From Tubulanus polymorphus (lineage: Eukaryota > Animalia > Nemertea), in assembly GCF_964204645.1 (NCBI RefSeq), contig NC_134033.1, forward strand, positions 6,952,655-7,016,654: DNA of 64,000 bases, read 5' to 3'. The position numbers and the translations under genes are program-made. Numbering within the stretch: position 1 is the first letter of the stretch; each line of letters starts with the position of its first letter. Shown here piece after piece: positions 1 through 64,000 of this stretch. The notes below the pieces were generated by a model. The model was not told where the DNA came from. It made no database searches and saw only the letters and a list, made by a program, of their open reading frames with translations.

Positions 1-903
1 AACAGGCTCGGGCCCATTTGGCACCCGTGTGAACAGTTGTTCCGGGCCAAATTTGGCCCTGGCCAAAAATACACGTGTGATCGCGGCTATAGAGACGATT
101 TGTCGGGGCTAAATTGGCTCGAATCAGGTCCGACTTAAATTTTACGTATTGCTTACCAAAGAGCGCGCAGATTTTCATGTTCAAATTCATTTCACATTCA
201 AATTCAAACCCATTCATCCGTTACTAAACAATGCTTAAACCATGGAATCTAAACCGAGTCCATACTTTAACCAAGCGAAGTGACTGTCTTCCAGAACCAG
301 TTTAATTCAACACGCTTAATTTGACTCAGGTCTGGTCCGTCGTTTTTGGTCGGGCAATTAGGCACGGGTCCATTTTGCGCCCATTACTGTTTTTTTTTCG
401 CCAGATCTCTCCGTCCCTACAACTTTTAACTTGATTTTTATCATCCACGTATTTTAATTTCGATTCTTTCAGCTTGTGTTAATTTTATACTCATGCACAC
501 TGATTATAATTTGCAGCAGTGCGCTATATAATGAAATAAGTAATATGGATTGTTAATATCAATATCAAGTGTGAATTTACAGTTGTAAAATAAATGATTT
601 GATTAACAGTATAATTTGATCTAGGCCTCCCAGCGTCAATCAATGAAGAAAAAAGAAAAAATTTAACTAGTCAAAGACTCAAGATCAAGTAAAGAAAAAC
701 AAGATGCATTCTAACAACTGATTGCGATGTGAAGACTATATTAGGCTTATTATTAGAACCTGCACTACGGCTATTCAACTCTCTATAAATCATTCGTCGC
801 AGACCCTCAAATACCGTGTACATTATCACTCAAATTGCCTAAATATGTCTGGTGTCGTCGCTATATTATACTACTTATTAAAACAATTATTACACCAATA
901 TAA

Positions 904-1020
<117 letters not shown>

Positions 1021-1469
1021 ATCATTCTAAAAGCTCACGTTTTTAGCGTTTAGTGGTTTGGAAGAACATTCATCACAAAGTCTATATTTCGAATAACAGA
1101 CCAGGTTCAGTTTCCTTCGTTTGACATTCGGAGGAATATTCCTCCCAAGGTCAATTTTCACAATAGCGGTCCTCTTAATTGGTGACACTCAAAGAACGCG
1201 CGGCTCAGATTTCTATTGTGCGCCTATCGCGCGCTGCGCGTGAATCACTTAGGTAATCTTTTCTGTAAATGTGAAGACCTCGGGGGCATTATGTTTTCTA
1301 AAGCCCAATGTTATCCCAAATTCCGGACTGTTAATAGGTTGATTTTACGGCAGAGTCGACATGTTTCAACAATTTTTAACTGTTCACTTATGAATAGTTG
1401 AGGACTTATGAACTAAAAATTAGTAAAATTTTTGATACATTTTGAGAAAGTCACAAAACATTTGAGACT

Positions 1470-1812
1470 GCGTTTATTTTCTTTTGTTAAACATAAATCT
1501 TTATAACGCATGAATAAATCATAATCATCTAATGAAAAAACTGTTTCTGGTCCAATCGTTATAGTTGATTTTTTAATCAAATATCTTCCAACATTATCGA
1601 CAACATAATTGTTATTATTACCAGTTACTTTTATATCAGCTGATAAATGAATACTATTTGGAACATAAAAAGTATTTTGTGTTAATCGAGGAATTCTAAC
1701 ATATAAAGTTTATATAAGAAGGATTATGAGTAATGATATGATGAGATCTTTCTGCTTTAATTGCATTAGATATTCTAGAATTCTTAGAAGGATTTATATA
1801 ATTCCCACTCAT
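1470..1812 (-). pseudogene. Probable major capsid protein (double jelly-roll), N-terminal fragment
   Basis: Hand translation: MSGNYINPSKNSRISNAIKAERSHHIITHNPS..(frameshift)..LYVRIPRLTQNTFYVPNSIHLSADIKVTGNNNNYVVDNVGRYLIKKSTITIGPETVFSLDDYDLFMRYKDLCLTKE. It matches my recollection of invertebrate Maverick capsid N-termini (NPS..L.VR.P....VP.....N.GR......DL). Confidence 0.6.
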
Positions 1813-1832
1813 TTATTAAGAAATAAAATTAC

Positions 1833-3258
1833 TTATTTATTTTTTATCATATTCACTAATCCAAAAGTAATAGCACTAACAACTGTAATTAAAAATAAAA
1901 TAATATGTTCAGCAGCAAAGTTAATAATGCTTCCTGCAGATTTCAATATAAAACCAACAATTAATGCTATTATTCCGGGTAATGCTGCAGGAGATTTTTT
2001 AGATAATTCCTTTAGATATTTTGCTAATTTTTTTAAACCATCTTTAACTTAATCTTGTATAGAATTATTGACTTGGTGGTTTAGGATTTGGTGTAGATTT
2101 TAATGAGTTTGAAATAGCTAAACCTATTGTTGTAAATAACATAGTTACAGCTGTTAGAATTGAAAGAATTGTGATACTTTCTAACTTAAATAATAACTTT
2201 ATTCTATCTTTTAATGATATATCAGAATTTGGTTTTATTAACAAATCTTTAAAAATAACTTTTAATCTATTAATATTATAATCATATGATTTTGATAATA
2301 ATTTCATTTCTTCTTTCTGAAATTCTATGTTATATTCTAAATCATCAATTTCTTTTTCTAAATATGCATTTCTTTTTTTAAATTCAATTTCTTCAATAAC
2401 TTCATTATATCTTTCTAATTTCAATTGTTCTATTTCTTTAATTTTATCAGTTTTTTCTTTTTTCAAAGTTCTAATTTTAAAATCTCTTTTACTTTTTTCA
2501 TGCGCAAATTTATCAGCTTCATTTCTTATACTAATAATTTCTCCAATTGCTTTATCAGAAAATATATTTAAATCTTTTAATTGTTGTTCTGTTGTATCTA
2601 TTAATCCATTCGGTAAAAGTTTTCAGTTTGAACTTCGGTTAATTTAAGTTCACTGGTTTTTGAATTAATAAATTCTTTAGGAATTGTTTCTGGTTCTAAA
2701 TTTTCATTAATTATCTTCAAAAAATCATCATTTCTTCGAATAAATTCTTTTCTATTTAGAGTTATCGCTTGTTCTGTAACATCAGTTATAACATCATTAT
2801 TGATTTTATTAATTCTAGATTGTTCAAGTTTAATTAAAGTTGGTTTTGTTATTATTTTATCAAGACTTTTATTAGAAGATATCTTAAAATAATAGTCATC
2901 TTTCAAATGCCAATTGTAATCACCATTTAAATATTTCAAATCTTTTACTAAATAATTCACACCTTTATTTATTAGTTATATTGAATCCAGATTTTTTAAT
3001 ATTGGTTTAAATTTTTCAGTTATTTCTTCATATTCTAATTCTTTTTTTTATCAAATCTGGATTTTCATTTTCACTGTCCAATCTTGAACGTGCTTTATTA
3101 ACATATTCATTAGTATCAGGTCTTGCTAAATTAGAATTATATGCTGTTTCATTATCGTTACAAAAACTTGTTTCACTAAAATCAGGTTGTGGTTCATCAG
3201 TTATACCGGGTTCATCAAAAGTATCCATTCCAATATCTTCTCCACCTTCTACTTCCAT
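1833..3258 (-). pseudogene. Maverick coiled-coil protein with C-terminal hydrophobic/amphipathic helices
   Basis: ORF pieces 3028-3258, 2601-2960 and 2065-2466, plus the tail KDGLKKLAKYLKELSKKSPAALPGIIALIVGFILKSAGSIINFAAEHIILFLITVVSAITFGLVNMIKNK* ending at 1833. Homologous to 26799-28090. Confidence 0.75.
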
Positions 3259-3274
3259 TTATACAATAAAAAAT

Positions 3275-3785
3275 TAAAATTTAAAGTATAATATTCCTCC
3301 TATTACAATTCCTAAGTTATAGCTAATTTAGTATTTTCATGTGATTTATTATCATTATTACTTTTAATTATTTCATGTTGATTAATATCAGTTTTTATAT
3401 TTTCTGTAGTATCATAATCAGGTTTAGAATCATTATTTAATTTAATATTCTTTGTTTTAGTTTCCGTTGATAGAATATGCTTTTTAATTTTTTCACCTTC
3501 CATTAGTTTTGGAGCAGTGATAATCTTTTTATTTATATCATTTAATCCAAACTTATTATTTATTGTAGCAGTTTTAATTAGATTATCGTAACCAATTATA
3601 TTTTCCATTTTTAATATTAGATCATCAGAAATAATTAATAAATTAGGACCTATTCAATAATTTAATCTAATATGTGATTTATGTAAATAATATTGATATT
3701 TTACTATATTTTCTGGAATCGATCTATTTTTATCATTATGAATAGAATCTTCAAATAATACCTGAATTGTTTTTGTGTATCAAAT
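3275..3785 (-). pseudogene. Conserved Maverick hypothetical protein, 3' part
   Basis: Reads QVLFEDSIHNDKNRSIPENIVKYQYYL..IGPNLLIISDDLILKMENIIGYDNLIK..TKLAIT..GGILYFKF. The same C-terminal tail precedes the membrane gene at about 26717-26780. Confidence 0.55.
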
Positions 3786-6700
3786 GCCTTTTCCTTTTAC
3801 CATTACTAACTAACTCAATATCATTTCTATTTCTAATATATTTACAAGTCTTACCATAGAATGCATTATTCATTAGTTTGAAGAAATCTTTCTCAAAATC
3901 AGTTTTAGCTTCAGTTCTCTGTTTGGTGTTAAAAATCTATATATTTTTCTAACCACTTAGATTGACTGAATGAAATATATCTATGTACTTTTTTTAGAAC
4001 CATTCCTTGTTTTAGATAAAACTTTAACATTCTATAATGTACTACATAATTATATCTATCTTCTTGAGTTACCATTAACTTTTCTGTATGAATATGATTT
4101 TCGGGTTTAATTCTTTTTTGATAATTTGATAATTCTTCATGAGTTACAGTTTTATGTTCTGGACAGTATGCTAGATTTCTAGATTTAAATTTAATATGTT
4201 CAGGATATTCCAAGTCTACAACAAAAAAGTAACCAGTATCTGTATCATCTGCAATATCTAGGATTCTTTTCTTCCAATCAAATTTATCATTATTTTCACG
4301 TTGTAAAACTTCAGTTAATTCAAATACTCCATAAGGTTGTGGTTCCATCATTGCCCAACCATACAAATTATTTGCATCTATATATAATAACTTATATCTA
4401 GGGTTATCATTTACATTGAAATATCTATCACCTAATACACCTGAAACTCCTCCTCTTATAGATTTTTCAAATAATATTAATTGATCTATATTTGTTAACA
4501 AATCCATTTTTATACATGTAAATTTTAATCCACAATCCCATGTTAAACCTGGACTTGAATAACAATGACATGGATCTATATTAAAATATTTTAGGTTTAC
4601 ATCTCTAAACCTTTCGAATATATCGGTTAATAATAATACATCTGATTTTAAATATAAATCTACTAATTGCCCATGATTTTTCATTCCAAAATGATTCCAA
4701 ATATTCAATGTTCTATTATATACTTCATCTTTAACATATTCTTATCTTAATTCATCATAGAATTGTTCTTTTAATAATTCAGTTATATTAAAATCATTAT
4801 GTGATTTATAAAATGAATATGGAATTGCGCCTTTATATCTCATTAATTGAAAATCATCATTATTTGGGTAGTGTTGCTTTAATATTTTTAATTCATCATC
4901 AACTAATGATTTTGATAAGTTATCTAATGAACTATTTAAAAATCTATATGAATCTATAAATCTTAGGCAACCAAATTGGAATGATACATAATTCTCAGAT
5001 GTTTTAGCTAACATTCTAAATTTATAAGTTGGTATTTTATCTTTTGATCTATTTGAATCTAATCTTTCTATTTCATTATTGATTTCTTCTATTTTATGGC
5101 ATAACTGTTTGATGAATAAATGTGCACCATATCCTGATAGATTATGAAATATAACTGGTACAAAGTTAATTTTCTTAGCTTGTGAGTTACAATTCTCATG
5201 TGCAGCGCCTCTAAACTTTCCATTCAAATGATCATGGTCTCTTACTTTTTTATCTCTAAAATTAAATATCTTTTCACAATAATAACATTTATCTGCAAAC
5301 TCAAATGCTTCGTTATCTTCTTCTGTCATTATAATTTCTATATTTGTATTCAATAATTTACTAAATCTTATTTCATATTCAATAAATAAGTCACAAAAAT
5401 GATTGATAACATTTTCATTTCTATAATCATAATATTCACTTTCAATTAGTTCTGGATAATCAGATTTAATATATAACCCGAAAGCAGCAGCTGATTGATG
5501 AAATTTTTTAATTGTATTTGTTTTTGGTGGTTCATCTGAAAAATCATTTTCATTAGAATTTAATTTCTTTCTTTTATAATATATTTCTTTTCTATCTTTA
5601 TCAGTTAATTCTTTATTTAATGATTCAAAATCTCCATATATAACAAATGGAACTTTATTTTTGTAATCATATTTTTTGAATTCTAATATTTTATCCTTTT
5701 CATTTGGTAAAACTAATTCACAATAATCATGATTTTCACATAATTGTTTATGATTTAATAATGCACCTTCAGTTCTGAATTTATGTAAACATTTTCTACA
5801 TAGATATATTTTATTATCAAAATCATTTTCTGATTTAAAAAATAAATCAATTCTTTTAATCCACATGTAATGATTCTCATAATATAATATATCTATAACA
5901 TCGTTTGAATCATAATCTTTTGATAGATATAAAGGTTCTAATGTATAATGTTTTATATTGTTACCTTTTGTATTTGGTAATTTTATTAAATCAAATACAT
6001 TTATCTTTATATTATTATCTCTTTCTATTTTTGGGATGTTTTTAATTATAACAGGATACTTATCTATCTTATAATTATTTTCAAATGGTTTATAATGAGT
6101 TAATCTAAAACTATGTGTAATATCTTCTGTTGGATGTAAGCAACTTATAATTGTAACTTATAATTGTCCATAGAAAACATTTATCATCTTCATTTTGTAC
6201 ATTTATTACAACATTAGTTTTAAATGGTAGTTTAATATAACTCGATGCTTCAATATCTGGTTCTTTATAATATGATACATTATTTTCATCAATTGGTTTT
6301 GATTTATTTAACTTATTATATTTTGTGTTATACACATGTAAAGTCATAAATATTATTTCATCGAATATTAAACCTGATCCTTCAAAATATTTATCTTCTA
6401 TTTTAGTTTTTACTTCATTATAACATTTATCTTATTTATCATCTATATGTTGTTTATATATAATATGTTGTGAATGAGAATTTATTTTATATATTGGTTT
6501 ATCTTCAGATTTTATAAACTTTACTTTAACTGATATACTAATTTTAGGGTATTCAACATCTATTATTATTTTTATTATTTCTTTCATATTTTCTAAATGT
6601 TTTTTATTTTCTTCTAATGTTTTTCCTTTATGAAACTCGATAGCTGCTGGGCTTTCCTTTATGAAACTCGATAGCTGCTGCTATCACTTTCAAATGCTTC

Positions 6701-7179
6701 GGTTATCTCTATATCTATTTTATTATCTAATGAATTAATATAATTTCTTACATCTTCCATGTATGGTCTTTTATTGTTTAATTTATTTTTTATGCTTTAA
6801 TATAATTTCTTACATCTTCCATGTATGGTCTTTTATTGTTTAATTTATTTTTTATGCTTTTAATTGTCTTCTGTTTCTTATCATTATCTTTATCAAAATA
6901 ATCTTCACCTAAAATATCATTATTCATATTTCTAATATGACTTTTAGATTTTAAATGTTCTTTATAATATCTTTTATCACTGAATGATTGATTACATGTA
7001 TCACATTTGTATGTTTCTATTTCATTCTTTAATTCATCTAATTTAGTTTCTAATATATCATCTTTATATTCTAGTTTCAATTTATTCTCTGAATGTGTTT
7101 TAGTTTTATTGTGTCTTGATTTTTGGGATTTATCTATATTGATATTACATGTTGGGCAGTAGTACTTATTTGTTTCCAT
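3786..7179 (-). pseudogene. polB: Protein-primed family B DNA polymerase with N-terminal C2H2 zinc fingers and an endonuclease-VII-like insert (3'-truncated)
   Basis: Motifs CPTC..H..H zinc fingers, NVQNEDDKCFLW, exonuclease YGDFES, HDHLNGKFRGAAHENCN, FHNLSGY, FIDSYRF, SIRGGVS, YIDANNLYGWAM, KLMNNAFYGKT. Broken by stops; ends at a deletion near 3786. Confidence 0.93.
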
Positions 7180-7419
7180 TTTAATACTAATTTTTTTTTT
7201 TGAATTGATTTTAGAAGTTCAATGATTTATATGTGTATTATTTCAATCACACTTTACTAACACTTTTAATGTTTAAAAATCTAACTCATACAAATATAAA
7301 TATTGAAATAATGTTTAAAATATATATATATATATATATATCTATTCTATAAGAGCTTACACTTTTATATTGAATAATCTGTAAATTTAAATGTTATTCA
7401 TGTATATGATTATTTTAAG

Positions 7420-7589
7420 AGTAATAGGGGTTTAGTTGTTCTAGGTTAAAGGTTGAATGGTTGTTATCTTAATTCTACTTGAATTAGTCGCGCACACTCC
7501 TAATTCAAGTAGAAATTATTATTATTTCACATTTGGAAAATTTCTCGACCGTTCGACCTTTGATCTAGAACAACTAAACCCCTATTACT
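7420..7589. repeat. 170-bp nested inverted repeat with AGTAAT...ATTACT ends (Maverick terminus or mini-element)
   Basis: 7420-7461 is the imperfect reverse complement of 7548-7589. Inner hairpin ttctacttgaattag / ctaattcaagtagaa. No TSD (tttaag vs aacgat). Confidence 0.8.
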
Positions 7590-9014
7590 AACGATAACAT
7601 GACCTTCAAGTGAATATGAAGTTGACTCAATTTCTAAAGAAAGCAACGTATCTTCTCGTGAGTTTCTTACATCGTTGTCACCGGGTGAGATATACGCTGC
7701 GCATATGAATAAGTCTTTATCTAATTTAAACTTGCGGTGATCGAGTTTAATCCATATAAAATCACGGTTTGTTGCTGGGATAATATTAATGCCGCATGCT
7801 TGCTCAGTCCAATACAATATAAGGATGCCTCCAGAATTTCTTTTCGCTCGAGGGGCTTTTTTTCTTGTATGGTGTATATGCTTAAACTCTGACGGTATCG
7901 GTAATACGCTATTGCGATTACCCCAAGTTTCCGTTAATATAATAATGTCATTATTTTTAACGATTTTATCCACAATCGGTAGTTCTAGTTTGCATATACG
8001 TGTTTTATTTGAGCGTATATGAAGCCCATTTATATTCAAATGGGTTATTCGTAGTTTTTTACTGACGCGACTAGTTTCCTAATGAGCACCGGAGGTGCCT
8101 GTGCGCGGGTTAAGATTAATGGTCGTCTCCTTAACATTGGTCGTATCCTTATCAGTCGTCTCGATTATCTGTGTGTCACTGCTATTCGATAAGTTCTTTT
8201 CTGGATTAGTATATTTATTTCCGTCGCCATCGTATGGTTTGCCATCGATAAATAGTCAACCTTCCCAGTTAAAGAAGGCTTTGTGACCGTTCTTAATTGC
8301 TTGCCGTTTTATTGGTATTTTCTCTCGAATCTTTGAGGCCGTTTCCGGGCAATAGTCTTCACTTATTGATATGGTCGAGTTCTTAAGTTTATATGCGTTT
8401 CGTCGCACACGCTCTCTATCGGGGATATGCGTGAATCTAGCAATTATTCCACGCGGGCCGAGTTTGCCTGTTTTGCGATTAATTCTATGTACACGCTCGA
8501 ATTTAATTTCATCCGGTTTTTCTACCTCCAAAGTTTCTTTAAATTGTTTTACGGATTGTTTCCTCACAATTTTCTCGCTAGTCAGTGTTATGCTCCGGAA
8601 CCCCGTAGAAAATAAAATTATCACGTCTGTCATAATTTTCTAGCTTGTTAAGTCTTTCAAATCTTTTTTTAGATTGGTCGTGGATGTCCGAGATTATCTG
8701 TTTTGATTGAAGCATGTTTCTCCTTATCTCATCATTCTCTAAGCGAGTGTTCGTGATAGTGTTTTTTGTTGCTGTGAGGTCGCTCTCTACACGGGTTACA
8801 CGAGTCGTTAGTTCGTTCAGTGAAGCTGATATGTTTGTTCTCTATCCAGACATTCTACTTTACGGTCTACGCTAGGGAGAATATTCACTTTATCAAGCAC
8901 ATCTTTAAGCATAGATTCCAATTTGCCACATCCTTCACACACCGATATTGCTGGTTGAGCCCGGGAAATACGACCGGATTCGATATCTAGGTATTCTAGA
9001 GTTTTCCGGTTCAT
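7590..9014 (-). mobile_element. Non-LTR retrotransposon 5' fragment (ORF1 and APE endonuclease)
   Basis: ORF1-type segment ERVHRI..PRGIIARF..KLKNSTISISEDY (8256-8633). APE domain NINGL..DIIILTETW..RNSGGILI..IWIKL..AYISP (7590-8039), cut at the AGTAAT terminus. Confidence 0.88.
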
Positions 9015-9495
9015 GGTGCTGTGTGTACAGAAACTAAAAGTGGTTGGGTTAGGTCTACGCTTAGTTTAGCGGGGATGGAGACGTCGATTTTTAAGGCGCA
9101 TTCAACGAGATCAGCATTCACGAGTGCAATGTATAAAAGTGGAGTGCCAGTGGATGACATATTTAAGAAAGTAGGTTGGAGGAATGCTGGAACTTTTGGA
9201 AAGTTTAATAATAAAGATCTTGTGTCAACAGATTAAGGGGAAAAATATATAAATTTGTAATATCTTTGAATTTGAAAATAATGAAGTGGTTTACATTATT
9301 TCTTTTAGTTGGGCTTTGAATACTATCATGCTTTAAGGTCTCATGTTATCCGAAGTGACCTAGTTTGACGATTCGATAGAATTATTAAATTAAACGAGAC
9401 TTACCTGTAAGTCGAAGTTTGATTGAGATTCTATCGAATCGTCATTCGGGAACGGAGAGATAACTTACAGGTAAGTCTTGTTTAATTTAATAATT
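9015..9495 (+). mobile_element. DIRS-like retrotransposon 3' remnant (tyrosine recombinase C-terminus and terminal complementary repeats)
   Basis: ORF 9021-9236 has AGMETSIFKAHSTRSA..GW..AGTFGKF(Y>N)NK. Nested inverted repeats 9366-9382/9428-9444 and 9380-9412/9463-9495 resemble the DIRS ICR/ITR. Confidence 0.82.
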
Positions 9496-9762
9496 AAACT
9501 TTGATCTTCAGTAACATCTACAAACTCTAATTTCGTTCTAACTCTATAAATCTTTTTATTTGTTTTATGTCTAATAATATTTTTTAATTTTTTCCATCCA
9601 TTTCTTGTCCAAACATCCATTAATCCATTTATTTGGATTAACTCTTTTTTTACCATATAAAATTTAAGATTTATTTTGTTTTGGAATTATTTCTGAAATA
9701 ATTCTTCTTATTAATATTTGATTATTATATTTTAGTAATATTGGAGGATCAGCTGTTGAAGA
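9496..9762 (-). other. Intein (Hint domain) N-terminal part inserted in the PolB YxD|TDS motif; degenerate and truncated
   Basis: After EILYLD the frame reads SSTADPPILLK (block A-like SVTxDTPIL), then one stop and a +1 slip in an A-run, then VWTRNGWKKLKNIIRHKTNKKIYRVRTKLEFVDVTEDQSLI (block B VTEDH>Q). The sister copy at about 32700 reads EILYFDTDSYIL. Confidence 0.88.
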
Positions 9763-12700
9763 ATCTAAATATAATATTTCAATATGTTTTTCCCCAAAAA
9801 GTGGTTCTAAAACATTATAATAAAAATCATACATTAATAATCTTGATACTTCTTAAACAGTTGAACCAATGAATATAGGTTTATTCAATTTCATTGACGT
9901 TCTTTTTAATTTTAATGCTGTTAAATAATCTTAAAATCTTTTATTCCCTTAGTGTCTAGGACTTGATTGTAAATGTCTCAATCGTTCAGAATTATTTACT
10001 TATTCAATATCATTTCTATTTCTAATATTTTCACATGTTTTTCCATAAAAACTATTATTCATTAATTTGAAGAAATCTTTTTCAAAATCTGTTTTAGATA
10101 TTGTTCTCTGTTGAGTATTAAAATCTATATATTTTTCTGACCACTTCGATTGATTAAATTCAATATAACGATGTACTTACTTTAATTTCATTCCTTGTTT
10201 TAGATAAAATTTCTACATTCTATAATGAACAATGTAATTGTATTTATTATTTTGAGTAAGTACTAATTTTTTTGTAAAAACATGCTCTTTCGGTTTTATT
10301 TTTTTCTGGTAATCACTGAAATAACTATCATCTACGGCTAAATGTTCTGGGCAATAAGGTAAGTTTCTTGTTTTAAACTTTATATTTTCAGGATGTTCTA
10401 AATCAACAACAAAGAAATAACCAATTGGTGCGTCATCTTTTAAACTCATAATTGCGCTTTCCCAATTAGTTTTATCATCATTTTCAACTTCTGTTAATAT
10501 AAAATTTTTATATGGTTGGAGTTGCATCATTGCCCATCCATTAGCGTCACCATATAATAATTAATATTCATCATTTGCTTTAAAATACCTATCTTCCATA
10601 ACACCTCTAATTCCACCTCTAATTGATTTTTTAAATAAGAAAACCATGTCTGGTTCTTTTAACATTTTTTATGACCTGCACTGACCAATGTTGCCAATTG
10701 GCTTCATCCCCAAATTTGGGAAATAATTATCCAAATTTGAAAAATTTCACATAATCATGATATTTGAACCTATATAAACTCCCAGTGAAAGTGGAATAAT
10801 TTTAGCAGCATATTTTCATCTGGTGACACAAAAAAGGTTAAAATGATTCCAAATATGTAATGTTCTGTTAAAAACTTCATCTTTCGCATACTCCTCATAC
10901 ACTCATAGCCTGATGAATAATGAAATAATATTGGTACGAAATTAACTTTTTTAGCTTGTAAATTACAATCTTCATGAGCAGCTCCACGATATTTTGAATT
11001 TAAATGATCATGATCTCTAAGTTATTTATCAAATGAATTAAAACGTTTTTCACAATAACAACAATGAGTTGCATAATTGAAATCAATTTCATCTTCTTTT
11101 GTCATAGCTATTCTTTTATTTTTGTTTAATAATTGTGCAAAATCACTTTCAATTCCATAAGCAGCAGCTCTTTGATGAACTTTTAAATTGTATTTATGAT
11201 TGGTGGGTCTTGAATTGTGTCTTCATTTAATTCATTTCCTTTGTCCATTGATTTCAAAAATTGCTTTTTGTTATATATTTCCTTTCCATCTCGATCAGTT
11301 AATTCTTTATTCAACGATTCAAAATCCCCATAAATTACAAATGGAACAATATTTTTTAAATTTATGATTAGTAAATTTCAACTTACAATCTTTTTTTGTT
11401 GGCATTATTAATTTGCAAAAATCTTTATTATCAAATAATTCTTTATGTTTAAGAAACGCATTTTCTGTTATTAATTTAGATGAACATTTTCTACATACAT
11501 AAATTTTATTATGATGATCACTTTCTGTTCTAAAGAATGAATCAATTTGTTTTAACCACATATAATGTTCATTTTCATCATTTTTATAATACAATAAATC
11601 TATAACATTTTCATCGTCATAATATTCTGTTAAATATGAAGCTTCTAATGTATAATCTTAAATATTTTCACCTTTTGTCTCTGGTAATTGCATTAATTCG
11701 AATACATTTATTTTTTTAAATTATTAACTTTTTCTATTTAGGAATCATCTTTATAGTTACTGGATATTGATCAATTTTATATAATGTTTCGTATTTCCGA
11801 TAATCAGTTATTCTATAAACATGTTCTTCTGTGGGGTGTAAGCAACTAATAATTGCCCACAGAAAACATTTGTTGTCTTCATTTTGAACATTTATAATTG
11901 CTTTTGATAAAAATGGTAACTTAATATAACTTGATGCTTTCATATCCTTTTCTGTTGTAAAGTTTGAATCATTCTTAAACATTTTATTACTTTTTGATGT
12001 TTTATTTCTTTTTGTGTTATAAACATTTAAACCTAAAAATATAATTTCACTCACTGTTAAACCAGAACCCTCAAAATAAATTTCTTCGATATGACGTTTA
12101 AATTCATTAAATATTTTTCTAATTTCTCTTTTATTTGTGTTTTTGAAATTATTTCATCAGAGTGTGTTTGAATATTATACCCCATTTTTACTTCTGATTT
12201 TACAAAACTTACTTTCCCAGAGATACTAATTTTTTGATATTCTACATCTGTTACCAAATCTAGTATTCTTTCCATGATTTCAATAAATTCACTATAATCT
12301 TCTATTGTTGCTCCTTTAAAAAATCTAAATATGCTGCAGGACCAATTTTACTATGGAATGTTTCTAAAATTTCAATTGTATCTTTTATTTCTAGTGAATC
12401 AATATAATTTCTAACATTTTCCATATAAGGTTTATCTAAAATAGATTTAGTTTTTGAAGCTGGTTTTTTACTTGTTGAGGTTTATCATCAAAATATTCTG
12501 TTCCTAAAATATTTGTATTTAAATTTTGTTTGTGTTTTTGTGATTCGAGATGTCTTTTATAATTCCTTTTTACTATAAATTCATTACAAACTCCACATTT
12601 TATGAAGGTGATGTGGTCCTCTAGCCTGAACCCCTGATATTTCAATTACTGCAGTACACACTTCGGTCGGTACAAGAGAAGTACTCATTAAGATATGTGA

Positions 12701-12800
12701 AGGATACAGGAGTTCTTTATGTTCTTTATGTTCTTTAGGCTTATCTATGTTATTATTACATATTAAGACAAGGAGTATTATGATAATAAAATACATTCAT
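9496..12800 (-). pseudogene. polB: Maverick PolB remnant B (divergent, intein-bearing subfamily)
   Basis: ZnF CGVC..H..H, NVQNEDNKCFLWA, DFES, DHDHLNSKYRGAAHEDCN, SIRGGI, KLMNNSFYGKTCEN, KPIFIG, MYDFYYNVL. Has internal deletions and a foreign insert at about 10670-10845. Confidence 0.9.
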
Positions 12801-13587
12801 TTTCTATATGGAAAATATAGTTTATTATTTTTTGTTCAAAAGTTCAGGGTCTGGACATTTTTAGTATTTGGTTTGGTAGGGCTAATCTATAAGGTTCACG
12901 TAAGCGTGGTTGTGAACCGTTTTGGAGGATAATTTGAGAGAGCCTATTTTATCAGTCTTTGTGTGCGTTATACTCACGAGCGTAGGTTGTACCATATTTA
13001 TGCATTCCGGTTTCAAAATTCAAGAAAGCCGCTTTATAAGCAGCGTTTGTGTTCACGTTATGTAATTAATTGCTTGCACGGCGGACATTCTATCATCATC
13101 CTATTTTTAGAGTAGTAGTCTCGTTTCGTGAAGCGTAAAGCACATGTATTTTCAAACTCTTCCGTTGATGATTATAATAAAGTTGGATTGTGAGTCTCAG
13201 TAGATAGTACAGTAACGAAATTAGGTCATTTTCTGGGAATGAGGCGTTTTCCGATTCGGTGTTTTTCATTAGGCGTTTTCCGAGTACCGCGGACTGAGCA
13301 TACTAGCTTGGAATTTTGGGAATGTTGGGAAATGAAAGTCTGAGGTTTTGGCTTAGAAAGTGAGATACTGAGCTAGAATATGGTTGAGAAAGGAAAGAGT
13401 TTAGGGACCAGGAACAATAAAGCGAGATCACGAAAGATAGAAACTTTCGTGTGTCAGATGTAGTGTGGAAGATTGGATGAATCCAGAAGAAGTGGTCCAA
13501 ATACAGAAACAGCTAGATATCCTATCACAAGCTGGATGGAATGGAATTTTCATTCCAAAACAAAATCATCAGATCGTTTTAACTCAC

Positions 13588-13738
13588 CTATCGAACAGAA
13601 GAATATACACCCAAGGAAATCCCGTATCGGTTCAATCTGGTGTTCGATTTGTTTTGTGATTGCACTTCCCTGGGCGCTAATGACTACACCAGCCAGAAAA
13701 CAACCGAGTTCCATAGATATTCCTAACCAATCAGTCAA
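13588..13738 (-). CDS. TMCO3: TMCO3-like cation/H+ antiporter, coding exon (151 bp)
   Basis: AG at 13740-13739 and GT at 13587-13586. Encodes [51 protein letters not shown], matching vertebrate TMCO3 [23 protein letters not shown]. Phase 0 start fits the upstream exon. Confidence 0.93.
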
Positions 13739-14648
13739 CTAAATGAGAAAAGTAATGGACAAGCTAGACGGTTTCAAAGATTACACTAAACGCTCGACCT
13801 TATATCAATTTTAATACAAAATGCACCGATGGATGATCACGGTACCCGATCACGAGAACTGTCATGAGAATCCAGTACTACATTAAATACTTTATATTTA
13901 GTACTTGCATTATGTCATATCGCGGAACGACGGAATCGCGGAATTTTCTAATGCTTGAAATAACAGATATATTCCAATCAATATGTGTTAGGATATATAC
14001 TTATTAAGTGTAAATTGTAAAAATAATTTATTGCTCGGGATGCGAGAAGCAATAGCGTCGTTTTTGTTAGCAAAAGGTTTCAACATTGATGATGTGGTAT
14101 TTGAACCGTGACTGCGCAGCATACACTTTATGCGACTAATATCTATTTCATCTCGACTTGCAAGCGCATCAGAGTCCTAGCTCAGTCAGTTCTACATAGA
14201 ACCTGATAAAAGACTTATCATTTTGACTAGAAAGGACTGGCAGTTGACCCAATACATCGTTTTCAATCAATTTTACAATATGCAGAAGGATTGCACAAAG
14301 TCTAGGTTGAAAGGGGTTGAATCCAAGGAAGTGACTCCGTGATTTAAAAGTTTAACAGTATGTGTCCATGCCTCATACCAAACTTCAGTTGGTAGACATG
14401 AAGAAATATTGTTACATTTTCAGATAACGGAGTCTCTTTTCTCTCATGAGCAACTTTCAATGCACAATTATTTCGCAATTTTTGCACTCCTTCATTACAG
14501 TGAATAATGCATCGATAAACGATACCAGAGGTCGAGAGGTCGAGCTCACTCTCCCTCTCAACCTCTGATATGAAACAATATATAATATTACTGAACTAAA
14601 CTAAACTGAATTAAAGATGAGTCATCACATTGTGCATGTTATAATGTG

Positions 14649-16140
14649 AGTAATTAAAAAATGGCATTTTCAGATCAGAGGTCGACCCATCCCCACTCAT
14701 CACAACTTTTATATCTTTTTTTCCTTATAAATGGGAGAGAGAAAAGTATTCTTAGTGTCAATTAATAACAAAATAAAACCAGCAAAAAACAACATGAAAT
14801 ACAAAAATTAGCCGATGTTACAAAAGAAATGGAGCATAGAATATATAAATTACATGGTGAAAAAATATACGCAAATTTGAGTTATTGTAATGTTAGTATA
14901 ACACGAGAATTTAAAGTATTTTTACCTGATAAATGGGTTTCATTAAATAAAGTTGAATTAAAAGATTTAGAAGGTTACAAAATAATTTATCAAGAAAAAA
15001 ATGAAGATAGTCATCATGATTTAGAAATTGTTGAATAAATATTTAAAAAAAAACAAAACATAAAAAAGTAAAAATAACAAAAACAATAAGATAATTAAAA
15101 TTTATTTTTTACTTTTAAAATAAAAATCAAGAATCCGAAATGACTTATCTGGACAATTGAATTGCTCCGCATAGATAGGCAAAAGTAGTGAGATATTTAA
15201 TTAGTTATAAATAGAAATATCATAAAATAAGATTATTTTTTTGCTTTTTTTCTAGAATATTAATCTATTTTCTTTATAGTGAATTTTTGCATTTCTGTAG
15301 CTTTTTCATTTTTAACAGGAGTAATTTCAGAGTTATCAACAACATAAATTTTATTCGATTTTCATACCAATTATAACCAATAAAAATGAGTACAATTACA
15401 AATCAAGTTGAATAATATAGATATTTATTAAACAATTTAGAAGGAGTAGAAAAAAGATTATTTTCATCTTTATTAACATTTTCATTATCTATTTTTTCTT
15501 TTATAGCTTTTCGAAATTCTTTTGATTTAATTCCTAATTGCAAAGACCATTCAATTTGTTTCTGAGTTCTCGTTTTTTTCTTCACAGTTAATACTTTCAC
15601 TTCTTCCACTTCGCTCATTTATTATAGAAAATTTTCTATTATCATTGTTTGAAAATGTTCTAACTCCAGTTGATAATAATAAATCATAAATCATAAATCG
15701 GCCTAATTGAAATGATACATATCAGATCCATTTATTTAATTCAGTCATAACTAAACAATAATTGAAATCAAATCGGACTATAATTAATTTTCATCTACAA
15801 TTGGTAGCATGTTATTACATAATTTAGAATAACCTTTTACTACATTTTCTGATATCGCGTCATCAATTCTAGCTATTCTTGCAGTTTCATCAATTCTAAA
15901 AATAATTTAATAATTTTACCTGATTTCATTATATCTAATTCATTATAAGTTAAATTTTACCAATAAAATGTTTACATTTCCCAGATGCAATTAATATTTC
16001 TGATTGATGTTTGCAATGAAGATAATATTCAAAATTATTAGTTGTTGTAATATCGCTTAGAGCACCATTATCTGGAGTTAATTTTGTTTCTGTTATTCCT
16101 AAATCATCCAAAGTTTTTCAATTGGAACATCACTATTTTT
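14649..16140. mobile_element. Maverick remnant C: terminus, small gene (+), conserved motif, convergent TM gene and 'RIND' gene (-)
   Basis: AGTAATT terminus at 14649. Collinear (inverted) with 42388-43849. Truncated by a Helentron-type insertion near 16140. Confidence 0.8.
14731..15038 (+). pseudogene. Small terminal Maverick protein (possible OB-fold/ssDNA-binding type)
   Basis: MGERKVFLVSINNKIKPAKNN..(frameshift)..LADVTKEMEHRIYKL..REFKVFLPDKW..LEGYKIIY. Homologues at 43402-43763 (-), 42013 (start only) and about 62800. The OB-fold call is inference from the KVFLP..IIY.G pattern. Confidence 0.6.
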
Positions 16141-16335
16141 AGTGTTTTCTGTTTCTTCACAGAAAATCCTATTGAGATTCGCGTGATTATTAGGGTTTCT
16201 GCTGCTTTCGCAGAATCCCTATTATAATTGTACTGATTATTAATAATAGTATAATTATTATTATCATTATTATTATTATTATTATGGTCTCTGCTGCTTT
16301 TGCAGAAATCCTATCGTAATAGCAGTGATTATTAT

Positions 16336-16366
<31 letters not shown>

Positions 16367-18560
16367 GTTATTATATTCCTTTTTACTTTGGATCGTATTG
16401 AAAGGATATAAGTAATCGATATATGTTGTTTTATACCAGCGGTCGAAAGGTCGAGCAATGACCTCGCAATGACCTCGATTGGGGGGCGTCGTCTCTACGA
16501 GCAAATGTGATTGGCTGTTTTTGGGATATACGGGGAATTCCGGTGCTACTAAAATAATTATGGGAAAGCCATTAATGGCGAACGTTTCATTGGACTTGGT
16601 GCCATATATGTGCGAATTTCAAATGCTCATTGGTGAGAATATAATTCTTTCACATATCGCCATAGGTATTGTTTCATTTTAATACCCGGTGATTGTGTTG
16701 ATTGAGATTGAAGTGAAGCGAACGTTCACTACAGTTAGTGCGTGGGATCGCTAACATTAGACTGTTGCACACCCAAACACATGCAATACAAACTACTATA
16801 TTGTACTATACTATACTACTATATATTTGATCGGTATGTACTGTAGGAAATATAGAGTATTGATAAATGGTTGAAGCCCGCGACCAAATGAAATGATATA
16901 TTTAGGGTTTTCTATTTCTTCACAGAAAACCCTATTGAGATTCGCGTGATTAATATTACGGTTTCTGCTGCCTCAGAACCCTATTGGATTCCTGTTAATT
17001 ATTATTTTAACATATTTTCCACTGAGTTTCGTCACATAAAAATCATCTTCTATTAGATTTGACTACTAACAACTTTGAAACGAAATGTTAAACTCTGATA
17101 ATAATATAACAGTCTCTTTCTGCGCGTGGTTTCTATGGGTGTACTGTGCTTCCTATTTTAAACTTGAAGTTACTTAAAGATTGCACCGGTGAAATAGCAA
17201 TCATTAATCATGGCGCGCATACTGGCACGAATCTGAAAGTTTGTGACGTCATTTCATAAATAAATAAAGAAGGAAGGCTCCAAGAATATCTAAATCACAG
17301 GTTACTGTAAATAACTGGGGTTCGACCATTTACAAGTTAAAAATGTACTTCCTTGTTTGTGAAGTAAGTTTATTCATACTGTTATTAAAAGCAGTTCCTT
17401 ATAAACATTCTATAATATAGTTTTGTTCGTGGATATCAATACTTCGAAAAATCAACAGCGGTTTATTAATTCATTGTACCGGTACGCGTTTTCTTAATTG
17501 AATTGAATTTGTCCGCTCCAAAAGGCGGGTCATACTAATTAGCATCAGAAAATGTCAGCGTCGGTGATACCTTGTTATCGTCGATATTAAACGGTCTAAA
17601 GTCAGTTTATATATCACATACATTACAAAATGGAGGACCCTTGTACATACACATCGCATCGTGATGCAGCGGCGATGGTAACGTCATAGAAGAACAAAGT
17701 CAGTTGAAAATACCTACCCACTGCACCGATAAAAATGATTGCTAGCCAGAGACCAGTGACAGTCAGTAATGAGGAGTGATGGTACCGTTCGTGATTATGT
17801 TTTTATAATGGTTATTGGACGTCAATTTCATATGTGAATTGTAGTCCCCATCTGATCGCTTGACTTGTCAGACTGACTTTTCACTCATCTACTAATAGTA
17901 ACACTATAAGGCCTTCCCTCCTGCATAGTTTACCCCATAGGCCAAATTTGTGCTTTGGGCCAAATTCGGTTTTCTTATCTAGTCGACTTTTCTTCGGAAC
18001 AAATAATAACCGAATATGCGCTTAAACTGTCACTAGGGAATGGTAAAAACACCATAGCTTCGTTCTTCTCGATGTTATTTCCCCCAAACCCGGCACATTA
18101 GTACTTTGCGCGTAGTAGCACATGCGCGTAGTAGCACATGTGGGTCAACATATCCATGTTGTGAGTTGACCCCTAGGTGGCACTCTTCAAAAAAATGGAA
18201 TGTAACGAACTGATTTCGGGTGAAATTTTTGCTCGCATCCCTGAACGACATTCTATCCAGAAAGGCAGAAACCCGTTATCGCTGCTTGCAGCTATATTTA
18301 TTTTTCTTTTTCCCTTTTCAACACAGTTTTTGTTAAAAGTTAAGGGCTTCCTTACCTTACCGCTGTTGCCGAAACAATCCGTATGATATCCTTCAGCTCA
18401 CTTCAATCTCCAGATACTGCATGGGTATTTTGCTAAATCCACGTTATTAAGGCACTGTCGAGCCGTAAACATCGGAAATTTGGCCCCGTTCAATTAGTAG
18501 CCATGTTGTGTTTTCTTCCAACATTTCTCTCTTCTTTTTGAGGAAGAGCTATCGAATTAT
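16140..18560 (+). mobile_element. Helentron-type non-autonomous element(s), family H1
   Basis: 5' palindrome ttagggttttct..cagaaaaccctattgagattcgcgtg followed by (ATT)n, at about 16140 and 16900. 3' end aacccgttatcgctgcttgcagctatattt at 18270-18299, followed by the start of another unit. Related to the elements at 46500-59115. Confidence 0.65.
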
Positions 18561-18855
18561 TCCCTCTCTTCTCCACAATCAATTTCAAAGTCAATTCTTT
18601 GAATTTATTGCTCGATCAGCGGGTCCGAGTCAAAGAGTTCACTAGCCCAGCGTTCGCGAGTCCGACAGGTTTACGGGCATTCGTTTGTTACCTCTTTTAT
18701 ATTATTGATTTCTTGTTATTCCGGTTATTTCATTTAAGTATATTGCTGATCAGTTCATGTATGTAACCAAAAGCGTCAATAAATAAATTTTGAATTGATC
18801 AAGTTCAAATCAAGGTCGTTGAGTCGCGGGGTGGCTACTAGAATTACGGCAAAAG

Positions 18856-21800
18856 GCATCAGACCACAATTAGGTTAGTAGCTCGAAGATGCGTAGGGCC
18901 GGACCCCAAAAATAGTACCTAGAGTGAAGAAGAGGTCCCCTATAAATGTTGCCATAATTTCTGCAAATGGGATAGGTAACGAATTTCGGTTATATGTATG
19001 AAATCCATTGATCCTGAGAGACAGCTTGATGATGAAATAAGGGATTCCCTGGACTTTTTTTGCTTGGAGTAAGGGTACCAAACACGGTGGGGGATTCCCT
19101 TAGATATTTGGCTCGGATGTACTGGCATACCTGTACTGGGATACCCCTCCTTTCTAAAGGTTTGATTATTTCAAAAGTTAGGTTGGGTATGTGGGGGCGA
19201 AAACCACTTCAATGCGTAGCTAAGATGCTGGCCTATGAGCCATAAGCAGGATTTCCCCTGAATTTACGCGCTTATATATGAACTAAACTCTCGAATTTCT
19301 TGTTTTTACTATAGGATATAGAAGATTTTGGAATAGTGGTCTGAGCTCTGACAGCCAATACAGCCAAAATAACAAATTTTGAAGTTTTGATGAAATTTCA
19401 CAAATAATTTTTATCTTATACATCTTTTGCACATATAAGTCGTCTTGAGGCATTCATTGAGACCTAATTCGCTGATTTTAATCAGTTTCATGGTAGGATT
19501 TGGTAATATTTTTGCTTGTAGAAGGCTAGAATCGCAGATTTCGGTCAATTTTTAGGCATGAACCGTAAGATATTTTCTTGTAGGAGGCTTGGTCTAGGCT
19601 CATAAATTTATTTCATAAAGGCCATCCTTGCCCATGCAGAATAATCACATTAATTCAGCTTTCTTTGATTAAGTTATCTAGTTTGGCTGACTTTTTGGTG
19701 CCAGATACTGTCAGGAATTTAAGGGGTAGGGGAAATGCATATTTTCGTTGAAACCATGGCAACCGAAAGGACATTGTCAGAGGCCAGTTGTGATATTTTT
19801 CCTAACTAGTACTGGTGACAACTACGCTTGGTATATAAAATTCGTCCCGGCCGAAGGCCTGTGGACGCAGTAGGGTGCATTCGAATTAGGCCTTCAGCGC
19901 AAGAAAACGCCAAATCTAAAGGTTTCAGCCAATTCGATGATGAAAATGGCATTTTTTTTCAAAAAATGCTTAAAGATTGTGTTTCTGATTTTTATCCATA
20001 GCCATATATTTATATCCATCAGTGAAAAAAATCTATCAAGTATTCAGAAAATGTTGTATAATTGTTTTATTCATATTTTGAAATGAATGTTTGACTTAGA
20101 TGTTATTGATAGAAAACTTGGATTTTGTCGCATACGCGCGATTTGTGCATTAGCATGTATTTCCATGTGTAATTGGCCGAGGGCTATTGTATTGCGTTGT
20201 ATAACTAGGGTGTCTCCACTCTTTCTAAAACTGTACAAAAACTAATGCTATTCTTAAGTTTGGGTACTAGTCAGGCATCAGACCACAATTAGGATAGTAG
20301 CTCGAAGATGCGTAGGGCCGGACCCCAAAAATAGTACCTAGAGTGAAGAAGAGGTCCCCTATAAATGTTGCCATAATTTCTGCAAATGGGATAGGTAACG
20401 AATTTCGGTTATATGTATGAAATCCATTGATCCTGAGAGACAGCTTGATGATGAAATAAGGGATTCCCTGGACTTTTTTTGCTTGGAGTAAGGGTACCAA
20501 ACACGGTGGGGGATTCCCTTAGATATTTTGCTCGGATGTACTGGCATACCTGTACTGGGATACCTCTCCTTTCTAAAGGTTTGATTATTTCAAAAGTTAG
20601 GTTGGGTATGTGGGGCGAAAACCACTTCAATGCGTAGCTAAGATGCTGGCTTATGAGCCATAAGCAGGATTTCCCCTGAATTTACGCGCTTATATATGAA
20701 CTAAACTCTCGAATTTCTTGTTTTTACTATAGGATATAGAAGATTTTGGAATAGTGGTCTGAGCTCAAAAACCGTAATGTTTCCAATGTCTCCGTTTTTA
20801 ACGCATGCGCATTAGTGAGTGTTGGCGAAATTCTCTAATTCCAGAAATCGGTTGAGTGTGCAGGCGTCACTACATATCAGAACTTTCAAAACTGGGTCAT
20901 GTCAGGACGCATAATGAATGTGTGTTTTGATGACTCCAATGTTTCCGTTTCTATTAGATTCGAATCCCACAATAAATAATTAAGGCCTGTGGACGCAGTA
21001 GGGTGCATTCGAATTAGGCCTTCAGCGCAAGAAAACGCCAAATCTAAAGGTTTCAGCCAATTCGATGATGAAAATGGCATTTTTTTCAAAAAATGCTTAA
21101 AGATTGTGTTTCTGATTTTTATCCATAGCCATATATTTATATCCATCAGTGAAAAAAATCTATCAAGTATTCAGAAAATGTTGTATAATTGTTTTATTCA
21201 TATTTTGAAATGAATGTTTGACTTAGATGTTATTGATAGAAAACTTGGATTTTGTCGCATACGCGCGATTTGTGCATTAGCATGTATTTCCATGTGTAAT
21301 TGGCCGAGGGCTATTGTATTGCGTTGTATAACTAGGGTGTCTCCACTCTTTCTAAAACTGTACAAAAACTAATGCTATTCTTAAGTTTGGGTACTAGTCA
21401 GGCATCAGACCACAATTAGGATAGTAGCTCGAAGATGCGTAGGGCCGGACCCCAAAAATAGTACCTAGAGTGAAGAAGAGGTCCCCTATAAATGTTGCCA
21501 TAATTTCTGCAAATGGGATAGGTAACGAATTTCGGTTATATGTATGAAATCCATTGATCCAGAGAGACAGCTTGATGATGAAATAAGGGATTCCCTGGAC
21601 TTTTTTTGCTTGGAGTAAGGGTACCAAACACGGTGGGGGATTCCCTTAGATATTTGGCTCGGATGTACTGGCATACCTGTACTGGGATACCTCTCCTTTC
21701 TAAAGGTTTGATTATTTCAAAAGTTAGGTTGGGTATGTGGGGCGAAAACCACTTCAATGCGTAGCTAAGATGCTGGCCTATGAGCCATAAGCAGGATTTC

Positions 21801-22110
21801 CCCTGAATTTACGCGCTTATATATGAACTAAACTCTCGAATTTCTTGTTTTTACTATAGGATATAGAAGATTTTGGAATAGTGGTCTGAGCTCAAAAACC
21901 GTAATGTTTCCAATGTCTCCGTTTTTAACGCATGCGCATTAGTGAGTGTTGGCGAAATTCTCTAATTCCAGAAATCGGTTGAGTGCGCAGGCGTCACTAC
22001 ATATCAGAACTTTCAAAACTGGGTCATGTCAGGACGCATAATGAATGTGTGTTTTGATGACTCCAATGTTTCCGTTTCTATTAGATTCGAATCCCACAAT
22101 AAATAATTAT
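18856..22110. repeat. Near-identical tandem duplication, period 1127 bp, plus a third partial copy
   Basis: About 19855-20983 is repeated at 20984-22110 (ORFs 20267 and 21394 are offset by 1127). 18856-19345 is a further copy of the distal part. Confidence 0.9.
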
Positions 22111-22636
22111 CTTATTTCATCTTATTTCAATTCGATTTGAACATTGATGACCCGAGTGTCACTCGTTTATTTTTGCGGCGCTACCAGATTCGAGCCCCGA
22201 AAAATACTGAACTTATTTCATTTCAATTTGAACTTTGATGACTCCAGTGTCGCTGATTTATTTTATACGACGCTATCACGTTCATATCCCGAAAATGCTG
22301 ATCTCGAAATGGTAACCATTATGAACTTTGGTGCACTTTCTATGGTGATCCCAATGTCACTGTTTATCTATTTGGACAATGCTTTTAATTGTATTAACAT
22401 ATAATACGCAAGCATATGATACGAGATTATTTAGACATCACGATCCCGCTGCTAAGTTCGCGCTGGTTCATTTCAAGCGACTACCGTACTGTGACATGAC
22501 CCAGTTTTGAAACATGTAAACACTGTCATGACGCCTGCGCACTGTACTGATTTCTCGACTTAGACTTTTTCAACACTTACTAAGCCTAATGCGCATGCGT
22601 TAAAAAACGGAGACATTGGAAACATTACGGTTTTTG
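21893..22636. mobile_element. Non-autonomous DNA transposon with ~140-bp imperfect TIRs
   Basis: caaaaaccgtaatgtttccaatgtctccgttt..aacgcatgcgcattag at 21893 and its reverse complement ending at 22636. A partial left arm is duplicated at 20766. Confidence 0.8.
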
Positions 22637-23514
22637 CAGAATTACGTTCGTCTCAGAGAGAAAACAAACGACAGAAAAGTATCAGGTGATTACCGATAGC
22701 CTACTACGGAACACACAGTTGACAAACAGTGTTAGGCCTGTGCCGGTTGGTGCGTACTGGGACTAAAATATACTGTTTGGTCAGTTGGTTCGGTTGTGAA
22801 GTGTGGAAGCTAAGAAAGCCTACCGGTATTTATTTGTCTATAGGCATGTTACTGTTAGGCCCTATATAGTAGCCAACACTATTTTAAGTACGAAGTTGCT
22901 ACCCTTACGTGACTGTACGGTGATCTCCACAGGTTAACCTTACGTGAATCCCTACTAACGCCGTACGTCAGTTCCTAGTAGCCAATACCATTTTAAGTAC
23001 GAAATTGTTACCCGTACGTGACTGTACGGTGATTTCCACAGGTTAACCGTACGTGAGTTCCCTACAAACGCCGTACGTGAGTTCCTATAATCTGCAAACG
23101 CGCGTGCGTAAATGAATAGAGTTTGGGTTAGGTGAGGCTAGGCTATTTGTAAATCAAATTTCATCTAACCTGCAGTTACGTTCTGTGTGGCACAGTGGGT
23201 AAATCACTGGACTACTACTGGATTTTTTTTTTCGTTTGGTTTCGAATCCCAATATTGCATGTCTGAGTGTCAACCTACTCACATATGGCTAACCTGTAGT
23301 AATCGCCGTACAGTCACGTAACAACAGCGTTTTAAGTATTAAGTGAGTGCGACAAGCCTACCATGCCTATGTGCTACAAACACAACTTTTTCCCCTCTCG
23401 TCAGCCCTACAGTGATGTTACTAATAACTGGTGCCATTATAACATGGATAGGATTTGGTCAGGACTAGCCTAAAGTCTAATTCAGTCTATGTACTAATTC
23501 ACTCGATAGGCCTA

Positions 23515-24627
23515 TTTTAAGCCCACTTGGGACTTTAGGCCCAGCGGGCTATTGCGTTCACTTTTCGTCCGTCGTCCGTCCGTCCGTAGACGGCATCCAG
23601 TTATTTTGGGAAGTTTTGAAGACGCTTCAATGTAATGTCCTGATATTTGGGTTACACATGTATCTACTCTAGACACATCTTCAGCCCAAAAACTGGCCCT
23701 GTCAGAATCAAGATGGTCAACTGGCAGCCATTGTTGTTCACCAAAATCAACACTTTTTACACATTTTTGAACTTTTTGAGGGAAATTTTGAAGACGCTTT
23801 GATCAATTACCTTGATCTTTTGGATGTATGTGAATCCCCCCAGGGCCCATGAGCATAACAAAAATTGGGTCGATCGGAAATAAGATGACCGTCCTTTGAC
23901 CTTTTTAGTGCCCAAAACGTCAATTTTGGCCCGAATTCTGAGTGCTGTAGCTCCCTACTGGTTTGCCATTTCTCATTGCAATTTGTGATGGGTATTCTTT
24001 GAAAAGGGATGTTTTATACCTGAGACAGGTATTTTTGATCAGCCAATTATGACGCAATTGGCGGCCATCTTGGTGTCATAAGCACTCATTCGTAGGTTGG
24101 AAAAAGTTTTTCCACATTATATTGTTGATATTTAAGCGTATTTTCTTACCACAATCAATTGGAAAGTTGTAGCTCATGACATGGTTTGTGATTGTGGTTA
24201 GTTTGAAGGTCATTGTTTTTGTATATGGCCACCAGGGGGCGTTGAATAATACAATATCTTAGTATTTCTATATTATATTCATATCAATGCATATTTTGTA
24301 ACCACAATCAATTGCAAAGTTGTTGCTCATGACATCATCTATGATTGTGGCAAGTTCTAAGGCCAATAGTTATTATATATGGTCACCAGGGGACGTTGAA
24401 TAGTAGAATAACTTAGTATTTCCTTATTACATTGGTACCTAGGCATATTTTGTTACCATGATCAATTACAAAGTTATAGTTCGTGACGTGTTCTATGATT
24501 ATGGTGAATTTCAAGGTCAGGGGGTTTTGAATATGGTCACCAGGGGGCGTTGAATATTGAAATTGTTAGATTGTTGAGCATTCGGAACCACTTCCCAAGT
24601 GGGCATGGTGTCCCTGGACCCCTAGTT
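23515..24627 (+). mobile_element. Helentron-associated element (DINE-1/pearl-like), family H2
   Basis: Sub-TIRs gcccacttggga..tcccaagtgggc, 5' inverted repeat, (GTCC)n microsatellite, ~120-bp internal tandem repeats, 3' hairpin ending CTAG, T-rich flanks. Confidence 0.82.
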
Positions 24628-26644
24628 AAAACAATACAGTGAAGTATTCACACGCAGAAAGGCCAATTGATTTGAGCCATGTGATTAAATTTGGCCAGGC
24701 CTTCTCTGACCTGCTGACATTAATAGCCAAACCTAGATCCAAAACGTTCATATGGTCACGGCTTGTATACCAGAAATCATTGTAGGCCTGTACATTCTTC
24801 TGTCCGTAGGTTTGGTATACCGATTTCTCCATTCTTGACTGATAAGTGTACGGTACAGCTGTACGCTTTAGGCCTATACAATTGTTCCAATGGGATTAGG
24901 GCCTATTGATTGGGCTTATTATTTCCTGCTTTAGAATACTGAAATAAGCCTAAAGTTCATTCAAATATCCAACATCGGTGAAATTTTGATTACTGTATAC
25001 ATGTACTGTAGGTTTTCGTGTTGTATGAATATTTTGCAGTTCAAATGGGTATGATGCTGATTTCATTGTCAAACGCATGAAGTTAGATGGACAGTCAACG
25101 CCAAGATATCTATCTTCGACCGAAGTTGCACCATAGAAGATCTGATTCTTTCAACTCAAGCAAAGTGATTTAACACGATCGACATAACACTGGAATAGGT
25201 TTGCAGTTACTAAACGGTTCATTTCATTTAGTCCTATGTACTTTTTTTAGCCAATTTGAATTTGATTGTAATTGAAACTCTGGAACTGTTAACAAAAGAC
25301 AAGTTCAAAAAACACAAGTTATGCCTGATTCTCATGTTCAAATTTAATTCAAATTCAAATTTATTTTATTACATCATATTTACAAAGCATATCATTGGTT
25401 CATACAGTAATAAAAATTAGGAAAGAACAAATATTATTACAGAATTTTCAAAAAGGCAATGAATTTCTATAACTAAATGAACATTATTTTTCTAATAACT
25501 CAGATCAAGAGTGACTCTCCCGTTTATTAGGAAATACGCGCAACTAGTGGAATAGGTTTGATTTACACACATGTTGTAGGTATCAATTGTTTATCACTAT
25601 AGAATTTGTAATCCATAAAAGCCAAAATCAACATCAGCCGGAAACACAGACAAAATCAATTCGTAATTTATTGATTGAATGTACACTACAATAAATGTAT
25701 TTATTCAAATATTTCAATAAAAACATTAACTTCTTAAATCTATTCTAAATCATAATACGTTCTTATCTGTAAATTCATTCAATCTATCGACTCAGCAGGT
25801 GCTTAAGATGAGTTCTTAATAGGACAGATCCATTTTTAAGCATGGTGATAATACAGTATCGTGATGTTTGAATGCCAAAATAAATGCGTGGTCAAATAAA
25901 TTCATATTTGTTGATTGTACGTACGCATATGTTCGGTTTCAAAGCTGAATCATATTTGACGTTAACGCAGTGTTTGCATATTAGGTTCGAATCTGTCAAT
26001 GCATTTTATTTTATGTATCGGTATTTCAATTTACTACAATTCCCATCATTTTGAAATGGCTTTGCAGAAAACCCGTCATCGCTGCTTAGCAGCTATATTT
26101 CTATATTAGTTTTACTAATGAATATCATAGTGGCTTGTGCCTAATGTCAATAAGCAGCGAATGGTTGCCGCTTCTCTGAGTTAATCTCGCACGAAAGATT
26201 TAAACTCGATTAGAGCCGCTGAAAACGTATTTCTTTGCAGCCAATAGTTTACGCATACATGTTCTAAATGCTCTATATCAGAGCCTATTCTGAAGCATGG
26301 ACTCTGAATTCGTTCAAAAGGCCGAGACTTAATTATGAGAGTTTTTTATACAATGAGTAATTAAGTGGTGGGATTACAATGGGAGAGATCATTTCATCAG
26401 CCACATCGTTGCCCCAGGGAGTTAGTTATATTCGTTATAGCCAAAATACCTTGACCATGGACTCTAAAACGTTTTAATGTCTAAATCATTTTAGAGTCCA
26501 TGACTTGACAGAATATAGAAGTTTGCCCAGAAAATGTTATGCATGTTCCAACAAAAAGCAACCAATAAAGACTTATATTATTAGCATTTAAATGAAGAGC
26601 CGAGTAGTACTTTTAAAGGTTAACTATTTATTTCGACGCACGAC

Positions 26645-26687
26645 TCACGAGCTTTCGCTACTAAAGTATAGACGCTTCATCAGGTGA
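26645..26687 (-). ncRNA. Minimal hammerhead ribozyme (Penelope-like element type)
   Basis: Minus strand TCAC-CTGATGA-AGCGTCTATACTTTAGTAGC-GAAAGCTC-GTGA: stem I TCAC/GTGA, core CUGAUGA..GAAA, palindromic short helix III (AGCT). Stem II is imperfect. Confidence 0.65.
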
Positions 26688-26798
26688 ATGAGTGAATTAT
26701 TAGAATTGTCGTTGAAAGTACTAAATTAGCTATAACTTGTATAAGAAGTGTAATAGGAGGAATATTATATTTTAAATTTTAATTTTCATATGATATAA

Positions 26799-28090
26799 AT
26801 GGATGTAGAAGGTGGAGAAGCTTGTGAAATGGGAGAAATGGGAAATAATAATGAAGGATTTATACCTGATGAACCACAACCTGATTTTAATGAAACTAAT
26901 ATTGATAATGATAATGCATCATCATATAATTCTAATTTAGCAAGACCTGATACTAATGATTTCGTTATCAATGCACGTTCAAAAATAAATACTGAAAATG
27001 AAGTACCAGAAATAACAGGAAAAGAATATGAATATGATGAATTAATTGAAAAATTTAAATCAATATTTAGAAAATCTGGAATTGATTTTAATGATGAAGG
27101 CGCCAACCTTTTAGCGCAAGATCTAAAACATTTAGATGGTGAATTTTATTATCGTTTGAAAAATGATTATTATATTAAGATTACTTATAGAAAAAGAGAA
27201 TCAACTTTGCTTAGGGCAGAACCATCTAGAACTAAAAGAATAAGTAAAAGCAATGAAATAGAAAATGTTACACAAGAAGAAAGAAATGAAAATATTGTAG
27301 TATTCAAATATAGTATTTTTAAATTATTTGAAACACTTACTAAATATTCAGAACTAAACCCAAACCCAGAAACAACCCCTGAACAGAACATAACTTCCAA
27401 AACTAGTAAACTTAAATCAAATAAAGTTCCAATTGAAAATCTTTCACCAAATGGATTACTTGACGCAACAGATCAAGAATTAGAAGATTTAAATATATTT
27501 TCTGATAAAGCAATTAGAGAAATTATTAGTATAAGACTTGCATCTGATAAAATTGCGCATGATAAAAGTATAAGAGAATTTAAAATTAGAACTTTAGAAA
27601 AAGATAGAACTGATACAATTAAAAAAATAGAACAATTAATATTAGATAGAGATAATAAAGTTATTAAAAATTAAAAAATGAAAAAAAGAATGCATATTTA
27701 GAAAAAGAAAAAGATGATTTAGAATATAACATAGAATTACAGAAAGAAGATATTAAATTATTATTAAAATCATATGACTATAATATTAATAGATTAAAAG
27801 TTATTTTTAAAGATTTGTTGATAAAACCAAATTCTGAAATATCATTCAAAGATAGAATAAAATTATTATTCAAGTTAGAAGGTAAAAGAATTCTTTCAAT
27901 TCTAACAGCTGTAACTATGTTATTTACAACAATTGGTTTAGCTATTTCAAATTTATTAAGATCTACGCCTACACCCAATAAACCGGATAAACGTTCAAAT
28001 AATAATAATTCTATACAAGATAAAGTTAAGGATGGTTTGAAAAAATGAGCAAAATATATATGGGAACTATCTAAAAATCTGCTGCATTCA
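26799..28090 (+). pseudogene. Maverick coiled-coil/membrane protein (paralogue of 1833-3258)
   Basis: MDVEGGE..PDEPQPDF..YNSNLARPDTN..(frameshift)..KLLFKLEG..ILSILTAVTMLFTTIGLAISN..KDGLKK; 3'-truncated. Confidence 0.8.
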
Positions 28091-29117
28091 TTAAATTTAT
28101 CATCATACCCTTTATATTTCAAGAATACTTTTTCCTTTAAGAGTTTTTGTTTTCAATTTTGTATTCTATATCATCTGGATTTGGTACAAGTGGTGATTCT
28201 TGTTCATAAAAATAACCTAATATTTCTTCATCTTTTAAATCTTCTAATTTATAAACAAAAGGTTTTGTTAATATCATTTTTTTAATCTTAAAAATTTCTT
28301 CAGTAAAATTTGGAGTATAACCTTTATAAAATGTTTTTCTACATTTAGATATTCTTACATGTTGTCCTATTTTATATTTAGGTTCTCCGAAATTATGTGC
28401 AACAAACGCACCATAGAAATTATTCCAAACTAGTTCTGAATCATCTTCTTTTCTAGCTTGTATAGGTTTCATACCGATACTTGAATGTTTAGAATTGTTA
28501 TAACCTTTCACTAAATCATCTAATACATCGATATATTTATATGTTTCATTAGCAGTAAAATATTTCCCCTTTCTAGTTTTCAATGTTTTATTAAATCTTT
28601 CTATAATAGATGCTTTTTATCTGAGTGTGTTGAAAAATATACTACATCGTTATCAGATAATAATTTTTTAAAATGTTTAATATAGAATTCTTTACATTCA
28701 ACAAATTGTATCTTACCTGGAATAGCTTCTTTAAATATTAACTTAAACGCATTAAGAACTTCTATACCTGTTTTATTTTTGATTGGTATAATCCATGCGT
28801 ATCAGCTGAATATATCTATAACATTCAATATCCAGAAATCTCCTTTGTTGTGTTCTTCTAAGTTGTTCATGTTAATTAAATCTGCTTGCCATTGTTGATC
28901 AATATATGAAACCATAACTTTTCTTTTTAAATGATTTTTATCCATTTTCTTATGGAATTGATATGTAGGTTGGTTTTGTAACCATAATCTTACTTCACTA
29001 TATTTTATATTTTCTTAATCAGATTTAATTTTATCCCATAATTCTGAAACGCTAGAATATGATACTTCACTCTCTGGGTTATAATATAAATCTCTTAGAT
29101 ATTGTTCTTTTTTTCAT
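28088..29117 (-). pseudogene. Retroviral-type (rve) integrase with start of C-terminal chromodomain
   Basis: YYNP..QWQADL..VIDIFS.YAW..KEFY..KASIIERFNKTLK..YNNSKHSSIGMKP..KGYTPNFTEEIF..GYFYEQE..KYKGYDDKFNE, typical of Maverick integrase. Contains stops and frameshifts. Confidence 0.93.
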
Positions 29118-29118
29118 C

Positions 29119-29496
29119 TTATTCTAATCCATCAATAATAATCTTGGTTTATTTTCAATGACTTTATCATTTGACTTTCTGGTATAATAGGTTTATCATT
29201 ATCATCATCTTTATTATTATTATTAAATTTAGATTTATACTTAGACTTATATATTACACCAGAGAATATAATTACTGTGATTAACCCAATTGTAATATAT
29301 AAGTAATTATTTTTCCAGTATTAGAAGAATTAGATGGATAATCATTCGAATTAATAACAGATAATTTTTGTGATTCATTTATATTCAGTTAATTTCTTTT
29401 TCTTAGCTCTTTTTAACTCAGAAGATCTTTTTCCCAACTACCGTGTCTATTTAATTTCTTTTCAGATCTAGGCTTCTTCTGAATATCATCACTCAT
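29119..29496 (-). pseudogene. Small basic protein with one TM helix
   Basis: MSDDIQKKPRSEK..LGKRSSELKRAKK..YLYITIGLITVIIFSGVI. The ATG overlaps the upstream gene stop. Homologues at about 15200-15618, 42943-43300, 59743-60095 and 63690-63893. Confidence 0.65.
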
Positions 29497-30079
29497 TTAT
29501 TTTAGTTAACTTTGGTTCTGATTTAAGATCTGTTTCGATATCTGTTTCGATATTATCACATTTTTTATCTTTATATACTATAGGTTTAATGTTAGAAAAT
29601 GTTATTACACCAGTAGAAATTAATGTCATTATTCCGCCTAATTGGAATGAAGCGTATCCAACCCATTTTTGTAATTCTGTCATAACTAAGTAATCATTTT
29701 TTAAATCACTATATAGTTTATTTTCATCATCAATTGGTATTACTCGCTTACATAACTTAGAGTAACATTTAACTTTTCCATCACTTATAGAATCGTTTAT
29801 TCGAGCTAATCTAGCTTCTTCATATATTTTGAAATATCTTATTACTTTATCTGGTTTCATATCTAATTCTTGAAAAGCGATAATTCTATTTAGGAATTCG
29901 TTACATTTTCCACTGGCAATTAATAATTCTAGATGATGCTTACATGTTAAATAGTATTTATAATCAAGGTTATTATTTTGAATACAATTAGTAACAACTT
30001 TATCATTATTATCTGTAATACCTAAATCTTCAATTGTCTTTTCAATATCAATACTATTTTTACTCGATTTCTTTGACAT
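29489..30079 (-). CDS. Conserved Maverick hypothetical protein ('RIND' family, 196 aa, C-terminal hydrophobic segment)
   Basis: Intact ORF with motifs LELLIASGKC, ARLARIND, DLKNDYLVMTEL, FQLGGIMTLISTGVITFSNI shared by four other copies in the window. Confidence 0.75.
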   Translation of the reverse strand: MSKKSSKNSIDIEKTIEDLGITDNNDKVVTNCIQNNNLDYKYYLTCKHHLELLIASGKCNEFLNRIIAFQELDMKPDKVIRYFKIYEEARLARINDSISDGKVKCYSKLCKRVIPIDDENKLYSDLKNDYLVMTELQKWVGYASFQLGGIMTLISTGVITFSNIKPIVYKDKKCDNIETDIETDLKSEPKLTKINE

Positions 30080-30417
30080 TTATTTTCGCGAAAAAAGCGA
30101 AAAAAATATTATAAAATGGTACTAGTAACTCTTTAGTTAATACTAGCTTAGTTAAGTTTAAGAATTTCTATTCGAAGTTAAAGAATTTTTTTTCAAATCT
30201 TGTCAAAATCTATTTAATCTCTTTTTGAAAAGAAATAATAGATTTTGAATAAAAATATAATAGAAATAATGGCTAGTTAAAGATATGTAATTTTTAATAT
30301 ATTTTATTTGAATTAGGATTTAATACCCCACTACTTTTGTCTATCTATAGGAGCAGTTACAATAACTGTCCAGATAAGTCATTTCGGATCCTCGATAACA
30401 AATCCACAAAATATTCT

Positions 30418-32143
30418 TTAACCACTCAATAAAGATTCAACATATTTTTCATTATTTGGATCAAAATTCAATAATTCAATTAATGTCTTTGCTTTATCTA
30501 ACAGTTCCAAATATAACTGTAAATCTAGTTCATCTCCTTTCCTAATATTTTCCTTCTTGTGGAAATATTTACCACAATTATTTATATTCATTTTTTCATT
30601 GAACTGATATATAATCCAGGATTTGAGAAATTCATCTGAGCAATCCAATAAATTAGATAGTGTAACTGAATGTTTATCTTTACTGAATAAATGTGATAAT
30701 CTAGACCGTAAACATTGTTTCAATTTAAAATTAAAATCTGTTCGGCGCCATTCTTTTTGATAATTTTTATTCAGTTCTTTATAATATTCTCTTTTATTTG
30801 CTTGATATTGCTTAATCTTATCTTTGCGTGTTTCAGTATTATTTCTATAATTTTGTTTGTCACTTAGTTTACTACATGTTTTACAATAACTTTGCTTACC
30901 ATCTTTCTGAGATTTTTGACGCCTTATAAAACGTTACCATCATGAAACCTAAACAATGCTAACCATTCAGCGTCATTTTACAAACGACAACCGTAAATCG
31001 ATGTGCAAAACGTCACAGGTTTATGTGTACTCATACAAGCTATTTGGCAAAATATTATTGATAAAGATGTAGAATGGCTCCCTGTGATTATATAATGACC
31101 TCTATTTGAACGTCGGAATGTTATATTGCATTGAATATCATGAGAAGACGTATTGTAATAGTAAAGGATGTATGATTATATCAGGAGCGGCAGGCATAAA
31201 TAGAAATGATAAGTAAATCGGATTATTCGGTTAAATGGCGGATGTATACACGATTTGGAAGTCTGATATAAAAGTCAGACAGACCCTGTCATGGGGATGC
31301 TAGTGGAATGACGAAGCTATTTACGATCTGAGTAGGGCCGGCGTGAATTTCATCGGCGGCTACAAGCGGTCTATATAAAAACGTGTAAACATATAATTTC
31401 AATATTCAAATGTTTTAGAAAATATGTTCGATATTAGGGGTATGCAGGTTTCATGAGATTAGCAATTTATAATAGCATAGCTGTCATATACGGCTCCGCG
31501 TCCACTGATGGCATGTGTATAAGGTGACAATTCAATTCAATACTTTATTGATCCTTATTACATTGAAATTCCGGGATAAAATTCCCAAATTCAATAAAGT
31601 TACAAATTTTAAACTAAGAAAATACAAAATACGAGACACACGGGTAATTCATACAGAATAACATGAATAAGTTATTTAAATGACAATGTCTACTTCAACC
31701 CAGACTCAAGTCTAGGATATCGAGTGACAGCCAAACCGGGCCCCGGGACCGGGCCGGCTGGCTACACGATATGCTCGAAGTCATGATGAAGCAGACATCA
31801 GAAGAGCTCTTTCTTCAACCATGAAGGCAATGAAGTTGCCGACCAGCTTAGAGGCAAAAGTGAATCGAAGTCGGTCACAAGTTGACAACTTTTTTTTTAA
31901 TTGAACAGTCGAAGACTGTATCATCTACCGAATCGCCAAATCTCATAATTCCCCAAATTTCTTAAAACTTCGATTTCACATTAGCTTATCCCAGAAATTC
32001 TACAGTTTTTTCGCAGGCGTCAAATAATTTATTAAAGTTAATTTTCTTGTTTGATTATAATATTCTGAAAATGATTTATCTAACTCACATTTTGAACATT
32101 TCATATGGTGAATATCTATAGTTTTTGACCGTTTATTCTCCAT
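30418..32143 (-). pseudogene. NCLDV-type Zn-ribbon/HNH endonuclease interrupted by a ~1.1-kb insertion
   Basis: KCSKC..EYY (about 32056-32104) joins RQKSQKDGKQSYCKTC..LRSRL..LLDCSDEFLKSWIIYQFNEKMN.NNCGKYFH (30418-30925). The insert 30930-32054 is flanked by TTATAA on both sides. The HIDH core appears deleted. Confidence 0.65.
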
Positions 32144-32172
32144 TTATAATATATATTTTTACTAAAATTTGA

Positions 32173-35100
32173 TTAACATGTTAGAATCCTGTTCATAATC
32201 TCCTTCTCTTTTGACTCTTCTCTTTTAAATCTTAAGTATTCATCTAAATTACAACCATAAGCGACTGTGTGTGTACCATCATCCAGAATATATCTTTTAT
32301 CATCAAATGGGTTCAAACTTATCTTCTCTATCTCTTCAATAAACATTTCACGATCTTCTGATCTTAGACATTTCATCTTATGTTTTCTAACATCTTCATT
32401 GAATATACAATTGATGTTATCTTTGAAATGAATATTCTTTTCTACTACACTTTTGGTAATTCCTTTCAATTTCTTTGATTCATGAGTTTTAGTTTTATAA
32501 CTATACATTTTAGATCTAATACCTATAAATTCAATCATTTCTTCACCTCCTAATTCATCCTCAAATTTACCAGGAACTTTTTTATTTTCAGTATTATATA
32601 ATTCATGATCTTTAGGATAATTACTAAAATCAAAATGATGTTTTAATGTTTTTAAATCATCTGTTATGTTATTAGTTTTTATCTTTAATATGTAACTGTC
32701 AGTATCAAAATATAAGATTTCTATATGCTTTTCTCCAAAATGAGGTTGTAATACGTTATCGTAAAATTCATACATAATAATTTTGATATTTCTAAAACTG
32801 TTGCTCCAACATAAATTGGTTTATTAAATTTCATAGAAGTTCTTCTCATTTTAACTGCAGCTAAATTTTCATCAAATATTCTGTTACCAATAATATTAGG
32901 ATATGTTTGTAAATGCCTAATTCTTTTACCATTGCTAACTAACTCAATATCATTTTATTTCTTATATTTTCACAAGTCTTACCATAGAATGCATTATTCA
33001 TTAACTTGAAGAAATCTTTTTCGAAATTCGTTTTAGCTTTAGTTCTCTGTTTGGTGTTAAAATCTATATATTTTTCTAACCATTTAGATTGACTAAATGA
33101 AATATATCTATGTACTTTTTTAAGAATCATTCCTTGATTCAAATAGAATTTTAAAATTCTATAATGTACTACATGATTATATTTATCTTCCTGAGTTACC
33201 ATTAACTTTTCTGTATGAATATGATTTTCAGGTTTAATTCTTTTTTGATAATTTGATAATTCTTCATGTGTTGCAGTTTTATGTTCGGGACAGTATGCTA
33301 GATTTCTAGATTTAAATTTTTTATCTTCAGGATATTCCAAGTCTACAACAAAGAAGTAACCAGTCTCTGAATCATCTGCAATATCTAGAATTATTTTCTT
33401 CCAATCAAATTTATCAACATTTTCGTGCTGTAAAATTTTAGTTATTTCAAATACGCAATAAGGTTGAGGTTCCATCATTGCCCAACCATATAGATTATTT
33501 GCATCTATATATAATAACTTATATCCAGGGTTATCATTTACACTGAAATATATATCACCTAATACACCTGAAACTCCTCCTCTTATAGATTTTTCAAATA
33601 ATAATAAATAATCTATATTTGTTAACAAATCCATTTTTATATCCGTAAATTTAATCCACAATCCCAAGTTTAAACCTTGACTAGAATAACAATGGCATGG
33701 ATCAATATTGAAATATTTTAGATTTACATCTCTAAACCTTTCAAATATATCAGTCAATAATAATACATCTGATTTTAGATATATTTCTACCAATTGTCCA
33801 TGATTTTTCATTCCAAAATGATTCCAAATATTCAGTGTTCTATTATAGACTTCATCTTTAACATATTCATTTTTAAATTCATCATAGAATTGTTCTTTTA
33901 ATAATTCAGTTATATTGAAATCGTTATGCGATTTATAAAATGAATATGGAATTGCTCCCATATATCTCATTAATTGAAAATCATCATTATTTGGATAGTG
34001 TTGCTTTAATATTTTAAATTCATCATCAACTAATGATTTTGATAAATTATCTAATGAACTGCTTAAAAATCTATATGAATCTATAAATCTTAGACACCAA
34101 AATTGGAAAGATATATAATTCTCAGATGTTTTAGCTAACATCTTAAATTTATGAGTTGGAATTTTATCTTTTGATCTATTTGAATTTAATCTTTCTATTT
34201 CATTATTGATTTCTTCTATTTCATGACATAACTGTTTGATGAATAAATGAGCATCATACCCTGATAAATTATGAAATATAACTGCAACAAAATTGATTTT
34301 CTTAGCTTGTAAGTTACAATTCTCATGCGCTGCGCCTCTAAACTTTCCATTCAAATGATCATGGACTCTAACTTTTTTATCTTTATAATTAAAAAGTTTT
34401 TCGCAATAATAACATTTATCAGCAAACTCAAATTCTTCTTTATCTTCTTCTGTCATAATTATTTCTTTATTTTCATTTAACTTTTCATTAAATTTTATTT
34501 CATACTCAATTAATAAGTCACAAAAATGATTGATAACATTTTCATTTCTATAATTATAATATTCACTTTCAATTAGTTTTGGATAATCAGATTTTATATA
34601 TAATCCAAAAGCTGCAGCACTTTGATGAATCTTTTTAATAGTATTTGTTATTAGAGGATCTGAATAATCAATTATATCATTTTCAGAATTTAATTTCTCT
34701 CCTTTATAATATATTTCCTTTCTATCTTGGTCAGTTAATTCTTTATTTAATGATTCAAAATCTCCATATATTACAAATGGTACTTTATTCTTGTAATCAT
34801 ATTTTTGAATTCTAATATTTTATCCTTTTCATTTGGTAAAATCATTTTACAATAATCATGATTATCGCATAATTGTTTATGATTTAATAATGCACTTTCA
34901 GTTCTGAATTTAGTTTTCATTTTCTACAAAGATATATTTTACTATCAAAATCATTTTCTGATTTAAAAAATAAATCGATTTGTTTAATCCACATATAATG
35001 ATTCTCCTAATATAATATATCTATAACATCATTTGAATCATACACTTTTGATAAATACAAAGGTTCTAATGTAAAATGTTAAATATTATTACCTTTTGTT

Positions 35101-35609
35101 TTTGGTAATTTGACTAAATCGAATACATTTATCTTTATATTATTATCTTTTTCTATTTTTGGAATTTGTTTAATTTTAACGGGAAAATTATCTATTTTAT
35201 AATAATTTTCAAATGGTTTTATAATGTGTTAATCTAGAACTATGTTTTTTTATAATCTTCAACTGGATGTAAACAACTTATAATTGTCCATAGAAAACAT
35301 TTATCATCTTCATTTTGTAAATTTATAACAGCATTAGTTTGAAATGGTAGTTTAATATAACTTGATCCATCAATATTATCATCTTTATGATATGTCATAA
35401 ATATTATTTCATCAAATGTTAAAACCGATTCTTCAAAATATTTCTCTTCTATTTTACTTTTTATTTCATTATAACATTTATTTAATTTATCATCTATATC
35501 CTGTTTAGATATGATATGTTTTGAATGGGAATTTATATCATATATTGGTTTATCTTCAGATTTTAAAAATTTAAGTTTAGAAGATATACTAATTTTAGGG
35601 TATTCAACA
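32173..35609 (-). pseudogene. polB: Protein-primed PolB, copy D (intein-free)
   Basis: All Exo and Pol motifs, including YIDANNLYGWAM, KLMNNAFYGKT, ILYFDTDSY, KKVPGKF.DE, RSKMYSY, KLKGI and FDDKRYIL. Several frameshifts; 5' end lost at 35609. Confidence 0.95.
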
Positions 35610-38371
35610 TTCCTTTCAATTCGGTTGGTTTTCTATAGTGGCTGTTTCGAAGAGTCTACTATTGAAAAGTGACCATTTTGAAACATCTGGTTTCGATAGT
35701 GCACACTGCAGTAGAGGTGACTGTAAAACCACCCGCCTGTTAACAGTGACTTTGTAACTCCTACCATAGCAGCTACTCTCAAAACACATCGTTTCTGATA
35801 GTCAGCTATTGAAAAGTGACCATTTTGAGATCGCTTGCCAGATTCCCTGTTATAAATACACTGTAGCAACATATGCTTCAGGTTTGCAGTGATACGTGAC
35901 AATATAAACATACGGAAAACTCTACTCACGCTATAGTTTGGGGTATAGTTCTATTTAGAGTGACTCAGTTAAGATCTGAAGATATTGTAGATACTCTTTG
36001 AATGTGAAATGTAATGAGCGATTCCCAACTCTAACCAATAAAAGTCGAGATTGGAGTTAAATTTGTTTACAAATTGTCAATAGTTTTGTAATTTTAAGAT
36101 AAATCAAAATTTCCTTCTTTTCATTGCGATATAATTGAATAAAGAATTCAACTTGAACAAATGCAGCTATTTTCAAGCATAGGTCTGCATTTATTTTTGA
36201 TTTAAATTCTTAGATTAAAAGCGTAATCATAGATTGAGGCTAACCTCTCATTATTGAAATGGTGGTTTATTTTCAACGGGGGCCTTTGCATCTTAAATTA
36301 AGATGTGCATTTCGGAGTGTTCGAATTTCCCTGAATTCTAATTTCGCGAAATCATTGATTTTTTAAAAACAAAATATGCTATATCCATGTGGATTTTTAA
36401 CATTCTAAAGAAATCATCTAAATTATGCCCATATTTGATCGAATTTAATAGAAGAAACTTTTTATGGTATTCAAGATTTCATTTGGATTACGGTAACGGC
36501 CTTTGGTGATCGTCCCTGGGGTAATGAATGAAGAAATCCCGTAATAGATTTTTAAATAAGATAAAATTTGTTAAAGGTGAAACCGCAACGTTTCGACTGT
36601 TGACTAACAGCCATCATCAGGTGGAATGGAGACATTCCTAGTGATAAGGGCTTTTAGTCAGATGGCTGTCAGTCAACAGCCGAAACATTGTGGTTTAATT
36701 ATAATAAATTTCATGATACAAAATTCTATTGTGGAATTTCTTCATTTATCTACAGTTAACACGCTTTAGAGTATTTTCGACTTCTTTGGGTCCTGTAGTC
36801 CTTTAGATCAGAAAGTATTTACTAATCGGCAAAGAAGGCATATACAACCGTGTTGGTCGCAATGAGAGGGATTCCCTGTATATCTGCACCTTGAACCGGT
36901 ACCTTTGTTGATTCTAGCCCGCATTCACTTCCAAATTCAAGTATTGGTAACGTTGGTTTACGATAATTTGAGAAAAAGAGTTTAGTTGGAGAAAACTGAT
37001 AATTATCTTATAATTCAGCGATTCATTGGTTCATCGATTCAGTGAAGTTCAAACACCGTACATTTTGGCATGTTATTATATTGGCACCTTGAAATAAAGT
37101 TTCATATAGATATTGCGGTGCTAAGTTTATTAATATTAAGAGGTAATTACTTTTGGTTCGGGGTATATTGGTGGCCAAAGCAGTTTGTTCACTCGTTCAT
37201 CAATCACTGTCTAGTTAGCCAGTGTAATTGACCTGCTGACAGATAGCTGCTGCTGGGTTTTTGATAACGTATATAAACAATTTACTTTTAACAAAGTAGG
37301 AAAGTATGTGAAACTAGAATTAGAGCCTATTGCATTTCTGTCACATCTTAAGCCAAAAGAAGTTTTCTCTATCAAATGAAATTGCTGACTTCAAAATTAC
37401 ACGAACATCTCAACACTGCACTTTTATACGCTAATCGTTTGATCTTTTATAATAAGTTGGTAATTTCATTTCAACCAAACTGTATAACTACGAAATAAGA
37501 TTTTGATTATGGTATCACTTCTAGCGAGCGATAAAACGATTCAATGTTCATTAACGAAGAAGCAGAGAACAGCGTGACAAAGTGAACATCACATGGATTA
37601 CTTAATAATCGTTTGTATCGAAATAAACAATAAATTCAAGGTTAATTCTAAGTATTTTAGATACATTTTTTTCGTAATTCATTTTTTGAAAATATGATTT
37701 TATTTGTATATTCCTCTCTCATATACCCTTAAAAACAAATTAAGCCTAAAAGACAAATTTATTTTTTGTCTTTCTTTTCTACAAAATCAAAGATTTATGA
37801 ACGCACCAGAATGTTTTATAATCGCAAATGTAAAACAAAAATCTTAAAATTCTAAGAATTCTAGGACTGGCACTATATTTTAGTATTAATGGATTTAACC
37901 CATGATGATGTTACATGAATCAATAGTTTTCCATTTTGTTGAGCGTAATATGATTTAGGGGATTCTTAGCATCTCAAAAACTTTGATTTTCTATTCACAG
38001 AACTGTATTCAAAGCATACAGAGTTCTGTATACAAAGCATATAGGGTTTAACAGTACCTTTGAACCTGTCACGTATCACTGCAAATCTTTAACAGATGCT
38101 GCTATTTTGAACAGGAAATAACCATGCCTTCTCAAAATGGTCACTTTTCAATAGTTGACTTTTAGAAACGATGTGTTTTGAGAGTAGCTGCTATGGTAGG
38201 AGTTACTATCATAAAGTCACTGTTAACAGGCGGGTGGTTTTACAGTCACCTCTACTGCAGTGTGCACTATCGAAACCAGATGTTTCAAAATGGTCACTTT
38301 TCAATAGTAGACTCTTCGAAACAGCCACTATAGAAAACCAACCGAATTGAAAGGAATACTATTTCAGAGTG
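35609..38371. repeat. Pair of inverted ~300-370-bp repeat copies about 2 kb apart (MITE pair or foldback)
   Basis: 35609-35751 is the exact reverse complement of 38213-38357. Degenerate similarity extends to about 35900/38067. Confidence 0.85.
36525..36750. mobile_element. Penelope-like pLTR remnant (inverted pair) containing a hammerhead ribozyme
   Basis: Minus strand 36583-36624: CCAC-CTGATGA-T-GGCTGTT AGTC AACAGTC-GAAACGTT-GCGG. A partial plus-strand copy lies at 36661-36695. Same family as the insert at 56446-56607. Confidence 0.75.
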
Positions 38372-38519
38372 ACTGTTTTGATATGTATACTACTGGAAAA
38401 GTAGCCGATATCGTTAATTGCTTATTGTTCTCAAGTGGCTACTAAGTAAAAGTAGACGTTTGGGCTCAAAAGTGCGATAGACATGTTCTTGGATTCAGCC
38501 TTTCATTTATCAGGACAGT

Positions 38520-40240
38520 AAAGAGAAAACGACTAAGGATACTACCATGCGGGACTCCACTAGTTAGACCGACTTATTCCAAAATGAGGCGTTCCGTTGA
38601 TATCGGCCACCTGTTTTCGTTCAGATATAACTGCTGAGCCATTTGAGCGACCTATTATTGATAATGTTTCCTAGTGGCTTGTTTAGCAATGGCTGATATT
38701 GTACCTTATCAAAGGCTTTGTCAAAATCCATATAGACTAATTATGACCTACAGTCTACAGCATACAGAGTCAAGTAAGGCCATCTGGTCCAGTTGTCCAT
38801 GGTTTCAAGTAGGTCTAATTGACTGTTTGTCGACCTTCCGTTTATGAAACCATGTTGACCGTTGAACAGGATTCTAAAACTGTGCAGAAAACCCGTTATC
38901 GCTGCTATATTTTCCTTTTATTACTGTTTTTGTTGCTGTTATTATTTTTTCCAGACATTGCAATTGATCTATGATATTTGGTTTCGTAATTTCTAGCAAT
39001 GACTTGAACGATCTATATGCTACGATCTATGCTATACGATTATGCACATGCAAACTATTGTTGACGGCATTATCATGACACGAGCAATGAGATCATGACG
39101 ATACGACTGATATCAATGAAATTTTCGTAAAAATCACCTCGCTCAATCCATCAAGACGTTCACTAAAATAATCACACGACGACAAAGAGGAGACAAAACT
39201 CAATTAATCCACTAGGTTCAAAAATTAGTATTACAGTCGCATGTCCACATAAAATTATCCTAAGAAGGAGCGAAAACAAACCGGTCCGTCCTACTCGTTC
39301 AGAGCCGCCATATTAAAATCATATATATCTATCAAATATTGAAATATCCTTCAACTCACTTCGATCGACAAATACTCCGTGCGTATTTTGATAAATCAAA
39401 GTTACAAAAGCACTGTCGGGCCATAAACATCGAAAATTGGGCCCCATTCAATGAGGCGACATGTTTTTCTGAGTCGTCATCTCGAAATCCACCAGAGGCT
39501 GCTCGTCACTTCGATTATCAATTCAAGTGTAAGTAAACAAATTTATTGCCACAAGCCTACACATTCAGCCGCGGTTTTCAAACAGCTTTTTTAACAATTA
39601 ACCATTTTCCTCATCAAATCATATTACCGATATACAGGAAATTTACTGCTCTAGATTTAAAAAGCACTGTGCTGAAACATCGACGAATCGACATGGGTCT
39701 CTACATCGTCGTCCCATCGTCGGGATCAGCTGTGAGTTTCTCCTCATCATGAGAATCAAATCAAGTACAAATAAATTTATTACCAGTGATTTGGCCGCGG
39801 CTTTTAAGCAGTTAGTTTAACAATACCTATTTTCTTCACCTAAATTGCCGTGTATTTACTAGGATAAATCATTAGAGTACCGGTGAGTCGTAGGCCTAAA
39901 CAAAACATGCCGAAGAGATGTAACGGAGAAGGCTGTTGTGTCGACGAGGTATCGAGAAAAGAACATATTACTTCATTTGGCCGCGGGGTTCAATCATTTA
40001 TCAATACTCTATATTTCCTAAAGTACATACCGATCATTGTCAAATCCACAAGGTATTTACTAAATACAAGTATATAACATACTCTTATCCGTAAGCTGGG
40101 CTCACGCTTGATATTCGGAGTAAGCGTTCGCTGTGTCGCTTGAAATGTTTATCGAGTTGTATGCGACCTTTAGGCCTACCGGTACTGAGCTTTACTGTCT
40201 CAAACAAACACAGTATAATTCTTGCGTTTATTAACAGACT
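38520..40240 (+). mobile_element. Family H1 Helentron-type element with captured antisense CR1-like RT fragment
   Basis: The minus strand of 38520-38870 gives degenerate QHGF..GRST..QL..DNWT..YMDFDKAFDKV..SGVP. It is followed by aacccgttatcgctgc and a body homologous to 46500-47500. Confidence 0.7.
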
Positions 40241-40392
40241 CATTGGGAGAGGGGAGAGAGGGGGGGAGAGGGAGAGGGAGAGAGACAGAAAAAATCTTGA
40301 GAACTGATTTGGCGGGAGGTAAGGAGGTTTCATAGGAGGCCAGGTTATGGTGAAAATACTTGCCAAATGAAGCCGTTTGAAAATTAACTTAC

Positions 40393-40529
40393 AGTGAGCA
40401 TTGAAAATGCTAAGACAATCACAGCAAGAACAGTTGTCTCGTTTTTTCCTCGAATCATTAGATGCATTAAAAGTGGGCCGACAACATACTCTGCTAATAG
40501 GAACGTGATAATCAGAATTACCAAAAACG
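40393..40529 (-). CDS. TMCO3: TMCO3-like coding exon (137 bp)
   Basis: Polypyrimidine-AG acceptor at 40531-40530 and GTAAGT donor. Phase 1 to 0. Encodes AFLVILIITFLLAEYVVGPLLMHLMIRGKNETTVLAVIVLAFSMLT, aligning with TMCO3 Y..GP...E..L...F.MLT. Confidence 0.85.
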
Positions 40530-41274
40530 CTGAAAAAAATGAACGTGAACGGTATCATCAATAAGGATAAATTAGCTCTCGGTATCTGTGAATAAATTGG
40601 CCTAAGCCCGGATATCGAGTAGATTGAGTGTTTGTGAAATAATGATAACATGCATCGAGTTAACGAGTGATGCCAATGAATGTGCGATCTACTAGTTATC
40701 AAAATTTTAGATTGTGTAATAATCTATTACCATTGAATGGAAGCATTGGGACTAATACTGGAAATATTTTAGTTTTCACTATTTTTTTACACATTGCTCC
40801 GAGTTAGTAACTCAGTGAAAAAATAGTTATGACTAATTTTTCTATCCGTTGGGATTTTAGTCACTTCAAAGTTGATACCTGGTTTCTCATCAAATCGCTC
40901 CACGTCACTTCCGACAGCTAAAGTAAAAAGACGATGATTAAGTCCGAAACCCGTATCAAATTGCTAAAAGTTGGCCGTTTGTTTCTAAAATAAAAACACC
41001 TCACGCACGCGTGATGACGCGTTTTCCAATTATCTTTTTGATGCATTTCACTTTTATCGATGATTAGTTAGTGTATTAGTATAAATTCACTTATTGAACA
41101 TTTTGATTTTCCTATGATGAACTGGGGCTAATCAAAATGATCGAGTAGAAGAGACCTTCAGTTAGCTGTACTCTTGTCTCCTAATAAACAATCGATCAAG
41201 AGAAACGATTAGCACCGCGTCTTTGGTTTAGTCATATTTAAAGATGATAATGAGGATGACATTCCCAATCATTC

Positions 41275-41542
<268 letters not shown>

Positions 41543-41948
41543 GGCTACGTGTACAAGCGCACACACGTCCTTGTGTTGATTGTCATAGTTTACATCATAA
41601 ATAGCGCCACCCGCAGGTTGAATATGAACCATACGCACGGAGCGAAGGATAAATAGATGACTATTTCGCTAACTATTACAACGGCTAATTCGTTCTCCTT
41701 TTTTCAATAAGTCACATCTCAGGTCGTTATATGTATACTAAAGTTTCTTCTGGTTAAGAAATCGCGGAAAGTACAATTTTGATGGCATTTGCCCTTTTAA
41801 CCTTTTATGGATCAATACTCCGAAAAGCTCCCACCCACCTCTCATATATGTATTATACTGGGTTTGAAAAGAAAAAACCTCCCGATCTCTCGTCTTACAA
41901 AATCTGAAAATACGAGTTTATTTTCCTAATTCTTTAATTTATTTTAAA

Positions 41949-43849
41949 GACGTTTTCATACCAGAGGGCGAGTGAGCGACTCGTCCGCACTCCTAATGTT
42001 TTCCTTATATAAATGGGAGACAGAAAAACATTCTCAGCATCAATAAATAACCGAATAGTCATAAAAACAATATGATTGAAATAAAAGAATTGTTTGATGT
42101 TTGACAAGAAATGGAACATCAAAATTACTATTTCGATTACAACACCCATTTAAATATAAATTTATTTAAACTCAACTAGCTTGTTAATCTAGTATATTTT
42201 AGTCACATTCTAGTTGAATTCTAGTTGTTCCTGGTTGAAACAAAAATCAAATAAAATTCAACAAGAAATAAATAAAAACAATAATATTTCAACTAGCTTG
42301 TTAATCTAGTATATTTTTAGTTACATTCAAGTTGAATTCTAGTTGAATTCTAGTTACAACAACACTACTAATTTTTTTGTTATATAAATGGGAGGTGAAA
42401 AGAAAAGAAAATCTAAAAATAATGATGTTCCAATTGAAAAAACTTTGGATGATTTAGGTATAACAGAAACAAAATTAACACCAGATAATGGTGCTTTAAA
42501 TTATATTACTACAAATAATTTTGAATATTATCTTTATTGCAAACAACAATTAGAAATATTAATTGCATCTGGAAAATGTAAAAATTTTACTGGTAAAGAT
42601 ATTAACTTATATATTAAAATATAACTTATAATGAATTAGATATAATGAAACCAGACCAAATCATTAAATTATTTCAGATTTATGAAAGTGCGAGAATAGC
42701 TAGAATTAATGATGCAATATCAGAAAATGTAGTAAAAGGTTATAGTAAATTATTTAATTATATGCTACTTCTTCAAGATGAAAATAGATTATATTCCGAT
42801 TTGAAAAATGATTATTTAGTTATGACTGAATTAGATAAATGGATTGGATATTTATCATTTCAATTAGGTGGATTTATGACGCTATTATCAACTGGAGTTA
42901 TAACATTTTCAAATATTGAAAGTAAAAGTTTTTCTACAATAAATGAGCAAGGTGAAAGAATTGAAGGAATTAACTGTGAAGAAAAAACCGAGAACTCAAA
43001 AACAAATTGAATGGTCTCGGCAATTAGGAATTAAATCGAGAGAATTTAAAAAAAGCTGTAAAAGAAAAAATAAATAATGAAAATGTTAATAATAATGGTG
43101 AAATATTGTAATTTCTACTCCTTCTGATTGTAATTGTATTCATTTTGATTGGATATAGTTGGTATAAAAAATCAAATTAAATTTATGATATTTTATATAT
43201 AATTTCAGATATAATTCTGAAACTACAACTGTTGAAATTCCAAAGTTCACTATAAAAAATTGATTAATATTTTAGAAAAAAAGCCAAAAAAAAAATTTAA
43301 TTCATTAATCAATATTTCTATTTTGTATTAATTAAATATCTCACTACTTTTGTCTATCTATGAGGAGCAATCAAATTGTCCAGATAAGTCATTTCGGATT
43401 CTTAATATTTGATTAATTTTATTATCAATTTATTTTTTAAATCAACAACTTCTAAATCATGATGCCCGTCTTCATTTTTCCCATGGTAAATTATTTTAAA
43501 TCCTTCTAAATCTTTTAATTCCTCTGTACTCAATGAAACCCATTTATTAGGTAAAAATACTTTAAATTCACGCCTTGTACTAACATTACAGTAACTTAAA
43601 TTTGCTGATACTTTCTCTCTATATTTAGTTTTAATCTTTTCCAATTTTAATATTTTGTGTTCAATTTCTTTTGTAACATCGACTAACTACTTTATTTCAA
43701 ATTGTTTTTTGCTGGTTTTATTCTGTTATTTATTGTTGCTAAGAATGCTTTTCTATCTCCCATTTATTAGAAAAAAAAAATTACTTGTGGTGATGAGTGG
43801 TGTGTTGACCTCTCGACCTCAGGTATGAAAACGTCATTTACCAATTACT
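41949..43849. mobile_element. Miniature Maverick derivative (~1.9 kb) with inverted termini
   Basis: Both ends read inward gacgttttcatacc.gagg.cgag...ataaatgggaga.agaaaa.cattct.agca.caataaataac. The right end finishes ATTACT. Carries 'RIND' (42388-43010), TM gene, conserved motif and small terminal gene (43402-43763, -). Confidence 0.72.
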
Positions 43850-44499
43850 GTCATTCATATAACTATATAGCTTATAAAACATCTGTCACACAATTGCACA
43901 CATAGAATGCAAATTGATCGATCAAACAGATGTTACCATTCAACGTTTCATTGAAGCAGCTAGGTATAAGGACGCAATGCATACGCACAGGATTTCTCGT
44001 AATACAATTCGGAGTTTTCGGTTCCAGCTATAAATGTAAGTACCGTTTTTGTTGTTGTTATTAAGAGGTCGGGAAAGGGGATACTTAATAAGAAACCTTT
44101 AGATATGTTTAAGTGTATTAATCTATATTTGGCAACTACAACTTCAAGTTAATTCTATTCTACGCTCTAGATAGATTTCTCTTTTAGGTAACAAGAAGTT
44201 TATCACAAGAAAGTGAAGATGCAGAATCAGAAATTATGAATGTTACATCTAATGAGACTGTAGCTGTTTTGTCATACTGTATAGATTTTCGATGTATGAT
44301 ATTTTGCCCGAATTGCAGTTTCTATTACTTTCGATGTTCGGTCGTTGTTAATGGTAACAGCAACAGCTGTTTTATTATACTGTATTGACTTCAACATTCC
44401 ACGCATAACTTGCCGGGCTTCGGAAGCCCGGTGAGGAATGTTTGATCGATACAGTTTGTAGAATAAATACATGTGTTTTTTATATCAACTGGTGTTTTT

Positions 44500-44905
44500 T
44501 GTTAAATTAATTTTCAGTTTGAGGATTTAATATCAAGGATCCGAAATGACTAATCTGGACAATTAAACATTGCTCCTAATAGATAAACGAAAGTAGTGAG
44601 ATATCAGATTCCTAATCTAATAGAAAGTATTAAAAATTACATATCTTTAACTAGCTATTGAATTCTATTATGTTTTTAATATATTCCCATTCAATTCTAA
44701 TTAACACTAGTTTAAATAGATTTTGATAAGAATTGAATAGAAATTACATAACTTCAAATAGATATTCAAATCTAGTAAACACTAGAATTCTTTAACCTTA
44801 ACTAAATAGTATTGACCCAAAGAGTTACTAGTATCATTTGAAGAATAATTATAATATTTTTTTTCACTTTTTTCTAAAATAAATGTCTAAGAAATCTAAT
44901 AAGAG
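44500..44905 (+). mobile_element. Short Maverick fragment (conserved motif, intergenic region, start of 'RIND' gene MSKKSNK)
   Basis: Inverted homologue of 30060-30400, cut by the H1 element end at about 44905. Confidence 0.7.
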
Positions 44906-45792
44906 ATAACGGGTTTTCTGCACAGTCTTAGAATCCTGTTCAATGCTAGATTTCGACAAAGCATTTGATAAGCCACAACATCAGCCATTACTAAACAGGC
45001 TATTAGCAAACAGTATCAATGATAGGTCACCCAAATGGCTCAGCAGTTATCTCTGAACGAAAACTTGTAGCCGAAATCAACGGAACACCTCATCTTGGAA
45101 TAAGTCGGTCTAACTAGTGGAGTCACGCAATGTAGTATCCTAAGTCGTCTTCTGTTTAATGTCCTGACAAATGACATACACAGTAATCCAAAATCTACCA
45201 GACCGAGTAAATTTCCAAAAACGACATTCACATGCTGTTCGACCAAAAAACTTAATGTTCCAACAAGAAAATCTTGTTCGAATGAAAACAATTCTGTTCG
45301 ATCAATTAATTTGCTTTTTGTTAGAACCAAAACTTTTCTTCATTCTGATAAAAAAATGTGTTCAAAAAAAAACTATGTAATTGTTGAAATGAAAAACGGC
45401 AAACAAATTTGGTTGAGCGAAAACAATTTTTTGAAACGAATGTTTGAATGAAAACAATTCCGTTCGATTGAACGAAATACTTAATACTTTTGGTTTCTGA
45501 GAAAAAACTTTTTACAATATACTTGTTCGAACGAAAAACTTAATGTTCTGACGAGAAAATTCTGTTCAAATTAAAACGATTCTGTTCGATCGAAGGATTG
45601 TTCGAAACGAAAAACCTTTCGTTTGGAAAAAAAAGTTTGTTCAACTTTGTTCTAACGATTTTTCAAATTGGTTCAATCGAAAAGAATATTGTTGGTTGGA
45701 ACGAAATAAATTTTGTTCTGACGAAAGAATTTTCAAGCGAAAGGTCTTTTGAACGAAAAAAAAGATATTTCTGGGGCTCTGCGGTAACTTAA

Positions 45793-46110
45793 AGCCGGAC
45801 GTAGGTCGGCCTTGTGACGCGATGCGATCCTCGCGTTGCATCGCAAGTTTCGGTGCAAGTCGGTGGCGATACGATTGTGTGCAACTAGTTTCAGCCAGTC
45901 GCAAGAGCGCGTAGGTCGGTTGTGACAGTCGTGTCGCGTCGCAGAAAGTAGAACACGTGTGACTCCTTGTGACTGGCGTTGCGGAAATTCGCAACCCGTC
46001 GCAAGGGAGCATAGGTCGATGAGTCGTTGTGACACAATCGTCGCTGACGGTCGCAGTGAATGGCGTCGCAGTGAGTCACAAGCCGTCGCAAAGCCGACCT
46101 ACGCCCGCCT
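45793..46110. mobile_element. PIF/Harbinger-type MITE
   Basis: TIRs agccggacgtaggtcggc / gccgacctacgcccgcct with a TAA duplication on both flanks. Confidence 0.8.
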
Positions 46111-48210
46111 TAACTCATTAGGAATTAATGAAATACCAGTTTCATTTATGATGAAAAAACTCAAAATGGAAAGTCTGGCTTATAAAGCTGTCTGCTCAGA
46201 CGAATTAAAAAAAAAAAATCTTCATTTTGCCAAAAAAGAGATAATTATGATTGATCGTTGCAAGTCAGAACCAGTTAATCACTAATTAACATGCATTTTA
46301 CTAAATCTGGTTCCTCCTATACAGTGAACTTAGCTTTAATCTAGTAGAGGCTACTAGCCTATGTAGGCCTATATATATGCGTAGGCGTAACATCCGGTCT
46401 GATTTGTTGTAGGCCTATTGAATAACAACCCTCATAAATATCGTAAATTATGTTTTGAAGTTCAATCCAATGAGTCCGTTAATAACGCAACATTTATACT
46501 GCGTTTGTTTGAGACAGTAAATGTCAGTACCGGTAGGCCTAAAGCCTTAAGGTCGCGTAAAACTCGATAAACACTTCAAGCGACACAGCGAACGATCTCC
46601 TTTCCCCCACAGCGAACGCTTACTCCGAATGTCAAGTGTGAGTCCAACATACGGATGGGAGTGTGTTATATACTTGTATTTAGTAAATACCTTGTGCATT
46701 TGACAATGATCGGTATGTACTGTAGGAAATATAGAGTATTGATGATACTGATATAGAGGTTGAAGCCCGCGGCCGAATAAAGTAATATATTCTTTTATTT
46801 TGATACCTCGTTGACATAACAGCTTTTCTCCGCTATATCTCTTCGGCGTGTTTCATTTAGGCCTACGACTCCCCGGTACACTTATGATTTATCTTAGTAA
46901 ATACACGGTTAATTTGATAAAGGAAAATAGGTATTGCTAAACTAACTGCATGACGCCCGCAGCCAAATCACTGGTAGTAATAAATTAATTTGTACTCGAT
47001 TTGATTCTCATGATGAGGTGAAACTCGCAACTGATCCCCGGAACGACGATGTAGTGACACACGTCGATTCGTCGATGTTTACGGCTCGACAGTGCTTTTA
47101 AAACCTAAAGTAGTAAATTTGCTGTATATCGGTAATACGATTTGATGAGGGAAATGGGCTATTGTTAAAATTAGTTTTTAAAAACCGCGACATAATGTGC
47201 AATCTTTGGGTAATAAATTTGTTAATTTATGCTTGAATTGATAATCGATGTGACAAGAAACGTGCGGTAGATTTCGGAAAGAGGACTTAGAAAAACATGT
47301 CGGCTCTTTGAATGGGGCTCAATTTTCGATGTTTACGGCCCGACAGTGCTTTTGTAACGATGATTCTTCAAAATACGCACGGGGTATTTGAAGATCGAAG
47401 TGAGCTAAATGATATTAGACGGATTGTATCGACAACAGCGGCAAGGTAACAAAGCCTTTGTTCTTTTAGTAAAAATAGTGTGGAAGAAAATAATAATAAT
47501 AAATATAGCTGAAAAGCAGCGATAACGGGTTTTCTGCACAGTCTTAGAATCCTGTTCAACGGTGGATTTCAACAAAGCATTTGATAAGGCTCAACATCAG
47601 CCATTACTAAACAGGCTATTAGGAAACAGTATCAATGATAGGTCGCCCAAATGGCTCAGCAGTTATCTCTGAACGGAAACTTGTAACCGAAATCAACGGA
47701 ACGCCTCATCTTGGAATGAGACGGTCTAACTAGTGGAGTCACGCAAGGTAGTATCCTAAGTCGTCTTCTGTTTAATGTCCTGACAAATGACATACACAGT
47801 AATCCAAAATATACCAGACCGAGTAAATTTCCAAACGACCTTAACACACTGTTCGACCAAAAAACTTAATGTTCCGACAAAACCACGGGCGACAAAACCA
47901 AAATTATGAATTGTCGCGGGTGACAAAACCAAAATATTGAATTGTCACGGGTGACAAAACAAAAATAATGAATTTTCGCGGGTGACAAAACAAAAATAAT
48001 GAATTGTCGCGGGCGATAAAACCAAAATAATGAATTGTCGCGGGCGATAAAACCACAATAATGAATTGTCGCGGGCGTTAAAACCAAAATATTGAATCGT
48101 CGCGGGCGATAAAACCAAAATAATGAATTGTCGCGGACGGCAAAAACAAAATATTGAATTGGTGCGTGCGACAAAACCAAAATAATGAATTGTCGCGGGC
48201 GACAAAACCA

Positions 48211-49475
48211 AACTAGGGGTCCAGGGACACCATGCTCACTTGGGAAGTGGTTTCAAATGCTCAACAATCTAACAATTTCAATACATAACGCCCTCTAGTG
48301 ACCACATACAAAAACCAATGACCTTGAAACCCACCACAATCATAGAACATGTGAGCAGCTATGATTTTGTAATTGATTGTGATAACGAAATATGCCTCGT
48401 TACCAATTTAATATGGAAATACTAAGTTATTGTACTATTCAACGCCCCCTGGTGACCATATGCAAAACTCAATGACCTTAAAACTCACCACAATCGTAGT
48501 ACATGTCATGAAATACAACTTTGCAATTGATCATAGTAACAAAATATGCCTAGGTACCAATCTAATAAGGAAATACTAAGCCATTCTACTATTCAGCGCC
48601 CCCTGGTGACTATATGGAATAACTAATGTCCTTAAAAACTCACCACAATCATAGACGATGTCATGAACTACAACTTTGCAATTGATCATGGTAACAAAAT
48701 ATGCCTTGGTACAAATATAATATAGCGATACTAAGTTATTGTATTATTCAACGCCCCCTGATGGCCACATACAAAAACCAATGACCTTGAAACTCACCAA
48801 AATCATAGAACACGTCATGGGCTACAACTTTCCAATAGAATATAGTAACACAATATGCTTAGGTATCAATTTAATGTGGAAAAACTTCTTCCCACCTACG
48901 AATGAGTACTGATGACACCAAGATGGCCGCCAATTGCGTCATAATTGGCTGATCAAAATACCTGTCCCAGGTATAAAATATCCCTCTCTAAAGAATACCC
49001 ATCAGCAATTGCAATGAGAAATGGCAAACCAGTAGGAAGCTACAGGACCTAGAATTCTGGCCAAAATTGACATTTTTGGGCACTCAAAAGTTCATAGGAC
49101 AGCCATCTTGAGTCAGATCGACCCAATTTTCTTAGCTGATGGGCCTTTGGTAGATTCAAATATAAACGAAAGAAGATCAAGGTAATTGATCAAAGCGTCT
49201 TCAAAATTTCCCACGAAAACTTCGAAAATGTTTAAAAAGTGCTGATTATGGCAAACAACAATGGCTGCCAGTCGACCATCTTGAATCTGACAGGGCCAGT
49301 TTTTGGGCTGACGATGTGTCTAGGGTAGATACATGTATAAACCAAATATCAAGACATTACCTTGAAGCGTCTTCAAAACTTCCCGAAATAACTGGATTCC
49401 GTCTATGGACGGACGGACGGACGAAAAGTGAACGCAATAGCCCGCTGGGACTAAAGTCCCAAGTGGACTGAAAAA
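48211..49475 (-). mobile_element. Family H2 element nested in the satellite
   Basis: Inverted homologue of 23515-24627. Confidence 0.85.
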
Positions 49476-50461
49476 GAATTGTCGCGGGCGACAAAACCAA
49501 ACTAATGAATTGTCGCGGGTGATAAAACCAAAATATTGAATTGTCACGGGCGACAAAACCAAACTAATGAATTGTCGCTGGAGATAAAACCAAACTATGA
49601 ATTGTCGCGGGCGATAAAACAAAAATATTGAATTGTCGCGGGTGATAAAACCAAAATATTGAATTGTCGCGGGCAACAAAACAAAACTAATGAATTGTCG
49701 CGGGCGATAAAACCAAACTATGAATTGTCGCGGGCGATAAAACCAAAATAATGAATTGTCTCGGGCGACAAAAAAAAAAATATTGAATTGTCACGTGCGA
49801 CAAAACCAAAATAATGAATTGTCGCGGGCAACAAAACCAAAATAATGAATTGTTGCGGGCGATAAAACCAAAATTATGAATTGTCTCATGGGACAAAATT
49901 ATCGCGGGCGATAAAACCAAAATATTGAATTATCGCGGGCGATAAAACCAAAATAATGATTTGTCGCGCGCGACAAAAAAAAATATAAAACCAAAATAAT
50001 GAATTGTCGCGGGCGACAAAAACAAAATATAAAACCAAAATAATGAATTGTCGCGGGCGACAAAACCAAAATAAGAATTGTCGCGGGCGACAAAACCAAA
50101 ATAATGAATTGTCGCTGGAGATAAAACCAAAGTAATGAGTTGTCGCGGGCGATAAAACCAAAATATTGAATTGTCGCGGGAGACAAAACCAAACTAATGA
50201 ATTGTCGCGGGCGACAAAACCAAAAAAAGATTTGTCGGGGCGACAAAACCAAAATAATGAATTGTCGCGGGCGACAAAACCAAAATGGTGAATTGTCCAG
50301 GAGACAAAACCAAAATGGTGAATTGTCGTGGGCGACAAAACCAAAATAATGAATTGTCGCGGGCGATAAAACCAAAATATTGAATTGTCGCGGGCGACAA
50401 AACCAAAAAAAAAAACAAAATATAAAACCAAAATAATGAATTGTCGCGGGCGACAAAACCA

Positions 50462-51725
50462 AACTAGGGGTCCAGGGACACCATGCTCACTTGGGAAGTG
50501 GTTTCAAATGCTCAACAATCTAACAATTTCAATACATAACGCCCTCTAGTGACCACATACAAAAACCAATGACCTTGAAACCCACCACAATCATAGAACA
50601 TGTGAGCAGCTATGATTTTGTAATTGATTGTGATAACGAAATATGCCTCGTTACCAATTTAATATGGAAATACTAAGTTATTGTACTATTCAACGCCCCC
50701 TGGTGACCATATGCAAAACTCAATGACCTTAAAACTCACCACAATCGTAGTACATGTCATGAAATACAACTTTGCAATTGATCATAGTAACAAAATATGC
50801 CTAGGTACCAATCTAATAAGGAAATACTAAGCCATTCTACTATTCAGCGCCCCCTGGTGACTATATGGAATAACTAATGTCCTTAAAAACTCACCACAAT
50901 CATAGACGATGTCATGAACTACAACTTTGCAATTGATCATGGTAACAAAATATGCCTTGGTACAAATATAATATAGCGATACTAAGTTATTGTATTATTC
51001 AACGCCCCCTGATGGCCACATACAAAAACCAATGACCTTGAAACTCACCAAAATCATAGAACACGTCATGGGCTACAACTTTCCAATAGAATATAGTAAC
51101 ACAATATGCTTAGGTATCAATTTAATGTGGAAAAACTTTTTCCCACCTACGAATGAGTACTGATGACACCAAGATGGCCGCCAATTGCGTCATAATTGGC
51201 TGATCAAAATACCTGTCCCAGGTATAAAATATCCCTCTCTAAAGAATACCCATCAGCAATTGCAATGAGAAATGGCAAACCAGTAGGAAGCTACAGGACC
51301 TAGAATTCTGGCCAAAATTGACATTTTTGGGCACTCAAAAGTTCATAGGACAGCCATCTTGAGTCAGATCGACCCAATTTTCTTAGCTGATGGGCCTTTG
51401 GTAGATTCAAATATAAACGAAAGAAGATCAAGGTAATTGATCAAAGCGTCTTCAAAATTTCCCACGAAAACTTCGAAAATGTTTAAAAAGTGCTGATTAT
51501 GGCAAACAACAATGGCTGCCAGTCGACCATCTTGAATCTGACAGGGCCAGTTTTTGGGCTGACGATGTGTCTAGGGTAGATACATGTATAAACCAAATAT
51601 CAAGACATTACCTTGAAGCGTCTTCAAAACTTCCCGAAATAACTGGATTCCGTCTATGGACGGACGGACGGACGAAAAGTGAACGCAATAGCCCGCTGGG
51701 ACTAAAGTCCCAAGTGGACTGAAAA
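50462..51725 (-). mobile_element. Family H2 element, duplicate copy (2251-bp tandem duplication)
   Basis: Essentially identical to 48211-49475; ORFs 49320 and 51571 are identical. Confidence 0.88.
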
Positions 51726-54700
51726 AGAATTGTCGCGGGCGACAAAACCAAACTAATGAATTGTCGCGGGTGATAAAACCAAAATATTGAATTGTCACGG
51801 GCGACAAAACCAAACTAATGAATTGTCGCTGGAGATAAAACCAAACTATGAATTGTCGCGGGCGATAAAACAAAAATATTGAATTGTCGCGGGTGATAAA
51901 ACCAAAATATTGAATTGTCGCGGGCAACAAAACAAAACTAATGAATTGTCGCGGGCGATAAAACCAAACTATGAATTGTCGCGGGCGATAAAACCAAAAT
52001 AATGAATTGTCTCGGGCGACAAAAAAAAAAATATTGAATTGTCACGTGCGACAAAACCAAAATAATGAATTGTCGCGGGCAACAAAACCAAAATAATGAA
52101 TTGTTGCGGGCGATAAAACCAAAATTATGAATTGTCTCATGGGACAAAATTATCGCGGGCGATAAAACCAAAATATTGAATTATCGCGGGCGATAAAACC
52201 AAAATAATGATTTGTCGCGCGCGACAAAAAAAAATATAAAACCAAAATAATGAATTGTCGCGGGCGACAAAAACAAAATATAAAACCAAAATAATGAATT
52301 GTCGCGGGCGACAAAACCAAAATAAGAATTGTCGCGGGCGACAAAACCAAAATAATGAATTGTCGCTGGAGATAAAACCAAAGTAATGAGTTGTCGCGGG
52401 CGATAAAACCAAAATATTGAATTGTCGCGGGAGACAAAACCAAACTAATGAATTGTCGCGGGCGACAAAACCAAAAAAAGATTTGTCGGGGCGACAAAAC
52501 CAAAATAATGAATTGTCGCGGGCGACAAAACCAAAATGGTGAATTGTCCAGGAGACAAAACCAAAATGGTGAATTGTCGTGGGCGACAAAACCAAAATAA
52601 TGAATTGTCGCAGGCGATAAAACCAAAATATTGAATTGTCGCGGGCGACAAAACCAAAAAAAAAAACAAAATATAAAACCAAAATAATGAATTGTCGCGG
52701 GCGATAAAACCAAAATAATGAATTGTCTCGGGCGACAAAACCTAAATAATGAATTATCGCGGGCGATAAAACCAAAATATTGAATTTTCGCGGGCGACAA
52801 AACCAAAAAAAAAATTGTCGAGGGCGACAAAAACAAAAGATAAAACCAAAATAATGAATTGTCCCTGGCGATAAAACCAAAGTAATGAATTGTCGTGGGC
52901 GACAAAACCAAAATAATGAATTATCCCGGGCGACAAAACCAAAATATTGAATTGTCGCGGGCAACAAAACCAAAAAAAAATTGTCGCGGACGACAAAAAC
53001 AAAATATTTAAAAAAAATAATGAATTGTCTCGGGCGACAAAACCAAAAAGAAGAATTGTCGCGGGCGTCAAAACCAAAATAATGAATTGTCGTTGGAGAT
53101 AAAACCAAAGTAACGAATTGTCGCGGGCGATTAAACCAAAATATTGAATTGTCGCGGGCGACAAAACCAAAATAATGACTTGTCGCTGGCGATAAAACCA
53201 AACTATGAATTGTCGCGGGCAATAAAACAAAAATATTGAATTGTCGCGGGTGATAAAACCAAAATATTGAATTGTCGCGGGCAACAAAACCAAACTATGA
53301 ATTGTCCCGGGCGATAAAACCAAAATAATGAATTGTCTCGGGCGACAAAAAAATATTGAATTGTCACGTGCGACAAAACCAAAATAATGAATTGTCGCGG
53401 GCGACAAAACCAAAATAATGAATTGTTGCGGGCGATAAAACCAAAATAATGAATTGTCGCGGGCGACAAAACCAAAATATTGAATTGTCGCGGGCGACAA
53501 AAAAAAAATATAAAACCAAAATAATGAATTGTCGCGGGCGACAAAAACAAAATATTAAACCAAAATAATGAATTGACGCGGGCGTCAAAACTAAAAGAAG
53601 AATTGTCGCGGGCGACAAAACCAAAATAATGAATTGTCGTTGGAGATAAAACCAAAGTAATGAGTTGTCGCGGGCGATAAAACCAAAATATTGAATTGTC
53701 GCGGGAGACAAAATCAAACTAATGAATTGTCGCGGGCGACAAAACCAAAAAATGATTTGTCGGGGCGACAAAACCAAAATAATGAATTGTCTCGGGCGAC
53801 AAAACCAAAATAATGAATTATCGCTGGCGATAAAACCGAAATATTGAATTGTCGCGGGCGACAAAACCACAAAAAAATTGTCGAGGGCGACAAAAACAAA
53901 ATATAAAACCATAATAATGAATTGTCGCTGGCGATAAAACCAAAGTAATGAATTGTCGTGGGCGACAAAACCAAAATAATGAATTATCGCGGGTGACAAA
54001 ACCAAAATATTGAATTGTCGCGGGCAACAAAACCAAAAAAAATTGTCACGGACGACAAAAACAAAATATTAAAAAAAAATAATGAATTGTCTCGGGCGAC
54101 AAAACCAAAGAGAAGAATTGTCGCGGGCGTCAAAACCAAAATAATGAATTGTGGCTGGAGATAAAACCAAAGTAACGAATTGTTGCGGGCGATTAAACCA
54201 AAATATTGAATTGTCGCGGGCGACAAAACCACAAAAAAAATTGTCGCGGGCGACAAAAACAAAATATAAAACCAAAATAATGAATTGTCGCGGGCGACAA
54301 AAATAGAAAGAAGGATTGTCGCGGGCGACGAAACCAAAATAATGAATTTTCGCTGGCGATAAAACCAAAGTAATGAATTGTCGTGGGCGATAAAACCAAA
54401 ATATTGAATTTTTTGCTGGCGACAAAACCAAAATAATGAATTGTCGCGGGCGACAAAATCAAAATCATTGTTTTCTCGCGTTATTTTAGTTTTGTCGTTT
54501 TGTCGTAATGTCGCCCTCATTTGCATATTCGTGTTTTTTTATCGTATCAGCCACCATACTTAAGCCTTAAGGTCGCGTAAAACTCGATAAACACTTCAAG
54601 CGACACAGCGAACGATCTGCTTTCCTCCAAAGCGAACGCTTACTCCGAATGTCAAGTGTGAGTCCAGCCTACGGATAGGAGTGTGTTGTATACTTGTATT

Positions 54701-56162
54701 TAGTAAATACCTTGTGGATTTGACAATGATCGGTATGTACTGTAGGAAATATAGAGTATTGATGGTATTGATAAAGAGGTTGAAGCCCGCGGCCGAATAA
54801 AGTAATATATTCTTTTATTTTGATACCTCGTCGACATAACAGCTTTTCTCCTCTATATCTATTCGGCGTGTTTAGTTTAGGCCTACGATTCCCCGGTACA
54901 CTAAAGATTTATCTTAGTAAATACACGGTTAATTCGGTAAAGAAAAATAGGTATTGTTAAACTAACTCCCTGAAACCCGCAGCCAAATCACTGGTAGTAA
55001 TAAATTAATTTGTACTCGATTTGATTCTCATGATGAGAAGAAACTCGCAGCTGATCACCGGAACGACGATGTAGTGACACACGTCGATTCGTCGACAGTA
55101 CTTTTAAAATCTAAAGTAGTAAATTTCCTCTATATCGGTAATATGATTTGATGAGGAAAATGGGCTATTGTTAAAATTAGTTTTTAAAAACCGCGACAGA
55201 ATGTGCAATCTTTGGGTAATAAATTTGTTAATTTATGCTTGAATTGATAATCGACGTGCGATAGATTTCGGAAAGACGACTTAGAAAAACATGTCGGCTC
55301 TTTGAATGGGCTCAATTTTCGATGTTTACGGCCCGACAGTGCTTTTGTAACGTTGATTCTTCAATATTCGCACGGAATATTTTTAGATCGAAGTGAGCTG
55401 AATGATATCAGATGGATTGTATCGGCAACAGCGGTAATGTAAAAAAGCCCATGTACTTTTGACAAAAAAAGTGTGGAAAAAAAATAATAATGAATATAGC
55501 TGCAAAGCAGCGATAACGGGTTTCTGCACAGTCTTAGAATCCTGTTCAACGGTGGATTTCAACAAAGCATTTGATAAGGCTCAACATCAGCCATTACTAA
55601 AAAGGCTATTAGGAAACAGTATCAATGATAGGTCGTTAAAATGGCTCAGTCTCTGAACGGAAACTTGTAACCGAAATCAACGGAACGCCTCATCTTAGAA
55701 TGAGACGGTCTAACTAGTGGAGTCACGCAAGGTAGTATCCTAAGTCGTCTTCTGTTTAATGTCCTGACAAATGACATACACAGTAATCCAAAATATATCA
55801 GACCGAGTAAATTTCCAAAACGACCTTAACACACTGTTCGACCAAAAAACTTAATGTTCCGACAAAACCACGGGGACAAAACCAAAATTATGAATTGTCG
55901 CGGGTGACAAAACCAAAATATTGAATTGTCACGGGCGACAAAATAAAAATAATGAATTGTCGCGGGTGATAAAACCAAAATAATGAATTGTCGCGGGCGA
56001 TAAAACCACAATAATGAATTGTCGCGGGCGTTAAAACCAAAATATTGAATTGTCGCGGCGATAAAACCAAAATAATGAATTGTCGCGGATGACAAAAACA
56101 AAATATTGAATTGTTGCGTGCGACAAAACCAGAATAATGAATTGTCGCGGGAGACAAAACCA

Positions 56163-57179
56163 AACTAGGGGTCCAGGGACACCATGCTCACATGGGAAGT
56201 GGTTTCAAATGCTCAACAATCTAACAATTTCAATACATAACGCCCTCTAGTGACCATATACAAAAACCAATGACCTTGAAACCCACCACAATCATAGAAC
56301 ATGTTAGCAGCTATGATTTTGTAATTGATTGTGATAACAAAATATGCCTCGTTACCAATTTAATATGGAAATACTAAGTTATTCTACTATTCAACGCCCC
56401 TGGTGACCATATGCAAAACCAATGACCTTAAAACTCACCACAATCAGTTAGTTGTCGAATAAACACTATAATCCGTGTAAACTGAGCCATCATCAGGTGG
56501 AATGATGATGATGATGGCTGTTAGTCAACAGCCGAAACGTTGTGGTTTCGTAATAATAAATTTGATAGTATAATTTCAAATTCGAAGTGTGGGATTTCTT
56601 CATTTATCTCACCACAATCGTAGTACATGTCATGAAATACAACTTTGCAATTGATCATAGTAACAAAATATGCCTAGGTACCAATCTAATAAGGAAATAC
56701 TAAGCCATTTCACAATTCAACGCCCCCTGGTGACTATATGGAATAACTAATGTCCTTAAAAACTCACCACAATCATAGACGATGTCATGCTCTACAACTT
56801 TGCAATGGATCATGGTAACAAACTATGCCTAGGTACCAATCTAATAAGGAAAAACTAAGCTTTTCTACAATTCAACGCCCCCTGGTGACTATATGGAATA
56901 ACTAATGTCCTTAAAAACTCACCACAATCATAGACGATGTCATGAACTACAACTTTGCAATTGATCATGGTAACAAAATATGCCTTGGTACAAATATAAT
57001 ATAGCAATACTAAGTTATTGTATTATTCAACGCCCCCTGATGGCCACATACTAAAACCAATGACCTTGAAGCGTCTTCAAAACTTCCCAAAATAACTGGA
57101 TTCCGTCTATGGACGGACGGACGGACGAAAAGTGAACACAATAGCCTGCTGGGACTAAAGTCCAAAGTGGACTGAAAAA
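56163..57179 (-). mobile_element. Family H2 element, internally deleted, with nested Penelope-type insert
   Basis: Same insertion point in the satellite as 48211; lacks about 500 bp of the body. Confidence 0.82.
56446..56607 (+). mobile_element. Short Penelope-like pLTR insertion with 12-bp TSD
   Basis: Flanked by ctcaccacaatc (56434-56445 and 56608-56619) and absent from the other H2 copies. Contains hammerhead stem II and GAAACGTT (gatgatggctgttagtcaacagccgaaacgttgtgg). Confidence 0.8.
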
Positions 57180-60130
57180 GAATTGTCGCGGGCAACAAAA
57201 CCAAACTAATGAATTGTCGCGGGTGATAAAACCAAAATATTGAATTGTCGCGGGCGACAAAACCAAACTAATGAATTGTCGCGGGCGATAAAACCAAAAT
57301 AATGAATTGTCTCGAGCGACAAAACCAAAATAATGAATTGTCGCGGACGATAAAACCAAAATAATGAATTGTCTCGAGCGACAAAACCAAAATAATGAAT
57401 TGTCGCGGACGATAAAAACAAAATATTGAATTGTCGCGGGCGATAAAACCAAAATAATGAATTATCGCGGGCGATAAAACTAAAATATTGAATTGTCGCG
57501 GGCGATAAAACCAAAATAATGAATTGTCGCGGGCGACAAAACCAAAATAATGAATTGTTGCGGGCGACAAAACCAAAATGGTGAATTGTCGCGGGCGACA
57601 AAACCAAAATAATGAATTGTTGCGGGCGATAAAACCGTAATAATGAATTGTCGCGGGCGATAAAACCAAAATATTGAATTGTCATGGGCGATAAAACCAA
57701 AATAATGCATTGTCGCTGGCGACAAAATCAAAATCATTGTTTTCTCGCGTTATTTTAGTTTTGTCGTTTTGTCGTAATGTCGCCCTCATTTGCATATTCG
57801 TGTTTTGTTATCTTATCAGCCACCATACTAAAGCCTTAAGGTCGCGTAAAACTCGATAAACACTTCAAGCGACACAGCGAACGCTTACTCCGAATGTCAA
57901 GTGTGAGTCCAGCATACGGATAGGAGTGTGTTTTATACTTGTATTAAGTAAATACCTTGTGGATTTGACAATGATCGGTATGTACTGTAGGAAATAAAGA
58001 GTATTGATGGTATTGATATGGAGGCCCGCGGCCGAATAAAGTAATATATTCTTTTATTTTGATACCTCGTCGACATAACAGCTTTTCTCCGCTATAATCT
58101 CTTCGGCGTGTTTAGTTTAGGCCTACGACTCCCCAGTTCACTTATGATTTATCTTAGTAAAAACACGGTAAATTTGGTAAAGAAAAATAGGTATTGCTAA
58201 ATTAACTGCTTGACGCCCGCAGCCAAATCACTGGTAGTAATAAATTAATTTGTACTCGGTTTGATTCTCAGAATGAGGAGAAACTCGCAGCTGATTCCCG
58301 GAACGACGATGTAGTGACACACGTCGATTTGTCGATGTTTACGGCTCGACAGTGCTTTTAAAATCTAAAGTAGTAAATTTCCTGTGTATTGGTATTATAA
58401 TTTGATGAGGAAAATGGGTTATTGTTAAAATTAGTTTTTAAAAACCGCGACAGAATGTGCAATCTTTGGGTAATAAATTTGTTAATTTATGCTTGAATTG
58501 ATAATCGATGTGACAAGAAACGTGCGGTAGATTTCGGAAAGACGACTTAGAAAAACCTGTCGGCTCTTTGAATGGGGCTCAATTTTCGATGTTTACGGCC
58601 CGACAGTGCTTTTGTAACGTTGATTCTTCAAAATTCGCACGGAGTATTTGTAGATCGAACTGAGCTGAATGATATCAGACGGATTGTATCGGCAACAGCG
58701 GTAATGTAAAAAAGCCTATGTACTTTTGACAAAAAATGTGTGGAAAAAAAAAAAAATGATAATAATAATAATAAGAAACACGCGAATCTCATTAGGGTTT
58801 TCTGTGATGTAACAGAAAACCCTAATAATGATAATAAGAAACACGCGAATCTCAATAGGGTTTTCTGTGATGTAACAGAAAACCCTAATAAGAAACACGC
58901 GCATCTCAATAGGGTTTTCTGTGATGAAACAGAAAACCCTAATAATAATAATAAGAAACACGCGAATCTCAATAGGGTTTTCTGTGATGTAACAGAAAAC
59001 CCTAATAATAAGAAACACGCGAATCTCAATAGGGTTTTCTGTGATGTAACAGAAAACCCTAATAATCACGCGAATCTCAATAGGGTTTTCTGTGAAGAAT
59101 CAGAAAACCCTAATAATATTGATATTGATTAGATGACTTAGGTATTACTCATAATAATGATAATGTATCAACTAAAAGTGTTAATAATATTTTCATTAAT
59201 TAATAATATTGATATTGATTAGATGATTTAGGTATTACTCATAATAATGATAATGTATCAACTAAAAGTGTTAATAATATTTTCATTGAATACTACTTAT
59301 ATTGTAAACTCGAGTTACTAATTGCTAGTGGTAAATGCAAAGAATTCCTAAGTAGAATTATAACATATCAAGAATAAGACTCTATGGACAAAGATAAAGT
59401 AATAGAATATTTCAAAATATATGAAGAAGGTAGATTAGCTCGAATAAATGGTTATATTAGTGATGGAATAGTAAAATGTTTTTCTATGTTTTTCTATGTT
59501 ATGTATCCGAGTAATTCTAATTAATTATGGAAATAAATTATAAACCGATTTAAATATGATTACTTAGTTATGACAGAACTGCCAAAATGGGTTGGATATG
59601 CTTCATTTCAATTAGGGTCGATAATGACATTAATTTCTACTGGTGTAATAACATTTTCTAATATCAAACCTATAGTTTATAAATCAGATAATATCGAAAC
59701 ACATGATAAATCAGATAATATTGAACAAAAATTAAGTAAAATAAATGAGTGATGATATTATGAAAAAGCCTAGATCTGAAATACAAATTAAATGGGCAAG
59801 GGAATTGGGTAAATGATCTTCTGAGTTAAAAAAAGAAATTTACTGTTATAAATGAGTCACAGAAATTATCTGTTATTTATTCGAATGATAATTTATCTAA
59901 TTCTTCTAATAATGGAAGAAATAATATCTTGTATATTACAATTGGATTAATTATAGTATTTATATTCTCTGGTGTAATATATAAATTCAAATTTAATAAT
60001 AATGATGATGATGATGATAAACCTATTATGCCAGAAAATACATCAAATGATAAAATCATTGAAAATAAATCTAAATTATTATTAGAGGATTAAAATAAGA
60101 TGAAAAAAGAATGAGATTTATATTATAAAA

Positions 60131-60330
60131 TATAATTCGACTGTTAAAGATTTTAGAGAAAACATTAGATTTTTAGTGTTATTCTATAACAAAGATAGAA
60201 AATCTATGCAACAATCATTGGAAGAAAATCAAATTATACCTACTGAATTACATGATGAATATTTGAATAGATTAAAAAGTAATAAAGGTTCAAAATTATT
60301 ACTGAGACTATATGTATCAAATTTATATTT
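60131..60330 (+). pseudogene. A32/FtsK-type packaging ATPase, C-terminal fragment
   Basis: YNSTVKDFRENIRFLVLFYNKDRKSMQQSLEENQIIP..KGSKLLLRL resembles the Y....K..R.N arginine-finger region. Walker motifs are absent (deleted). Confidence 0.6.
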
Positions 60331-60419
60331 TGTTATATTTGTTAAGGATTCTCTTCTGCGTAAGTTAAAAATTTATCAAATAATAACTTATAGAATATAT
60401 AATATTGCCTAGTTTTACG

Positions 60420-61067
60420 ATTAGAATATTTGATATATTTCTTTGGGTTATTTAACATTAGTATCATACCCGCCTTTTTATCAACATCAATTAGATGTAA
60501 TGTTTTTATTACAATATTGACACGTTTTATTACTATCTATTTCTGCTAATTTTTTTAAATGTTCTTCTAATTTCTTTTCAATTTCTATATGCGCGTGAGA
60601 TTTTTATGTTTAGAAAATTACTTTTAGAAATATCTAAATTACAAATATTACAATGTTTTTTAGAAATATCAATTGTTTCGAGATCTGTTATATTATTATC
60701 ATTTATTTCAATTGTATTAACATAATCTGTTATGTTATTATCATAAGTTTTGATTGCATTATCATTATTATTCTTTTCTTTTTCTTAATGTTTCTTTGAT
60801 TTCTTATGTGATGCCCAATTTTAATATGATATATATTTCTTACATATATCACAATATTTTGGATTGCAATAATCTTTTTTTGAATCAATATCATATGTAG
60901 AAGGTATATCATTATTAGATGTAGAAGGTATATCATTATCATCTATTTTAGATTCAATAGTATCTTCTATTTTAGATTCAATATCATCTTCTATTTTAGA
61001 TTCAATATTCTTATCTGTTTTACTTATTCTGTATTGAATTGATTATAGAATTCTACCCATTGATCTA
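60420..61067 (-). pseudogene. Maverick multi-zinc-finger ORF next to the terminus
   Basis: Short IESKIED repeats, then YCDICKKYISY.NWASHKKSKKH and HCNICNLDISKSNFSKH; contains stops. Confidence 0.6.
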
Positions 61068-61467
61068 TCATTCTCATTCCTAGACATAATATGTTTTTGC
61101 TATACCTTCGAATACATATCCGAATTTTAATTTTTCAATCAGGAGTGTGGACGAGTCGCCCTCACGCCCTCTGGTATGAAAAAGGCATTTTTCAGTTACT
61201 AACGAGGTATCAACTTCGAATGGCCTTACTCTGAGTATGTTTTTCAGAGACAATGATTTTGATTAATTTTTCATATTGGAGCAAAATGATTCATTTCCAT
61301 TAGCTAGGCTGTGACCGTAGGCCAGCAGTGTTGAACTTTCTCCGTCCACTGGTTTTAGGATTTGGCCGATGGACAATGCCAGGGTTTATTTGAAAATCTA
61401 AAACATAACTTACTAAGTTACTAAATGCAAAAATAATAAAACATAAATGATGTTCCTAGATACTAAC

Positions 61468-61680
61468 CTATTAATAATTTTCCAGTTATCATCACATATT
61501 GTATATATTTATCTTGAGCCCCAACTTCACTTTCGAAACCTGCAATTATCGGCAGCAGCGCTATCAAAACACCAAGCAACACATCTTGCATGACCAATAT
61601 TCCAAGTAATATTGAGCTGTATTCATTTGCGAAATCGGTTCTGTGTGAGGTTGCACTATGGTGTCGTTCGTTGTCATTGT
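61468..61680 (-). CDS. TMCO3: TMCO3-like coding exon (213 bp)
   Basis: AG/GT bounded, phase 1 to 1. Encodes ..NEYSSILLGILVMQDVLLGVLIALLPIIAG.., matching TMCO3 YSTVLLGMLVTQDVQLGL. Confidence 0.9.
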
Positions 61681-61773
61681 CTAATGAGGAAATGAGTAAA
61701 GTAATTCTTTAATACATTTGTAGAATTACGCGAATATTGCAAATGTTGTTTTATTTAGCTCGTGAAAGCTTAC

Positions 61774-61954
61774 TTTTTTCGTCATCATTCATGGCAAGAA
61801 ATTTAACAATCAGTGGAGTGCTTGATAAGGATAAACAAGCCGCTAGAAAAGTACTTTCATTTGCTGTTGATTTGATACTAGTTCCTATAAGGAGACCAAA
61901 TCCTATCATCACTGCCATCATTGAAACACTACCGAAGACTGCAATTTTCCATAC
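61774..61954 (-). CDS. TMCO3: TMCO3-like coding exon (181 bp)
   Basis: AG/GTAAGC bounded, phase 0 to 1. Encodes VWKIAVFGSVSMMAVMIGFGLLIG..ESTFLAACLSLSSTPLIVKFL, matching TMCO3 VWKI..FGLL..CLSLSSTPL. Confidence 0.93.
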
Positions 61955-62721
61955 CTACAAGAATATGCTCATTTTCAGAAATACAAGTGACCAGGAAATG
62001 ATATAATATTGACTTATTTCGACATTTCACATCAATCTGGAGAATTTAGTGAATGTATGTGAAAGTATTAACGTAATCCATAAAATCAAAATTTGTGATT
62101 TTACCCGTTTCAATCGTTCCGGTGAGAACTCAAGGCCGACTGTAAAAAGTATGAAAAACACGCCAAACTCGCCGATTGTTTCAACTTGTACTGTAGACTA
62201 TTAAAGAATATATAAAAATTCGTTACATGTACATAAAACATAAGTTGTGTAAACAGCCGGAGAACAGATTCTGAAACCGATAATCTCGAAAACCAACACA
62301 ATCATAAAACATATCACGACCTACAAGTTTGCAATCGAATGTGGTGAAAATGGATTTGTTATGATGTAAATGGAAATAACGCTGCGAAGCAGCGATAATG
62401 GATTTTCTGCAAAGCTTTACCATGCTATTTAGGTGGACGGGAAACATAGAAAATCTAAATACATACATCGCATTGACAGATTCGAACCTAATATGCAACC
62501 TCAGTGTAAAGGTGCTGTAGAAGCAATAGTTATAGGATTTTATGTGTATGGGAAAAGATAGTGTGTGTGCAGTGTGCACGATAGCACACACTAGATGTAT
62601 GGTTGGTGCGCACACTAAATGCAAATGGCTCGGATCACAAGGAGGGAGTATGTTGAAACGATAGAAAGATAGAACGTTATTTAGTAACTATATTTAAAAT
62701 GTAAGGACCAATAAGGCTTGT

Positions 62722-64000
62722 AGTACTTACAAAATCAGGGTTTCAGGCCAGAGGGCGAGAGAGCGACTCATCACCACTTTTATTTTTATTTTATTATAAA
62801 CGGGAAACAGAAAAGTATTCTTAGCGTCCATAAATAACAAAATACAATACGAAAAACAATAAACAAAAAAACAATACGAAATAAAACAAGAGCCCCAAGG
62901 GGCACTATGGTCAACCTGTCAGATTCTCATAAAATGGAAAATTATGCATTCTGTGGGTTAAATTTGTCCAAATACACGGCACAACTCATAGACTAGTCAA
63001 TCCCAGGCTAATAATTTACACAATTCAATCGTGTTTTCAAAAGTAGCACAGATAGCGACTGGAGCTGGCAGGAACAAATACCTCAGATAGATCTATTCCC
63101 TAGGTCTTATTGATTTGAATGCGGAATATAATTGAATTTTCTGGAATTTGCTCAACAAAACAAAATTGAATTGGATTTGCTGTTTTATCTTGTTCAATAA
63201 AGTAAAATTGAATTGGATTTGATATTTTTTGCAGAATAAAATTTGATTGAATTTGCAGTTTGACCACTTGGCTAATTAGCATATCAAGGTCATCCATCTG
63301 ATTTGAGAAAAAGCTTTTTTTCCCGGACTTTGCACAATTGTCAATGATATTTTCTGTAGTGCAAATAGAAATATTCCTCCCAAAAACCAAATTAACTAAA
63401 GATTTCGCAGAAATTAATATTGAAATACAATTTTAGATCTTAAAATAAAACCCGGAAGTAAAATGGTAGACGATACCGCGGGTTCACGTAAACACCTGCT
63501 GATCTCTGCGGCTAAGCCAATCATAGAGGAGTCTTTGCTTTCTGATTTGCTTTTTAAAACCGATATTTTTGCGATCAGATTTTCGCAAAAAAGCTCATAT
63601 AAATTTTAACGAAGCCCTCTTTCAAAAATTCAGGTTCATAGGGGTTGGAGAACCAATCAAAATCAGTACAATTACAAATCCAGTTGAATAATAAAAATAT
63701 TTGTCTCATGATTTAGAAGGAGTAGAAATAACATTTTCATCTTAATTAACAACATTTTCATAATTTTTTTTTCCTTTTTTAGCTTTTTATATTATTTTGA
63801 TTTAATTCCTAATTGCCGAGACCATTCAATTTGATTCTGTGTTCTCGATTTTTTCTTCACAGTTAATTCTTGCACCTCTTCCACTTTGCTCATTTATTTT
63901 AGAGAAATTGTTATTATCAATGTTTGAAAATGTTATAACTCCAGTTGATACTAATTTCATAAATCCACCTAATTGAAATGATAAATATCCAATCCATTTA
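62722..64000. mobile_element. Maverick remnant F (same layout as C), interrupted by another repeat at about 62885-63680
   Basis: AGTACT terminus with ccagagggcgagagagcgactc and the small-gene start. TM and 'RIND' gene ends lie on the minus strand at 63690-64000. Confidence 0.7.

Follow-up and report, generated by a model that had tools for sequence, protein, structure and literature searches.

The window, i.e. the whole 64-kb stretch of DNA analysed in this work, contains fragments of Maverick/Polinton elements, including pieces of their family B DNA polymerase of the protein-primed kind (pPolB) on the reverse strand. The piece of main interest, copy B, extends over 9763..12311, as delimited by tblastn with residues 126–1211 of the intact relative P0002 (see below), and ends with YLD (9771–9763), that is, the first half of motif C. 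Copy D at 32176..35683 (PF03175, E 1.5e-13; PF02945) has served as the in-window control, and copy A at 3802..6602 stops short of motif C and therefore gives no reading of the site. The assignment to protein-primed polymerases is based on PF03175, which is matched by copy D, P0002 and a further relative, P0010, and on the alignment of copy B with copy D and P0002. The window polymerases contain an endonuclease VII-like insert as well. The Atlas clusters closest to copy D consist of proteins with PF03175 and endonuclease VII; they are 95–96% eukaryotic, and Arthropoda are the commonest group.

In addition, the Maverick holding copy D has a broken retroviral-type integrase at 28140..29014 on the reverse strand, recognised from its motifs by eye (the rve_3 match is weak, E 0.082), and a fragment of a Maverick major capsid protein gene lies at 1416..1709, also on the reverse strand (PF16903, E 0.0019, under the cut-off). 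Both fragments come from neighbouring Maverick copies and are not demonstrably those of copy B. Simple Walker A and protease patterns for the packaging ATPase and the protease matched nothing in the window, where the Maverick copies are fragments.

On the forward strand, 9000..9495 is occupied by the 3' end of an element that we take, from its anatomy, to be of the DIRS type. It contains a tyrosine recombinase fragment (9000–9233, PF00589, E 3.2e-6) and terminal inverted repeats, pairing 9380–9412 with 9463–9495 and 9366–9382 with 9428–9444. Two exons of a cation/proton antiporter, each with AG and GT ends, lie on the reverse strand: one at 61774..61954 covers PF00999 positions 72–130, and a later one at 13588..13738, likely of the same host gene, covers positions 224–272 (E 2.4e-9). 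The two exons match successive parts of PF00999 on one strand, which puts the Maverick fragments amid the exons of a spliced gene of the host; copy B is located downstream of the exon 13588..13738, likely in the next intron. The Atlas clusters matched by the antiporter exon are mostly bacterial antiporters and do not place the host, and a comparison of this exon with the PDB gave no match. Judging from the spliced exons and the taxa of the clusters nearest copy D, the host is very likely an animal. The window also contains LINE pieces, and overall the region is a pile of broken repeats.

The active site of the copy B polymerase holds the front end of an intein. On the reverse strand, the N-extein reads ...MYDFYYNVLEPLFGEKHIEILYLD (...EKHIEILYLD) with its last base at 9763, and SSTADPPILLKY follows from 9762, directly after the first Asp of motif C. 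The intein remnant (9492..9762, reverse strand) has about 90 codons, with block A from Ser1 (9762–9760), an RHKTNKKIYRV region, and block B at 9518–9495. It is interrupted by a stop at 9666–9664 and by a frame change between ~9655 and 9645, after which it continues as VWTRNGW...DVTEDQSLI to 9492. The His of block B is lost and everything 3' of block B is missing; the remaining part of the intein is not found elsewhere in the 64-kb window. The same site is empty in copy D, which reads YFD-TDSYIL with the junction at 32704|32703. The initial annotation had proposed that the pol-c site of a Maverick pPolB is occupied by an intein, that copy D has an empty counterpart, and that the 3' part was lost at a DIRS junction; the position of the insert after the first Asp of motif C, the uninterrupted YFD-TDS, and the inverted repeats with the recombinase fragment bear these points out. 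It had also described the copy as dead on account of one stop, one frameshift and the lost block B His. These lesions are present in the intein, but the damage was understated, as the polymerase upstream carries many more stops as well as frameshifts. The window copy of the intein is dead and cannot be active.

A profile that draws on 32 giant-virus-type PolB inteins and excludes Maverick rows matches the second piece of the remnant with 67.8 bits (E 8.6e-20). The next ORF of the window reaches 4.6 bits under the same profile, and the best of 30 triplet-shuffled 16.3-kb controls reaches 7.3 bits. The general intein models, which had been suggested as a check, were less informative on the remnant: Pfam has no match on either piece, and in NCBIfam TIGR01445 alone appears (E 0.022, under its cut-off), because the remnant is too short for these models. 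TIGR01445 scores above its cut-off in the intact relatives P0001 and P0013. The closest matches of the remnant are other Maverick inteins (67–76% identity over 51 aa), compared with 62% over the 42 best-kept residues for the Mimivirus intein. The likeness to Mimivirus that was noticed earlier is not the nearest one.

The intact relatives have been found stepwise from the remnant. With its 54-aa piece as query, 4 proteins were found among 6 candidates, the best two being the pPolB inteins P0001 and P0002 (75%). P0002 is a pPolB of 1693 aa with a 354-aa insert between YGD and TDS. This insert as query matched 1610 long proteins, and among the 120 listed, 4 have a pPolB extein and 115 a giant-virus-type extein, where the latter label refers to an extein like that of Mimivirus PolB (PF00136) and was given by extein, not taxon by taxon. 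For shorter proteins the same search gave 216 matches; 120 were listed, 114 of them new, and a pPolB extein is present in 26 of the 114. Altogether, 64 of 461 fetched proteins (cluster members included) join this intein to a pPolB.

Both junctions are in one frame in 22 proteins, with inteins of 333–354 aa. Ser1, the terminal Asn and Thr+1 occur in each of the 22, so the full-length copies resuming with TDS after an Asn, which the initial annotation had called for, do exist among the relatives, where they also carry a LAGLIDADG domain. The block B His is present in 20 and absent in 2, at the penultimate position 17 have His, 4 Lys and 1 Ser, and both LAGLIDADG motifs are detected by pattern search in 21. 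The block F Asp is seen in a VYD motif. As many of the 22 are near copies of each other, they do not represent 22 independent events. PF14528 scores above its cut-off in P0002, P0010, P0012 and P0013; TIGR01445 lies just below the cut-off in P0002 and P0010 and has no match in P0012, and PF14890 stays below its cut-off in all relatives tested. The predicted structure of the relative P0266 (pLDDT 89.4) matches structures of inteins with homing endonucleases, the best being 7qsu (E 3e-17); it includes an I-DmoI-like fold (rmsd ~2.7), and among viral models the closest are giant-virus polymerases. Together with the TIGR01445 scores, this model indicates a Hint fold for the pPolB inteins. The closest relative of the window remnant, P0343, has a continuous extein and intein, and P0010 additionally carries a Vsr-like insert, seen by eye.

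The intact relatives all come from metagenome records, one of which (P0271) is filed in a clam-symbiont genome bin. Several of their clusters have 17 to 121 members, and those listed are on different contigs of ~7 to 825 kb, which we infer is what a dispersed eukaryotic repeat would give. Other searches have added no further case. P0002 had no match among viral contigs, P0266 none among genomes, and phage records gave none either; no pPolB-linked copy was present among 80 loci in IMG/VR or 24 in GTDB by alignment searches. A 27-base degenerate pattern matched 1 viral and 9 metagenome contigs, none of which aligned to four query polymerases by tblastn; one of the ten is an archaeal RtcB-like intein. 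A profile search of 50% representatives gave 3212 matches; among the 150 listed, not one has a pPolB extein, which is probably an effect of the clustering, with intein-bearing pPolBs filed under representatives whose site is empty. No mini-intein turned up among the pPolB inteins, the searches having favoured full ones.

We have compared the descent of the inteins with that of their hosts. The careful tree has 53 rows, in which 21 pPolB inteins form one clade (100/100) on a branch of 0.46 against 32 giant-virus-type rows; the latter were picked by hand from a quick tree of 108 rows, for which rows with a length outside 320–430 aa or without both anchors had been left out. Within the clade, the window piece groups with P0343, P0282, P0274, P0002 and P0001 (99/98). 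The pPolB inteins fall into at least four subgroups, which follow the polymerase subgroups and are ~43–46% identical to each other. The comparison of intein and extein trees, as proposed at the outset, gives the same three subgroups in an extein tree of 21 rows, two of them at 100/100 and that of the window at 83/76; the empty P0386 and copy D stand inside occupied subgroups there, in a tree where long branches meet. The extein of P0010 can hardly be aligned to the others (best E 1.4e-4), for which reason this protein is absent from the extein tree. The intein of P0010 nevertheless lies inside the pPolB clade and is 46% identical to that of P0002. Judged from PF03175 scores and motifs, P0010 would be an Alpha-like pPolB and the others Beta-like, in the sense used in the main text of PMC8502044.

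In a tree rooted with 18 archaeal pol-c inteins, the pPolB clade nests with 20 of 23 giant-virus-type rows (100/98), which, with the match to the giant-virus-only profile, upholds the proposed kinship to giant-virus PolB inteins. On the other hand, a tree in which the giant-virus rows are kept together, with the pPolB inteins as their sister, is worse by only 3.4 log-likelihood units (AU p 0.43), so that the donor is not fixed by this test; a giant virus is favoured as the donor by the rooted tree, but it is not proven. Another AU test rejected a grouping of P0010 with two Mimivirus-like rows (p 0.0002), but it was chosen after the tree had been seen and carries no weight. At the DNA level, the flanks of 77 giant-virus-type loci agree with the empty site of copy D in 11.3 of 18 bases on average and in 14 at most, and the matches are mostly in the Tyr, Asp, Thr and Asp codons. 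This likeness should be enough to make a jump plausible, and it is too little to call the targets the same. Considering that the pPolB clade is long-branched and its subgroups follow the polymerases, the sequences point to an old jump with later diversification in Mavericks. The suggested transfer between giant virus and polintovirus with later endogenisation is thus retained as to kinship and, with the AU result in mind, favoured as to direction, but not as a one-off history, since the Mavericks appear to have an old and diversified intein lineage of their own rather than a recent hop from Mimivirus.

Occupied and empty alleles can be observed side by side. P0383, with a 339-aa insert, and P0386, with none, belong to the same 90% cluster. 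Identity between the two exteins amounts to 99.5% across 574 aa and to 98.3% across 174 aa, and around the site all 120 of 120 residues agree. Such a near-identical empty protein fits precise loss as well as it fits homing. Moreover, four sequencing runs (X1–X4; one organism, one study, at most two samples) contain the window stretch in short contigs; no RNA data set is among those listed for it. Contigs across the extein–intein junction are present in all four (records 4 and 6 of X1, 12 of X2, 22 of X3 and 31 of X4). Others end exactly at 9763 (records 13 and 14 of X2, 23 of X3, 32 of X4), and a loose end occurs there in X1 and X4; such branching exactly at 9763 is what one would expect at a fork between occupied and empty alleles. 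Loose ends at 9491 are found in all four runs, from which it follows that other copies run on past the break of the window copy. In X3 the run-on contig past 9491 has a depth of 141 and the contig spanning the DIRS junction one of 5.4; we have rejected a reading of such ratios as copy numbers, for which contig depth is no measure. At the stop codon of the window copy the deeper contigs have a different sequence, and part of them also at the frame change.

Based on the above analyses, the window very probably contains the dead N-terminal part of one member of an intein lineage residing in the catalytic motif of Maverick/Polinton pPolBs; intact members of this lineage are predicted to splice and likely to home between copies. 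The set of residues known for class 1 inteins, according to the portion of PMC4031507 that deals with it, comprises Cys or Ser at position 1, Thr and His in block B, Asp in block F, a terminal Asn and Cys, Ser or Thr at +1. The window copy shows an exact in-frame insertion relative to an empty homologue, and Ser1, while the block F Asp, the terminal Asn and Thr+1 are seen in the relatives only, as is the double LAGLIDADG domain, which is missing in the window copy. With Ser1, block B Thr/His, block F Asp, Asn and Thr+1 corresponding to this set, standard splicing is predicted: an ester at Ser1 would be transferred to Thr+1 and be resolved by cyclisation of the Asn. With Thr-Asp-Ser separated by the insert from the first Asp of motif C, the polymerase can be active only after the insert has been removed exactly; splicing alone would rebuild the motif, and selection on the element would therefore keep it working. 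A Hedgehog-type or bacterial intein-like Hint domain was considered and dropped, as the insert splits a catalytic motif and the relatives keep Thr+1.

For homing, an empty site in a second Maverick element of that nucleus, whether integrated or in replication, would be cut by the LAGLIDADG domain; the break would then be repaired from an occupied copy, whereby the intein is written in. The many Maverick copies of a genome may take the place of the two alleles on which homing depends; the coexistence of occupied and empty alleles is an indirect sign of it. The lineage may go back to a single, ancient entry, most likely out of a giant-virus PolB when both elements infected one cell, and helped by the shared YxD-TDS codons. 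Inheritance with losses would account for the matching intein and extein subgroups, and one jump for P0010, so that at least one crossing between the two deep pPolB types should have occurred. The window copy would have decayed after integration and then been cut by the DIRS insertion. The stronger form of this reading, in which animal genomes hold working, mobile, Maverick-specific inteins that splice in animal cells, home among the Maverick copies of one nucleus as a gene-conversion drive inside a transposon family, and have crossed from giant viruses into both deep pPolB types, seems to us evenly balanced between true and false.

The agreement of intein and extein subgroups is also what vertical descent predicts, and with the empty P0386 and copy D inside occupied groups it would suit an intein that still splices but no longer homes, having entered an ancestral pPolB once and been inherited vertically, with empty sites as precise losses or as recombination with empty relatives. 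However, both LAGLIDADG motifs have been kept in 21 of the 22 full inteins across such divergent subgroups, mini-inteins are absent from what the searches (favouring full inteins) returned, and the distant polymerase P0010 has an intein of the same clade, so we consider a loss of homing unlikely. Since no intact relative is filed under an animal name, one may further ask whether the lineage belongs to Mavericks of protists or other non-animals, the window being not animal or a rare stray. The exons with AG and GT ends, the LINE and DIRS pieces, the mainly eukaryotic and most commonly arthropod clusters nearest copy D, the clam-associated bin of P0271, and the abundance of intein-bearing contigs in the runs containing the window all speak against this origin, which we regard as quite improbable.

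If a Mimivirus-like virus had recently passed its intein, in a single event, to this element alone, the shared site and the 62% identity of the best-kept residues would be explained. Such an event is hardly credible, as the window piece groups with five pPolB inteins inside the long-branched 21-row clade and the whole intein of P0002 is only ~40% identical to that of Mimivirus. An assembly chimera or a chance likeness in AT-rich DNA might be suspected in a pile of broken repeats whose intein remnant has no Pfam match, but the profile score lies far above the shuffled controls, the junction falls on an exact codon, bridging contigs exist in all four runs, and independent proteins have the same join, which leaves this explanation with practically no weight. 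The preferred reading thus remains an old Maverick intein lineage with predicted splicing and likely homing.

If it is correct, protein-primed PolB is a new class of intein host protein, and inteins are present in animal chromosomes by way of an endogenous virus, provided that the apparent animal origin of the host is right. Should pPolB inteins splice and home in animal nuclei, the bar to inteins in animals would not be biochemical but a matter of access to a conserved target with empty alleles. The inteins may also mark contact of giant virus and Maverick in the same cell, and they add inteins and LAGLIDADG enzymes of eukaryotic surroundings to those already known. This should be surprising to specialists on inteins and on Polintons, although the window copy itself is dead.

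The initial annotation knew of no earlier case, and in the full-text literature that we searched (mostly open papers, so an earlier mention may exist) neither pPolBs nor animal genomes are reported to contain a Hint intein. The 2018 survey PMC5784728, in its accessible part, records eukaryotic inteins from fungi, algae, protists and giant viruses; its count for Metazoa is zero, and among viruses of eukaryotes it has inteins for no others than giant-virus families and unclassified viruses. The survey includes DNA polymerase inteins of invertebrate iridoviruses, two rows of which start with Cys and end unlike the Maverick inteins. The word intein is absent from the main text of PMC8502044, PMC8097293 and PMC11131425, and the searchable text of PMC12220804, PMC3671162, PMC13768754, PMC9939771 and 10.64898/2026.10.13.758929 gave nothing on pPolB or animal inteins under our terms. 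Nearest in wording is PMC11161782, where one sentence of the available text reads the endonucleases inserted in the pPolBs of Polintons as a sign of invasion by inteins; the study of HNH and Vsr nucleases that it cites is, we take it, 10.1101/2023.08.22.554363. The guess made in that sentence now gains substance.

Overall, several known systems resemble the Maverick inteins in part. The HNH and Vsr domains inserted in Polinton pPolBs (10.1101/2023.08.22.554363) likewise place a nuclease inside a pPolB, but the available text of this nematode paper does not contain the word intein and reports no Hint domain, splice junctions or LAGLIDADG, whereas here the relatives have a complete intein in the active site. 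In Klebsormidium, Tetrabaena and a labyrinthulomycete, inteins are reported from the DNA polymerases of endogenous viruses (PMC10710043). They, too, lie in a viral polymerase gene on a nuclear scaffold, but their hosts are algae and a protist, not animals; 'Polinton', 'Maverick' and 'protein-primed' do not occur in the article text and two supplements. The archaeal PolB pol-c inteins (e.g. PI-PkoII, 2cw7; loci L094–L112) share site and architecture, and differ in having cellular hosts, in being only 22–40% identical in the best segments, and in their outgroup position in the tree. The pol-c inteins of Nucleocytoviricota PolB (Mimivirus P0093, phycodnaviruses and invertebrate iridoviruses, as covered in the consulted part of PMC5784728) have the same motif C site, a length of ~350 aa, Ser1, Hint with double LAGLIDADG, and Asn|TDS; they are ~40% identical to the Maverick inteins and have the nearest predicted folds. 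In contrast to them, the Maverick inteins form a separate clade, and their host protein is the protein-primed PolB (PF03175) of an integrating element that is inherited in chromosomes in many copies, rather than the RNA-primed PF00136 enzyme.

Maverick fragments are found at 1400-6700, 9763-16200, 26800-35700, 42400-43900, 59200-60100, and 63700-64000 of the window, and they belong to at least two subfamilies. At the DNA level, two of the polymerase copies, A and D, are 89% identical, while copy B, the one carrying the intein remnant, reaches only ~70%. Since so many fragments of at least two subfamilies are clustered here, this suggests that the window is an insertion hot spot.

The window contains other repeats as well. 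LINE pieces at 7527-9065 (-), consisting of an ORF1-like part and an endonuclease (PF03372, E 0.05), directly adjoin the DIRS fragment, which places the intein at the margin of a stack of nested elements. At 47900-57800, short repeats with a strong AT skew form a long array. Two exons, at 61954-61774 (-) and 13738-13588 (-), likely come from one host gene for a KefC-like antiporter and are presumably similar to animal TMCO3; the ~48 kb that separate them contain remains of Mavericks, LINEs and satellites.

Among the relatives, the subgroup of P0012, P0013, P0271, P0272, and P0273 has ASD, SSD or YSD before TDS in motif C instead of the usual YxD, and these variants occur both with and without the intein. 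The record of P0271, a Maverick-type polymerase with the intein, is assigned to the genome bin of a bacterial symbiont of a lucinid clam, where it is likely host DNA within the bin.

Inteins are also observed in other proteins. The pattern scan of contigs yielded a protein with two inteins, RtcB-like by eye, at 8364-4072 (-) of locus L003. In P0151 and P0262, inteins of the wider family are placed after EGD and DAD motifs, which is a second, Asp-ending type of site; read by eye, these two proteins look like type II topoisomerases.
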